NCBI RefSeq assembly: GCF_963676685.1 | Contig: NC_092347.1 | Span: 310,001 to 374,000, forward strand | Reading direction: 5' to 3' | Origin: Mytilus edulis | Taxonomy: Eukaryota | DNA length: 64,000 nt | Shown here: positions 1 through 64,000 of the stretch, in pieces | How the letters are laid out: every line of letters starts with the position of its first letter | Numbering within the stretch: position 1 is the first letter of the stretch | Notes under the pieces: model-generated | Databases searched by the model: none | What the model saw: the letters and a program-made list of their open reading frames with translations, nothing else | What the model was told of the DNA's origin: nothing | Translations under genes and position numbers: made by a program

Positions 1-451
1 CTCCCTGACAATTTTAGTGATTATATATAATCCCTAAACTGGCCAGTGGTTCTACATAATCCCTGAAAATTTCAGGGATTCTACATAATCACTGATTATA
101 CAAATTCACTGTAACATATATACAGTGCACTGTAATATATACATGTATGTGTGTGATAAATATATTTTCTTATTTATTTTCTTTCTGTTAATATGTTTAT
201 ATTATATTTCCTTTGGTTATTTAGTTTGAATATTCTTATATAATATATCAAACCAAGAATCCATAACAAAGCAATAAAAAAGAAATCTCTAATACTGGTA
301 ATAACGTGATGAAATATAGTAGACAGGTTTTCTCTATCTCGTACGAAATTTATAATGCGCGGAATTAATGACTACATATAAATCATAATTTAATAACTGT
401 TTTAGAACCGAATGTCTGTAAGAAATAAGACTTGTATATAAATAATATAAA

Positions 452-990
452 AATAGGAAGATGTGGTATGATTGCTTATGAGACATTTCACTACCACAGA
501 CCAAATTACACATAATAAAATTAGCAACTATAGGTCACCATACGGCCTTCAACAATGATTAAAACCCATACCGTACAAGTCCACTTTAAATGGCCCCGAG
601 ACGACAAAGGTAAAACGGCACAAAGGATAAAATGAACAGCCTAATTTATGACACAAAACAATAAACGACAAACAAATATGATATATAGCCTCAATCGACA
701 ACCCCGGAATTACAGGCACCTGACTCCTGACAAAGAATGTGGCTACGGTGAAACATGTTTGTAGTGGTCCAACCCTACTTCTTACATTGGACAGCACAAC
801 ATATCATGAACAAATTGTAAAATTCAGTTGAAAAGAGCTTATATCATCAAAGCAGAAAAAATAACCGCACATGGTAGGGTATTTAGACATTCCCACAAAA
901 AAAAGACACTTAGTACAGATCTGAGAAGACTCGCAGTTACTGGCCAATAACTACTAGTTAAAATATCGTGTATTTTAGACTAATATAAGC
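452..990 (-). mobile_element. Degraded 3' part of a dispersed retroelement-like repeat (family 'Y'), including a decayed twister-like segment at about 710-795
   Basis: The terminal motif GGAAGATGTGGTATGA..GAGACA recurs at 1372-1480 (opposite strand), 37838-37930 and 42928-43022. Internal AGGGTT..AAACATGTTT..GTCAGG (minus strand) parallels the element at 21143-22193. The right boundary is approximate. Confidence 0.55.
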
Positions 991-1371
991 TGTATTTTAG
1001 AGAGGGATGACAGTTATAATGATATCCCAGGTTAATGCAAATGACTGGGTAATACTTAAAAGAAGAAGAAAATACACTATATATACATATTCAAATACCT
1101 TCACACTCAACCTGGACTAATTCTATCCTAGGAAGTAAATACCTTATACTTAGGAAGTATATACCTTATACATTTCCTGCAGTCAACACAGTTAATTTTA
1201 TTTACATCAGATTTCAGAGGGAGGCTTTGTCTCCAAGAAGCCGTCTGTTTCCTTTCTTTTTATTTAAGTAAGATATCTAGGGGCAGATGATGTCTCGTTT
1301 AAATTACCTTCAATTATCAATCTTATACAAAAAAACTTGTGAGAAATTTTTCTTTCAGTTGATTTACAAAA

Positions 1372-1480
1372 CAGGTATTGCTTGAAGGCCGTACTTAACC
1401 TATAATGGTTTACTTTTACAAATTAAGACTTAGATAGAGAGTTGTCTCATTGACACTCATACGGGACCACACCACCTTAT
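1372..1480 (+). mobile_element. Short terminal fragment of family Y repeat
   Basis: TTGAAGGCCGTACTTAACCTATAATGGTTTAC...GAGAGTTGTCTCATTGACACTCATAC is the reverse complement of the copies at 37838 and 42928. Confidence 0.65.
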
Positions 1481-2165
1481 ATCTCTACAGGTATATAACA
1501 CTATGTGTATTTATATCCGGGAATTGTTTGTTTTTGTCTAAGAATTTACTGAATACTTTTGGTGGGTACCGTTTTTCAATATACGCAAACATCGAAATCT
1601 TAAACATCTTTATCGCAAGATGGTACATTATGATGAAATTTCCAAATGATGAAATCAATTAACAATATCCGTATTCGTCGATTCGGTCAATAAGAAAGGA
1701 TAAAACAAAATATGGGTCAATATCCGCTTAGTTTTCAACATAGATGGCTTTGAATGGTCGAATGTAATTTACCTAATAGTTCTGACAAATTGGTTGATTG
1801 AAACCACGTTAGCCTAGTGCCATATTTTGGCAGATAAAAAAGACGGTATGCTAATTAGTACTGACTACTTATATCCAGGAGATGACGTGTAATGCATGTT
1901 ATTCACTCTTGTTAAAATGATAAGACGCATACTTTTATAACGCGCTAAAACTAACTGGTATAGTGATAAATGTAACGATGGCTTGAAAATAGTTTATGAT
2001 GTACAAAACAATTAAACGATATCAATTTTAAATTCTAGATTCTCACAATAATTTTATCATCAATCTAATAATATGATTCGATCTGTAAGAAGTATATTGT
2101 GAAATGATATAAAGAAATACATTCTTTAGACTTGTTGAACAGCCAACAACCTTATTTATAATATT

Positions 2166-5100
2166 GGACAGAGGTCTCGGAGACATCATACCAACAACAT
2201 CAGGATAGATGTCTCAGAGACAACAAATCGACATCACAATCAAAGTAATATAGAATAGATGTCACAGAGACACCAAACTGACAACACAATTAAAGTAATA
2301 TGGATAGATGTCATAGAGACAACAAACTGACAACACAATCAAAGTAATATGGATAGATGTCACAGAGACAACAAATTGACAACACAATCAAGTCGTATAG
2401 GAGAGATGTCACAGAGACAACAAACTGACAACACAATTAAAGTAATATAGAATGAATGTCACAGAGACAACAAACTGACAAAACAATCAAAGTAATATAG
2501 GATAGATGTCACAGAGACACCAAACTGACAACACCATCAAAGTAATATAGGATAGATGTCACAGAGACACTAAACTGACAACACCATCAAAGTAATATAG
2601 GATAGATGTCACAGAGACACTAAACTGACAACACCATCAAAGTAATATAGGATAGATGTCACAGAGACAGCAAACTGACAACACAATCAAAGTAATATAG
2701 AATAGATGTCACAGAGACACTAAACTGACAACACTATCAAAGTAACATAGGATAGATGTCACAGGGACAACAAACTGACAACACAATCAAAGTAATGATG
2801 GAAAGATGTTTCAGAGACAACAAACCGACAACAAGTTATCAAAGTAATGTGGGAAAGATGTTTTAGAGACAACAAACCGACAACACTATTAATGTAATTT
2901 GGTAAAGATGTTTCAGAGACAACAAACCGACAACACTGTTAAAGTAATGTGGGAAAGATGTTTCAGAGACAACAAACCGACAACACTGTCAAAGTAATGT
3001 GGGAAAGATGTTTCAGAGACAACAAACCGACAACACAAACTAAAAAATATTGTATAGATGTTTCAGAGACAACAAACCGAGAGCACTATCAAAGTAATGT
3101 TGGATAGATGTTTCAGAGACAACAAACCGACAACACTATCAAAGTAATGTGGGAAAGATGTTTCAGAGACAACAAACCGACAACACTAGCAATGTAATGT
3201 GGGATAGATGTTTCAGAGACAACAAACTGACAACACTATCAAATTAATGTGGGAAAGATGTTTCAGAGACACCAAACTGCCAACACTATCAAAGTAATGT
3301 GGGTTAGATGTTTCAGAGACAACAAACCGACAACACAAACTAAAAAATATTGTATAGATGTTTCAGAGACAACAAACCGAGAGCACTATCAAAGTAATGT
3401 TGGATAGATGTTTCAGAGACAACAAACTGTTAACACAATCTAAAAAGCATAGGATTGATGTTTCAGAGACAACAAACCGACATCACTATCAAAGTAATGT
3501 GGGATAGATGTTTCAGAGACAACAAACCGACAACACTATCAATGTAATGTGGGAAAGATGTTTCAGAGACAACAAACTGACAACACAATCTAAAAAGCAT
3601 AGGATTGATGTTTCAGAGACAACAAACCGACAGCACTATCAAAGTAATGTGGGAAAGATGTTTCAGAGACAACAAACCGACAACACTAGCAATGTAATGT
3701 GGGATAGATGTTTCAGAGACAACAAACTGACAACACTATCAAATTAATGTGGGAAAGATGTTTCAGAGACACCAAACTGACAACACTATCAAAGTAATGT
3801 GGGTTAGATGTTTCAGAGACAACAAACTGACAACACTTTCAAAGTAATGTGGGAAAGATGTTTCAGAGACAACAAACCGACAACACTATCAAAGTTATGT
3901 GGGAAAGAAGTTTCAGAGACAACAAACCGAAAACACTATAAAAGTAATGTGGGAAAGATGTTTCAGAGACAACAAACCGACAATGCAATCTAAGTAATGT
4001 GGGAAAGATGTTTCAGAGACAACAAAATCGACAACACTATCAAAGTAATGTGGGAAAGATGTTTCAGAGACAACAAAACAACAACACTATCAAAGGAATG
4101 TGGGATAGATGTTTCAGAGACAACAAACTGACAACACTATCAAAGTAATGTGGGAAAGATATTTCAGAGACAACAAACCGACAACACTATCAAAGTTATG
4201 TGGGAAAGATGTTTCAGAGACAACAAACCGACAATACAATCTAAGTAATGTTGGATAGATGTTTCAGAGACAACAAACCGACAACACTATCAAAGTAATG
4301 TGGGAAAGATGTTTCAGAGACAATAAATCGACAACACAAACTAAGTAATGTGGGAAAGATGTTTCAGAGACAACAAACCAACAACACTATCAGAGAAATG
4401 TGGGAAAGATGTTTCAGAGACAACAAACCGACAATACAATCTAAGTAATGTGGGAAAGATGTTTCAGAGACAACAAACTGACAATACTATCAAAGTAATG
4501 TGGGAAAGATGTTTCAGAGACAACAAACCGACAACACAAACTAAGTAATGTGGGAAAGATGTTTCAGAGACAACAAACTGACAACACTATCAAAGTAATG
4601 TGGGAAAGATGTTTCAGAGACAATAAATCGACAACACAAACTAAGTAATGTGGGAAAGATGTTTCAGAGACAACAAACCGACAACACTATCAAAGTAATG
4701 TGGGAAAGATGTTTCAGAGACAACAAACCGACAATACAATCTAAGTAATGTTGGATAGATGTTTCAGAGACAACAAACTGACAACACTATCAAAGTAATG
4801 TGGGAAAGATGTTTCAGAGACAATAAATCGACAACACAAACTAAGTAATGTGGGAAAGATGTTTCAGAGACAACAAACCGACAATACAATCTAAGTAATG
4901 TGGGAAAGATGTTTCAGAGACAACAAACCGACAATACAATCTAAGTAATGTGGGAAAGATGTTTCAGAGACAACAAACCGACAATACTATCAAAGTAATG
5001 TGGGATAGATGTTTCAGAGACAACAAACTGACAACACTATCAAAGTAATGTGGGAAAGATGTTTCAGAGACAATAAATCGACAACACAAACTAAGTAATG

Positions 5101-5735
5101 TGGGAAAGATGTTTCAGAGACAACAAACCGACAATACAATCTAAGTAATGTGGGAAAGATGTTTCAGAGACAACAAACTGACAACACTATCAAAGTAATG
5201 TGGAAAAGATGTTTCAGAGACAACAAACCGACAATACAATCTTAGTAATGTTGGATAGATGTTTCAGAGACAACAAACCGACAATACAATCTAAGTAATG
5301 TGGGAAAGATGTTTCAGAGACAACAAACCGACAATACAATCTAAGTAATGTGGGAAAGATGTTTCAGAGACAACAAACTGACAACACTATCAAAGTAATG
5401 TGGGAAAGATGTTTCAGAGACAACAAACCGACAATACAATCTTAGTAATGTTGGATAGATGTTTCAGAGACAACAAACTGACAACACTATCAAAGTAATG
5501 TGGGAAAGATGTTTCAGAGACAACAAACCGACAATACAATCTAAGTAATGTTGAATAGATGTTTCAGAGACAACAAACCAACAATACTATCAAAGTAATG
5601 TGGGAAAGATGTTTCAGAGACAACAAACCGACAACACTAGCAATGTAATGTTGGAAAGATGTTTCAGAGACAACAAACCGACATTACAATCTAAGTAATG
5701 TTGGATAGATGTGGAAGACACAACAAACCAACAAA
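2166..5735. repeat. 50-bp tandem satellite (about 70 copies)
   Basis: Unit GATGTTTCAGAGACAACAAACCGACAACACTATCAAAGTAATGTGGGAAA, with 50-bp period visible directly. A variant subfamily (GATGTCACAG..ATATAGG) occupies about 2200-2790. Confidence 0.97.
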
Positions 5736-7143
5736 AGTTAAAGTAGAAATTATTTTATGGTTTTTCAGATTTAAGCGGAAATCATAATCTCGTTCTTTAG
5801 TTTTTTTCTTTATTCTGTTTATGTTTTTGATAAATATCGTTAAAAGTGGGGTTTCTTTATTCTGTTTATGTATTTGATAAATATCGTTAAAAGTGGGGTT
5901 TTCTTCTTACTTATCAAACAACTAGTATGTTGTAAAACGATTTAACATCGCCAAATATTCAATAGCTAAACAATATCTTATCTTAGAATAGCTGTTTGTT
6001 TGAAACAAATATTTCAAAATATGTATTGTAAAACATTTTCTTCCGCTTGGAAATGCTATTGAAATTGTATAATGTGTTCTCTTGAATATATCACGTATGT
6101 ACTGATACTGAACTTTTGTTTGTAATTTATACAGACATCACTTGTAATGAATATTTAATAAATATAGTAAGTAAGTCTTTTTACTCGTGTCACTAATAGT
6201 GATAGTAACAATATATTATTTAGTCCATTAGGAACTCCTCTGAATTATAGCAATCGCATCACGCTATGGTGCCGTACTCTATTGTGATCACTATACACAG
6301 AGAACGTAATGGACTGTATAACGTATAATGCCTATCGATTTAACCATGTCTTGGGACAAGTCGTCTTATGTAATTTACTATAATAATAAAGCAGAAATGA
6401 ACAATTGTTTTCTATAATTTGTTTTTTTTGCCAATCATATTTTTTTATAACTGTCATATATATAGTGAATAAAGGAACATGGCGAATATGTGTGTCATAT
6501 ATAAAGTAAGTAAAGGAACATGACGAATATGTGTGTCATATATGGTAAGTAACCAGAAGACCCGAAATCGGAATTTAACAACAGGCCAGAACTATAGGGA
6601 CAAATGTTTACAGAGAGCAGAACAGATATATGTATAGTTATGGCTTAGATTTTAAGCTTGCAGAACAGGACTTTTAGGAAGGGTGGTGTATAGGAAATTA
6701 CTATAAGGAGTGCCCTTGGAATAACTGTGTGGAGTGATTGGTGTACAAAGCAAGACTGTCAGGGGAGATGGTTCTACATGGTAGGACTATAAGGAGAGAT
6801 GGGGGTGTATATTGCATGACTATAAGGACAAGTGTGTGTACAGGGCAGGACAGATAGCTAATGGTATAGATTTAACTAGCGCTCCTCTATGTATGGCAAG
6901 ATATGACATTATAACATGAAGTTTTCAACTCGAGACCAGAATATATCTCTTCGCTTGAGCTTTCCTTGGCGCCAGATAAGTCTCTTAATTTTTCCGAACA
7001 AAAGGTCCACATTAATGTTTAAGAGAAAGCGACAGGTAATTACTAAAATGAAATAAGGCTGTCGTATAATTGGAAACAAAATAAAGATTTGCATTTAAGT
7101 TTTTCATGTTTCAAATGAATGCACGAATGTTTCATTTACTATT

Positions 7144-7448
7144 GTCACATATGATATATCACTTGAGAATGTAATAAATAAGTACCAGATAACGGCATAC
7201 TAGTCACATATGATATATCACTTGAGAATGTAATAAATAAGTACCAGATAACGGCATACTAGTCACATATGATATATCACTTGAGAATGTAATAAATAAG
7301 TACCAGATAACGGCATACTAGTCACATATGATATATCACTTGAGAATGTAATAAATAAGTACCAGATAACGGCATACTAGTCACATATGATATATCAATA
7401 GGAAATGTAATAACGGTCAAATAAATACCAGATAAAGGAATACTAGTC
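7144..7448. repeat. 59-bp minisatellite, about 5 copies
   Basis: GTCACATATGATATATCACTTGAGAATGTAATAAATAAGTACCAGATAACGGCATACTA repeated; the first four copies are identical. Confidence 0.95.
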
Positions 7449-8004
7449 TTTATAGATTTTGTTTTAATCAAATTAGATACACAAGTAGTTTAGGTTATGT
7501 TTTAGTAATGGATTTAGAATAAATGAAGACTTGTAATTGTTCTTGAGTAAAAAGGTCAGTCAAATCAGCCGAATAGAATGTACAGATTTAATTTGACGCA
7601 AAGTTTTCCTATTAACGCCTAATTTAAGTCAACATTGTGGAGAGAACAATCATTGTTCCGATGAACTATTGGTATTCAACAATAAAAATTATTTAAAACC
7701 GTTTATAATAGTTATAATGTAAAACCCACTGACGTTTCACTGTCGCTTTGTAAATACAAAGATATCATGTTGTTACTGTAATATATTAATTGTATAGAAT
7801 AATGTTCCATCTTGAAGGCATGTTATTAAATCCCAGGCAAAATAAACGACCAGTGAAGTAAGGGTTCACATCGTGAAATCCCAATTTAACATTGAAGAAA
7901 TGTTCACAGATTTTATATCTTAATTTTCCAAAATGTGAGCCACTCTTTCTTTGGATTAAAGACTAAATTGATCTCGTACATTGTTTCAAGAATTAATAAA
8001 TTCT

Positions 8005-8110
8005 TCACGCCTTCGTTTGCAGAATTTTGCTCGCTGTATTGAAGACAAATTGGTGGCCTTCAACTGTTTTCTGCTTTTTGATCGGGTTGTTGTCTCTTTT
8101 GAAACATTCA
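8005..8110 (+). mobile_element. 3'-terminal fragment of family X (Penelope-like element tail)
   Basis: TTGAAGAC..TTGGTGGCCTTC..TCGGGTTGTTGTCTCTTT matches the reverse complement of 21143-21285. Confidence 0.7.
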
Positions 8111-8190
8111 CATATAATATATAATACAACAATTAAAGCGTTCTCTATATTGAGATACGATCATAGATTGGTATTTCTGTTTGAAACTAA

Positions 8191-8512
8191 TGCTGAGTTC
8201 ACACGTAATTCGAATTCGATTCGCATTAACTAATTCGAATTAGTTTAATTCGCATTCGAAACGTTTAACGTCCTAACGTCAATTTTAATTCGAATTACAA
8301 TGCGCGTCAAATTCGCTTTACTGTCCAAAACGACGTTAACTTTTTAAAATTTGTATTCACAAACGCGTATTTCTAATGCGAATTAGATAATTCAAATTAG
8401 CCAATTCCAATTAATTCAAATTAAAAAAGAAGAGTGTGTGAACGCGATTTGCGAATTCGATTCGCATTCGATTCGAATTCAATTCGAGTTAAATGTCCGT
8501 GTGAACGAGGCA
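8191..8512. mobile_element. PIF/Harbinger-like MITE (322 bp)
   Basis: Imperfect TIRs TGCTGAGTTCACACG / CGTGTGAACGAGGCA, flanked by TAA on both sides (8188-8190, 8513-8515). The interior is rich in ATTCGAAT/ATTCGC motifs. A TAA target duplication is typical of PIF/Harbinger. Confidence 0.75.
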
Positions 8513-8749
8513 TAAAAGATTCAATAGGACCTCCAACTTTCCAGGTTTCTCAAGAAATACCATGTATTATTTATTTATATATATATCATGAACATTGAAT
8601 AATATACATAAAACATGCATAACAAAATAGAATAATAAGCACACAATTACTAAATTTTTTTCTAGTTTCACACAATTTGCAGTCCACAGGATAGAAGAAT
8701 GGTAACTTTGACTTTCAAACAATTTTTGGACCTGAATACCAGTTGACCA

Positions 8750-9012
8750 AAGTTGTATAAAGGCCTCCAATTTGTATAAAGCCTTCAATTTGATAGTTAT
8801 ATATAAAGCCTCTAATTTTATAGTTTTGTATAACGCTTCTAATTTGTATAAAGCCTCCAATTTGATAGTTTTGTATAAAGCCTCCAGTTTGTATAAAGCC
8901 TCAAATTTGTATAAAGCCTCCAGTTTGTATAAAGCCACCGATTTGATAGTTTTGTATACAGACGCCAATTTGATAGTTTTGGATAAAGCCTCCAATTTGA
9001 TAGTTTTGTAAA
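8750..9012. repeat. 18/30-bp mixed minisatellite
   Basis: TTTGTATAAAGCCTCCAA with an optional TTTGATAGT block; this explains the repetitive ORFs at 8567-9084. Confidence 0.85.
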
Positions 9013-9117
9013 ATTGCACGAGTCCAGAATATGAATGAAGTATTGTCTAGACTGGGCAACAACCATATCTAGACTGGACAACAACCATATACGTAAATAT
9101 GTATATATATAGATATA

Positions 9118-9228
9118 GAGGAATCAGTTAAGGACCCCCTCCGGGAGTGGGATTTTCTCGCTTGTTATATGTACTTTGGTCGGGTTGTTGTCTCTTTGAC
9201 ATAGTCCCTATTTCCATTAGCAATTTTA
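9118..9228 (+). mobile_element. 3'-terminal fragment of family X
   Basis: AAGGACCCCCTCCGGGAGTGGGATTTTCTCGC...GGTCGGGTTGTTGTCTCTTTGACA..TTTCCATT..AATTTTAT. Confidence 0.7.
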
Positions 9229-9319
9229 TGATAGACACATGTCATTTATTTTGAATACATTTAAAATATACGGAAATTAAACCTCAGTCTACTTCGCAGG
9301 AAAATAGATATTAGTTTTA

Positions 9320-9450
9320 AGAAGTCTTACCTAATACTTGTATAATCCATGATATGATAATAGAGAAGTCTTACCTAATACTTGTATAATCCATGGTATG
9401 ATAAAAAAGAAGTCTTACCTAATACTTGTATAATCCATGGTATGATAATC
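9320..9450. repeat. About 44-bp tandem triplication
   Basis: AGAAGTCTTACCTAATACTTGTATAATCCATGGTATGATAA occurs three times. Confidence 0.9.
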
Positions 9451-10769
9451 CACAGGTAGTAACTTATTTCACATAACATATCCATCTGTCAAATCTTCAA
9501 TATTATCATTATATAACCCTTCACATTTATAGGTAAATCTCCTGTACATTTATCGTTGATATATTATCATTCTTATTTCGGCATTAGATTTCCGGAGACA
9601 CTTTATTTGCAATGTTCATGAATCGAAAATAACAATTACTAAATATTTGATGACTTTATAATTAGGACCGTTACAGATCATTTGTTATATCCAATAGGAT
9701 AATCTAGTATTCCATGTGAGAAATGTAATTAGATGATTAATAACAAGTTATTATATTCGATAACTTCTCGGAACACATGACCTATAAGAATTCAATATCA
9801 GATATATTAAGACGATATGCTCAGATGATTTAATTTATTGAGTAACTGCGATAAACTCTAATCACATCAGAATTCCTATATTCCTGTTTACAACGATGGA
9901 TTAAAGTGGACGATTCCTCTTAAAATAGCAGATCATACGGTAGCACAAAAATAATTAAAAACAGCCAACTGAATGTTTAGTGACTGTGCATGCCGATATT
10001 CCATTTAGAAATGGCAGAGAAATAGACTATGTGGATGTTTAATTTACTTATGTATATTGTTTATGACAACGTGTTCCGTTAATAACGCCTGTAGTCGTAT
10101 TTATGTCTTCTACTATAGTAGTTAGCCATCGCGTGGTTCTGTTACTACACGTTCATGTATTCGATATATTACTTAGGATAAACAACTAATGAATGAAAAT
10201 AATTATTCAATTTATCTTTAGTCATGCAAGTGCACATTTTTGTTTTCTTCTTTTTGCCTTATATGTCTTCTGCTTAAAACTACAATTAACACAACCTGCT
10301 CATTTTTGCAATGAAATAAAAACTTATTGCACGTATTTTATGTTTTGTTCTAATTCATTTATCTTATTTTTTTTAAATATTTTTCATAATTCTTATTTCT
10401 CAAACTTATAGTTGTTTTTATTTGTTTATTTATTCATTTTGTTGTTTATTAACATGCTAATTCCGTTTTACTAACACTTATTTGTCGACGACCATACTAC
10501 AATAAGAGACAAATTCACAAAGACATTGTTATTGGCAAATTAAAAGTGATACTTTAGTAGATTAAGATTTGTTTCAGAAGTAACAAGAGCGATGTCATTA
10601 ACGAAGCAATGCTACTGACCCTTCTGAAACGCTAACGTGTTTAAGGAGTACCACGAGCGTTGTCAATAATGAAGAAGTCCTGAACAAATGACCCCTCCAG
10701 AGCCAGAGCAGAAGTGTTTTGAGAGTTAACGCAACATTTGTCAGTAATGACAATGGAACTACTGGTTCT

Positions 10770-12827
10770 TCCAGAGCAGTGTTTTCTTGAGGCAACGACA
10801 AGGCAACGACAGTTGTCTTTAAAGGATCAGGAACCTCTGTCCCTTTCAGAGAAACAGTGTTTTCTTGAGACAACGATAGTTGTCTTTAAAGGATCAGGAA
10901 CTTCTGTCCCTTCCAGAGAAACAGTGTTTTCTTGAGGCATGCAACGACGGTTGTCTTTAAAGGATCAGGAACCTCTGTCCCTTCCAGAGAAACAGTGTTT
11001 TCTTTAGGCAACGACAGTGGTCTTTAAAGGATCAGTAATCTCTGACTCTTCCAGAGAAACAGTGTTTTTTGAGGCAACGACAGTTGTCTTTAAAGGATCA
11101 GGAACCTCTGCTCTTCCAGAGAAAGTGTTTTCTTGAAGCAACGACAGTTGTCTTTAAAGGACCAGGAACCTCTGTCCCTTCCAGAGAGACAGTGTTTTCT
11201 TGAGGCAACGACATTAACGAAGCAATGCTACTGACCCTTCTGTAACGCTTACGTTTTTTAGGAGTACCACGAGCGTTGTCAATAATGAAAATCCTGAACT
11301 AATGACCCCTCCAGAGCCAGAGCATAAGTGTTTTGAGAGTTAACGCAACATTTGTCAGTAATGACAATGGAACTACTGGTTCTTCCAGAGAAACAGTGTT
11401 TTCTTGAGGCATGCAACGACCGTTGTCTTTAAAGGATCAGGAACCTCTGTCCCTTCCAGAGAAACAGTGTTTTCTTGAGGCAACGACAGTTGTCTTTAAA
11501 GGATTAAGAACCCCTGTCTCTTCTAGAGAAACAGTGTTTTTGAAGCAACGACAGTTGTCTTTAAAGGACCAGGAACCTCTGTCCCTTCCAGAGAAACAGT
11601 GTTTTCTTGAGGCAACGACAGTTATCTTTAAAGGATCAGGAACCTTTGTCCCTTCCAGAGAGACAGTGTTTTCTTGAGGCATGCAACGACCGTTGTCTTT
11701 AAGGGATCAAGAACCTCTGTCCCTTCCAGAGAAACAGTGTTTTCTTGAGGCAACGACAGTTGTCTTTAAAGGATCAGTAACCTCTGACTCTTCCAGAGAA
11801 ACAGAGGTTTCTTGTGGCAACGACAATTGTCTTTAAAGGATTAAGAACCTCTGTCTCTTCTAGAGAAACAGTGTTTTTGAAGCAACGACAGTTGTCTTTA
11901 AAGGACCAGGAACCTCTGTCCCTTCTAGAGAAACAGCGTTTTCTTTAGGCAACGACAGTTATCTTTAAAGGATCAGTAACCTCTGTCCCTTCCAGAGAAA
12001 CAGTGTTTCCTTTAGGCATGCAACGACCGTTGTCTTTAAAGGATCAGGAGCCTCTATCCCTTCCAGAGAAACAGTGTTTTCTTGAGGCAACGACAGTTGT
12101 CTTTAAAGGATCAGTAACCTCTGACTCTTCCAGAGAAACAGTGTTTTCTTGAGGCAACGACAGTTGTCTTAAAAGGACCAGGAACCTCTGTCCCTTCCAA
12201 AGAAACAGTGTTTTCTTGAGGCAACGACAGTTATCTTTAAAGGATCAGGAACCTTTGTCCCTTCCAGAGAAACAGTGTTTTCATGAGGCATGCAACGACT
12301 GTTGTCTTTAAAGGATCAGGAACCTCTATCCCTTCCAGAGAAACAGTGTTTTCTTGAGGCAACGACAGTTGTCTTTAAAGGATCAGTAACCTCTGACTCT
12401 TCCAGAGAAACAGAGTTTTCTTGAGGGCACGGGCAGTTGTCTTTAAAGGATCAGAAACCTTTGACTCTTCCAGAGAAACAGTGTTTTCTTGAGGGCACGG
12501 GCAGTTGTCTTTAAAGGATCAGAAACCTCTGACTCTCCAGATTAACAGTGTTTTCTTGAGGGCACAGGCAGTTGTCTTTAAAGGATCAGTAACCTCTGAC
12601 TCTTCCAGAGAAACAGTGTTTTCTTGAAGCAACGACAGTTGTCTTAAAAGGATCAGTAACCTCTGACTCTTCCAGAGAAACAGTTTTTTTAGGCAACGAC
12701 AGTTGTCTTTAAAGGAACAGGAACCTCTGTCCCTTCCAGAGAATCAGTGTTTTCTTGAGTCCAGGGCAGTTGTCTTTAAAGGATCAGGAACCTCTGATCC
12801 TTCCAGAGAAACGGTGTTTTCTTGAGG
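10770..12827. repeat. About 67-bp tandem satellite, with its about 190-bp leader duplicated (10596-10790 and 11211-11410)
   Basis: Unit GCAACGACAGTTGTCTTTAAAGGATCAGGAACCTCTGTCCCTTCCAGAGAAACAGTGTTTTCTTGAG. The leader CATTAACGAAGCAATGCTACTGACCC occurs twice. Confidence 0.93.
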
Positions 12828-13496
12828 TACGTATTGACGATAACTGTCCTTGACCCAAGATACGTCCAAAGAAAGTGTTTTTTTGCGGCATGCAACAACC
12901 GGAAGTAGCTATTTCTGTATTATTTAATGTTCATGTATATAGAACCATATATTTTTGGAAATGGTGTCAAGTAGGCAATCATTTAATACCGGAAGTGACA
13001 TTATTTTTTAAACCGGAAGTAACACATTATCTCCTTTATAACAAATTTTGTATAGAAACCATATTTTTTGGGATTCATCGTATACAATAAGCTATCATTT
13101 GACGCTGGCAATTACATTTTAAACCGAATTTTAATATTTTCATATAAAAATAGATCTTTAAGGGTGGAACGACCTTACATTGTTTACTGAACAATTGTTT
13201 TTTTTTAATTTGTATATGACAATCTCAACCAGATGCGTTAAGCTTAAACATTGTTCATAGTCTAGGACAGCTAGGATGTAAAATATTTAACACATTCGGG
13301 CTTTGTGTATCAGTTTAATACCACACTCTGGCCTCCGGTCGTCGGGGTGATATCACACTGACACACCGCGTTCTAATAAAATAACCATTACTGAACCTAG
13401 CATGCAACACATCATGTTCAGTATATCCACGCATCAAATTTTGGTATGAAACTAGGCGTTTTGTAACATTTATTCGTTCTCTGTGAATATGGTATA

Positions 13497-14134
13497 GGTA
13501 GCAATACACAGTTAAAAGTTTAGTTTCGCATTATGGTCATGTTGAATTTTTAAATTATGAAAGTTTTTTGTACAATAAAATTGATTTTTAGATAGTTGAT
13601 GAATAATATAGCCTTCCTTGTGAGTTTATATGAACATTCAGATTGTTTTTGACATGTTTAATAGGCCATTTTCTGCTTGACAGTAGGTTTTTTCCTATCC
13701 ATACCGCCCGTAGGTCAACAAAGATTTGACGCTCGATCTTTTCAATTAAATTTTATTGAAAAACGAGCAAAAATACATAATACATATGAATTTTTGTTTA
13801 CCTCTTGATAGATATGTGTCTATGGTTTCAGGAAAGGTATCACTCTAATTGATTGAAATTTTCCTTTGGACCAAATTTTGAGACTTTTTCACCCCTGTTT
13901 TCTGCAATATTTTATATCAGATAAATGCAGATTGTTGTCATGGTTACACCAAAAAGAGATTATATTTCACCTTTTTAACTATTGAAAATGATATCTATAG
14001 AAGATGCTCTTTCCAGAAATATACACATGTATAACACAAATAGTAAGCCTTATTTATTAGATAGGAAGGAAAAGAGGTTGGTTAAACATTATGAGTGTCA
14101 ATTTTAAGTTTTTTTCTAACTGTGTATTGCTACC
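13497..14134. mobile_element. MITE with 18-bp perfect TIRs (Kolobok-like)
   Basis: GGTAGCAATACACAGTTA / TAACTGTGTATTGCTACC. The flanks are TATA / ATAT (possibly a decayed TTAA), so the superfamily assignment is tentative. Confidence 0.75.
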
Positions 14135-15485
14135 ATATAGACGAAATTCGGATGCTCAAATTTGGCAAATTATTGACAGTTTTAGCCATTTGTTGTCCCC
14201 AATTTTTACAACAATCCACCAGCCACAAGACCTGTTTTGATTACGATTTAAATCCGATATGGAATGTTTTGGACATGTTAGGTAGCTAAACAGACATAGG
14301 AAAAAACTAAAAATTGCCACTCATAGTTTTGACCACCCTCTTACCTTTGTCACAATTATTTTAGCATTCATTAAATTATAATTTCTGTTTATATTTGCTT
14401 TGTCTCTTAAAGCTTAATTGAATGTGAAGTCCTAACAGGCTACATCTGTTTTGGTCCGTAATCTCTACTTGTAACATTTGTCAGTTAAAAAGATTTGGTG
14501 TTTTACTGTTTATAGGTATATATAAAAATAATCTTTGAATTATAGAATATAAAATGATAAATTCATCCTTTGCATTATTATAGCACATGTTATAGAGTTT
14601 GAACTGTTCAACTTTGTAATGACATCATTCACTTTAAAGATAGTAAAGTCCTCATAGGTTGCAAAGATTTATTTGAAGTAGAACATTTAGAGAAACTAAT
14701 TACTTGGTTTAAAGTTATTTACAGTGCTTTGAACACAATTTTACAACAGTCGGTCGAACAATAAAAGAACCTCCAAAAACCTCCTCTCAACTACGGTTTA
14801 TGTTTTATGGACAGGCATTAACGATAGCAATTAGTCAGATCCCAGTGAACCTAGTTAAATTGTGATGAGATATATAATGTAAGCTTCTTAACATTTAATT
14901 TGAAATAAGCATTGATGAAAAGAATGTGCAGAGAAATATAATAAAACGGAATAAGGTTGATGAGTACAATCAATTTGTTTACTATTTTGTTATTAAACTA
15001 ATTAAGTGTTACATCATATTAAGTTTGTCGTATCTAAAGTATTATTAGTAAGTACATGTAACATTGGCAAAGTCAAAACACGATTTCAATGGGAAAAAAT
15101 GTTTATATCTAAATATGAATCTATTAGATGACAAATATTTAGGACTGTTATTTGAACCATCTGGTATTTTCACAAGTGTTATACATTTCCTTTGTAGAAA
15201 AGCCTTTAAGGTACATTTGTAACAAATGTTTGCTTATTGTATTCTGACAGATGGTTTTATTTCTATGTGAAATTTCCAGTAAGGTTTTGTTTTATTCCAA
15301 TTACAAACTACTGTAGTGCTACATGATTACCTTATTATATATAATATTCTGAAGAACACAAAAATGTATTTGAATACTAATCTATCAATGGAACCAGTAA
15401 CACTTCAAATCACAAAGATTCTCGTTGAAGTGAAATCAAATATGGTTAATATACACGTTTTTTTTTTTTTTTTTATAAATGTTAA

Positions 15486-16145
15486 AGGGGCATTAGCTAC
15501 GAGATAGATAACAATTCTAATATATTATTTGTTTTGCTCAATCATTAATGAAATGCAAATAGTGAAATAATAATTCGCTTTTAGCAGCCAGTATGGTTCA
15601 ATTTTGTCAAAATATACAAACATTGATTATGAATTATTCACTTGCCAGTAAATAATTGGACCTCATTGAATCCGTATTCATGTGAACTTCAATTTAACCC
15701 CTTAGCTTGAATGGATACACGTGAATTGTGTGTGTAAAGTTATTTAAAGAAAAAGAATGTCAACATTGAAAGTGCAACAAAGGTAAAGCATTTGATTGAC
15801 TTATTCGATCCACAAAAATCATTCTTATACAGGTAAAAAATTATGATAAACATTTATTTTGTATCTATAATATGAAATTAAACAGACCTACAAAAATCCA
15901 ACAGCACGAGTTTGCTTAATCTATTCATATCTATATGTATGTTTACATCGCTTATATGGTCATCGGATGACTTTACAGGTCAACTCATAGTAAATTAGAT
16001 GGCGTATAGACTAAAATACACATGAAACGAAGCTACGTATGTTCATGCCCTTGTCCTGTTAATTGATTATTTTTAATAGGTTGGATAAATGTTTTACATT
16101 GTTATCAATCAAATTATGAACATGAATTTGACAGCTAGTGCCCCT
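15486..16145 (+). mobile_element. Kolobok-like MITE (TTAA target)
   Basis: TTAA-AGGGGCATTAGCT...AGCTAGTGCCCC-TTAA; same family as 36843-37474 and 48074-48756. Confidence 0.85.
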
Positions 16146-16276
16146 TAAACTCTGAACTGAATGTTGTCATTTTTTGATAATCCAAGTTTTTTTCTTAAAA
16201 TCTTTTTTTTTTCTGTGATGATCAAGAAGGTTTAAAAAAAAAAGTAACTACATGTAAATACTTATGAAAATAGGTT

Positions 16277-16347
16277 TGCTGTTGTTTTTTATTTGGTCGG
16301 GTTGTTGTCTCTTTGACACATTCCCCATTTCCATTCTCAATTTTATT
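16277..16347 (+). mobile_element. About 70-bp 3'-terminal insertion of family X
   Basis: Nearly identical to the reverse complement of 21143-21212. It is absent at the homologous site in arm B (about 36706-36712). Confidence 0.85.
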
Positions 16348-16568
16348 AAACCAGTATAATTAAAGTAATTGACATGAGAAGGACAATTTAGGTAAGAGCG
16401 TACAAAAAATGTAAAGTTAAGTATGAATCAACATAGTATCTGAGTGTGTGAGATTTATATCCCAGGCATAGATTACCTTAGCCGTATTTGGCACAACTTT
16501 TTGGAATTTTGGATCCTCAATGCTCTTTAACTTTTTACTTGTTTGGCTTAATAAATATTTTGATATGA

Positions 16569-16612
16569 GCGTCACTGATGAGTCTTATGTAGACGAAACG
16601 CGCGTCTGGCGT
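16569..16612 (+). ncRNA. Type I hammerhead ribozyme, copy 1
   Basis: GCGTCA-CTGATGA-GTCT(TATGT)AGAC-GAA-ACGCGCGT-C-TGGCGT: canonical core, 4-bp stem II, palindromic stem III, GUC cleavage triplet. Confidence 0.92.
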
Positions 16613-16922
16613 ACTAACTTATAATCCTGGTACCTTTGATAACTATTTACACCACTGGGTCGATGCCACTGCTGGTAGACGTTTCGTCCCCGAGGGTATC
16701 ACTAGCCCAGTAGTCAACACTTCGGTGTTGACATGAATATCAATTATGTGGTCATTTTGACAAACTTCCTGTTAACAAAACTTTGAATTTTTCGAAAACT
16801 AAGGATTTTCTTATCCCAGGCATAGATTACCTTAGCCGTATTTGGCACAACTTTTTGGAATTTTGGATCCTCAATGCTCTTTAACTTTTTACTTGTTTGG
16901 CTTAATAAATATTTTGATATGA

Positions 16923-16966
16923 GCGTCACTGATGAGTCTTATGGAGACGAAACGCGCGTCTGGCGT
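16923..16966 (+). ncRNA. Type I hammerhead ribozyme, copy 2
   Basis: Same as copy 1, with loop II TATGG. Confidence 0.92.
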
Positions 16967-17276
16967 ACTAAATTATAATCCTGGTACCTTTGATAACTTT
17001 TTACACCACTGGGTCGATGCCACTGCTGGTGGACGTTTCGTCCCCGAGGGTATCACCAGCCCAGTAGTCAACACTTCGGTGTTGACATGAATATCAATTA
17101 TGTGGTCATTTTGACAAACTTCCTGTTAACAAAACTTTGAATTTTTCGAAAACTAAGGATTTTCTTATCCCAGGCATATATTACCTTAGCCGTATTTGGC
17201 ACAACTTTTTGGAATTTTGGATCCTCAATGCTCTTCAACTTTTTACTTGTTTGGCTTAATAAATATTTTGACATGA

Positions 17277-17320
17277 GCGTCACTGATGAGTCTTATGGAG
17301 ACGAAACGCGCGTCTGGCGT
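17277..17320 (+). ncRNA. Type I hammerhead ribozyme, copy 3
   Basis: Same as copy 1, with loop II TATGG. Confidence 0.92.
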
Positions 17321-17630
17321 ACTAAATTATAATCCTGGTACCTTTGATAACTATTTACACCATTGGGTCGATGCCACTGCTGGTGGACGTTTCGTCCCCG
17401 AGGGTATCACCAGCCCAGTAGTCAACACTTCGGTGTTGACATGAATATCAATAATGTGGTCATTTTTACAAACTTCCTGTTAACAAAACTTTGAATTTTT
17501 CGAAAACTAAGGATTTTCTTATCCCAGGCATAGATAACCTTAGCCGTATTTGGCACAACTTTTTGGAATTTTGGATCCTCAATGCTCTTCAACTTTTTAC
17601 TTGTTTGGCTTAATAAATATTTTGATATGA

Positions 17631-17674
17631 GCGTCACTGATGAGTCTTATGCAGACGAAACGCGCGTCTGGCGT
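17631..17674 (+). ncRNA. Type I hammerhead ribozyme, copy 4
   Basis: Same as copy 1, with loop II TATGC. Confidence 0.92.
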
Positions 17675-17712
17675 ACTTAATTATAATCCTGGTACCTTTG
17701 ATAACTATTATA

Positions 17713-17955
17713 GAGATAAAATCACCATATTTTATGTGTAAGTTGTTTGAAGATACAATCACCATATTAAATGTGTGAGATATATAAAGATGAAATCACT
17801 ATATTATAAGTGTGGGATATATAAAGATAAAATCACCATATTTTATGTGTAAGTTGTTTGAAGATACAATCACCATATTAAATGTGTGAGATGTATAAAG
17901 ATAAAATCACCATATTATATATGTGGGATATATACAGATAAAATCACCATATTAT
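17713..17955. repeat. About 38-bp degenerate minisatellite
   Basis: AGATAAAATCACCATATT core is repeated; an inverted, longer counterpart lies at 36283-36600. Confidence 0.85.
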
Positions 17956-19751
17956 ATATACATCAATTGAGTATTTCACATTGATGGATTTCATTTTCTT
18001 TTCACTGACTGACATTTAACTAAATATAGCTGCAGTGGTTGGTATGATTTAATTGTTTATTTCTGTTTATGGGTCATTATCAAAAAAACATGCAAAACTA
18101 TGTTATGGGGTCTTTTTAAGTCACAGACATGAAAATATATCAAAATAACACTTGCATATGTTAGATATGAATGTTTTGTGATACACAATATACTGTTTAC
18201 AGTATGAAATGTTATAAAAACATCCTTAATGTTTTCTTAAACCCTTGAAGATAGCCAGAATTAACTGTTAATTTTACTATAAATCCTTTCAGACTTGAAA
18301 TAGGACTATTATTCATATCATTTGTTATTATGATTTATCACTTTTTATTGCATTTTGATACATACAAACATTTTTTTTGTGATTTTGGGAGGTGTATGTT
18401 GGTTTTATAATAAAAATTTTCACCAAAAGGAAATGTAACATTTTTTAAGTCCATGGTGTTACAAAAGGACAAATTAGTAGGATAAGAGTTATATTTTGCA
18501 AGATTTGGGCATTTACAACAGTTTCTCCCTTAGCAATGTTACCTGTAAGCATGTTATGCAAAAGAAAACAAACAATTATGTTGAAGATTTTTAGTGAAAA
18601 AATCGTAAAAGTAAGTAAAGGTTATATCGTAATTGGAAATAGTGTCCATGGTGTACCCTTTATAAAAATCATTTTTTGAAAACATTTCCTTAACTTTGAA
18701 TAATGAAACATATTGAATATGGAAACATGCACCAGTAAAAACATATAGAATAGGGGAATGGAGCAATTATTTCGTAACTGAATCTTAAAATACACCTTAA
18801 ATCATTGGTGTTACTGTCAATGGTGAGACATTCATGACAATCAGCATTGTTTTGTGTTTCTTTCGTGTTTAACAAGCTAAACATATTATTTATGAAAAAC
18901 AATACTATTTAACAATGTTTTAACAATATCATGTATTACATATACTCAGTTTTCACAAACTGATGCATGCTGGAAACACCAATGACACTATTTAGTAACA
19001 CTATTGACATTTTTAGTAATGGATGTTATGTTATATAATTTGAGATTTTTTAGCCTAAGAATTATTTTTTCATCTTTTTCTTTTGCTGGGTGATCTTGGC
19101 TTTGTATTCAGTACTTGATAAAGGTAAAATTTGAAATGTGATGTCATTGGTGATACTTTTGTGTCATTGGAGTTACTGAAGGGTCAGTGGTGTTACTATA
19201 TAAAAATGCGACATTTTTTAATCTTTATTCATAAATGAAAGTGTTTTTAGGTCGTGTACGAAGGATTAGGTATATTATTATCATTTAATTTTAATCTTAT
19301 ACAATTTTCATATATATTCAGTTTAAGTGTATTTTTTAGTATTTACAACGGCCATAATTAGGACAGCCAACTTGTTTACGACAATGTATTCTGAAATTTA
19401 TGTTTGAATAGAATGCACAGCTATATGAATAATGTCAATAAGTCGTAATTTAAACCTAAACAACAAATTATAACAGTTGTTTGAAGGCAAACAATAATAT
19501 TTAGTACCTAAATGTATGCTTTAAATTGGTAACACCATTGACATGATTCTTTCAAAGGATGACCTAAAATTGTTAAAATTGAAGAAACTTCATTTTTCCC
19601 ATTGCATATTTCTGAATATCGTTGCTACCATACTATAGAACAGCGGGACATATTTAAAAGTTTTAAACAATGACATCATTTTTCAAAATATTATCTCGTC
19701 GAAATTTGCACTTTTTTTTTATAATGACCATTATTAATCAATTGTTATGTT

Positions 19752-20222
19752 ATAAGAAGTAAAATCACAAAAATACTGAACTCAGAGGAAAATCAATTCG
19801 GAAAGTCCATAATCACATGGCAGAATCAAATAACAAAACACATCAAAATCGAATGGGCAAGAACTGTCATATTCCTGACTTGGAACAGGCATTTTCAAAT
19901 GTAGAAAATGATGGATTAAACCTGGTTTTATAGCGCTAACCCTCTCACTTTGGTGACAGTCTCATCAAATTCCGTTATATTTACATTGTTGCGTTAACTA
20001 AACAGACACAATAAATAAAATAGTCAAAATATGGGTACAGCAGTCATCATCGTGTAACAATTTTAAAAGGAACAATTTAACAGAACACAAAACATTTATC
20101 TACAAACACATTCATTGATTCGCGTGTCTGACGTCAGAAAATGTTATACGTCAAATATATTTGTCGTTTAATGTACATACAAACAATTTTAAAATTTCAC
20201 ATAGGCAATGTTAGCATACAGG
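19752..20222 (-). mobile_element. Retroelement-like 3' fragment carrying a twister fold
   Basis: Shares the GCCTGTYCCAAGTCAGGA module and layout with the 3' UTR of 21143-22193. Boundaries are approximate. Confidence 0.55.
19863..19960 (-). ncRNA. Putative type-P5 twister ribozyme
   Basis: Minus strand: ACUGUCA..GUGA-GAGGG-UU..GGUUU^AA-UCC-AU-C-AUUUUC(7)GAAAAU-G-CCUG-UUCCAAGU-CAGG-AAUA-UGACAGU. P5, P3 and P4 stems and both pseudoknots are formable; P2 is weak. Confidence 0.7.
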
Positions 20223-21377
20223 GAGAACTGATAGCACGCATTAATAAAACTACTATATATATATGCTTGTGTTGTAAATGTTAATGCCATATTCTTTTTT
20301 TTTCTTTTTTTCTTTACAATGATCGCCAATTACAATTTTTTTTTCGTTGTCCCTTGGTACTTTCTTGTGTTTTTCTGAACCAAGTTTTTTTCATTGCCTT
20401 TTGGTATATTTATTTTTATTTTTAAAAGGACTGTTTTTTTTTAAGATAATAGTATTTTCAACACATATTTAAAAGATAGCTTTTAATTACATAAAACCCC
20501 ATGAAAGTTCCAACATGCTGGATCATAATAATACGAGATATATACGATGGCAACCCTTAGAAAAGACATGATATTTATCAAAATAAAAGCCCAGAAAGAT
20601 GCTTTTAAAATGAACAACGATATACATCTAAAACTCGCTACGTCCTAAATGCATGCCTTAGTAATATATTTTGATTTGAATATCATAAATCTAAACCTTA
20701 CAACATACCACACGTTGCATACACAAACCACTGTTTTATGTTACCTTGTCTTTATAACTAATGGACATTAATCAAACTAGGTTCTTTGTAGTACATGGAG
20801 TCATCAAGATAATCAGACGCTATACTATTTACTTGAACCAGGCGAAACTAATAGGAATTATTCATTTAGTAACAATAAAACAAAAGATCGCTAATGTATA
20901 TGCTGATATTGGGAGCGTTTTATTCCACAATAAATCTAAAGTGTTCAATTTTGTTTTAAATATCTAATTTTATATAATAATTTGATAAAATGTTTTACAA
21001 TAACATTGTAATTCCTGATTGTCATCTAAATGACTGTATGTCAACAAATAGATCCCACTCGATAGATGTATCTGGAGGAATGCGGACTTAGTTGTGTGAT
21101 AAAGGTATCTAGCGAACTGCAGAGAATATGTTTAGTTATGGGATAAAAATGAGAATGGAAATGGGGAATGTGTCAAAGAGACAACAACCCGACCAAATAA
21201 AAAACAACAGCAGAGGGTCACCAACAGGTCTTCAATGTAGCGAGAAATTCCCTCACCCGGAGGTGTCCTTCAGCTGGCCCCTAAACAAATATATACCAGT
21301 CCAGTGATAATGAACGCCATACTAATTTCCAAATTGTACACAAGAAACTAAAATTAAAATAATACAAGACTAACAAA

Positions 21378-21468
21378 GGCCAGAGGCTCCTGACTTGGGA
21401 CAGGCGCAAAAATGCGGCTGGTTTAAACATGTTTGTGAGATCTCAACCCTCCCCCTATACCTCTAACC
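21378..21468 (-). ncRNA. Putative type-P5 twister ribozyme
   Basis: Minus strand: GGUUAGAGGU-AUA-GGGG-GAGGG-UU..AUGUUU^AA-ACCA-GC-C-GCA(UUUU)UGC-G-CCUG-UCCCAAGU-CAGG-A-GCCUCUGGCC. It matches the twister core (UAA, UCCCAAG loop 4, GAGGG). P2 has two mismatches in this copy. Confidence 0.78.
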
Positions 21469-21765
21469 AATGTAGAAAAGTAAACGCATAACAATACGCA
21501 CATTAAAATTCAGTTCAAGAGAAGTCCGAGTCTGATGTCAGAAGATGTAACCAAAGAAAATAAACAAAATGACAATAATACATAAATAACAACAGACTAC
21601 TAGCAGTTAACTGACATGCCAGCTCCAGACTTCAATTAAACTGACTGAAAGATTATGATTTCATCATATGAACATCAGGCACAATCCTTCCCATTAGGGG
21701 TTTAGTATCATACCATCATAACATATATGAGAAGAACATAACCCGTGTCATGCCAACAACTGTTT

Positions 21766-22193
21766 TTAGAATAAATGTGTTAAGTTCCGATGCAAAGACC
21801 TTATCAGTGACTCAATATTAACGCCAAAATATGCAATCTTTAATGACTTGACAACAGTATCGTAATTATATCCCTTCTTAATAAGTCTATTCAAAGGTTT
21901 TGTAAGTTTCTGAGGTGAATACTGACACCTTTGTGCTTTATAAAGAATATTTCCATAAAAAATTGGATGTGAAATACCTGAACGTATTAGAAGTCTGCAT
22001 GTTGAGCTATATTTACGAATGATGTCTTTATACCGATGATAAAATTTAGTAAATGTTTTGACTAGTTTAATTTGTGATATCGAAAACCCTGGTGTAATAA
22101 TTTTTCAGTAATACATAAATTTCTCTCGTTAAAATCTAAAACATTGTTACATACACGAGCGAATCGTACAAGTTGAGATATATAAACACCGTA
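21766..22193 (-). pseudogene. Penelope-like reverse transcriptase C-terminal (thumb) relic
   Basis: Manual translation YGVYISQLVRFARVCNNVLDFNERNLCITEKLLHQGFRYHK/LVKTFTKFYHRYKDIIRKY...HRNLTHLF*, with one frameshift near 22065. Homologous to YGVCISQLIRYSRAC in the ORF at 38769-39110. Confidence 0.85.
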
Positions 22194-22194
22194 A

Positions 22195-25100
22195 TAATTT
22201 ATTTGGCGGCTTGCAGAGACTTTGTTTGGTTACTGGTATGTGATCAATGTATCTGCCGGACTGAATTTGTTTAGTTATGTGATAAAGGTATCTTGCGGAT
22301 TTGTTTAGTTAAGTGATAAAGATATGTGGCGAACTGCAGAGAATAATTATGTTCAGTTATGGAATAAATGTATTTGGCGGCTTGCAGAGAATTTTTTTAG
22401 TGACTGGTACAAATGTATGTGATCAATGTATCTGGTGGATTGCATTAGTTTCGTTATCTGATAAAGGTATCATGTGGCGAACTGCAGAGAATATGTTAAG
22501 ATAAGGGGTAAATGTATTTGGCGGCTTGCAGAGAAAATGTTAAGTTACTGGTATGTGATCTATGTATCTGGCGGACTGCATTTATTTAGTTATGTGATAA
22601 ATGCATCTGGCGAACTGAGAACAGAGAATGTGTTTAGTTATGGGATAACTGTATTTGGAGGCTTGCAGAGAATATGTTTAGTTATGAGATAACTGTATTT
22701 GGCGGCTTGCCGAGAACTTGTTTAGTTACTGGTATGTAATCAATGTATCTGGCGAACTGCAGAGAATTTGTTAAGATATGTGATAAATGTATCTGGCGGA
22801 CTACAGAGAATTTGTTTAGTTATGCGGTCAATATGTATTTGGCGGACTGTAGAGAATTGTTTAGTTGTGGGGATAAATGCATTTGGTGAACTGCTGAGAA
22901 TTTGTTTAATGGTGTGATAAACGTATTATGCGAACTGCAGATGAATTGTTAAGTTATGTGTAAACTGGCGGACTGCTGAGGATAATTGAATTTATTTGAT
23001 CTGGTGGACTGCAAATGAATTGTTTAGTTGTGTAATCAATGTATCTGGCAGACTTCACATGATTTGTTTAGTTGTGTGATACATGCATCTGATGGACTGC
23101 AGAGGATATTTAGTTGTGTGGTACATGTATCTGATGGACTGCAGAGGATATGTTTAGTTGTGTGGTACATGTATCTGATGGACTGCAAAGGATATGTTTA
23201 GTTGTGTGGTACATGTATCTGTTGGTCTGCAGAGGATATGTTTAGTTGTAAGGTAAATGTGTCTGATGGACTGCAGAGGATATGTTTAGTTGTGTGGTAA
23301 ATGTATCTGATGGACTGTAGAGGATATGTTTAGTTGTAAGGTAAATGTGTCTGATGGACTGCAGAGGATATGTTTAGTTGTGTGGTAAATGTATCTGATG
23401 GACTGTAGAGGATATGTTTAGTTGTGAGGTAAATGTATCTGATGGACTGTAGAGGATATGTTTAGTTGTGTGGTAAATGTATCTGATGGACTGTAGAGGA
23501 TATGTTTAGTTGTGAGGTAAATGTATCTGATGGACTGCAGATTATATGTTTAGTTGTGTGGTAAATGTATCTGATGGACTGCAGAGGGTATGTTTAGTTG
23601 TATGGTAAATGTATCTATTGTTCTGCAGAGGATATGTTTAGCTGTGTGGTACATGTATCTGATGGGCTGCAGAGGATATGTTTAGTTGTGTAGTACATGT
23701 ATCTAATGGACTGCAGAGGATATCTTTAGTTGTGTGGTACATGTAATATCTGATGGTCTGCAGAGGATATGTTTAGTTGTGTGGTAAATGTATCTGATGG
23801 ACTACAGGGGATATGTTTAGTTGTTTGGTAAATGTATCTGATGGACTGCAGAGGATATTTAGTTGTGTGGTACATGTATTTGATGGACTGCAGAGGATAT
23901 CTTTAGTTGTGTGGTAAATGTATCTGATGGACTACAGGGGATATGTTTAGTTGTGTGGTAAATGTATCTGATGGACTGCAGAGGATATGTTTAGTTGTGT
24001 GGAAAATTTATCTGATGGACTGCAGAGGATATGTTTAGTTATGTTGTAAATGTATCTGGTGGTCTGCAGAGGATATGTTCAGTTGTGTGGTACATGTATC
24101 TGATGGTCTGCAGAGGATTTGTTTAGTTGTGTGGAAAATTTATCTGATGGACTGCAGAGGATATATTTAGTTATATTGTAAATGTATCTGGTGGTCTGCA
24201 GAGTATATGTTTAGTTGTGTGGTAAATGTATCTGATGGACTACAGGGGATATGTTTAGTTGTGTGTTACATGTATTTGATGGACTGCAGAGGATATGTTT
24301 AGTTGTGTGGTAAATGTATCTGATGGACTGCAGATTATATGTTTAGTTGTGTGGAAAATTTATCTGATGGACTGCAGAGGATATGTTTAGTTATGTTATA
24401 AATGTATCTGGTGGTCTGCAGAGGATATGTTCAGTTGTGTGGTACATGTATCTGATTGACTGCAGAGGATATGTTTAGTTGTGTGGTACATGTATCTGAT
24501 GGACTGCAAAGGATATCTTTAGTTGTGTGGTAAATGTATCTGGTGGTCTGCAGAGGATATGTTCAGTTGTGTGGTACATGTATCTGATGGTCTGCAGAGG
24601 ATATGTTTAGTTGTGTGGTACATGTAGCTGATGGACTGCAGAGGATATGTTTAGTTGTGTGGTAAATGTATCTGGTGTTCTGCAGAGGATATGTTTAGTT
24701 GTGTGGTACATGTATCTGATTGACTGCAGATGATATGTTTGGTTGTGTGGTAAATGTATCTGATGGACTGTAGATTATATCTTAAGTTGTGTGTTAAATG
24801 TATCTGATTGACTGCAGAGGATATGTTTAGTTGTGTGGTACATATATCTGATGGATTGTAGAGGATATGTTTAGTTGTGTGGTACATGTATCTGATGGAC
24901 TGCAGAGGATATGTTTAGTTGTGTGGTAAATGTATGTGATGGATTGTAGAGGATATGTTTTGTTGTGTGGTAAATGTATCTGATGGACTGCAGAGGATAT
25001 GTTTAGTTGTGTGGTACATGTATCTGGTGGTCTGCAAAGGATATGTTCAGTTGTGTGGTACATGTATCTGGTGGTCTGCAAAGGATATGTTCAGTTGTGT

Positions 25101-28100
25101 GGTAAATGTATCTGATGGACTGCAGAGGATATGTTTAGTTGTGTGGTACATGTATCTGGTGGTCTGCAAAGGATATGTTTAGTTGTGTGGTAAATGTATC
25201 TGATGGACTGCCGGGGATATGTTTAGTTGTGTGGTACATGTATCTGATGGACTACAGGGGATATGTTTAGTTGTGTGGTACATGTATCTGGTGGACTACA
25301 GGGGATATGTTTAGTTGTGTGGTAAATGTATCTGATGGACTGCAGAGGATATGTTTAGTTGTGTGGTACATATATCTGATGGACTGCAGAGGATATGTTT
25401 AGTTGTGTGGTACATATATCTGATGGACTGCAGAGGATATGTTTAGTTGTGTGGTACATGTATCTGGTGGTCTGCAAAGGATATGTTCAGTTGTGTGGTA
25501 AATGTATCTGATGGACTGCAGAGGATATGTTTAGTTGTGTGGTACATGTATCTGGTGGTCTGCAAAGGATATGTTCAGTTGTGTGGTACATGTATCTGAT
25601 GGACTACAGGGGATATGTTTAGTTGTGTGGTAAATGTATCTGATGGACTGCAGAGGATATGTTTAGTTGTGTGGTACATATATCTGATGGACTGCAGAGG
25701 ATATGTTTAGTTGTGTGGTACATGTATCTGGTGGTCTGCAAAGGATATGTTCAGTTGTGTGGTAAATGTATCTGATGGACTGCAGAGGATATGTTTAGTT
25801 GTGTGGTACATGTATCCGGTGGTCTGCAAATGATATGTTCAGTTGTGTGGTAAATGTATCTGATGGACTGCAGAGGATATGTTTAGTTGTGTGGTAAATG
25901 TATCTGATTGACTGCAGAGGATATGTTTTGTTGTGTGGTACATGTATCTGATGGTCTGCAGAGGATATGTTTAGTTGTGTGGTAAATGTATCTTATGGAC
26001 TGCAGAGGATATATTTAGTTATATTGTAAATGGATCTGGTGGTCTGCAGAGGATATGTTTAGTTGTGTGGTAAATGTATCTGATGGACTACAGGGGATAT
26101 GTTTAGTTGTGTGTTACATGTATTTGATGGACTGCAGAGGATATGTTTAGTTGTGTGGTAAATGTATCTGATGGACTGCAGATTATATGTTTAGTTGTGT
26201 GGAAAATTTATCTGATGGACTGCAGAGGATATGTTTAGTTATGTTATAAATGTATCTGGTGGTCTGCAGAGGATATGTTCAGTTGTGTGGTACATGTATC
26301 TGATTGACTGCAGAGGATATGTTTAGTTGTGTGGTACATGTATCTGATGGACTGCAAAGGATATCTTTAGTTGTGTGGTAAATGTATCTGGTGGTCTGCA
26401 GAGGATATGTTCAGTTGTGTGGTACATGTATCTGATGGTCTGCAGAGGATATGTTTAGTTGTGTGGTACATGTATCTGATGGACTGCAGAGGATATGTTT
26501 AGTTGTGTGGTAAATGTATCTGGTGTTCTGCAGAGGATATGTTTAGTTGTGTGGTACATGTATCTGATTGACTGCAGATGATATGTTTGGTTGTGTGGTA
26601 CATGTATCTGATGGACTGTAGATTATATCTTAAGTTGTGTGTTAAATGTATCTGATTGACTGCAGAGGATATGTTTAGTTGTGTGGTACATATATCTGAT
26701 GGATTGTAGAGGATATGTTTAGTTGTGTGGTACATGTATCTGATGGACTGCAGAGGATATGTTTAGTTGTGTGGTAAATGTATGCGATGGATTGTAGAGG
26801 ATATGTTTTGTTGTGTGGTAAATGTATCTGATGGACTGCAGAGGATATGTTTAGTTGTGTGGTACATGTATCTGGTGGTCTGCAAAGGATATGTTCAGTT
26901 GTGTGGTACATGTATCTGGTGGTCTGCAAAGGATATGTTCAGTTGTGTGGTAAATGTATCTGATGGACTGCAGAGGATATGTTTAGTTGTGTGGTACATG
27001 TATCTGGTGGTCTGCAAAGGATATGTTCAGTTGTGTGGTAAATGTATCTGATGGACTGCAGAGGATATGTTTAGTTGTGTGGTACATGTATCTGGTGGTC
27101 TGCAAAGGATATGTTCAGTTGTGTGGTACATGTATCTGATGGACTACAGGGGATATGTTTAGTTGTGTGGTAAATGTATCTGATGGACTGCAGAGGATAT
27201 GTTTAGTTGTGTGGTACATATATCTGATGGACTGCAGAGGATATGTTTAGTTGTGTGGTACATGTATCTGGTGGTCTGCAAAGGATATGTTCAGTTGTGT
27301 GGTAAATGTATCTGATGGACTGCAGAGGATATGTTTAGTTGTGTGGTACATGCATCTGGTGGTCTGCAAAGGATATGTTCAGTTGTGTGGTAAATGTATC
27401 TGATTGACTGCAGAGGATATGTTTAGTTGTGTGGTAAATGTATCTGATTGACTGCAGAGGATATGTTTTGTTGTGTGGTACATGTATCTGATGGTCTGCA
27501 GAGGATATGTTTAGTTGTGTGGTAAATGTATCTGATGGACTGCAGAGGATATGTTTAGTTGTGTGGTAAATGTATCTGATTGACTGCAGAGGATATGTTC
27601 AGTTGTGTGGTAAAAGTATCTGATGGACTGCAGAGGATATGTTTAGTTGTGTGGTACATGTATCTGATGATCTGCAGAGGATATGTTCAGTTGTGTGGTA
27701 CATGTATCTGGTGGACTGCAGAGGATATGTAGTTGTGTGGTACATGTATCTGATGGTCTGCAGAGGATATGTTTAGTTGTGTGGTACATGTATCTGATGG
27801 ACTGCAGAGGATATGTTTAGTTGTGTGGTAAATGTATCTGGTGTTCTGCAGAGGATATGTTTAGTTGTGTGGTACATGTATCTGATTGACTGCAGATGAT
27901 ATGTTTGGTTGTGTGGTACATGTATCTGATGGACTGTAGATTATATCTTAAGTTGTGTGTTAAATGTATCTGATTGACTGCAGAGGATATGTTTAGTTGT
28001 GTGGTACATATATCTGATGGATTGTAGAGGATATGTTTAGTTGTGTGGTACATGTATCTGATGGACTGCAGAGGATATGTTTAGTTGTGTGGTAAATGTA

Positions 28101-29440
28101 TGCGATGGATTGTAGAGGATATGTTTTGTTGTGTGGTAAATGTATCTGATGGACTGCAGAGGATATGTTTAGTTGTGTGGTACATGTATCTGGTGGTCTG
28201 CAAAGGATATGTTCAGTTGTGTGGTACATGTATCTGGTGGTCTGCAAAGGATATGTTCAGTTGTGTGGTAAATGTATCTGATGGACTGCAGAGGATATGT
28301 TTAGTTGTGTGGTACATGTATCTGGTGGTCTGCAAAGGATATGTTCAGTTGTGTGGTAAATGTATCTGATGGACTGCAGAGGATATGTTTAGTTGTGTGG
28401 TACATGTATCTGATGGACTACAGGGGATATGTTTAGTTGTGTGGTACATGTATCTGGTGGACTACAGGGGATATGTTTAGTTGTGTGGTAAATGTATCTG
28501 ATGGACTGCAGAGGATATGTTTAGTTGTGTGGTACATATATCTGATGTACTGCAGAGGATATGTTTAGTTGTGTGGTACATATATCTGATGGACTGCAAA
28601 GGATATGTTCAGTTGTGTGGTAAATGTATCTGATGGACTGCAGAGGATATGTAGTTGTGTGGTACATGTATCTGATGGACTACAGGGGATATGTTTAGTT
28701 GTGTGGTACATGTATCTGGTGGTCTGCAAAGGATATGTTCAGTTGTGTGGTAAATGTATCTGATGGACTGCAGAGGATATGTTTAGTTGTGTGGTACATG
28801 TATCTGGTGGTCTGCAAAGGATATGTTCAGTTGTGTGGTACATGTATCTGATGGACTACAGGGGATATGTTTAGTTGTGTGGTAAATGTATCTGATGGAC
28901 TGCAGAGGATATGTTTAGTTGTGTGGTACATGCATCTGGTGGTCTGCAAAGGATATGTTCAGTTGTGTGGTAAATGTATCTGATTGACTGCAGAGGATAT
29001 GTTTAGTTGTGTGGTAAATGTATCTGATTGACTGCAGAGGATATGTTTTGTTGTGTGGTACATGTATCTGATGGTCTGCAGAGGATATGTTTAGTTGTGT
29101 GGTAAATGTATCTGATGGACTGCAGAGGATATGTTTAGTTGTGTGGTAAATGTATCTGATTGACTGCAGAGGATATGTTCAGTTGTGTGGTAAAAGTATC
29201 TGATGGACTGCAGAGGATATGTTTAGTTGTGTGGTACATGTATCTGATGATCTGCAGAGGATATGTTCAGTTGTGTGGTACATGTATCTGGTGGTCTGCA
29301 AAGGATATGTTTAGTTGTGTGGTACATGTATCTGATGGACTGCAGAGGATATGTTTAGTTGTGTGGTACATGTATCTGGTGGTCTGCAGAGGATATGTTT
29401 AGTTGTGTGGTAAATGTATCTGGTGGTCTGCAGATGATAT
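22195..29440. repeat. 44-bp tandem satellite (homogeneous from about 23085; decayed at 22195-23085 and 21060-21142)
   Basis: Unit GTATCTGATGGACTGCAGAGGATATGTTTAGTTGTGTGGTACAT, with a PstI site in most units. Confidence 0.97.
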
Positions 29441-31782
29441 AGATATGAGAAGCCAGCCATACAGACAAGAAAAATGTTTTAAAATTTTATTAAATTAATT
29501 TATACTATTATTTGTTTTGCATTTTTAAATAATGTGTTTTCCTGTTTCTTAATATTCGTCCTTTTATACTATTTAGTTATGTTTTCACTAAAATGTCAGA
29601 CTGAGGTTTATTTTTCGGAATTTGCAGAATAGCATTAAAGAACAATTCTTTAAGTTAAAGGAATACATATGTAGGACTTGGTGGTGCGACTGGGACGCTG
29701 AAGTACAATGGTCACGCTGAAGTGCATTGGTCCACGGATACGTCAAAGCACGATAATCCTCTCGCTGAAGTATGATGGTTTGGCATGACGTTTGAATATT
29801 ACTTGTGACGTTTTCAAATACAAAGTTGAATCAAATACAACAGGGTTTCGCAGATAGGAGAATAAGATTTTGTAGACGAAATTTTAACGCGAGTAGATGA
29901 AAGTTTCATGCGAACAAAGGAAGAAAAAAGTAAAGAACGATGCAAGTCCTGTAACAGTTTTAAAAAGTACTAGTGCAGGTGGATATTACAAAAAAGACTA
30001 TGTGCGGTGGCAAACCATGGGAACCAAATTAAAGCGGCAAAATATGAACTCGATAATATTTGTATTAAGAACATCGTCACTCTAGCCTTATTTTATTGTT
30101 GTTATAGTATTTAGATTTCTAAATCATTTTATCCGAAATTAACCTGACTAGTACCTTAGTGGACCTCCCAATTTACTTTATTCTTCTCAGCAAGTGGCGA
30201 ATCAGCAAATGTAAAAAAATGGCAGAAAACGGGTCTTATTTTTATATAGACTTACACTCTGAATTTTTCTTTTTTTTCAATCTTCTACATTATAATATTT
30301 GACTCCAAACTTCTGTGTAATAATAGGAGAATTTAAAATTAGATTGAAACAAATTAGAATTTAAATTAAAAATACAAGCGATGTATTTATATAATACTGT
30401 AGGTTATAAATTTCTCTAAATCTTGAAATGATGTCTGGAAAAATATCAAGAATATAAAAAATAAATCCGCTTTCATGCTAATTTTTCTGAAATGTAATAA
30501 GATTTATACTAATAATCATAAACATTTTTTAGGGTAATTGAAATGAAAAAAAGCTCCGATAAGAATTAGCTGGGGTCCGTGTTGGTTAATATTTAGTCGT
30601 CGGTGTTTGTGGTAAATCTCTTTTCAGTATAGAACTTTGGAATCATAGACGTTTGCCAAACATTTTCTATTGATGATTGATTGTTGCTGAAAGCCTACAT
30701 TTTAATATAATCCCTTATTCTAATGTCTGAGCACTCTGACTTATATTTTGTCGCCCTGAAGAATGATACACCGGAGAAGAAAGCCTGATCTCTCAAACGA
30801 TTTCCCTTTCAAGTAAGTCTTTATGAACCATATGAGACAAAAAACTAAAATTATTTATCATAATAGTTTATTATTTACCCGTCAAGACCACGCGAATAGC
30901 TGGGTATAGTTATATTCTATTAAAAGTACTTTGGCACAAGGTTATTATTGTTCATAAAAGACTCGCTGGAGGGCAATTGATTTAACTAGTCGAATGCAAT
31001 TTATTTATTTATCTCCTTCATCACGGACCGATCCTTTGAAGTATGTACATAATTAATTTATCTTTAAGTAATTAGAACGCACTGTAATCGGACCGGAACT
31101 ATGCAAAAAAATGAGAGTCATCCTGACATTGTAATGCTATCACTGTGCATTAAAAAGATACAATCAAAAGTGACAATCACATGAAAATGGATTGTGAAAA
31201 TTTGACAATGAAACGTGGTGCATTCGTCAATAAAATGGGTACTGATATTCGAAAATAAAACAAAGAACATTATCCAGTGTATATAAAGTGCGAATCCAGT
31301 CAGTTCATTTTCACTGTTGTATGCGAGTTGGTTCATTGTAGAATAAAGGATCATGGGAAAACTTTATTTGTTTACGTTTTGAAAATACCAAAATAATTGA
31401 TTTGAAACTAAATTTTAACATATTTTCATTATGATGTGTCTTTTTAATGTAAAATAACAGTATTAAAGTTCAAATATGTGTTATAAAAGCAACATAACAT
31501 AGAATATCAGTTATTAAAAGCGACCCATTTTCACTATAGATGCTATGAATTATCACTGTATGGCATTCATTTCTGATGTAGAATTTTCGAAAATGCGATG
31601 AATTTTTATTGTAGATTAATGTAATAATTAGACTTGCAACACATGAAAAACTTTTTTGATTACTTTAATATTTATATCTATTTATAACTTGTATATGTCT
31701 ATAGAAACTGGCTGGTCATTTATACGTTTTCCCACAGTATTGACATGTGTGAACTGTAAACTGAAATGTTTCCCCGCAATGT

Positions 31783-32625
31783 TTTTTTTTCCGGTTCGTA
31801 TATCGCTATGATGTCGTTATCGTCTGCGTCGTCCGAAGACCCATTTGGTTTCCGGACAACTTTAATTTAAGTGAATTGATCTATATAAATTTTAAAGAAG
31901 GCTCAATACCACAAAAGGAAGGTTGTGATAATGTTGGGGATCATGGTTCCAACCGTTTACGAAAAAGGGACATAAAAGAAGCATGTTTTTAGTTTCAGGA
32001 TAATTACTTGTGTATAAGAATTTTGATTGTTCTGAAATTGTACCACAGTGTTCAATACCACAAGCAGAATGTTAGGATTCATTTTGGGGTTATGGTACTA
32101 ACAGTTTAGGAATGAAGGAACAAAAGGGGACAAAAAACAATCATGTTTGTAGTTTCCGGATAATTACTTGTGTGTACATTTTGGGATCTTTTTCGCATTA
32201 TCACATAGGGAAGACTGGGATTTGGTACGGGGATAATTGTCCCAAACATGCAGAAATTAGGGGCAAAAGAAATGGCAAAACAAACATTTTTCTAGTTTCC
32301 AGACAATATCTTGTGTTCAAGTGTATAGACCTCTCTAAAATTGTACTGCAAGGTTCATTACCAGAAAGGAAAGACTGGGATTTGGTTTGATGGTTATTTG
32401 TCCTAGAAGGAAAACAAAATGTTATGGGCGGGAAGAAACCTTCAGTTGCACAGTATTGCGCATACGATTTCTGATCTTCGACCACATTTACCTTGTGTCA
32501 GAAACCTATATAACGTCATAAATTTAATCACAATCCAAATTCAGATGGTATCAAGCTTTGATATTATGTCCAAATTTGCCCAAACTGTTCAGGGTTCGAT
32601 CTCTGCGGTCAGCGAAGCATTTTTA
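31783..32625 (+). mobile_element. Helentron-associated/HINE-like non-autonomous element with internal about 145-160-bp repeats
   Basis: T-run start, (CGTC)-like microsatellite at 31813-31833, four decayed GTTTCCGGAYAA-anchored units (31848, 31992, 32152, 32295), and end GCGAAGCATTTTT. An inverted fragment of its 3' part lies at 33481-33540. Confidence 0.6.
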
Positions 32626-32697
32626 ATGTTTTACTATAAAACGAGCAGATGTGATTAAAAGTTCCTGTTGCTTTCTTCATATGGTAAACTATGCCAG

Positions 32698-32975
32698 CAT
32701 AGGCGTATCCGTGGGGGCCTTGGGAAAATTTGGTTGATTATATAGGGAATCACTGAAGCCTGACTTGAGCATGACTTGACAAAGTCGATTTGAAAAGTCG
32801 ATTTGAAAAGTCGATTTGAAAAGCTCACTAGAGCTTGTGTTATGTAGTTTATTGAATATCGACTCTAAATAAAACTTTGAATTGAATTGAAAAAATTGAC
32901 ACAAAAAGGGGAGGGGGTCCCCTTTTTGTGTCAGCCATCGGGCCTGCCTTACAAAAAGTTCTGGATCCGCCACTG
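32698..32975 (-). mobile_element. hAT-like MITE
   Basis: Ends CATAGGCGTATCC / GGATCCGCCACTG, flanks GCCAG / CCCAG; related to 35931-36084 in opposite orientation. Confidence 0.7.
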
Positions 32976-35930
32976 CCCAGTTCTGCTTTTGAAGTGTGTG
33001 GAACAATGAGTACAAATCAGGCTTTCTCAATGCTATCAGTTGTTGTGCTTATTGAGAAGTCTTAAAATTTTAATTCACACTGGTCACATTTGTTTAACCC
33101 ATTAGTGTGGATCTTCTTATGCCTGGGAAAACTAGCTACCCATTTTGTCTTGAAAGGACAATGCGTGCATTGGTATGAAGACCCCTCCTTAACTTTAGTT
33201 CTTTTTTTTCTGTGATTCATCTTTACTTGCCTCCCCTATTGTTGAGCCCCCAAATGCTCCAACATCCATATTCTGAAGGAAAGATAGTTTTTAGCTCGAT
33301 TGTTGCTTGCATGTACTTTACTGTATAAAATGAAACGACGATGTGACATATAATTATCCAAAGTCATTAAAGCTTGAAATGCAAGTCAAGTTGTGTAGGG
33401 CAAACTTTATCTGTCAAAAACGTATACTGATAAAGTTGCATTGGAACATGATGTACGTGTTGTAGAGCACCCTTGATACTACCGCAGAGGTCGAACCCTG
33501 AACAGTTTGGGGTAACTATGTACACAACATTCAAGCTAGACTTCATTTTTGATGAAATAAAAAAAAATGTTTAATTTCGGACCCTTTGAAATATTGTTGT
33601 TTTTATCCCTTTTTATCCCATTCTATTTCGATAGACACGAGAGATGTACGTATTCAGTGATGAAGTGTCAATGCATTGGATAAATATAACTACACTTTAA
33701 ATAAAGATTTTGATGAATTATAAAAAAAATCTATGACATGCTTCTTCTGATTGGTAAATAGACCCATACTCGAAATCCAATGATAAAATGTGTTTGCACA
33801 TGCGTATAATGACTACTGCAGAAACATGAATTTTATCAAATTGGCATGCATTTGAAAATATTTTGCATTAATCTAAAAACACTTTCAACTCTGAAATGAT
33901 CCACATATTGTTATATTATGACAACGATGTGTTTTATTTAAAATAAATATTAATTCTATTGAATTTATTGGAGTGTTCAATCAAACTTTCCATCTCAAAG
34001 TCAGCACTATCAAATCCTTTTCTTACTTTAATTATTGTTTGAGCAAGTCGGCTGAATTTGGAATTTAATGCATAAAAATTAATAAAATTCATACAGTGAA
34101 AATGTACCGCATATACAATACTAATGGATCGCTCTGACAGCGAAAATGAAAGTAAAGTATAATTTTTCAACAGTGAACATGACTCGCATGAAGATAGCAT
34201 CATAGTGGAATTCATTACAATATTGGCAAACTGAATAACAAAAGCTATTCTACGTTATACAACATTAATAATTGTGTTGTAATGAATATTTTTTTGCAAC
34301 TACATCTTTCCTGCTAGTTTTTAATCACCTGCACAATTTGTTCGTAAAACGTCCTAAATATTCACCTATTTCGGTATATATTTCACGTATGGATGTCGGA
34401 TAAAAACCCGTTCCCATCTCTTACTTTGTATAACTTGTATTATTTATTACTAAATATAATACATGTGCACAATTTTCTTCATTTTCTATAAAAATCATAA
34501 TTTTTTCGTCTGTTTATTTACCATTCTACATCAGAAATGCATGGCATATACAATGGAAATGGTATTTTAGGATCCGCACTTTACATACACTGTTATCGTC
34601 AATAAAACATGTGGAATTCGGTAACAAGACGTTGAGCATTTTGAGCATTCGTCACTGTTTTAACAATTGTCGTTCTTACCGAGAAATTTAAGGAAATAAA
34701 TGATTATTCAAGCAATCAGCTAAAATTCATAGAATATTTTTTTAGCAGTTCCTCGTTAATTTGCTATAGTCAATGGTGCTTTATACAGACATATATGGTT
34801 GCATGATTTAATTTAAAACATTTTCTTTTGAATTTCCCCTTGTGATTTTGATAACAAAACCTAACATTAATATCTGACAGTTCCTGCAATATTCGTCGAT
34901 GTTTGCACCATTATAATCAGTTTAATGCATTCGTGATAGCTACAGTCACTTACTCTGTGAATCACACGAGACAACGTTCTTTTAACATCTGTTATATACA
35001 CGTGCGTGTGGCTGTGATATCGATCGATCTTCTACTCGGTGTCTGTTATAAAACATAGTCCTCAAATAGGCTGTGGATTTTGTTCGATTGAAAATGAATG
35101 AATTAATATAGCCGTAAAATATTTTTTATTAAAGAATTTTTCAAACAGATTCCCCTAAAGTAAATTAATTCCGATTTTTTAAAAAGTCAATTACAACACA
35201 TATTGACCTCATCAAAAAAATAATTGTATAATTTACAATTTTTCAAATGAAACGCAAATGACAGGACGTTACACATCTATTGTCTTTGACGAATGTTATC
35301 AATAATTTTCTTTTTTGTGTAACATTTACAAAAAAGGAGGAAATTACCGTATACAAGTTTAACCATCCTTGGACTTCCCGTCGATTAAACTCTTGCTGTA
35401 AAAGATTAAAACAACACGTTTGATAATTCATGCGTCCGATGCGATTTTCTGAATTTACCCATAGGGACTCGGTTAGCAGATTAAATTTTTTTTAAATTTT
35501 TTTTTCAGTATTTCCTGTCTACTTGTATTACTTTTTTTTCACGTATTTGAGGTTAACAACAATATTTCTTTGTTTTCTAACAATGTGCAGTTTACTATCC
35601 ATATCCGTATACTGAAAAAACCTAAAGGGGTCTAAGTCGCCATCTTGAATTGCCTTTCCTACTTTAGATGTTACATGTTAAAAATGTCTGGTATCAGTGG
35701 CCACATTCTACACTTTACGAACCCTTGCAATGCATCTAATGGTTCCGATGATGACAAGTTTGCAGGCTTTTCTGATGTTTATAACACTTCTTATGCTTAT
35801 CGAATCCACATACCTAGCTGAACTTATTTATAGTTATTTGTAATGACTTGACGTGTTTATATACATATAATACATGGAGCATTGGCTGCTGGACGTTCGG
35901 CCAGCAATATTATCAGTGTACTTACAGCAT

Positions 35931-36084
35931 CAGTGGCGGGTCCAGAAATTTTCATAAGTGGGGGCCCACTGACTTCATAAGAGATGGCCCGCTCCGGTCA
36001 AGCTTCAGTAATTGCCTATATAATCAACCATTTTTTTCCAGAAAAGGGGGGACCCCTGCCCACTCCTCCCAAAATTCGTCTGCG
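35931..36084 (+). mobile_element. hAT-like MITE
   Basis: Starts CAGTGGCGGGTCCAG, shares GCTTCAGT..CCTATATAATCAACCA with the 32698 element, flanks AGCAT / AGAAT. Confidence 0.65.
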
Positions 36085-36842
36085 AGAATATATAAGTATT
36101 AACTTCTCTTAAGCACTATCGGCTAAAATTTGGGGCGTGCGAACGATTTGAAAATTTTAATAAAAAAATATTTAATTTGCAAATTTTTGAGGCGAAGCTT
36201 GAAAAGTAAAGGCGAGCGATTAGATTTTTTTTTGTAAACATAAAATAGTAGGTTTTGACAATATAAAAGCTTGATTTATCACTAATATGGTGATTTTATC
36301 TTTATACATCTCACACATTTAATATGGTGATTTTATCTTTATATATTTACACATATAATATGGTGATTTTATCTTTATACATCTCACACATTTAATATGG
36401 TGATTTTATCTTTATATATTTACACATATAATATGGTGATTTTATCTTTATACATCTCACACATTTAATATGGTGATTTTATCTTTATATATCCCACACT
36501 TATAATATAGTGATTTTATCTTTATATATCTCACACATATAATATGGTGATTGTATCTTCAAACAACTCACACATAAAATATGGTGATTTTATCTCTATA
36601 AATCTCACACACTCAGATACTATGTTGATTCATACTTAACTTTACATTTTTTGTACGCTCTTACCTAAATTGTCCTTCTCATGTCAATTACTTTAATTAT
36701 ACTGGTTAAAACCTATTTTCATAAGTATTTACATGTAGTTACTTTTTTTTTTAATCCTTCTTGATCATCACAGAAAAATAAAACAATTTTAAGAAAAGAA
36801 CTTGGATTATCAAAAGAATGAAAACATTCAGTTCAGAGTTTA

Positions 36843-37474
36843 AGGGGCACTAGCTGTCAAATTCATGTTCACAATTTGATTGATAACAATGTAAAACATT
36901 TATCCAACCTATTAAAAGTCTATTAAAAATAATCAATTAACAGGACAAGGGCATGAACATACGTAGCTTCGTTTCATGTGTATTTTAGTCTATACGCCAT
37001 CTAAGCGATGTAAACATACATATAGATATAAATAGATTAAGCAAACTCGTGCTGTTGGATTTTTGTAGGTCTATTTAATTTCATATTATAGATACAAAAT
37101 AAATGTTTATCATAATTTTTTACCTGTATAAGAATGATTTTTGTGGATCGAATAAGTCAATCAAATGCTTTACCTTTGTTGCACTTTCAATGTTGACATT
37201 CTTTTTCTTTAAATAACTTTACACACACAATTCACGTGTTATCCATTCAAGCTAAGGGGTTAAATTGAAGTTCACATGAATACGGATTCAATGAGGTCCA
37301 ATTATTTACTTGCAAGTGAATAATTCATAATCAATGTTTGTTTGCATATTTTGACAAAATTGAACCATACTGGCTGCTAAAAGCGAATTATTATTTCACT
37401 ATTTGCATTTCATAAATGATTGAGCAAAAAAATAATATATTAGAATTTTTATCTATCTCGTAGCTAGTGTCCCT
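36843..37474 (-). mobile_element. Kolobok-like MITE (duplicate of 15486-16145)
   Basis: TTAAGGGGCACTAGCT...AGCTAGTGTCCCT-TTAA, with the same flanks as the arm A copy and a small internal deletion. Confidence 0.85.
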
Positions 37475-37837
37475 TTAACATTTATAAAAAAAAATAAACG
37501 TGTATATTAACCATATTTGAATTCACTTCAACGAGAATCTTTGTGATTTGAAGTGTTACTGGTTCCATTGATAGATTAGTATTCAAATACATTTTTGTGT
37601 TCTTCAGAATATTATATATAATAAGGTAATCATGTAGCACTACAGTAGTTTGTAATTGGAATAAAACAAAACCTTACTGGAAATTTCACATAGAAATAAA
37701 ACCATCTGTCAGAATACAATAAGCAAACATTTGTTACAAATGTACCTTAAAGGCTTTTCTACAAAGGAAATGTATAACACTTGTGAAAATACCAGATGGT
37801 TCAAATAACAGTCCTAAATATTTGTCATCTAATAGAT

Positions 37838-37930
37838 ATAGGAAGATGTGGTGTGAGTGCCAATGAGACAACTCTCCATACAAATAACAATTTAAAAAGT
37901 AAACCATTATAGGTTAAAGTACGGCCTTTC
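37838..37930 (-). mobile_element. Family Y terminal insertion specific to arm B
   Basis: Interrupts AATAGAT|TCATATTTAG, which is contiguous in arm A (about 15108-15127). Confidence 0.85.
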
Positions 37931-38480
37931 ATATTCATATTTAGATATAAACATTTTTTTCCATTGAAATCGTGTTTTGACTTTGCCGATGTTACATGTA
38001 CTTACTAATAATACTTTAGATACGACAAACTTAATATGATGCAACACTTTATTAATTTAATAACAAAATAGTAAACAAATTGATTGTACTCATCAACCTT
38101 ATTCCGTTTTATTATATTTCTCTGCACATTCTTTTCATCAATAATTATTCCAAACTAAATGTTAAGAAGCTTACATTATATATCTCATCACACTTTAACT
38201 AGGTTCAATCAGATCTGACTGATTGCTATCGTTAATGCCTGTCCATAAAACATAAACCGTAGTTGAGAGGAGGCTTTTGGAGGTTCTTTTATTGTTCGAC
38301 CGACTGTTGTAAAATTGTGTTCAATACATCTAAACACTGTAAATACTTTGAACCAAGTAATTAGTTTCTCTAAATGATCTACTTCATACAAATATTTTCA
38401 ACTTTCGAGGACTTTACTATCTTTATAGTAAATGATGGCATTGCAAAGTTGAACAGTTCAAACTCTATAACATGTGCTAA

Positions 38481-39330
38481 AAATGAAAGAAGACAAACAA
38501 GCAAACAATAGAACACATGACACAACATAGAAAACAAAAGCATAAGCAACACGAAATACTAGTAGTATAATTCGATAGGCACATTCATGAAAGGGAAAGG
38601 GGTTGTAGTTACGACGTAAGGAACATATCCGATATCATTTGTGAAACGGTTATTCCATAACGGTCAACCAAATTGTGATGGCGTCTGTAAATTTTACGAA
38701 GGGATGATTTCAACTACACCATTTGGAACTCTGGGTTTAATAGCTTCCTTGTGAGCAGCAACCCTTTATCAATTAAGAAAATCATAATAGGAAATGCAAG
38801 CACGGGAATATCGTATCAATTGGGAGATACATACCCCGTATGCAGGTGCTGCTTGAATGTTGCTACTTAGAAATGGAAAGTTCACAATTGGAAAGCTGCA
38901 AACATCTCTTTTGTTGTAAAGTTTTGTTTTCAACCGACCCTCATTGTCAATTTCTATATTTAAGTCAAGATATAAGGCCGACTTAACTGTATCTGTTGTA
39001 TCCTTTATCTCAAGTTCGATGGGATAGATGCGTTCAACATAGTCACCAAATTTTGAATTATTTAGTGAAAGAATGTCATCTATATAGCGGAAAGTAGAGT
39101 TATTGCTCACTTCTTATCTTTCTTCTTAAGAAGATACTGTATGAAGTCAGCCTCATAACAATAAAGAAACTAGTCGGCAAGAAGAGGGGAACAATTGGTT
39201 CCCATTGGAATGCCGACAGTCTGTTCAAAAACACATCCTCCGAACGTAACAAATATGTTGTCAATCAAGAAACCAAGCATCTTCATAATGTTAGTTTCAC
39301 AGAATTGTTTGTTTGAAACAGAGTAACCCT
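38481..39330 (-). mobile_element. 5'-truncated Penelope-like retroelement (Naiad-type), specific to arm B
   Basis: Absent from arm A (about 14565-14581). It contains an RT relic that ends without a C-terminal GIY-YIG domain. Confidence 0.85.
38609..39325 (-). pseudogene. Penelope-like reverse transcriptase fragment
   Basis: FLIDNIFVTFGG..QTVGIPMGTNCSPLLAD*, FRYIDDILS, YLDL, KLYNKRD..FPIVNFPFLSSNI, YGVCISQLIRYSRAC, RHHNLVDRYG; several stops and frameshifts. Confidence 0.9.
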
Positions 39331-39692
39331 TATTAATTTATCATTTCATATTCCATAACTCAAAGATTAAATAAATATATACTTATAAACAGTAAAACAC
39401 CAAATCTTTTTAACTGACAAATGATACAAGCGCCTTACCTTTCAAATAAATCTACATTCAGTTACAGAACTTGTGTAATAATAACACTACACCATTTTAG
39501 AGAAAAGTTATAGTTTTTTTTATGAACTACATTCGTGGGTACCGGACTGGTTACCGTAACTGGGATCCTATTCCACATATACCAATATAACGACCGGGAC
39601 GAGCTTAACGTTACCTTGAACTTGTTTACATCGCTCTTCAAAATCGGAGGTATTTCTTGACTGAACGCCGCCTTTTGGCGAACTTTTGAAAG

Positions 39693-39852
39693 ATGGCGTC
39701 CTTGGAGACGCTCCTTCTCAGGATGAACTCCGTCGAGATGTCATCACAATATACGTATCTTAAAGACAAGCAGGAACAATGTATACAATCATGTAAATGT
39801 CCTTGCAGTTTTGCCAACTGGATACGGCAAAACTGTTATAATTCAAGTTTAA
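39693..39852 (+). pseudogene. RecQ-like helicase N-terminal relic (possibly an AcademH transposon derivative)
   Basis: LKDKQEQCI followed, after a frameshift, by NVLAVLPTGYGKTVIIQ (LPTGYGKT at 39811-39834), which is SF2 RecQ motif I. Confidence 0.6.
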
Positions 39853-40561
39853 TAATAGTATATATATATATGTATATGCCGAGAGAACCTGCATCTAAAG
39901 TGAATGTGAGAGAGTATGGTAAAAGCTAATACCTGGAACGTAGTACCGGGAACCAGGATAGGTAAGCGGAAGAAGGGATCCCGTAGACCGCCCTACGTCA
40001 CGATTCATGAATTATGCATATTCTATTCATAGGCTATTTATAAACGATTCTGTAAATAATAATGCTATAAAAAATAGAATATTCTCAACATGTAAAACTA
40101 TCTAAAAAACGATGCAAAATCATTAACTTTCTTGTAACACTCAGGTGAATTTGCTTGTTGACTTATTTTTTTATCACATGAAAAATAGGAAAATCTACCG
40201 CTTTACAGTAGCACATATCATTGTGCCCTCTTAGCAAATACAGATTCCTTTTTAAAATACATTATGGAGTGTGTCTCCGGCGAGAACTTCTCTATGCCCT
40301 ATCTTTTGTTAATTTTTTCGGGTAATTTATGACAATTTTTGACGTCTTAGCCGAACAGTTTTATCATTTTCACATAATTCAATTTATTGTGTGCTGGTTC
40401 ATATTCTGAAATAGTGTAGAGTAGTATGCGGACCAGTATTATGATCGGAACTGGAACTGCCGGGGAGTTTGTATGTTTATACGAGGTTGATACAGGTTGA
40501 TACCTGATTTACGTTCGAAAGTTATATTTATACGAGGTTGATACCTGATTTACGTTCGAAA

Positions 40562-40848
40562 GTTTTTTTCTGTCTATGAAGAAATAACATAAAAAATTTG
40601 GTGCACACTGAATAACGCGCGTAGCGGGTTATTTAACAGTGTGAACCACATTTTTTATATTATTTCGAATAGACAGAAAAAATACTACAGTAATTTCTTA
40701 TAATTTAATTCTAAATTCCATTTTAAACCGTTGAAAACCATGAAAAAACGTTGATGACGTCACGTCACATGAATAAATTATGCCTATGGGCTGATAACAA
40801 AATAACGTCAGCCAATCAGAAGACGCGTTACATCCAAAAGTAAATTAT
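40562..40848. mobile_element. Hairpin (palindromic) element inserted in an about 41-bp repeat
   Basis: 40563-40683 folds back on itself around GCGTAGC. The host repeat TACGAGGTTGATACCTGATTTACGTTCGAAAG lies on both sides. Confidence 0.65.
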
Positions 40849-40904
40849 ACGAGGCTGATACCTGATTTTGCGTTCGAAAGATATGTTTATACGAGATTGA
40901 TACT

Positions 40905-41245
40905 TTCGATAGTTATGGGAATACATGTACGAGGTTGATGATAGTGGACTTACTATCGATAGTTATGGTAATACATGTACGAGGGTTGATGATAGTGGAC
41001 TTACTATCGATAGTTATGGTAATACATGTACGAGTAATGATAGTGGACTTAACTTCGATAGTTATGGTAATACATGTACGAGGTTGATGATAGTGGACTT
41101 ACTATCGATAGTTATGGTAATACATGTACGAGTAATGATAGTGGACTTAACTTCGATAGTTATGGTAATACATGTACGAGTAATGATAGTGGACTTAACT
41201 TCGATAGTTATGGTAATACATGTACGAGCTTGATGATAGTGGACT
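40905..41245. repeat. 47-50-bp minisatellite, about 7 copies, with one more at 41669-41715
   Basis: TCGATAGTTATGGTAATACATGTACGAG(GTTG/TA)ATGATAGTGGACTTA. Confidence 0.92.
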
Positions 41246-41246
41246 T

Positions 41247-41668
41247 GCTCGAACAGGAATACTAGAACTGCTGCTTACATTTTTTATGTTCCAAATGTAA
41301 AAGGTGTAGAATCTTCTTCTTTCTGTTTTAGTGGTATTAACAACTGGAATGCTTTGCCATATTTTGTAATAAGTATTCACGTAAATTCAAAAATAAAATT
41401 TAAAATATGAAGTAAAAAAAACACCTAATGAGTAAACTCAGGTCAATGTCAGATTCAGATTTTATACTTTTTTATTAGATTATTTTTATATGAATAAGTT
41501 ATGCTGTGTATCATGGATACTATGTATGCTTTCATGGGTTATCCTTGGGTTAAGGCATTATTGAATTGGTACCTATGTAACAACCATTGATATATTTTAA
41601 TGTATTATGTAATTGTATATATTGCCTTTACCTGAATAAATATTATTATTATTAGTAGTAGTATTATT
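41247..41668 (+). mobile_element. 5'-truncated LINE 3' end (CR1/L2-like)
   Basis: NTR..FYVPNVKG..SFCFSGINNWNALP..KFK resembles a LINE ORF2 C-terminus. It is followed by AATAAA and a (TAT)n tail, and splits a minisatellite unit. Confidence 0.65.
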
Positions 41669-42474
41669 TTCGATAGTTATGGTAATACATGTAGGAGGTT
41701 GATGATAGTGGACTTTGATATTTTTATTGATACCTCTTCCGAGAAATAATACTGCGAGAGTATTGATGAGAAGCGTATTTTATTTGTTCTGTCGTAATGT
41801 TGTGACTTCTCTCATTGCTCACAATTTATATTTTAAGGTCGTCTGCTGTTATTAAGGTCGTCTGCTGTTTGTAGCTTGGAACATGCTTCATTTTTGTTGT
41901 ACCTTATGGTATAATCAATCTACTATTGACCTATATATTTTTGTACACGATGGAATTGACACCCTTCATTTATGTTTTTTACCCTTTGTAATCTTTGGTT
42001 ATTATAATATATATAATATTAACACTAAAATCCCTTGACAAATATTTAATGTCTTTCTGTTGTCTATATCAAGGTAAATACATTATTTTATTATACGGTT
42101 CAACAAAGAATCATGATATCAAGTCTCATGTTATTAAGGTAATAATTAGACATATTAATATTTCATACCCTTACTGAATACAAGTGAACGTTTTGGTTGC
42201 GAGATCTAATTACCTTCTGACTAATCTTTTGATGATACAATGACAACGTACAATTTTAATTTTCAAGTTCTTTGTTTATGCAGGATAATGGAAATCTTTG
42301 GTAATTAAATTATCTTCCATGGACGTCTGGGGAGAACGTATTTCACACGAAAGTATAACATGCTTTATTTTCAGTGTTAATTTAATTTTACAATGTATCA
42401 GTTTGAACCATAATGATATTAGTGTATATTGGTTTGAATTATTTGTCGTGCAAACTACCGTTATTTCTCTTATA

Positions 42475-42675
42475 ATTGAGAACGTTTTGTCTTGTTAACT
42501 TATATTGAGAACGTTTTGTCTTTTTAACTGATATTGAGAACGTTTTGTCCTTTTAACTGATATTGAGAACGTTTTGTCTTTTTAACTGATATTGAGAACG
42601 TTTTGTCTTTTTAACTGATATTGAGAACGTTTTGTCTTTTTAACTGATATTGAGAACGTTTTGTCTTGTTAACAC
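42475..42675. repeat. 29-bp minisatellite, about 7 copies
   Basis: ATTGAGAACGTTTTGTCTTTTTAACTGAT. Confidence 0.93.
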
Positions 42676-42927
42676 ATTATATTTTGGCATATCTCGTTGT
42701 GGTACATGTACGTAAATCTTACATTAACAACTAAAATTCCCTGTCAATTGTGTGAGACTAGGAAAATTTATTCATTTTCTTCAGTTTTATTTTATTTTAA
42801 ATTACATTATTTTTTCTATATTTGAAGATTTAGTTATTAAACGTATTGTGTTATACCTTTAGATTCTTAAGTATTCATTTGTAGTTTTCCATATTACGTC
42901 AAGGTTAGGGAAAGCGGGTATTTAGAT

Positions 42928-43022
42928 AAAGGAAGATGTGGTATGAGTGCCAATGAGAAAAGTCTCCATCAAAATAACGATTTGTAAAAGTAAACCATTA
43001 TAGGTCAATGCACGGCCTTCTC
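42928..43022 (-). mobile_element. Family Y terminal fragment
   Basis: GGAAGATGTGGTATGAGTGCCAATGAGA..AAACCATTATAGGTCAA..CGGCCTTC. Confidence 0.75.
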
Positions 43023-43598
43023 TAAACCGTAACCTAGCAGCACGTATATACTAGTAGGACAATATAAGTTATCTACGTTCATATCCTGTATATCTACGGA
43101 TATGAACGTAGAAAACGAATTTATCCCCGGTCTTAGTCTAAATCTGACAATTTTTAGAGAAATTCGACCACAAAGTTTAATGTGAAAGTAACGGGTTTTT
43201 TTTTCATTTTTTCTAATATCTTTTATTGAACTTTGGTATTTTGACATATTTTAACGGGATGTAGCGTTCTACCAAAGGTAGTATACAGCTGGCCGAGGAC
43301 CAATAACAAGGCCAATACAGAAATACACGTAATAGTATCTTTATTAATTAACTACAGTGTTACAATAATTTTTTTATATCATTTCAAAAGAGATAAATAT
43401 TTTTACCTTGAAGTGGAACTATCCACATCTCAGTTTCTTTTTATTAGATGCAATATGAAATCCTGTATTTGTGTCAACTCGGCCAATTCAGAAAAAAATC
43501 TATATTGACCGAGTTTACACCTTATAGTGCATAGGCAGTTTACATCATATGAATTTGTGTCAACCCGGCCAATTCAGGGGGGGCTATTGATTTTTTTG

Positions 43599-43721
43599 GC
43601 GAAAAATAAGTTTGTCCGGAATACGGTGTAAATGGGGTCAGTAAATTCCATATGGGTAGAGAGCGAAGCTCGAATTTACTGACCCCATATATACCGTATT
43701 CCGAACAAACTTATTTTTCGC
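43599..43721. repeat. Long imperfect palindrome of a hairpin element
   Basis: GCGAAAAATAAGTTTG..GGGGTCAGTAAATTC / GAATTTACTGACCCC..CAAACTTATTTTTCGC, with GCGAAGC near the centre. Confidence 0.85.
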
Positions 43722-44139
43722 ATGACGTATAACGTATAACGTCACAAGCACACTATGTAACGAATTTATCTTACAGACTATCTCTTTAGTGCCCTATCAA
43801 AATGAGCAAGTCTTCAAAACTATTAAGAAACTACTTTCATTGATCCTACAAAAACAGATGCGAACAATAACAACTTGTTAGGTTTAAATGTGTTTTATGA
43901 ATTTATTTTAATTTTAATCATCAATGTCTTCGCCTGTTGAAACATTTAAGATTTTTTCTCAGTATTGTTTTGTTTTTATAAAGGAACGTTAAACCACTAC
44001 TACCCGTTAATGAAATGTAAGCTCCGTCTCCCTTTTAACTAATATGGAATATAGAGGGACGTAACACCACTACTAACCGTGTATGAAATATACACGGACT
44101 TCACGCGGACGCTTTTAACCAATCATATTCCTAGAAATG

Positions 44140-46868
44140 TATAGGAGGTAAGATAAAAGTATTTGACAACGGTACACATTTACCAGTATTGACAACAATA
44201 CACACATACAAGTATTGACAACGGTACCTACATACAGTTATTAACAATGGTACACAATGGTACACAAATACAGGTATTGACAACGGTACACAAATACAAG
44301 TATTGACAACGGTACACAAATACCAATATTATAAACAACGGTACACATTTACCAGTATTGACAACGGTACCCAAATAAAAGTATTGACAACGGAATACAT
44401 TTGTCAGTATTAACAACGGTACACAAATACAAGTATTGACAACAGAACACATTTGTCAGTATTGACAACGGTACACAAATACAAGTATTGACAACGGAAC
44501 ACATTTGTCAGTATTGACAACGGTACACATTTACAAGTATTGACAACGGAATACATTTGTCAGTATTAACAACGGTACACAAATACAAGTATTGACAACG
44601 GAACACATTTGTCAGTATTGACAACGGTACACAAATACAAGTATTGACAACGGAACACATTTGTCAGTATTGACAACGGTACACAAATACAAGTATTGAC
44701 AACAGAACACATTTGTCAGTATTGAAAACGGTACACAAATACAAGTATTGACAACGGAACACATTTGTCAGTATTGACAACGGTACACAAATACAAGTAT
44801 TGACAACGGAACACATTTTTCAGTATTGACAACGGTACACATTTACAAGTATTGACAACGGAATACATTTGTCAGTATTAACAACGGTACACAAATACAA
44901 GTATTGACAACGGAACACATTTGTCAGTATTGACAACGGTACACAAATACAAGTATTGACAACGGAACACATTTGTCCGTATTGACAACGGAACACATTT
45001 GTCCGTATTGACAACGGAACACATTTGTCCGTATTGACAACGGAACACATTTATCAGTATTGACAACGGAACACATTTGTCAGTATTGACAACGGAACAC
45101 ATTTGTCAGTATTGACAACGGTACACATTTGTCAGTATTGACAACGGAACATATTTGTCCGTATTGACAACGGAACACATTTGTCAGTATTGACAACGGA
45201 ACACATTTGTCAGTATTGACAACGGTACACATTTGTCCGTATTGACAACGGAACACATTTGTCAGTATTGACAACGGTACACATTTGTCAGTATTGACAA
45301 CGGAACACATTTGTCCGTATTGACAACGGAACACATTTGTCAGTATTGACAACGGTACACATTTGTCAGTATTGACAACGGAACACATTTGTCAGTATTG
45401 ACAACGGTACACATTTGTCAGTATTGACAACGGAACACATTTGTCCGTATTTGTCCGTATTGACAACGGAACACATTTGTCCGTATTTGTCCGTATTGAC
45501 AACGGAACACATTTGTCAGTATTGACAACGGTACACAAATACAAGTATTGACAACGGAACGCATTTGTCCGTATTGACAACGGAACACATTTGTCCGTAT
45601 TGACAACGGAACACATTTGTCCGTATTGACAACGGAACACATTTATCAGTATTGACAACGGAACACATTTGTCAGTATTGACAACGGAACACATTTGTCA
45701 GTATTGACAACGGTACACATTTGTCAGTATTGACAACGGAACATATTTGTCCGTATTGACAACGGAACACATTTGTCAGTATTGACAACGGAACACATTT
45801 GTCAGTATTGACAACGGTACACATTTGTCCGTATTGACAACGGAACACATTTGTCAGTATTGACAACGGTACACATTTGTCCGTATTGACAACGGAACAC
45901 ATTTGTCAGTATTGACAACGGAACATATTTGTCAGTATTGACAACGGAACACATTTGTCCGTATTGACAACGGAACACATTTGTCAGTATTGACAACGGT
46001 ACACATTTGTCAGTATTGACAACGGAACACATTTGTCAGTATTGACAACGGTACACATTTGTCAGTATTGACAACGGAACACATTTGTCAGTATTGACAA
46101 CGGTACACATTTGTCAGTATTGACAACGGAACACATTTGTCCGTATTGACAACGGAACACATTTGTCAGTATTGACAACGGAACACATTTGTCCGTATTG
46201 ACAACGGAACACATTTGTCCGTATTGACAACGGAACACATTTGTCCGTATTGACAACGGAACACATTTGTCAGTATTGACAACGGAACACATTTGTCCGT
46301 ATTGACAACGGAACACATTTGTCAGTATTGACAACGGAACACATTTGTCAGTATTGACAACGGTACACATTTGTCCGTATTGACAACGGAACACATTTGT
46401 CAGTATTGACAACGGAACACATTTGTCAGTATTGACAACGGAACACATTTGTCCGTATTTGTCCGTATTGACAACGGAACACATTTGTCAGTATTGACAA
46501 CGGAACACATTTGTCCGTATTGACAACGGAACACATTTATCCGTATTGACAACGGTACACATTTGTCAGTATTGACAACGGTACACATTTGTCAGTATTG
46601 ACAACGGAACACATTTGTCAGTATTGACAACGGAACACATTTGTCAGTATTGACAACGGAACACATTTGTCAGTATTGACAACGGAACACATTTGTCAGT
46701 ATTGACAACGGAACACATTTATCGGTATTGACAACGGAACACATTTGTCGGTATTGACAACGGAACACATTTGTCAGTATTACAACGGAACACATTTGTC
46801 AGTATTGACAACGGAACACATTTGTCAGTATTGACAACGAAACACATTTGTCGGTATTGACAACGGTA
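44140..46868. repeat. 26-bp tandem satellite (about 100 copies)
   Basis: Unit ATTGACAACGGAACACATTTGTCAGT; alternating 52-bp dimers at about 44400-44960. Confidence 0.97.
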
Positions 46869-47869
46869 TATATTATATTACGAAGTTACATACACAATAT
46901 TGTACATAAATTTTGAAGGTAATATAAATGTGAAAAATGTCTGAAATCGACTCTTTAAATGACTTTAAGCAACAAATATTTTACGCGTCAAAATTTGTTA
47001 TTTGTGTATGTCTTGATATAGTTTTAGCATATCTCGTTCAAAAATAGCTTTCTTTAATATATAGAAATGCATTCAGATTATTGGCAATCCGCACCTATTA
47101 CATTGTATAATTATATATGACAGACTATAAAAGCACTATTATAACTGTTTTATATGATCAGGGCTTCATGACATTCATATTGAATCAAGATGTCAGGGGA
47201 ATCCTATGAACCAATCAATTGTAGGGAAAGCTGTTTCTGCACGATATAAAGTGGAGTTATAATCTAAATTAGCTAGGTCATTCTAGCAATATTAACGGGT
47301 TAATTATTCAATAATTCAAAAAAATGTCTCTTATTGATAACTAGATTCACGTTAAGATAATAGTTTGTTATATGTAGACAATTATGCTTGAAATGCAATT
47401 CATCAAATTTTCTGGGCTTTTACGATGTATTAGCTGAAGAGGTACTTAAGTTTATAGCCTCTCTCTCACATTGATGTAGAATACATTCTCTATCATTACT
47501 CTACTTGTTTACACATGTTACTTCACTGACTTCAGGTTCACACTTTGGTAAAAATAACATATATAATCTACTTGGTTCAATAATGCGGGAAATGGAAATC
47601 GGTGAGAAAGCAACCAAGCATTAAAATTTTGGTAACAGTCGCATCTTCGTACATTAAGAAACGTAATGGTGTATACTAAATGAACACACACATCAAATCC
47701 GAAAAAAACGTAATATCATGTTAATTATAATAACATAAAACGTAATCATGTTAAGCATTTGATAACAAAAACTGCAGTAACACGGATAAAATCGGACACA
47801 ATTTCTGTTTGACTGCACCCATTGTAGTATCCAATGCTCCTGATGGCTAACAGCTTTACCCGACACTTA

Positions 47870-49190
47870 GTTCGTTTTTGCTGATGACGAACAGTCCCTG
47901 ACAATAAATTTGGTGCTGCTGGTGGCGAACAGTCATAACCCAACAGTTCATTTGGTGCTGCTGATGCGGGCGAACAGTCATACTACGACTATTCATCCGA
48001 TGCTGTTGATGATGAACAGTCATAATATGCGATGCTGCTGATGGCGAAATGTCACACATCGACAATTAATTAAAGGGGCACTAGCTACGAGATATATAAA
48101 AAATCTAAAGTTTGATTTTTTTTGTTCAATCAAAAATGAAAGTGAAATAGTGAAATAACAATTCGCTTTTTGCAGCCAAAAAGGTTCAATTTTGTCAAAT
48201 TACGCTAAGAAACATTGATAATTAGTTATTCACTTGCAAGTGAATGAGTCGACCTCTTTAAATCCGTAATAATCTGAACTTCAATTTAACTCCTAGCTAG
48301 AGATTGACAACGCATGCATTGTACGTGTACTGGTTATTTAAAGAAAAAGAAAGTCAACAATGAAAGTGAAACTACGGTAAATCATTTGATTACTTATTCG
48401 ATGCACATAAAATCATTCTTATACGGTTAAAAGCAATGAGAAACACCTAGTTTTAATCTATAAAATAAATTCAAACAGACCTATAAAAATACAAGTGCAC
48501 GTGTTGGTTTAATCTATTCATATCTTTATTTATGTTTACATCGCTTATATGGTCATCTGAGGTCAAATCGATTGTTAATTAGATTGCGTCTGGACTAAAA
48601 TACACACGAAACGAACCTATATATTATCTACCCCATGCTCTGTAAACTGTTTATTTTAGACTTTTGGTAGTTTGGATAAATGTTTTACAATGTTATAAAT
48701 CAAATATGAGAATTTGAGTCAAATTGGTGACCATTAATTTGACAGGTAGTGCCCCTTTAAGTGCTGGTAATGATAAAAAGTCATACCACGACTATTTATT
48801 CGATTTTGCTAATAGCGAACAGTCATACCAAGACAATTATTGCGATGTTGCTGATGACGATATGTCACACATCGACAATTAATTAAGTGCCTGCTGTTGA
48901 TGGTAAACAATCATACAGAGACGACTTATTCGTTGATGCTGATGGCAAACAGTCGTACGAAGACAATTATTGCGATGTTGCTGATGTCACACATCGACAA
49001 TTAATTAAGTGCTTGCTGCTGATGGTAAACAGTCATACAGATACAATTCATTCGATTTTGCTAATAGCGAACAGTCATACTCAAACAATGTGTTCGATAC
49101 TGCTGATGGTGAACAGTCATACACCGACAATTTATTTAATTTTGCTGAGATCGAACAGTCATACCCGACAATTCGTTCGATGCTGCTAAA
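47870..49190. repeat. Decayed about 39-bp tandem repeat interrupted by a MITE
   Basis: The GATGCTGCTGATGGCGAACAGTCATA core recurs on both sides of 48074-48756. Confidence 0.75.
48074..48756 (+). mobile_element. Kolobok-like MITE with TTAA target duplication
   Basis: TTAA-AGGGGCACTAGCT...AGGTAGTGCCCCT-TTAA. Neighbouring host units (48864-48890, 48986-49012) show the empty site GACAATTAATTAAGTGC. Confidence 0.92.
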
Positions 49191-50086
49191 CCCAACAATT
49201 CAATCAGACCAGAAGTTGTATTTCATTTTTGCCAAGTTCACGTTATAATGATACAGCTGATCGAGAATCTATTACAGGGCCAATACAGAAACAGCAAGTT
49301 CGTAACACTTTTATTAAATGATTTATATTCCTTCAATAAGAATATATTAAGAAACTTACCGTGAAGAAGATACAGGAATCATTTCATATCTGAACTTGTC
49401 ACCGTTTTTTTACGTCCATGGTCATGTATTTCTTGTCAACATTCAGTCATTGTTAGATGAAATTTCTGGTTTCTTGTACAAACAATTAATAAAATCCTAT
49501 GACAATTCATTCTATGTAGCAAATATAAAATAACTCTGAAGAATAAGTCAGCCAGTTTAACTATTCTTACTCTTGGTTCGTCTGCGTTTTGAGTCTGATG
49601 ATTGATTAACGGAAATACAACGGTGTCAATAATCGAAAGTGAATTATTTCCGTTTCAAGACATCAAGACGTTACAAAATATTGCACATCATTTAACCTTT
49701 ATTTTATGATTATACAAATGTTTTATGCATACATTACCCCCAAAGTTAAGTAATGGCGTGAGAAAATTGAAACCGAAATTAAACGTCCCGTATTAGCCCA
49801 TCGGCCAATATGGCTTTTATCCGTATTGGCCCTGGTTGGAGAGCAATATGAACTCTTGATTTATATCGACAGTGGAACGTCGTCAGTATTGCCTATTTAT
49901 ATAAATCCGTATTTTGCCTGATTTGCTCATATCATTTAATAAAATAGCGTTAGGCAGAGATCTTTATAACCTGTATCTACAATAGTGTTATACAGGGGAT
50001 CTATATGACTTATATGTTCAATAGTGTTATACAAGGGTATAAATAACTTACATTTGTATATGTTCAATAGTGTAACGTGTTAGTTA

Positions 50087-50422
50087 GGAGATAACTGTAT
50101 TGTATTTTAAGCTCCGACGGCATCAATTGGGGATTTGATGGTCGTAAATTAAGTTTACTGGCGACGCGTTAGCGGAGACAGTAAACGGGTATTTGCGACC
50201 ATCAAATCCCAAATTGATGCCGTCGGAGCTTAAAATACAATATTGTTATCTCCATTCTAATGAAACTGACAAATAACAACGTTAAAACATGTATTTAAAA
50301 TCTGTCAAATGCCGTCTGCGCTTGCGCGTACGTCCCATAGCATCATTTGAAAAATTGATGCCATGTAAGAAAGTGACGTTATCCAATCAAAATGAACGTT
50401 ACAAACGTTGTTGCATTAGAAT
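50087..50422. mobile_element. Hairpin element with about 75-bp arms (50087-50253)
   Basis: GGAGATAAC..AAGCTCCGACGGCATCAATT..GATGGTCG / CGACCATC..AATTGATGCCGTCGGAGCTT..GTTATCTCC. The flanking sequence is duplicated (49993-50050 vs 50423-50480). Confidence 0.75.
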
Positions 50423-50875
50423 CAGGGATCTATATAACTTATATGTTCAAAAGTGTTATACAAGGGTATAAATAACCTAGATGTAACCCATAATGCACCC
50501 TGCGTTTTACGTGTCGACATCTTCAGGCAATTCAACATTGGGAAATTCAATTAAACATTTGACTAACAGCAGTATTACTTTAATGCTTTGTTGATTGCAT
50601 TTCTCTACCAGGAGCAGATGGTGTAATATCAATTTAACATTGGATTTATTGAGCAGTTTTTAGATGATCATGTATTTTACTGTTGCTTGACATTCATCAA
50701 TATCATGAATGGTTGCAGAAAGACTATCTCGATAGTTTGAAACGATTTTTCATTTCTAACTAGAGTTAAACCAATATAATTGAATTCTGCATCCTAAATC
50801 AATAAGCACATGAGGTTACAATGAATGTGTTTGTAGTCAGTTTTCACATTTTTCAGAACTGGTATTCATTATTAT

Positions 50876-51015
50876 TTGGGACTAGCTGAAGCCCGCTCAG
50901 GGTGTCTGATTTTTCAACTGCTTTAAAGATCTATGGATGGTCCTGGGCTGGTAATTTTCTGTTCTAGAGTCGGGTTGTTATCTCTCTTACAATTTTTTTC
51001 ATTTCCATTATCTTT
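50876..51015 (+). mobile_element. Degraded family X tail
   Basis: AGCTGAAG..CAGGGTG...GTCGGGTTGTTATCTCT..ATTTCCATT. Confidence 0.6.
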
Positions 51016-51134
51016 TCTCTTATGTCTTCTGGTTTTGTTTTATTTTGTAAAATATAGATATCAATTAAATGTAAATCAAAATAGCAGGAGGATGTTAAAA
51101 ATTAATATAATTCGTCTAATTAACAGCCGGATGT

Positions 51135-51345
51135 TTTTTTTGTTCGTCCTTGGCCGGGATTCGAACTCATGCTACTGAAATATCGTGACATCAAATCGCC
51201 TTGCACTGTGTCGGAGCACTAGACCACTTAGTCTGTTTCCCGGACGTTATTGAAATTCTTGACAATATTATTTGTATATTCCGAAGGCATACTGAATGTT
51301 TTACCGAGGGGACCAACCTATAGACCACTCGACCACCTAGGCGCT
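51135..51345 (-). mobile_element. tRNA-derived SINE head (interrupted); second copy at about 51575-51690
   Basis: Minus strand A-box-like TGGTCGAGTGG and B-box GAGTTCGAATCCC. About 90 bp is inserted between duplicated TAGACCACT motifs. Confidence 0.6.
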
Positions 51346-51699
51346 TCAAAAATAAAGCTTTCGATGGCCGGAATTTTTACAGATCAGCTCAGTTATTTAT
51401 AGTAGAGGATATTATAAATTAATATACAATGCAGTTACAGAAATAATCATATTTAGTATGTCTGAAACAGTGACATCTACACAACATATTTGATCCATCG
51501 AATAACCAGTGCTGGCGATACAAGGCTGAAAACACATTCTGTATATATTATTTGCCTAATAAGAGCCCAATAATATTAGATCTGTAAATTTGCAGAAGTA
51601 AATTGTTTGTTCTTCCCTGGCCAAGATCCGACTCGTGCTACTGAGATATCGTGACATCAAATCGCCTTGCACTCTGCCCGACGCGCTAGAATATATCAC

Positions 51700-51860
51700 T
51701 TAAATGTAAATCAAAATATCAGGAAGAAGCTAAACATAGACCTCAGTTAGGTGTAAATCAAATTATTAGGAGGATGCTAAACATAGACCTCAGTTAGGTG
51801 TAAATCAAATTATTAGGAGGATGCTAAATATAGACCACAGTTGGTGTAAATCAACATATC
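51700..51860. repeat. About 47-bp triplication
   Basis: AGGAGGATGCTAAACATAGACCTCAGTTAGGTGTAAATCAAA. Confidence 0.8.
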
Positions 51861-51887
51861 AATAGGATGTACATTAAAGATGTCAAG

Positions 51888-52042
51888 TAGATAGACATAA
51901 AGATAGCCGGTAGATATCAAACAAAGATAGCCGGTAGATATCAAACAAAGATAGCCGGTAGATATCAAACAAAGATAGCCGGTAGATATCAAACAAAGAT
52001 AGCCGGTAGATATCAAACAAAGATAGCCGGTATATATCAAAT
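51888..52042. repeat. 24-bp minisatellite, about 6 copies
   Basis: AGATAGCCGGTAGATATCAAACAA. Confidence 0.93.
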
Positions 52043-52073
52043 AGATATGTTAGTTAGATCAAACACAGATAGG

Positions 52074-52819
52074 CAGTGGCGTAGCTTGCATGTATGCTCA
52101 GATGCTCAAGCATTTCACATATTTTATGTAACCAATGAACAAGAGCAATAACTAATAAAAATTAATGTTTTTTCCTTATATTTTTAATGGAGAAATAAAA
52201 GCTTTAGAGAAAATGCAATGGGATTTCCGTCATAATTTATATTTCAGAAGGTCAAAGCTTAGGACTTATTTTCGAAATTGTCATTTCTGATGATATATAA
52301 ATCTGGCAAGAATTGTACACATGAGAGTGCAAACAAGACCGGATGGACGGACACCAGGTATTTCGATGATGTCCCCTGCGACGCGTTAATGGGGTCACTT
52401 CAGTTCCTATATTCCGAAGTGCCGCTGTGATAGGGCCGTTTTTTTTAGAAATGCTAGGAAAGGAAATCACTTCAGTTCCTTTATACAGAAGTGCCGCTGT
52501 GATGGGGTCATTTATGAGATGTCAAATATTAAGATTGGTGGGAAACTTTTACATCAAATAAATAAATTATGAATTACATTCAGTTTCGAAAATTTCGAGA
52601 AAACATTAAAATTATGTTTGAAATATAATTATATATGAATTGGTGGGTATTTTGAAATTAAACAAAAATCTAACCAGTGTCGGATCTATGGGAGCAAATG
52701 TGCTTACAGGATCAATGTCTGAAAAAATATAATTTTCTGCATAAAATAGTCAAAAATAAATTCGCCTCGCTCCGCTCGGAGAAGGCATCCACATCATTTC
52801 AACCCTGGCTACGCTACTG
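52074..52819. mobile_element. hAT-like MITE (746 bp)
   Basis: CAGTGGCGTAGC / GCTACGCTACTG termini. It is inserted in a 24-bp repeat unit with ATAGG / ATAGC flanks. Confidence 0.8.
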
Positions 52820-52924
52820 ATAGCCGGTATATATCAAATGTTAGTTAGATATCAAATAAAGATACACATGTAGCATGTAGATTTAAAATAAAGATATAAG
52901 GTACATGTTACATAAAAAAAACTC

Positions 52925-53192
52925 TCAAAGTCAGGAGCTTCTGGTCTTTGTAAGTGTTGTATGATTTTTAATTTCATAGTTTCTTTTATATATTTTAAAG
53001 TTTAGTGTGACGACCATTGTCACTGAGCTTATACACATTTTTGTTAATAAGCCAGGTGACGAATGCCTCCGGGTGCGAGATATTCTTGCTGTATTGAAGA
53101 CCCATTAGTGGCCTTCGGCTGTATTCTGGTCTTTTGTCGGGTTATTGTCTCTTAAGTTTGAAACATTCCACATTTCCTTTCTTAATTTTATT
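52925..53192 (+). mobile_element. Family X 3' fragment beginning within the twister loop 4/P4 region
   Basis: CAAAGTCAGGAGCTTCTGGTCTTTG...GCCTCCGGGTGCGAGA..TTGAAGACCCATTAGTGGCCTTCGGCTG..GTCGGGTTATTGTCTC..AATTTTA is colinear with the reverse complement of 21143-21400. Confidence 0.8.
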
Positions 53193-54036
53193 GTGTGCAA
53201 GATCTTATTATAAATAAGTTTGTTTTCGTCGCTTTATGTATGTATATCTCTGTACCGTTGTATCTTATGGGTTAAGAGAATAAAGATTATTATCAGCGCA
53301 TTATTCTAGTTACAAATTCAGCAATTTATTATGAATATTTAACGCTTTCTGCACATGAAATCAAGCAATTCATTCTTTAAATCACGCTCTATATTTCAGT
53401 AAACACATAATTTTTCATTTATCTAACAAACCCGGTTGAGTTTGTTTGAATGATTCAAATTTAAGGAGATGAAAGCTGTATATAATATATTTTCATTTAG
53501 TTGAGCAAAAAACATTAAAAACAATACATTGTAATCAGAAAGTCGTTAAAAACTTCCATTTGTTGTGTAATCAGAATAAAATTTCTATAGGCTTATCCCC
53601 GTGGGTTTCATCATACATGAAAGAAAGTATCAAACAAACAAATCGAACTTAAATCAGTATGAATTTTACATAAACCATTTATCATAAATCAACTAGAAAA
53701 ATGCCATTTGTTTTACCATGTAATATTTCCTTAACTTGTGTTGTGCAACAATAAAACCTCTTAAAATTTTAACTAAGTACAGAAATAATCATACATATAG
53801 TCCATGGGTCTGACACGGTCTTTAATTGATGGCATTATCAGTTAATCATAGGTATATTCCATTTGTTATAGACGCGGTACCTCCCTGATAACATTACCAG
53901 TTAATTGTGGATATTTTCATTTCAATTTTGTCTTAGCTAGTCTCTTTCTGATGGCCTTATCAGTTGACCATAGATATATTACAATTGTTTTAGACCCAGT
54001 TCCTCACTGATGACTCCATACGATGATCATATACAT

Positions 54037-54160
54037 AGGACGCCTCCGGGGACGGAAGTTTCTCGCTACATTGAAGACCCATTGGTGGCCTTCGGCTGTT
54101 GTCTGCTTATGGTCGGGTTGTTGTCGCTTTGACACATTCTCCATTTCCATTATCAATTTA
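54037..54160 (+). mobile_element. Family X tail
   Basis: GGACGCCTCCGGG..TCTCGCTACATTGAAGACCCATTGGTGGCCTTCGGCTG..GGTCGGGTTGTTGTCGCTTTGACACATTC. Confidence 0.8.
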
Positions 54161-54439
54161 ATTATTATCCATTTGTCTCATCAGTTGATCATATATATTT
54201 TCCATTGTTTTAGCTCAGGTCCCTCCCTGATTGCCTCATCAGTTGACCATAGATATATTCCATTTGTCTTTGCTCAGGCCCATTCATGATGGCCTTATCA
54301 GTTGATCAATCTTTTGGGTTCCTGTCACTATGTTGTCTATGTTTATCTTTCATGCGCTTCGGTTGCTGTTTTATTTATGTAAAACGGTTATATTTTTGGC
54401 TTGGTTTGATTGTTGTCTCGTTGGTGTATGTTGTCAATA

Positions 54440-57400
54440 TTTATGGTTCAATTGGGTTGCTGTCTCAGTGGTGTATGTTGTATATGTGTTGTTCAATTAT
54501 ATATTTTGTTTCATCAATGTATGTTGTCTATGTTTGTCGTTCACTTGGGTTGCTGTCTCAGTGGTGTATGTTGTCTATGTTTGTCGTTCACTTTGTTTGC
54601 TGTCTCAGTGGTGTATGTTGTCTATGTTTGTCAATCACTTTGGTTGTTGTCTCAGTGGTGTATGTTGTCTATGTTTGTCGTTCACTTGGGTTGCTGTCTC
54701 AGTGGTGTATGTTGTCTATGTTTGTCATTCACTTGGGTTGCTGTCTCAGTGATGTATGTTGTCTATGTTAGACATTCACTTGGATTGTTGTCTTAGTGAT
54801 GTATGTTGTTTATGTTAGACATTCACTTGGGTTGCTGTCTCAGTGATATATCTTGTCTATGTTAGTCGTTCACTTGGGTTGCTGTCTTAGTGGTGTATGT
54901 TGTCTATGTTAGTCATTCACTTGGGTTGCTGTCTTTTGTGTGTATGTTGTTTATGATTGTCGTTCACTTGGGTTGCTGTCTCAGTGATGTATGTTGTCTA
55001 TGTTTGTCAATCATTTGGGTTGCTGTCTCAGTGGTGTATGTTGTCTATGTTTGTCATTCACTTGAGTTGCTGTCTCAGTGGTGTATGTTGTCTATGTTTG
55101 TCATTCACTTGGGTTGCTGTCTCAGTGATGTATGTTGTCTATGTTAGTCATTCATTTAGGTTGCTGTCTCAGCGATGTATGTTGTCTATGTTAGACATTC
55201 ACTTGGGTTGCTGTCTCAGTGGTGTATGATGTCTATGTTTGTCGTTCACTTGGGTAGCTGTCTTAGTGGTGTATGTCGTCTATGTTTGTCATTCACTTGG
55301 GTTGCTGTCTCAGTGATGTATGTTGTCTATGTTTGTCGTTCACTTGGGTTGCTGTCTCAGTGATATATTTTGTCTATGTTAGTCATTCACTTGGGTTGCT
55401 GTCTTAGTGGTGTATGTTGTCTATGTCAGTCATTCACTTGGGTTGCTGTCTTATGTGTGTATGTTGTTTATGATTGTCGTTCACTTGGGTTGCTGTCTCA
55501 GTGATGTATGTTGTCTATGTTTGTCATTCACTTGGGTTGCTGTCTCAGTGATGTATGTTGTCTATGTTAGTCATTAACTTGGGTAGCTGTCTTAGTTGTG
55601 TATGTTGTCTATGTTTGTCATTCACTTGGGTTGCTGTCTCAGTGATGTATGTTGTCTATGTTAGTCATTAACTTGGGTAGCTGTCTTAGTGGTGTATGTT
55701 GTCTATGTTTGTCATTCACTTGGGTTGCTGTCTCAGTGATGTATGTTGTCTATGTTAGTCATTCACTTGGGTTGCTGTCTCATTGGTGTATGTTGTCTAT
55801 GTTTGTCATTCACTTGGGTTGCTGTCGCAGTGATGTATGTTGTCTATGTTAGTCATTCACTTAGGTTGCTGTCTCAGCGATGTATGTTGTCTATGTTAGA
55901 CATTCACTCTGGTTGCTGTCTCAGTGGTGTATGTTGTCTATGTTTGTCATTCACTTGGGTTGTTGTCTTAGTGGTGTATATTGTCTATGTTTGCATTCAA
56001 TTAGGTTGCTGTCTCAATGGTGTATGATGTCTATGTTTGTCGTTCACTTGGGTTGCTGTCTCAGTGGTGTATGTTGTCTATGTTTGTCGTTCACTTGGGT
56101 TGCTGTCTCAATGGTGAATGTTTTCTATGTTTTTCATTCACTTGGGTTGCTGTCTCAGTGATGTATGTTGTCTATGTTTGTCATTAACTTGGGTAGCTGT
56201 CTTAGTTGTGTATGTTGTCTATGTTTGTCAATCACTTGGGTTGCTGTCTCAGTGGTGTATGTTGTCTATGTTTGTCAATCACTTGGGTTGCTGTCTCAGT
56301 GGTGTATGTTGTCTATGTTTGTCGTTCACTTGGGTTGCTGTCTCAGTGATGTATGTTGTCTATGTTTGTCATTAACATGGGTAGCTGTCTTAGTTGTGTA
56401 TGTTGTCTATGTTTGTCAATCACTTGGGTTGCTGTCTCAGTGGTGTATGTTGTCTATGTTTGTCAATTACTTGGGTTGCTGTCTCAGTGGTGTATGTTGT
56501 CTATGTCTGTCGTTCACTTGGGTTGCTGTCTCAGTGGTGTATGTTGTCTATGTTTGTCATTCACTTGGGTTGCTGTCCCAGTGGTGTATGTTGTCTATGT
56601 TAATCATTCACTTGGATTGCTGTCTCAGTGGTGTATGTTGTCTATCTTTGTCAATCACTTGGGTTGCTGTCCCAGTGGTGTATGTTGTCTATGTTAATCA
56701 TTCACTTGGGTTGCTGTCTCAGTGGTGTATGTTGTTTATGTTTGTCATTCACTTAGGTTGCTGTCTCAGTGATGTATATTGCCTATGTTTGTTCTTCACT
56801 CGGGTTGCTGTCTCAGTGATGTATGTCGTCTATGTTTATCGTTCACTTGGGTTGCTGTCTCGATGGTGTATGTTTTCTATGTTTTTCATTCACTTGGGTT
56901 GCTGTCTCAGTGATGTATGGTGTCTATGTTTGTAATTCACTTGGGTTGCTGTCTCAGTGGTGTATGTTGTCTATGTTTGTCGTTTACTTAGGTTGCTGTC
57001 TCAGTGGTGTATGTTGTCTATGTTTGTCGTTCACTTGGGTTGCTGTCTCAGTGGTGTATGTTGTCTATGTTTGTCGTTCACTTGGGTTGCTGTCTCAGTG
57101 GTGTATGTTGTCTATGTTTGTCAATCACTTTGGTTGTTGTCTCAGTGGTGTATGTTGTCTATGTTTGTCGTTCACTAGGGTTGCTGTCTCAGTGGTGTAT
57201 GTTGTCTATGTTAGTCATTCACTTGGGTTGCTGTCTCAGTGATGTATGTTGTCTATGTTTGTCGTTCACTTGGGTTGCTGTCTCAGTGATATATTTTGTC
57301 TATGTTAGTCATTCACTTGGGTTGCTGTCTTAGTGGTGTATGTTGTCTATGTCAGTCATTCACTTGGGTTGCTGTCTTATGTGTGTATGTTGTTTATGAT

Positions 57401-60400
57401 TGTCGTTCACTTGGGTTGCTGTCTCAGTGATGTAAGTTGTCTATGTTTGTCATTCACTTGGGTTGCTGTCTCAGTGATGTATGTTGTCTATGTTAGTCAT
57501 TAACTTGGGTAGCTGTCTTAGTTGTGTATGTTGTCTATGTTTTTCATTCACTTGGGTTGCTGTCTCAGTGATGTATGTTGTCTATGTTAGTCATTAACTT
57601 GGGTAGCTGTCTTAGTGGTGTATGTTGTCTATGTTTGTCATTCACTTGGGTTGCTGTCTCAGTGATGTATGTTGTCTATGTTAGTCATTCACTTGGGTTG
57701 CTGTCTCATTGGTGTATGTTGTCTATGTTTGTCATTCACTTGGGTTGCTGTCGCAGTGATGTATGTTGTCTATGTTAGTCATTCACTTAGGTTGCTGTCT
57801 CAGCGATGTATGTTGTCTATGTTAGACATTCACTCTGGTTGCTGTCTCAGTGGTGTATGTTGTCTATGTTTGTCATTCACTTGGGTTGTTGTCTTAGTGG
57901 TGTATATTGTCTATGTTTGCATTCAATTAGGTTGCTGTCTCAATGGTGTATGATGTCTATGTTTGTCGTTCACTTGGGTTGCTGTCTCAGTGGTGTATGT
58001 TGTCTATGTTTGTCGTTCACTTGGGTTGCTGTCTCAATGGTGAATGTTTTCTATGTTTTTCATTCACTTGGGTTGCTGTCTCAGTGATGTATGTTGTCTA
58101 TGTTTGTCATTAACTTGGGTAGCTGTCTTAGTTGTGTATGTTGTCTATGTTTGTCAATCACTTGGGTTGCTGTCTCAGTGGTGTATGTTGTCTATGTTTG
58201 TCAATCACTTGGGTTGCTGTCTCAGTGGTGTATGTTCTCTATGTCTGTCGTTCACTTGGGTTGCTGTCTCAGTGGTGTATGTTGTCTATGTTTGTCATTC
58301 ACTTGGGTTGCTGTCCCAGTGGTGTATGTTGTCTATGTTAATCATTCACTTGGATTGCTGTCTCAGTGGTGTATGTTGTCTATCTTTGTCATTCACTTGG
58401 GTTGCTGTCCCAGTGGTGTATGTTGTCTATGTTAATCATTCACTTGGGTTGCTGTCTCAGTGGTGTATGTTGTTTATGTTTGTCATTCACTTAGGTTGCT
58501 GTCTCAGTGATGTATATTGCCTATGTTTGTTCTTCACTCGGGTTGCTGTCTCAGTGATGTATGTCGTCTATGTTTATCGTTCACTTGGGTTGCTGTCTCA
58601 ATGGTGTATGTTTTCTATGTTTTTCATTCACTTGGGTTGCTGTCTCAGTGATGTATGGTGTCTATGTTTGTAATTCACTTGGGTTGCTGTCTCAGTGGTG
58701 TATGTTGTCTATGTTTGTCGTTTACTTAGGTTGCTGTCTCAGTGGTGTATGTTGTCTATGTTTGTCGTTCACTTGGGTTGCTGTCTCAGTGGTGTATGTT
58801 GTCTATGTTTGTCGTTCACTTGGGTTGCTGTCTCAGTGGTGTATGTTGTCTATGTTTGTCAATCACTTTGGTTGTTGTCTCAGTGGTGTATGTTGTCTAT
58901 GTTTGTCGTTCACTAGGGTTGCTGTCTCAGTAGTGTATGTTGTCTATGTTAGTCATTCACTTGGGTTACTGTCTCAGTGATGTATGTTGTCTATTTTAGA
59001 CATTCACTTGGGTTGTTGTCTAAGTGATGTATGTTGTCTATGTCAGACATTCACTTGGGTTGCTGTCTCAGTGATGTATGTTGTATATGTTAGTCATTCA
59101 CTTGGGTTGCTGTCACAGTGATATATTTTGTCTATGTTAGTCATTCACTTGGGTTGCTGTCTTAGTGGTGTATGTTGTCTATGTCAGTCATTCACTTGGG
59201 TTGCTGTCTTATGTGTGTATGTTGTTTATGATTTTCGTTCACTTGGGTTGCTGTCTCAGTGATGTATGTTGTCTATGTTTGTCATTCACTTGGGTTGCTG
59301 TCTCAGTGATGTATGTTGTCTATGTTAGTCATTAACTTGGGTAGCTGTCTTAGTTGTGTATGTTGTCTATGTTTGTCATTCACTTGGGTTGCTGTCTCAG
59401 TGATGTATGTTGTCTATGTTAGTCATTAACTTGGGTAGCTGTCTTAGTGGTGTATGTTGTCTATGTTTGTCATTCACTTGGGTTGCTGTCTCAGTGATGT
59501 ATGTTGTCTATGTTTGTCATTAACTTGGGTAGCTGTATGAGTGGTGTATGATGTCTATGTTTGTCATTCACTTGGGTTGCTGTCTCATTGGTGTATGTTG
59601 TCTATGTTTGTCTTTCACTTGGATTGCTGTCGCAGTGATGTATGTTGTCTATGTTAGTCATTCACTTAGGTTGCTGTCTCAGCGATGTATGTTGTCTATG
59701 TTAGACATTAACTCTGGTTGCTGTCTCAGTGGTGTATGTTGTCTATGTTTGTCATTCACTTGGGTTGTTGTCTTAGTGGTGTATATTGTCTATGTTTGCA
59801 TTCAATTAGGTTGCTGTCTCAATGGTGTATGATGTCTATGTTTGTCGTTCACTTGGGTTGCTGTCTCAGTGGTGTATGTTGTCTATGTTTGTCGTTCAGT
59901 TGGGTTGCTGTCTCAGTGGTGAATGTTTTCTATGTTTTTCATTCACTTGGGTTGCTGTCTCAATGATGTATGTTGTCTATGTTTGTCATTAACTTGGGTA
60001 GCTGTCTTAGTTGTGTATGTTGTCTATGTTTGTCAATCACTTGGGTTGATGTCTCAGTGGTGTATGTTGTCTATGTTTGTCAATCACTTGGGTTGCTGTC
60101 TCAGTGGTGTATGTTGTCTATGTATGTCGTTCACTAGGGTTGCTGTCTCAGTGGTGTATGTTGTCTATGTTTGTCATTCACTTGGGTTGCTGTCCCAGTG
60201 GTGTATGTTGTCTATGTTAATCATTCACTTGGATTGCTGTCTCAGTGGTGTATGTTGTCTATCTTTGTCATTCACTTGGATTGCTGTCTCAGTGGTGTAT
60301 GTTTTATATGTTGGTCATTCACTTGGGTTGCTGTCTCAGTGATGTATGTCGTCTATGTTTGTCGTTCACTTGGGTTGCTGTCTCGGTGGTGTATGTTTTC

Positions 60401-63400
60401 TCTGTTTTTCATTCACTTGGGTTGCTGTCTCAGTGATGTATGTTGTCTATGTTTGTCATTCAGTTGGGTAGCTGTCTTAGTTGTGTATGTTGTCTATGTT
60501 TGTCAATCACTTGGGTTGCTGTCTCAGTGGTGTATGTTGTCTATGTTTGTCGTTTACTTGGGTTGCTGTCTCAGTGGTGTATGTTGTCTATGTTTGTCGT
60601 TCACTTGGGTTGCTGTCTCAGTGGTGTATGTTGTCTATGTTTGTCATTCACTTGGGTTGCTGTCTCAGTGGTGTATGTTGTCTATGTTTGTCAATCACTT
60701 GGGTTGCTGTCTCAGTAGTGTATGTTGTCTATGTTTGTCAATCACTTGGGTTGCTGTCTCAGTGGTGTATGTTGTCTATGTTTGTCAATCACTTTGGTTG
60801 TTTCAGTGGTGTATGTTGTCTATGTTTGTCAATCACTTTGGTTGTCTCAGTGGTGTATGTTGTTTATGTTAGTTATTCACTTGGGTTGCTGTCTCAGTGA
60901 TGTATGTCGTCTATGTTAGTCATTCACTTGGGTTGCTGTCACAGGGATGTATGTTGTCTATGTTTGTCGTTCACTTGGGTTGCTGTCTCAGTGATGTATG
61001 TTGTCTATGTTTGTCATTCACTTGGGTTGCTGTCACAGTGATGTATGTTGTCTATGTTTGTCATTCACTTGGGTTGCTGTCACAGTGATGTATGTTGTCT
61101 ATGTTAGTCATTCACTTGGGTTGCTGTCACAGTGATGTATGTTGTCTATGTTAGACATTCACTTGGGTTGTTGTCTTAGTGATGTATGTTGTCTATGTTA
61201 GACATTCACTCTGGTTGCTGTCTCAGTGATGTATGTTGTCTATGTTAGTCATTCACTTGGGTTGCTGTCTCAGTGATGTATGTTGTATATGTTAGTCATT
61301 CACTTGGGTTGCTGTCACAGGGATGTATGTTGTCTATGTTTGTCATTCACTTGGGTTGCTGTCTCAGTGATGTATGTCGTCTATGTTAGACATTCACTTG
61401 GGTTGTTGTCTTAGTGAGGTATATTGTCTATGTTAGACATTCACTTGGGTTGCTGTCTCAGTGATGTATGTTGTCTATGTTAGTCATTCACTTGGGTTGC
61501 TGTCTCAGTGATGTATGTTGTATATGTTAGTAATTCACTTGGGTTGCTGTCACAGGGATGTATGTTGTCTATGTTTGTCGTTCACTTCGGTTGCTGTCTT
61601 AGTGGTGTTTGTTGTCTATGTTTGTCATTCACTTGGGTTGTTGTCTTAGTGATGTATGTTGTCTATGTTAGACATTCACTCTGGTTGCTGTCTCAGTGAT
61701 GTATGTTGTCTATGTTAGTCATTCACTTGGGTTGCTGTCTCAGTGATGTATGTTGTATATGTTAATCATTCACTTGGGTTGCTGTCACAGGGATGTATGT
61801 TGTCTATGTTTGTCATTCACTTGGGTTGCTGTCTCAGTGATGTATGTCGTCTATGTTAGACATTCACTTGGGTTGTTGTCTTAGTGATGTATGTTGTCTA
61901 TGTTAGACATTCACTTGGGTTGCTGTCTCAGTGATGTATGTTGTCTATGTTAGTCATTCACTTGGGTTGCTGTCTCAGTGATGTATGTTGTATATGTTAG
62001 TCATTCACTTGGGTTGCTGTCACAGGGATGTATGTTGTCTATGTTTGTCGTTCACTTCGGTTGCTGTCTTAGTGGTGTATGTTGTCTATGTTTGTCCATC
62101 ACTTGGGTTGCTGTCTCAGGGATGTATGTTGTCTATGTTAGTCATTCACTTAGGTTGCTGCCTCAGTGATGTATGTTGTCTATGTTTGTCATTCACTTGG
62201 GTTGCTTTCACAGTGATGTATGTTGTCTATGTTTGTCATTCACTTGTGTTGCTGTCTCAGTGATGTATGTTGTCTATGTTAGTCATTCACTTAGGTTGCT
62301 GCCTCAGTGATGTATGTTGTCTATGTTTGTCATTCACTTGGGTTGCTGTCACAGTGATGTATGTTGTCTATGTTAGTCGTTCACTTGGGTTGCTGTCTCA
62401 GTGATGTATGTTGTCTATGTTAGTCATTCACTTGGGTTGCTGTCACAGTGATGTATGTTGTCTATGTTTGTCGTTCACTTTGGTTGCTGTCTTAGGTGTG
62501 TATGTTGTTTATGATTGTCGTTCACGTGGGTTGCTGTCTTAGGTGTGTATGTTGTTTATGATTGTCGTTCACTTGGGTTGCTGTCTCAGTGATGTATGTT
62601 GTCTATGCTTGTCAATCACTTGGGTTGCTGTCTCAGTGGTGTATGCTGTCTATGTTTGTCATTCACTTGAGTTGCTGTCTCAGTGGTGTATGTTGTCTAT
62701 GTTTGTCAGTCATTCACTTGGGTTGCTGTCTCAGTGATGTATGTTGTCTATGTTAGTCATTCACTTAGGTTGCTGCCTCAGTGATGTATGTTGTCTATGT
62801 TTGTCATTCACTTGGGTTGCTGTCACAGTGATGTATGTTGTCTATGTTTGTCATTCACTTGGGTTGCTGTCTCAGTGATGTATGTTGTCTATGTTAGTCA
62901 TTCACTTAGGTTGCTGCCTCAGTGATGTATGTTGTCTATGTTTGTCATTCACTTGGGTTGCTGTCACAGTGATGTATGTTGTCTATGTTAGTCGTTCACT
63001 TGGGTTGCTGTCTTCTTGATGTATGTTGTCTATGTTAGTCATTCACTTGGGTTGCTGTCTTAGTGGTGTATGTTGTCTATGTTTGTCGTTCACTTTGGTT
63101 GCTGTCTTAGGTGTGTATGTTGTTTATGATTGTCGTTCACTTGGGTTGCTGTCTTAGGTGTGTATGTTGTTTATGATTGTCGTTCACTTGGGTTGCTGTC
63201 TCAGTGATGTATGTTGTCTATGCTTGTCAATCACTTGGGTTGCTGTCTCAGTGGTGTATGCTGTCTGTGTTTGTCATTCACTTGAGTTGCTGTCTCAGTG
63301 GTGTATGTTGTCTATGTTTGTCAGTCATTCACTTGGGTTGCTGTCTCAGTGATGTATGTTGTCTATGGTAGTCATTCACGTAGGTTGCTGCCTCAGTGAT

Positions 63401-64000
63401 GTATGTTGTCTATGTTTGTCATTCACTTGGGTTGCTGTCACAGTGATGTATGTTGTCTATGTTAGTCGTTCACTTGGGTTGCTGTCTCAGTGATGTATGT
63501 TGTCTATGTTTGTCATTCACTTGGGTTGCTGTCACAGTGATGTATGTTGTCTATGTTAGTCGTTCACTTGGGTTGCTGTCACAGTGATGTATGCTGTCTA
63601 TGTTTGTCATTCACTTGAGTTGCTGTCTCAGTGATGTATATTGTCTATGATTGTCGTTCACTTGGGTTGCTGTCTCAGTGGTGTATGTTGTCTATGTTTG
63701 TCATTCACTTGGGTTGCTGTCACAGTGATGTATGTTGTCTATGTTAGTCGTTCACTTGGGTTGCTGTCTCAGTGATGTATGTTGTCTATGTTAGTCATTC
63801 ACTTGGGTTGCTGTCACAGTGATGTATGTTGTCTATGTTTGTCGTTCACTTTGGTTGCTGTCTTAGGTGTGTATGTTGTTTATGATTGTCGTTCACGTGG
63901 GTTGCTGTCTTAGGTGTGTATGTTGTTTATGATTGTCGTTCACTTGGGTTGCTGTCTCAGTGATGTATGTTGTCTATGCTTGTCAATCACTTGGGTTGCT
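54440..64000. repeat. 47-bp tandem satellite (about 200 copies; runs off the window)
   Basis: Unit CACTTGGGTTGCTGTCTCAGTGGTGTATGTTGTCTATGTTTGTCATT. Confidence 0.98.

Follow-up and report, generated by a model that had tools for sequence, protein, structure and literature searches.

In the window that we analyzed, a 64,000-nucleotide stretch of Mytilus edulis DNA, a Penelope-like element (PLE) carries downstream of its reverse transcriptase (RT) coding remnant a 91-nucleotide RNA that is almost certainly a genuine member of the twister class, homologous to twisters in its fold. The best overall explanation of our observations, which we regard as probable, is that this RNA represents a type-P5 twister that forms a conserved part of the 3′ UTR or pseudo-LTR (pLTR) of Naiad-type elements and that would cleave in master copies.

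Architecture of the twister-fold RNA

The core of the 91-nucleotide RNA agrees segment by segment with the published twister consensus, and alignment to this consensus also placed the predicted scissile bond (PMC8501958 Table 1; PMC5408937). The segment order P5a-P2′-L1-(P1 region)-UAA-P2-L2-P3-P4-P5b is found in all sequences, and the termini lie in P5, which is the type-P5 permutation. An earlier reading of the window, made from its sequence alone, had placed a P5-permuted twister with a 10-bp closing stem about 300 nucleotides past the RT stop codon. All the segments that it listed are present (Table 1), the permutation is borne out by the segment order and by compensatory changes in P5, and consensus alignment arrives at the same cleavage position.

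Table 1. Positions in the window of the element, its twister-fold RNA and associated features.
Feature	Position	Strand	Remarks
Family 1 element copy, Naiad-type PLE	21143..22193	-	High-copy, 5′-truncated; fixed 3′ end, satellite flanks
RT C-terminal coding remnant	21766..22193	-	TAA stop 21766-21768; frame broken near 22060-22070
SECIS-like element	21665..21729	-	SECIS_1 32.6 bits (gathering 35); ~37 nt past stop codon
Whole type-P5 twister-fold RNA, 91 nt	21378..21468	-	298 nt beyond stop codon
P5, 5′ strand	21459..21468	-	Pairs with 21378-21387, 10 bp
P2, 3′-side strand GGGG	21452..21455	-	Pairs with 21419-21422; perfect 4 bp in family master
L1 strand GAGGG	21447..21451	-	First G is presumed catalytic guanine; GGG pairs with L4 CCC (pseudoknot T2)
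Palindrome 1, 10 nt	21436..21445	-	Replaces P1 3′ strand
Palindrome 2, AAAC..GUUU type	21425..21434	-	Last nucleotide is U(-1)
UAA	21423..21425	-	Predicted scissile bond: 21425 U(-1) / 21424 A(+1)
P2, 5′-side strand	21419..21422	-	ACCA here, two mismatches
L2 (GC, T1 partner) and P3 hairpin with closing C-G pair	21405..21418	-	
P4 (CCUG/CAGG) with loop L4 UCCCAAGU	21389..21404	-	
P5, 3′ strand	21378..21387	-	Partner of 21459-21468
3′ tail of element, beyond twister	21143..21377	-	Fixed 3′ end
Family 3 twister relic, third distant family	19862..19961	-	63.6 bits with model R2

Covariation and conservation

Covariation was evaluated for 27 pairs among 26 distinct sequences, with the pseudoknots not encoded in the search model. 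Paired cells amount to 91.3%, compared with 37-45% when partners are slid, and the covariation score is 0.667 versus 0.07-0.11; the observed pairing was reached by 0 of 500 shuffles. Both-sided, compensatory changes occur in 22 of the 27 pairs, both pseudoknots included. Across lineages, both partners have changed in each of the ten P5 pairs (88.6% paired) and in every pair of P3; P2 (84.6% paired) and P4 (100% paired) have three and two covarying pairs, respectively. The two pseudoknots, which had been predicted as formable, are likewise kept by compensatory changes across the 26 sequences. T1 (L2-L4) is 98.1% paired and uses five pair types at one position (CG:13, AU:5, GU:5, GC:1, UG:1), and T2 (L1-L4) is 86.1% paired with changes from GC to AU (GC:21, AU:3). 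Alignments within families exhibit no covariation, only P2 variants, because the copies are 96-100% identical.

Presumed catalytic and core nucleotides are conserved as well. The nucleotides of UAA are kept in 25, 25 and 26 of the 26 sequences, and in L1 the first G (26/26) and the A (25/26) are followed by positions that vary only jointly with L4. The L4 loop (UCCCAAGC type) retains its core in 23-26 of 26 sequences (U 25, C 26, C 23, A 25, A 25, G 26), with positions 2 and 8 variable. The minimum free energy of the window copy is unremarkable (z = -1.5), by a folding method that is blind to pseudoknots.

Palindromes at the position of P1

The canonical P1 stem next to the cleavage site is absent: the flanking strands are not complementary to each other, and each is instead complementary to itself. 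A perfect palindrome of at least 8 nucleotides is present in 25 of the 26 distinct sequences, compared with 7.5% in shuffles, and at the palindrome 1 site about 14 different sequences occupy the same position. The sequence-only reading did not mention these palindromes. As hairpins they would have an energy of about 0 kcal/mol, which rules out a hairpin reading, and as homodimers -11 to -20 kcal/mol. No further copy of palindrome 1 was found inside one unit, and therefore there is no long-range partner within a unit. Although P1 is conserved phylogenetically, twister catalysis does not require it (PMC5408937), and imperfections in twister P1 and P2 are tolerated (PMC5408937; PMC11662667).

The host element and its copies

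The element in the window is inserted within a 44-bp satellite that makes up both flanks. Its boundaries are real, because 29 other copies have the same 3′ end with scattered 5′ truncation points. On the minus strand the copy encodes the RT C-terminus YGVYISQLVRFARVC...KLLHQG...KFYHRY, exactly as the sequence-only reading had it, and two intact copies (L038 and L036) carry the same residues with no frame break. The copy in the window is dead, a 5′-truncated insertion whose P2 is weakened. Elsewhere, full units are arranged in tandem with a spacing of 4,031 bp. In the tandem and pLTR arrangements the repeated unit comprises the twister and the 3′ tail; for example, nucleotides 1-239 of L086 recur at 4182-4421 as a pLTR repeat, and in both L086 and L087 the twister sits within the repeated pLTR portion.

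Family 1 has about 5,250 copies in this genome. The two P2 mismatches reported for the window copy are correct, and they are a feature of this copy rather than of the family: CCCC lies opposite GGGG, giving a perfect P2, in 99 of the first 100, in chromosomal order, of 5,254 exact matches. This perfect-P2 master variant is dominant among the ~5,250 copies. The sequences support the assignment of the window copy, which the sequence-only reading had suspected of inactivity, as a rare, weakened variant.

Several features support classification as a Naiad-type element, as had been suspected, when judged by the diagnostics of PMC8557442. First, a CxC motif lies between EN and RT, as SCNC in family 1 and as (Sec)DC at the same place in family 2. 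Second, the DKG motif is altered to DKA (VPADKAANN in families 1 and 2), a change that has been named as a Naiad diagnostic (PMC8557442). Third, family 2 has ahead of its RT a pattern, read by eye as GIY...YVG...R..EH...N, that may be a GIY-YIG-like N-terminal region. Fourth, partial tandem or pLTR organization, 5′ truncation and insertion in simple repeats are all present, as in Naiads. Finally, Rfam scans found no canonical hammerhead inside these elements, consistent with the proposal that a twister stands in its place. Protein searches contributed little to this assignment: the RT pieces gave only weak RVT_1 matches (E 0.01, Pfam) along with a YLDD motif, the family 2 piece after the in-frame TGA had no Pfam match, and a PDB search with the protein pieces returned nothing.

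A SECIS-like element that the sequence-only reading had not noted lies after the stop codon and ahead of the twister. The match is below threshold and turns up at the equivalent site of other copies and other lineages, and in-frame TGA codons are found at Cys positions.

Detection and distribution of the motif

An Rfam scan of the window at gathering thresholds returned nothing. A run of the Rfam twister models had been suggested by the sequence-only reading, and on this point the motif fell short: the best Twister-P5 (RF02684) score was 18.2 bits versus the 37.6 bits required, and the best twister-P1 (RF03160) score was 24.1 versus a gathering threshold of 67.2 bits. Permissive matches to the Rfam twister models fall in a register that differs from the true one. 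RF02684 had no match genome-wide, but the control also matched nowhere.

We built covariance models (R1 and R2) from the motif and applied them to this genome and to metagenome contigs. In this genome they recover the motif in families 2, 3 and 4, and homologous motifs in diverged families are detected with E values of 1e-7 to 1e-19. Families 1 and 2 have RTs that are 70% identical, and their 3′ UTRs cannot be aligned except for a twister island at 65-78% identity. The family 3 relic in the window keeps P5, P3, P4, L1 and UAA, with P2 and T1 weakened, and contig L123 has a twister of the same type downstream of an RT with 42% identity.

Among metagenome Naiad contigs, 30 of 80 carry the motif, always on the RT strand, and it is found downstream of the RT ORF in 24 of the 25 contigs with an RT identity of at least 51% and at least 500 nucleotides of downstream sequence. 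The distance from the ORF to the motif is mostly 290-680 nucleotides, with a single case of 851. Naiad-like contigs at 47% RT identity or below are mostly without a detectable motif, and some of the homologous motifs belong to lineages that are not present in this genome. As judged from these sequence comparisons, the predicted twister is a conserved 3′ UTR/pLTR component in a large Naiad subclade.

Insertion ends and a proposed mechanism

If the 3′ cleavage fragment served as the retrotransposition template, copies should begin at A(+1). Only 8 copies lack the preceding TTT, compared with 5,254 that do not, and those 8 resemble micro-deletions. There is no pile-up of 5′ ends at the predicted site, and we rejected this candidate template: with only 8 of ~5,260 copies lacking TTT before A(+1), 3′ cleavage fragments are not retrotransposed. 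Genomic copies also extend 281 nucleotides beyond the predicted cleavage site, the element 3′ end lying 235-300 nucleotides past the motif, and therefore the ribozyme does not set the 3′ end of the template.

Nevertheless, from the conserved sequence we infer that master copies are likely to self-cleave between U(-1) and A(+1) (21425/21424 in the window), which would yield a 2′,3′-cyclic phosphate and a 5′-OH. By analogy with canonical PLE hammerheads and retrozymes, the chances seem about even that the twister serves unit-length processing or circularization. In transcripts spanning a tandem or pLTR arrangement, a pair of twisters would cut out a unit-length RNA, whose two halves could reassemble into a single twister clamped by P2 and the long P5. 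The reassembled twister would juxtapose the ends, permitting ligation into a circle, and such circularization would explain why the cleavage site marks neither the start nor the end of genomic copies. Hairpins cannot form, and the most probable partner of each palindrome is a second molecule or another copy within a single transcript; such pairing would make folding or cleavage dependent on a dimer, as reported for small PLE hammerheads.

A more tentative extension, which we hold to be possible rather than likely, is that EN+ PLEs need a self-cleaving pLTR ribozyme of interchangeable class and that the Naiad twister, its P1 having become a pair of palindromes, requires a dimer to fold or cleave, formed by two RNAs or by both pLTR copies along one tandem transcript. 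The hammerhead would then have been replaced in, or always absent from, the Naiad subclade dominant in bivalve genomes, which would use a type-P5 twister instead. A dimer-only twister would couple cleavage to unit-length excision and circularization.

Alternative explanations

3′ UTR structures in other target-primed retroelements act as recognition or assembly sites or as dimerization modules, and the motif might likewise be a twister-derived structured RNA that kept its fold and lost cleavage, serving RT/EN recognition or assembly or RNA dimerization. We consider this unlikely. The missing canonical P1 and the sub-threshold Rfam scores would fit such a non-cleaving RNA, although loss of P1 is known not to abolish catalysis (PMC5408937). 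It would also accommodate the palindromes, which suggest RNA-RNA dimerization, the lack of a surplus of copies starting at the predicted cleavage site, and the position of the element 3′ end well past the motif. However, A(+1), U(-1) and the first G of L1 serve the chemistry and not the folding, and 25-26 of the 26 lineages retain them; under a purely structural role these positions would be expected to drift.

A still less probable alternative is that an active twister rides on Naiads as a selfish passenger with no part in retrotransposition, an idea put forward by Craig et al. for PLE hammerheads. Elements without ribozymes do proliferate well (PMC8557442), and the scarcity of the motif among the distant Naiad-like contigs (RT identity ≤47%) is what a passenger would predict. 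Against this stands the constancy of the motif's position and orientation down to ~42-55% RT identity while the UTR has diverged beyond alignment. Its presence in 24 of 25 adequately sampled subclade lineages is also hard to reconcile with a costly or neutral passenger, which would often be lost. That an abundant repeat resembles the twister consensus merely by chance has a negligible probability despite the sub-threshold Rfam scores, and this view is already refuted because homologues occur in diverged lineages, some outside this genome, and compensatory changes extend through all helices and both pseudoknots, with none of the 500 shuffles matching the pairing.

Significance and comparison with known systems

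To our knowledge, canonical PLEs always carry hammerheads. The 2021 description of Naiads reportedly took their apparent lack of a ribozyme as a hint that the ribozyme may be a dispensable passenger. Finding a conserved twister in Naiads where other PLEs have their hammerhead turns this argument around, and the occurrence of unrelated ribozymes, of two classes, at one position in sister clades suggests that a cleavage step is required. If true, the extended proposal would make this the first twister to depend obligatorily on a dimer, and ribozymes would have been recruited convergently within a single retroelement order. The motif also shows that a whole natural twister subclass escapes Rfam's twister models. 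The system is tractable, with thousands of young copies, natural P2 variants and covarying palindromes. It allows tests of dimer-dependent cleavage and of circular RNA intermediates, and it concerns a retrotransposon that is a sizeable part of bivalve genomes. Our literature search found no paper connecting twisters with Naiads.

The motif shares with type-P5 twisters (Rfam RF02684, clan CL00120; Roth et al. 2014 via PMC5408937) the L1 nucleotides (UAA/GAGGG), the GC of L2, a UCCCAAG-type L4, P2, P4, optional P3 and P5, termini in P5, and the covarying double pseudoknots T1 and T2. Unlike them, it lacks a P1 helix joining the strands before U(-1) and after GAGGG and has two palindromes instead, it has both P3 and a long P5, and it scores under the Rfam thresholds; in many lineages T1 is CC/GG or AU/GU and L1 reads GAGG-U.

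The selenoprotein-encoding Naiads of clams and spiders (PMC8557442) resemble our elements in CxC, DKA, in-frame TGA at conserved Cys positions, a SECIS (SECIS-like here) just past the stop codon, insertion in repeats and a very large number of copies in a bivalve-like genome, and perhaps also in an N-terminal GIY-YIG. They differ in having been described without a ribozyme, twisters being unmentioned, and the Naiad clade is reported to lack canonical hammerheads (PMC8557442).

Like the canonical pLTR hammerheads of PLEs (Cervera and de la Pena 2014; Lunse et al. 2017; PMC6765202), the motif is that of a small self-cleaving ribozyme, lies on the sense strand and belongs to the repeated 3′ or pLTR part of an EN+ PLE. 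In both systems its position does not coincide with the element ends, partial tandems occur, and self-complementary segments suggest action as dimers. The Naiad motif, however, belongs to the unrelated twister class. Known type P1 retrotransposon twisters also place a twister-class ribozyme with a degenerate or missing P1 within a retrotransposon. These reside at the 5′ end, where they define the RNA 5′ end and target-site duplications abut the cleavage site, whereas the Naiad motif is of type P5, resides in the 3′ UTR and leaves no footprint at insertion ends.

A twister-fold RNA in the 3′ tail of a retroelement

The sequence-only reading had described the interval 21143-22193 as encoding, on its minus strand, the C-terminus of a reverse transcriptase (RT) with a twister-like string downstream, and both features are indeed present (table). 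The string begins with a 10-nt P5 strand, AUA, GGGG, GAGGG, about 21 nt and UAA, proceeds through ACCA, GC and a small hairpin with a C-G closing pair, and ends with CCUG, UCCCAAGU, CAGG, A and the complementary P5 strand. The boundaries of the element are real. Its 3′ end at 21143 is common to 29 other genomic copies whose 5′ stops are scattered, and a 44-bp satellite occupies both flanks, an insertion site in keeping with the preference for repeats reported for Naiads. At three other loci, fragments of the extreme 3′ tail immediately precede 5′-truncated copies, matching the 'tail' or partial-tandem feature described for Penelope-like elements (PLEs).

Rfam at gathering thresholds gave no match to the motif in the whole window. 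The proposed check of the minus strand against the Rfam twister models did return a Twister-P5 match in a small-region scan, but at 18.2 bits it fell under the 37.6-bit cut-off, and its alignment is in a register that leaves out the GAGGG and UAA matches. A genome-wide search with RF02684 found nothing, but the positive control was equally silent. Within family 1, the high-copy family of the window copy, no covariation was seen, as copies are too alike (96-100% identical, the sole variable spot being the P2 5′ strand). Because the Rfam score was sub-threshold and these copies do not covary, we built a covariance model (R1) from the motif with its proposed nested helices and searched other sequence.

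R1 recovered family 2 (L072-L076; 56.9 bits, E 4e-12), family 4 (L029; 38.4 bits) and the more distant family 3, which has left one relic inside the window. On contig L123, a family-3-type twister also follows an RT of 42% identity. With their weakened P2 and T1, family 3 and several relics may be inactive. The RTs of families 1 and 2 are 70% identical. The 3′ UTRs of these two families, 626 and 1,026 nt long, cannot be aligned except at the motif, an island of 65-78% identity.

We counted pairs over the 26 distinct sequences of the alignment that came out of the search for relatives outside this genome (see below), using the proposed structure, both pseudoknots and the P3 closing pair. Standard pairs fill 91.3% of cells, versus 37-45% when partners are slid by 1-3 columns; shuffles pair 65% of cells, and none of 500 reached the observed value. 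Both sides have changed in 22 of 27 pairs, and the covariation score is 0.667 (0.07-0.11 for slid partners), with all ten P5 pairs, three in P2, all of P3 and two in P4 covarying. The alignment was model-fitted for the nested helices; the pseudoknots are absent from the model, and therefore it cannot have been fitted to T1 or T2. Even so, the two pseudoknots previously judged formable are kept with compensatory changes: one T1 pair is formed as CG, AU, GU, GC or UG in all sequences but one, and T2 shows a GC to AU change.

Positions named in the literature as near-invariant in twisters (PMC5408937; Table 1 of PMC8501958) are likewise preserved. These include the first G of L1 (26/26) and the next A (25/26), U(-1) and A(+1) on either side of the predicted cleavage site (25/26 each), A(+2) and the L2 C (26/26 each), and the conserved U, two C, two A and G of L4 (23-26/26), where positions 2 and 8 vary. 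Covariation and near-invariant positions together confirm the proposed P5 circular permutation, and by these comparative data the motif is a twister fold of type P5.

Distribution among related elements

Eighty metagenome contigs encoding RT relatives (38-99% identity, from aligned RT homologues) were scanned with a second model, R2, and 30 carry the motif. Every match is on the RT strand (30/30); 29 come after the ORF, mostly 290-680 nt past its end and in one case 851 nt, and one is in an upstream pseudo-LTR (pLTR). Where RT identity is 51% or higher and the contig continues downstream for 500 nt or more, the motif is found in 24 of 25 contigs, and by R2 most contigs below 47% identity are without it. 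Searching the M. edulis genome with the 3′ UTR regions of two motif-bearing metagenome lineages gave no DNA match, and therefore the association extends to other marine organisms. Chance resemblance to a twister is excluded because the motif recurs in these relatives and its pairs covary.

In a single case (L064), another family's twister is split a few bases before the predicted cleavage site by a family-3-type 3′ tail, which may be a nested insertion into an AT-rich site or a template-switch product.

The host elements carry Naiad features

A longer family 1 copy (L038) and a family 2 copy (L074) each contain a long frame in which the DKG motif takes its DKA form (VPADKAANN), together with a CxC motif and an RT with YLDD. 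CxC and DKA are the diagnostics given in the Naiad-defining paper (PMC8557442), and their presence in families 1 and 2 bears out the suggested Naiad-type identity. Family 2 also has an upstream GIY...YVG...R..EH pattern. Pfam gave only a weak RVT_1 match on the protein. Full family 1 units occur head-to-tail with a period of 4,031-4,036 bp, and in several metagenome contigs the twister and tail are repeated upstream of a full copy, a pLTR arrangement (in L086, 1-239 recurs at 4182-4421).

The 960-codon frame of family 2 is broken only by five TGA codons, several of them aligned to conserved cysteines (in the GIY-YIG-like region, at CxC and beyond DKA). In family 1 there is a single TGA. A SECIS_1-like element (23-34 bits; gathering 35) follows soon after the stop not only in families 1 and 2 but also in about ten metagenome lineages. 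By these features the elements look like selenoprotein-encoding Naiads, such as those published for clams.

Rfam scans of the window and other copies found no hammerheads within elements. A tandem repeat adjoining the L038 copy carries three type-I hammerhead motifs (33, 23.5 and 33 bits; gathering 34) at 354-bp spacing, and resembles the 'retrozyme' satellites with hammerheads that mussels are known to have.

Coordinates of features in the window, the M. edulis genome (G000; C, contig) and individual loci or metagenome contigs (L)
Feature	Location	Strand	Remarks
RT C-terminus remnant	TAA stop 21766-21768	minus	frame broken near 22060-22070
Twister-like string, 91 nt	21468-21378	minus	298 nt beyond stop
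SECIS_1-like element	window 21665-21729 (-); L074:3018-3075; L058:1788-1850; L122:945-1005; others		sub-threshold Rfam
44-bp-period satellite	22237-23600 and 21080-21142		higher-order periods 132-137 bp; element's insertion site
Family 3 twister relic	19862-19961	minus	about 1.2 kb from main element; P5, P3, P4 good, P2 and T1 weakened
Family 1 tandem arrays	G000 C2:6415618 / 6419649 / 6423680; C12:63447689 / 63451720; C11:49933343 / 49937379 / 49941414
Family 1 copies without TTT before A(+1)	G000 C3:26229452; C4:52895112; C5:49214723; C6:60254264; C10:84740906; C14:84469; C14:17020620; C2339:9669
Extreme-3′-tail fragments	L037:3721-3829; L029:320-460; L004:302-400		100-140 nt
Split twister	L064:2687-2870	minus
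Type-I hammerhead motifs	L038:4805-4848; 5159-5202; 5513-5556	plus

Copy number and processing

An exact 34-nt pattern spanning the predicted cleavage site and P3/P4 matches the genome at 5,254 places. P2 is perfect, with CCCC facing GGGG, in 99 of the 100 matches that come first in chromosomal order. The window copy, with ACCA, belongs to a rare variant. The earlier caution about it was justified, but does not extend to the family 1 master, which is not impaired in P2.

The twister lies in the repeated part of the element, 235-300 nt before its 3′ end. We infer that the best-fitting model is that already put forward for retrozymes and for the hammerheads of PLEs. Where a transcript is tandem or reads through, its two ribozymes would release a unit-length RNA, whose 3′ half-twister (P5a, P2′, L1) and 5′ half-twister (UAA side, P2, P3, P4, P5b) would re-associate through the long P5 and P2; the RNA ends would then be ligated, restoring the sequence. 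Alternatively, the motif could be a non-cleaving structural or dimerisation element, or the twister a passenger ribozyme. A linear cleaved RNA as template is disfavored because it predicts copies with U(-1) as their last nucleotide or A(+1) as their first, and neither was seen.

TTT before A(+1) is missing in only eight of about 5,260 copies. These look like micro-deletions, most of them taking part or all of the second palindrome described below.

A literature search outside subscription journals found no paper joining twister, Naiad and retrotransposon. Among papers there that name both the twister ribozyme and Penelope-like elements, neither the texts examined nor any title or abstract describes a twister in Naiads. 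The Naiad paper reports that hammerheads were not found and never mentions twisters (PMC8557442). Twisters are known at the 5′ ends of Perere-3 (PMC8501958), those at the 5′ ends of RTE elements are mentioned as 'in preparation' in PMC7761336, and predicted twisters have been listed, without context, in bivalves (PMC11662667).

Palindromes in place of P1

The two strands at the P1 position, one following GAGGG and the other preceding U(-1), are not mutually complementary. Instead, a perfect palindrome, 6-10 nt long, begins 1-3 nt past L1 in every sequence, with about 14 different sequences at this one place (for example UGAGAUCUCA, UGGAUCCA, UGGGCCCA, GGGCGCCC and GUAGCGCUAC), and in most a second one (AAAC..GUUU type) ends at U(-1). 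Palindromes of at least 8 nt occur in 96% of sequences versus 7.5% of shuffles, and in two family 2 copies a central AU to GC double change has kept the symmetry. Formation of hairpins is ruled out at about 0 kcal/mol; homoduplex energies are -11 to -20 kcal/mol, and each palindrome occurs only once per unit. This pattern suggests that selection has favored pairing of one RNA with another, or of the two copies that a tandem transcript carries. Twister catalysis can do without P1 and tolerates an imperfect P1 or P2 (PMC5408937; PMC11662667). In these palindromes the motif resembles the small hammerheads of PLEs, which reportedly cleave as dimers (work cited in PMC6765202), as the Naiad twisters may also do.

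Follow-up and report, generated by a model that had tools for sequence, protein, structure and literature searches.

A probable twister fold with covarying palindromes in place of P1 at the 3' end of Naiad retroelements, and a possible role of RNA–RNA pairing in its predicted cleavage

Architecture of the motif and its host element

Naiad Penelope-like retroelements (PLEs) appear to carry, in their 3' ends, a twister fold in which covarying palindromes replace the P1 stem; we tentatively propose that these palindromes pair two RNA copies and favour the predicted self-cleavage. The motif was examined on the minus strand at positions 21378–21468 of the window, which is the whole 64,000-nucleotide stretch of Mytilus edulis DNA analysed here. 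Sixteen family representatives were compared with it: seven from the M. edulis genome and nine from metagenome and symbiont-assembly records. Because some of them are sister pairs, they amount to about 10 lineages.

The copy in the window belongs to a family designated A, and its motif, delimited by base pairs and covariation, resembles type-P5 twisters. Read 5' to 3', it opens with the 5' strand of P5 (21459–21468), which pairs with the P5 3' strand at 21378–21387. The 3' strand of P2 and the letters GAGGG follow (21447–21455), the latter comprising the predicted general-base G (21451) and the 3' strand of T1, which covaries. As the sequence-only reading had stated, GAGGG (21451–21447) is followed by U, UGAGAUCUCA, C, AAACAUGUUU, and AA, and both 10-mers are perfect palindromes. 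For palindrome 1 (21436–21445) and palindrome 2 (21425–21434), the predicted homoduplex energies are −14.0 and −8.2 kcal/mol, respectively, and no hairpin is predicted for either. The last nucleotide of palindrome 2 lies directly 5' of the predicted cleavage site, U|A at 21424–21425, which was assigned by homology to twister L1 (PMC8501958; PMC5408937). The remaining parts, recognized by pairing, are the 5' strands of P2 and T2 (21416–21422, from a pairing comparison), the P3 hairpin (21406–21415), and the P4 stem with the L4 loop (21389–21405), which holds the partners of T1 and T2. The order of parts around the palindromes, namely P5, P2, P3, P4, and both pseudoknot partners, is that of type-P5 twisters.

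An ordinary P1 is absent, in agreement with the earlier claim. The would-be first P1 pair is U·U in all 16 representatives, a position partly fixed by the search pattern in nine of them, and the region lacks a stable fold. Folding of the isolated region gave a predicted minimum free energy of 0 in family A; that of family B, which is represented by the 19.9-kb repeat, does not fold by itself either. In the window copy, positions 21422 and 21419 carry A in place of the C of copy L176. Two of the four P2 pairs are thereby broken, so that this particular copy may be weakened; its catalytic letters are retained.

Family B is a second Naiad family. Its 3' end in the window (19753–20223, minus strand) was delimited by copy boundaries, and the C-terminus of a Naiad reverse transcriptase (RT) was found 5' of five other B copies. 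The B motif (19863–19960, minus strand) contains UAGCGCUA (19938–19931) and AAACC-A-GGUUU (19928–19918) at the equivalent place, just as had been noted. It was recognized from its sequence and from a weak match to the Rfam twister-P1 model (19.6 bits, E = 2.5) that covers P3–P4 only. This was the best score obtained with the Rfam twister models, none of which reached the gathering score with the family motifs; in the window, no Rfam model of any kind did. Family C, the sister of B, matches one published Naiad consensus by eye.

The host element of the family A motif is a 5'-truncated 3' end (21143–22194, minus strand), whose boundaries were set from 29 other copies and which matches the 3'-terminal 1.05 kb of a long copy (L097) with 97.7% identity. 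It includes a C-terminal remnant of the RT open reading frame with its stop codon (21781–22193, minus strand; frameshift near 22068), identified by tblastn and blastp against residues 868–1002 of the protein P0001. Between the stop and the twister motif, the 3' UTR holds a SECIS-like hairpin (21665–21729, minus strand; Rfam RF00031, 32.6 bits, E = 0.0018, below the gathering score of 35). The family A ORF end is present at 150 genome places at least.

Long copies (minus strand of L097) would encode the 1002-residue P0001 if UGA is read as selenocysteine. Four in-frame UGA codons stand at conserved cysteine positions, with TGA in 6 of 6, 6 of 6, 6 of 6, and 11 of 11 covering copies. A motif search against the list in PMC8557442 revealed the Naiad motifs of P0001 in the expected order: an N-terminal GIY-YIG with CX2-5CxxC, a KR block, CxC, GxKF/Y, DKA, and a C-terminal RT. 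Searches of Pfam and PDB with P0001 gave no significant match. From the motifs of P0001 and by-eye matches to published sequences, we assign family A to the selenoprotein subtype of Naiad with predicted UGA recoding. It resembles the clam Naiads of this subtype (PMC8557442) in the N-terminal GIY-YIG, CxC, DKA, and C-terminal RT as well as in UGA at cysteine positions, SECIS, 5' truncation, and partial tandems. Selenoprotein-type Naiads have been reported from spiders and clams only (PMC8557442); family A is a Naiad of this type with many near-identical copies in a mussel-type genome.

A Naiad RT match on the same strand precedes the motif at 80 of 200 loci, compared with 3 of 195 on the downstream side. 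Family A, which was partly selected by ORF, accounts for 60 of these 80 loci, and two of the B matches stem from an adjacent A copy. C-terminal RT matches remain for families B, D, F, F2, I, and M. From the stop to the predicted cut there are 356 nt, and from the cut to a fixed 3' end about 282 nt: of 101 3' ends, 89 lie at +281 to +285, and the 5' ends are scattered, as produced by 5' truncation. Partial tandems, in which the element head directly follows the 3' end, occur at three loci (L030, L093, and L176). Tandem copies carrying two motifs do exist, as had been presumed: L093 has two twister motifs in tandem, 3.4 kb apart, and its two copies share two private variants that are absent from 18 other copies. 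The upstream pieces of the tandems vary in length and extend beyond the cut site. This arrangement fits a circular or re-used template and also a tandem master locus.

The fold and its palindromes across families

The fold alignment included 15 of the 16 representatives; family E was omitted as a decayed copy. In the core, 94% of 149 cells are paired, and two-sided changes occur in 6 of 10 pairs. The covariation score was reached by none of 500 shuffles, a test inflated by the relatedness among families, and slid controls were 15–42% paired. P4 is 100% paired, with two-sided changes in two pairs (C-G/A-U and U-A/C-G), and P2 has at least two pairs in 15 of the 16 representatives and four in six of them. 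The pseudoknots T1 and T2 are 91 and 97% paired, both with two-sided changes, and a further T1 swap was read by eye in Naiad-1_Movir. The catalytic G and A among the conserved L1/L4 nucleotides, which a twister core requires, occur in every representative and likewise in the window copy; these letters were partly imposed by the search patterns, the tight pattern having fixed several core letters in the nine outside families. We take the conserved G and A of the motif to be the catalytic residues of a twister.

A classical P1 fails in all 16 representatives, and no P1 is conserved. This counts against calling the motif a canonical twister member; it does not count against its working like a twister, since P1 is dispensable for activity (PMC5408937). 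Dispensability of P1 in the twisters tested is also documented in PMC11662667, where natural twisters tolerate defects in both P1 and P2. We are highly confident that the fold is of the twister type, and intact family copies are predicted, with good probability, to cleave themselves.

The palindromic character is kept while the sequence changes, as the sequence-only reading had proposed from two loci. Two Watson–Crick palindromes (each with at least 6 paired nucleotides and a sum of at least 14) were found in 14 of the 16 representatives, whereas flank windows, which overlap one another, contained them in 39 of 1730 cases. The two exceptions, F and F2, qualify only via a central U·G pair. Palindromy is thus conserved in about 10 lineages and in published Naiad consensus entries. 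In the supplement of PMC8557442, five bivalve entries from mussels and clams contain the motif with further, different palindromes, one assigned to Naiad_Mphi by the next header and the others by file order alone. The same motif is present there in the box jellyfish entry Naiad-1_Movir, which was found via the L4/P4 word alone. The motif count among the 54 entries of this source is a lower bound, as line breaks conceal matches.

Ten distinct palindrome-1 cores and seven palindrome-2 cores are complementary through the centre, and the palindrome-1 cores include all four symmetric central dinucleotides. Palindrome 1 is always even and symmetric and is the stronger of the two. In two sister subfamilies from one host, the central pair is swapped in a compensatory manner (A-U in 53, G-C in 18, wobble in 4, and mismatch in 3 of 78 copies). 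In the F type, the centre of the second palindrome is a U·G pair (70 of 76 copies), which makes it symmetric solely as sense-strand RNA.

The layout is constant as well. Centre-to-centre spacing of the palindromes is 11–12.5 nt, or about one A-form turn, in 15 of 16 representatives (family I, 11.5 nt, was measured by hand); the region is 20–24 nt long although the search pattern permitted 19–30; and palindrome 2 terminates at the −1 nucleotide or 1 nt before it in all 16. Predicted homoduplex energies per palindrome range from −8 to −14 kcal/mol in families A and B and are, per family, modestly better than those of shuffles (z from −0.6 to −2.6).

A chance or mutational origin of the palindromes was considered. 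A single adjacent 10+10 pair does not exceed chance, as 20 shuffles of the window gave six in total, or about 0.3 per 64 kb, and conservation within family A is not significant (none of 360 palindrome cells differs, where the overall rate of 0.7% would predict about 2.4). Against this origin, palindromes of differing sequence recur with constant position, length, and spacing in about 10 lineages and in the published consensus entries. This cross-family conservation is beyond chance, and the counts largely refute the chance reading, which we regard as extremely improbable.

In 80 evenly spaced 10-kb samples of the genome, a P4/L4 descriptor gave 37 matches versus 6 in one shuffle; 26 of the 37 were family-like, which corresponds to roughly 44,000 per genome. 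Among 18 genome-contig matches, 12 were dropped as chance, being devoid of the P3/P5 layout, and six were kept. In viral contigs, the tight motif pattern gave no match, all 120 matches to a loose pattern were judged chance on reading, and a Naiad protein query revealed no viral locus. A search for a further family starting from L004 returned only copies similar to family D. One locus (L348:1485–1847) holds two twister motifs on the same strand, 266 nt apart and 83% alike, derived from nested or tandem insertions.

Pairing of two RNA copies, cleavage, and alternative readings

Pairing between two RNA copies, first suggested by the sequence-only reading, is the best account of the palindromes, which covary up to the central pair and differ in sequence among families. 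We consider it likely that the palindromes pair two RNA copies, because even the central pair covaries, and neither a hairpin loop nor a fixed protein site needs it. The U·G-dependent palindrome of the F type places this pairing at the level of sense RNA, not DNA. Whether pairing also favours the predicted cleavage is a more delicate matter, and here our confidence falls slightly short of even.

Two readings dispense with pairing between copies. In one, each palindrome is a small intramolecular hairpin and P1 becomes a three-way junction of the monomer. Odd palindromes such as AAACC-A-GGUUU could indeed close four base pairs on a 3-nt loop. However, the predicted minimum free energy of the region stays between 0 and −1.1 kcal/mol in every one of the 16 representatives. 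The central pair would fall within the loop of such a hairpin and could not form there, yet its two nucleotides are complementary in all cores and change in a compensatory manner; the centres of the P3 hairpins of the same motifs are complementary in just 3 of 16. The hairpin reading is therefore quite improbable. In the other, the palindromes are recognition sites for a protein or act at the DNA level, an option that the earlier reading had left standing. Sites bound by protein dimers typically show dyad symmetry, and the site of a family could evolve jointly with the protein of that family. This option was not supported by the comparison of families: the sequences are wholly different among them, with ten different cores and all four symmetric central dinucleotides; the position is fixed within an RNA fold; and the tandem U·G symmetry of one family's second palindrome works solely in sense-strand RNA. 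We therefore judge recognition sites very improbable.

If two copies pair, the course of events may be pictured as follows. Palindrome 1 would start a kiss between two copies, either within one tandem transcript or in trans. The palindrome-2 duplex would then occupy the place of P1 beside the cut at U|A and, in some families, would displace a monomer helix that buries the two post-cut adenines. Such an 'off' helix is predicted in four of nine families (A, B, F2, and J) and leaves these adenines unburied in the other five (D, F, H, K, and M), with pseudoknots outside the model. Two full 10-bp duplexes should be impossible between two closed loops, as right-handed duplexes would link the loops about twice. 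Because of this constraint, the kiss of palindrome 1 would come first, and the complete double duplex would form only with one core open or one copy already cut. Cleavage of both motifs in a tandem would free an RNA of unit length and permuted order. Once made circular, this RNA could be copied more than once around from the fixed 3' start, a scheme already put forward for the hammerheads of other PLEs. More speculatively, and with clearly less confidence, the motif could be a natural dimer-gated twister, in which two side-by-side one-turn duplexes forming a double-crossover-like joint switch on cleavage, and RNA–RNA pairing at the 3' end could be a general step of PLEs.

A different use of the pairing has a considerable, though minor, probability: the palindromes may join two element RNAs for reasons unrelated to cleavage, such as keeping a pair of templates together for the RT, while the twister cuts as a monomer. 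Dimer signals in retroviruses hold two RNA templates together in this manner. A role in template handling is suggested by a second, non-twister tail motif of Naiads, which also bears one covarying 10-nt palindrome, both in several published entries and in the M. edulis genome. The dispensability of P1 (PMC5408937; PMC11662667) would let the monomer cut unaided, the protein of the PLE Poseidon is a predicted dimer (PMC11167929), and after the cut palindrome 2 would become a free 3' end, with the topological barrier gone. On the other hand, palindrome 2 is located at the cut site in 16 of 16 representatives, as in dimeric hammerheads, and a pure tether need not be there.

A loss of catalysis, which would leave a twister-derived fold as a structural or RT-recognition RNA, is improbable. 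It would agree with several observations: insertions all terminate about 282 nt past the site, several families have a short or mismatched P2, and neither read ends nor 5' truncations mark the predicted cut. Namely, no pile-up of read ends was seen at U|A in one RNA-seq run (a fragmented library covering both strands and mostly dispersed copies), and a standard library of this kind cannot exclude cleavage there. Runs assembled into contigs cannot show ends, and among the runs listed as containing the motif, none is on record as RNA. Genomic 5' ends coincided with the predicted cut in none of 89 cases, in a sample biased towards motif-holding copies. The hammerhead of Poseidon is likewise invisible in RNA-seq, besides being protein-assisted and dispensable for insertion in vitro (PMC11167929). 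Against a loss of catalysis, natural twisters tolerate P1 and P2 defects (PMC11662667), and the catalytic G, the post-cut AA, the L4 AAG, and both pseudoknots are kept from bivalves to jellyfish, partly as letters fixed by the search pattern.

Relation to known ribozymes and further observations

One of the closest known counterparts of the Naiad motif is the type-P5 twister (PMC5408937), with which it shares ends that open in P5, the elements P2, P3, P4, T1, and T2, the GAGG and U|AA letters, and an L4 with CYAAG. Unlike it, the Naiad motif has two palindromes in a 20–24 nt loop in place of P1, scores below the Rfam threshold, and has a predicted activity. The T-variant twisters of Schistosoma Perere-3 elements (PMC8501958) similarly lie inside a retrotransposon and have a defective P1. 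In contrast to the Naiad motif, they are P1-open, occupy the 5' end of an APE-type element, and have a P1 damaged by target-site sequence; PMC8501958 mentions neither palindromes nor dimers.

The minimal type-I hammerheads of PLEs (PMC4209133; PMC6765202) resemble the Naiad motif in their location in the pLTR/3' region of a PLE. They have a palindromic helix III, so that in both cases a palindrome lies directly 5' of the cut, and a dimer between tandem repeats has been proposed for them (PMC4209133; PMC6765202). Their fold is unrelated, and their single palindrome is very short, whereas Naiads have two of 6–12 nt. Also, hammerheads need helix III, while twisters do not need P1 (PMC4209133; PMC6765202; PMC5408937). 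The possibility that palindrome 2 is a hammerhead remnant was dropped, as the CUGANGA half-core had no match there.

Naiads have been reported to lack a canonical hammerhead (PMC8557442). The word 'twister' is absent from the main text of that paper, though its consensus sequences hold the motif, and truncated twisters in RTE elements have been mentioned as unpublished (PMC7761336). Our literature search found no report of Naiad twisters or palindrome-bearing twisters, with subscription journals and bioRxiv supplements as places that could hold one. The motif appears to be a palindrome-bearing variant of a known ribozyme class, in a clade reported without the usual hammerhead.

Naiads dominate bivalve genomes, and their published success without hammerheads has been used to question the importance of PLE ribozymes. 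That a twister fold is kept at the corresponding location in mussels, clams, and a box jellyfish speaks for self-cleavage as part of the cycle and for ribozyme classes that can replace one another. The long covarying palindromes make the dimeric look of PLE ribozymes testable, and directly so because in a twister pairing can be separated from catalysis. If 3'-end RNA–RNA pairing is indeed general, it would span different ribozyme folds, namely the PLE hammerheads, the Naiad twister, and a third, unclassified Naiad tail motif. A twister gated by concentration or by tandem arrangement would, if real, be useful as an RNA switch.

The unclassified tail motif was observed about 100 nt past the Naiad RT at five loci (L124:3165–3290, L139, L167, L169, and L101). 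It consists of an outer helix, a GGGUG/CACC helix, one 10-nt palindrome (CCACAUGUGG in M. edulis and other palindromes in published entries), and a UGCUYAC loop. Rfam gave no match to it. This motif is a candidate unclassified ribozyme or dimer signal.

Some further features of Naiad copies were recorded. The last 55 nt of family A (L093:4237–4291) are common to another abundant repeat family with loose read ends and are likely a common RT recognition end. The junction between the 3' end and the head (L093:4285–4310; also L176 and L030) resembles a splice acceptor, with a U-rich tract followed by CAG; no spliced reads are listed. Six bacterial genome records (L431, L433, L439, L442, L443, and L448) hold animal Naiad tail DNA on short contigs, with a Naiad RT match in three, and likely reflect host or laboratory contamination.

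Elsewhere in the window, a 354-bp tandem array (16458–17709) has four type-I hammerhead matches just below the gathering score, with a short palindrome in helix III, and is a non-LTR retrozyme. A second adjacent pair of palindromes, each of at least 10 nt, occurs at chance level at 29480–29502. One more remnant of a Naiad RT and several stretches resembling the family A 3' end are located at 38778–39277, 52928–53191, 54038–54162, 16277–16346, 9175–9229, and 8007–8109. Large satellite arrays occupy 2203–5734 (50-bp unit), 10801–12827 (67 bp), 22999–29440 (44 bp), 44153–46866 (26/52 bp), and 54410–64000 (47 bp).
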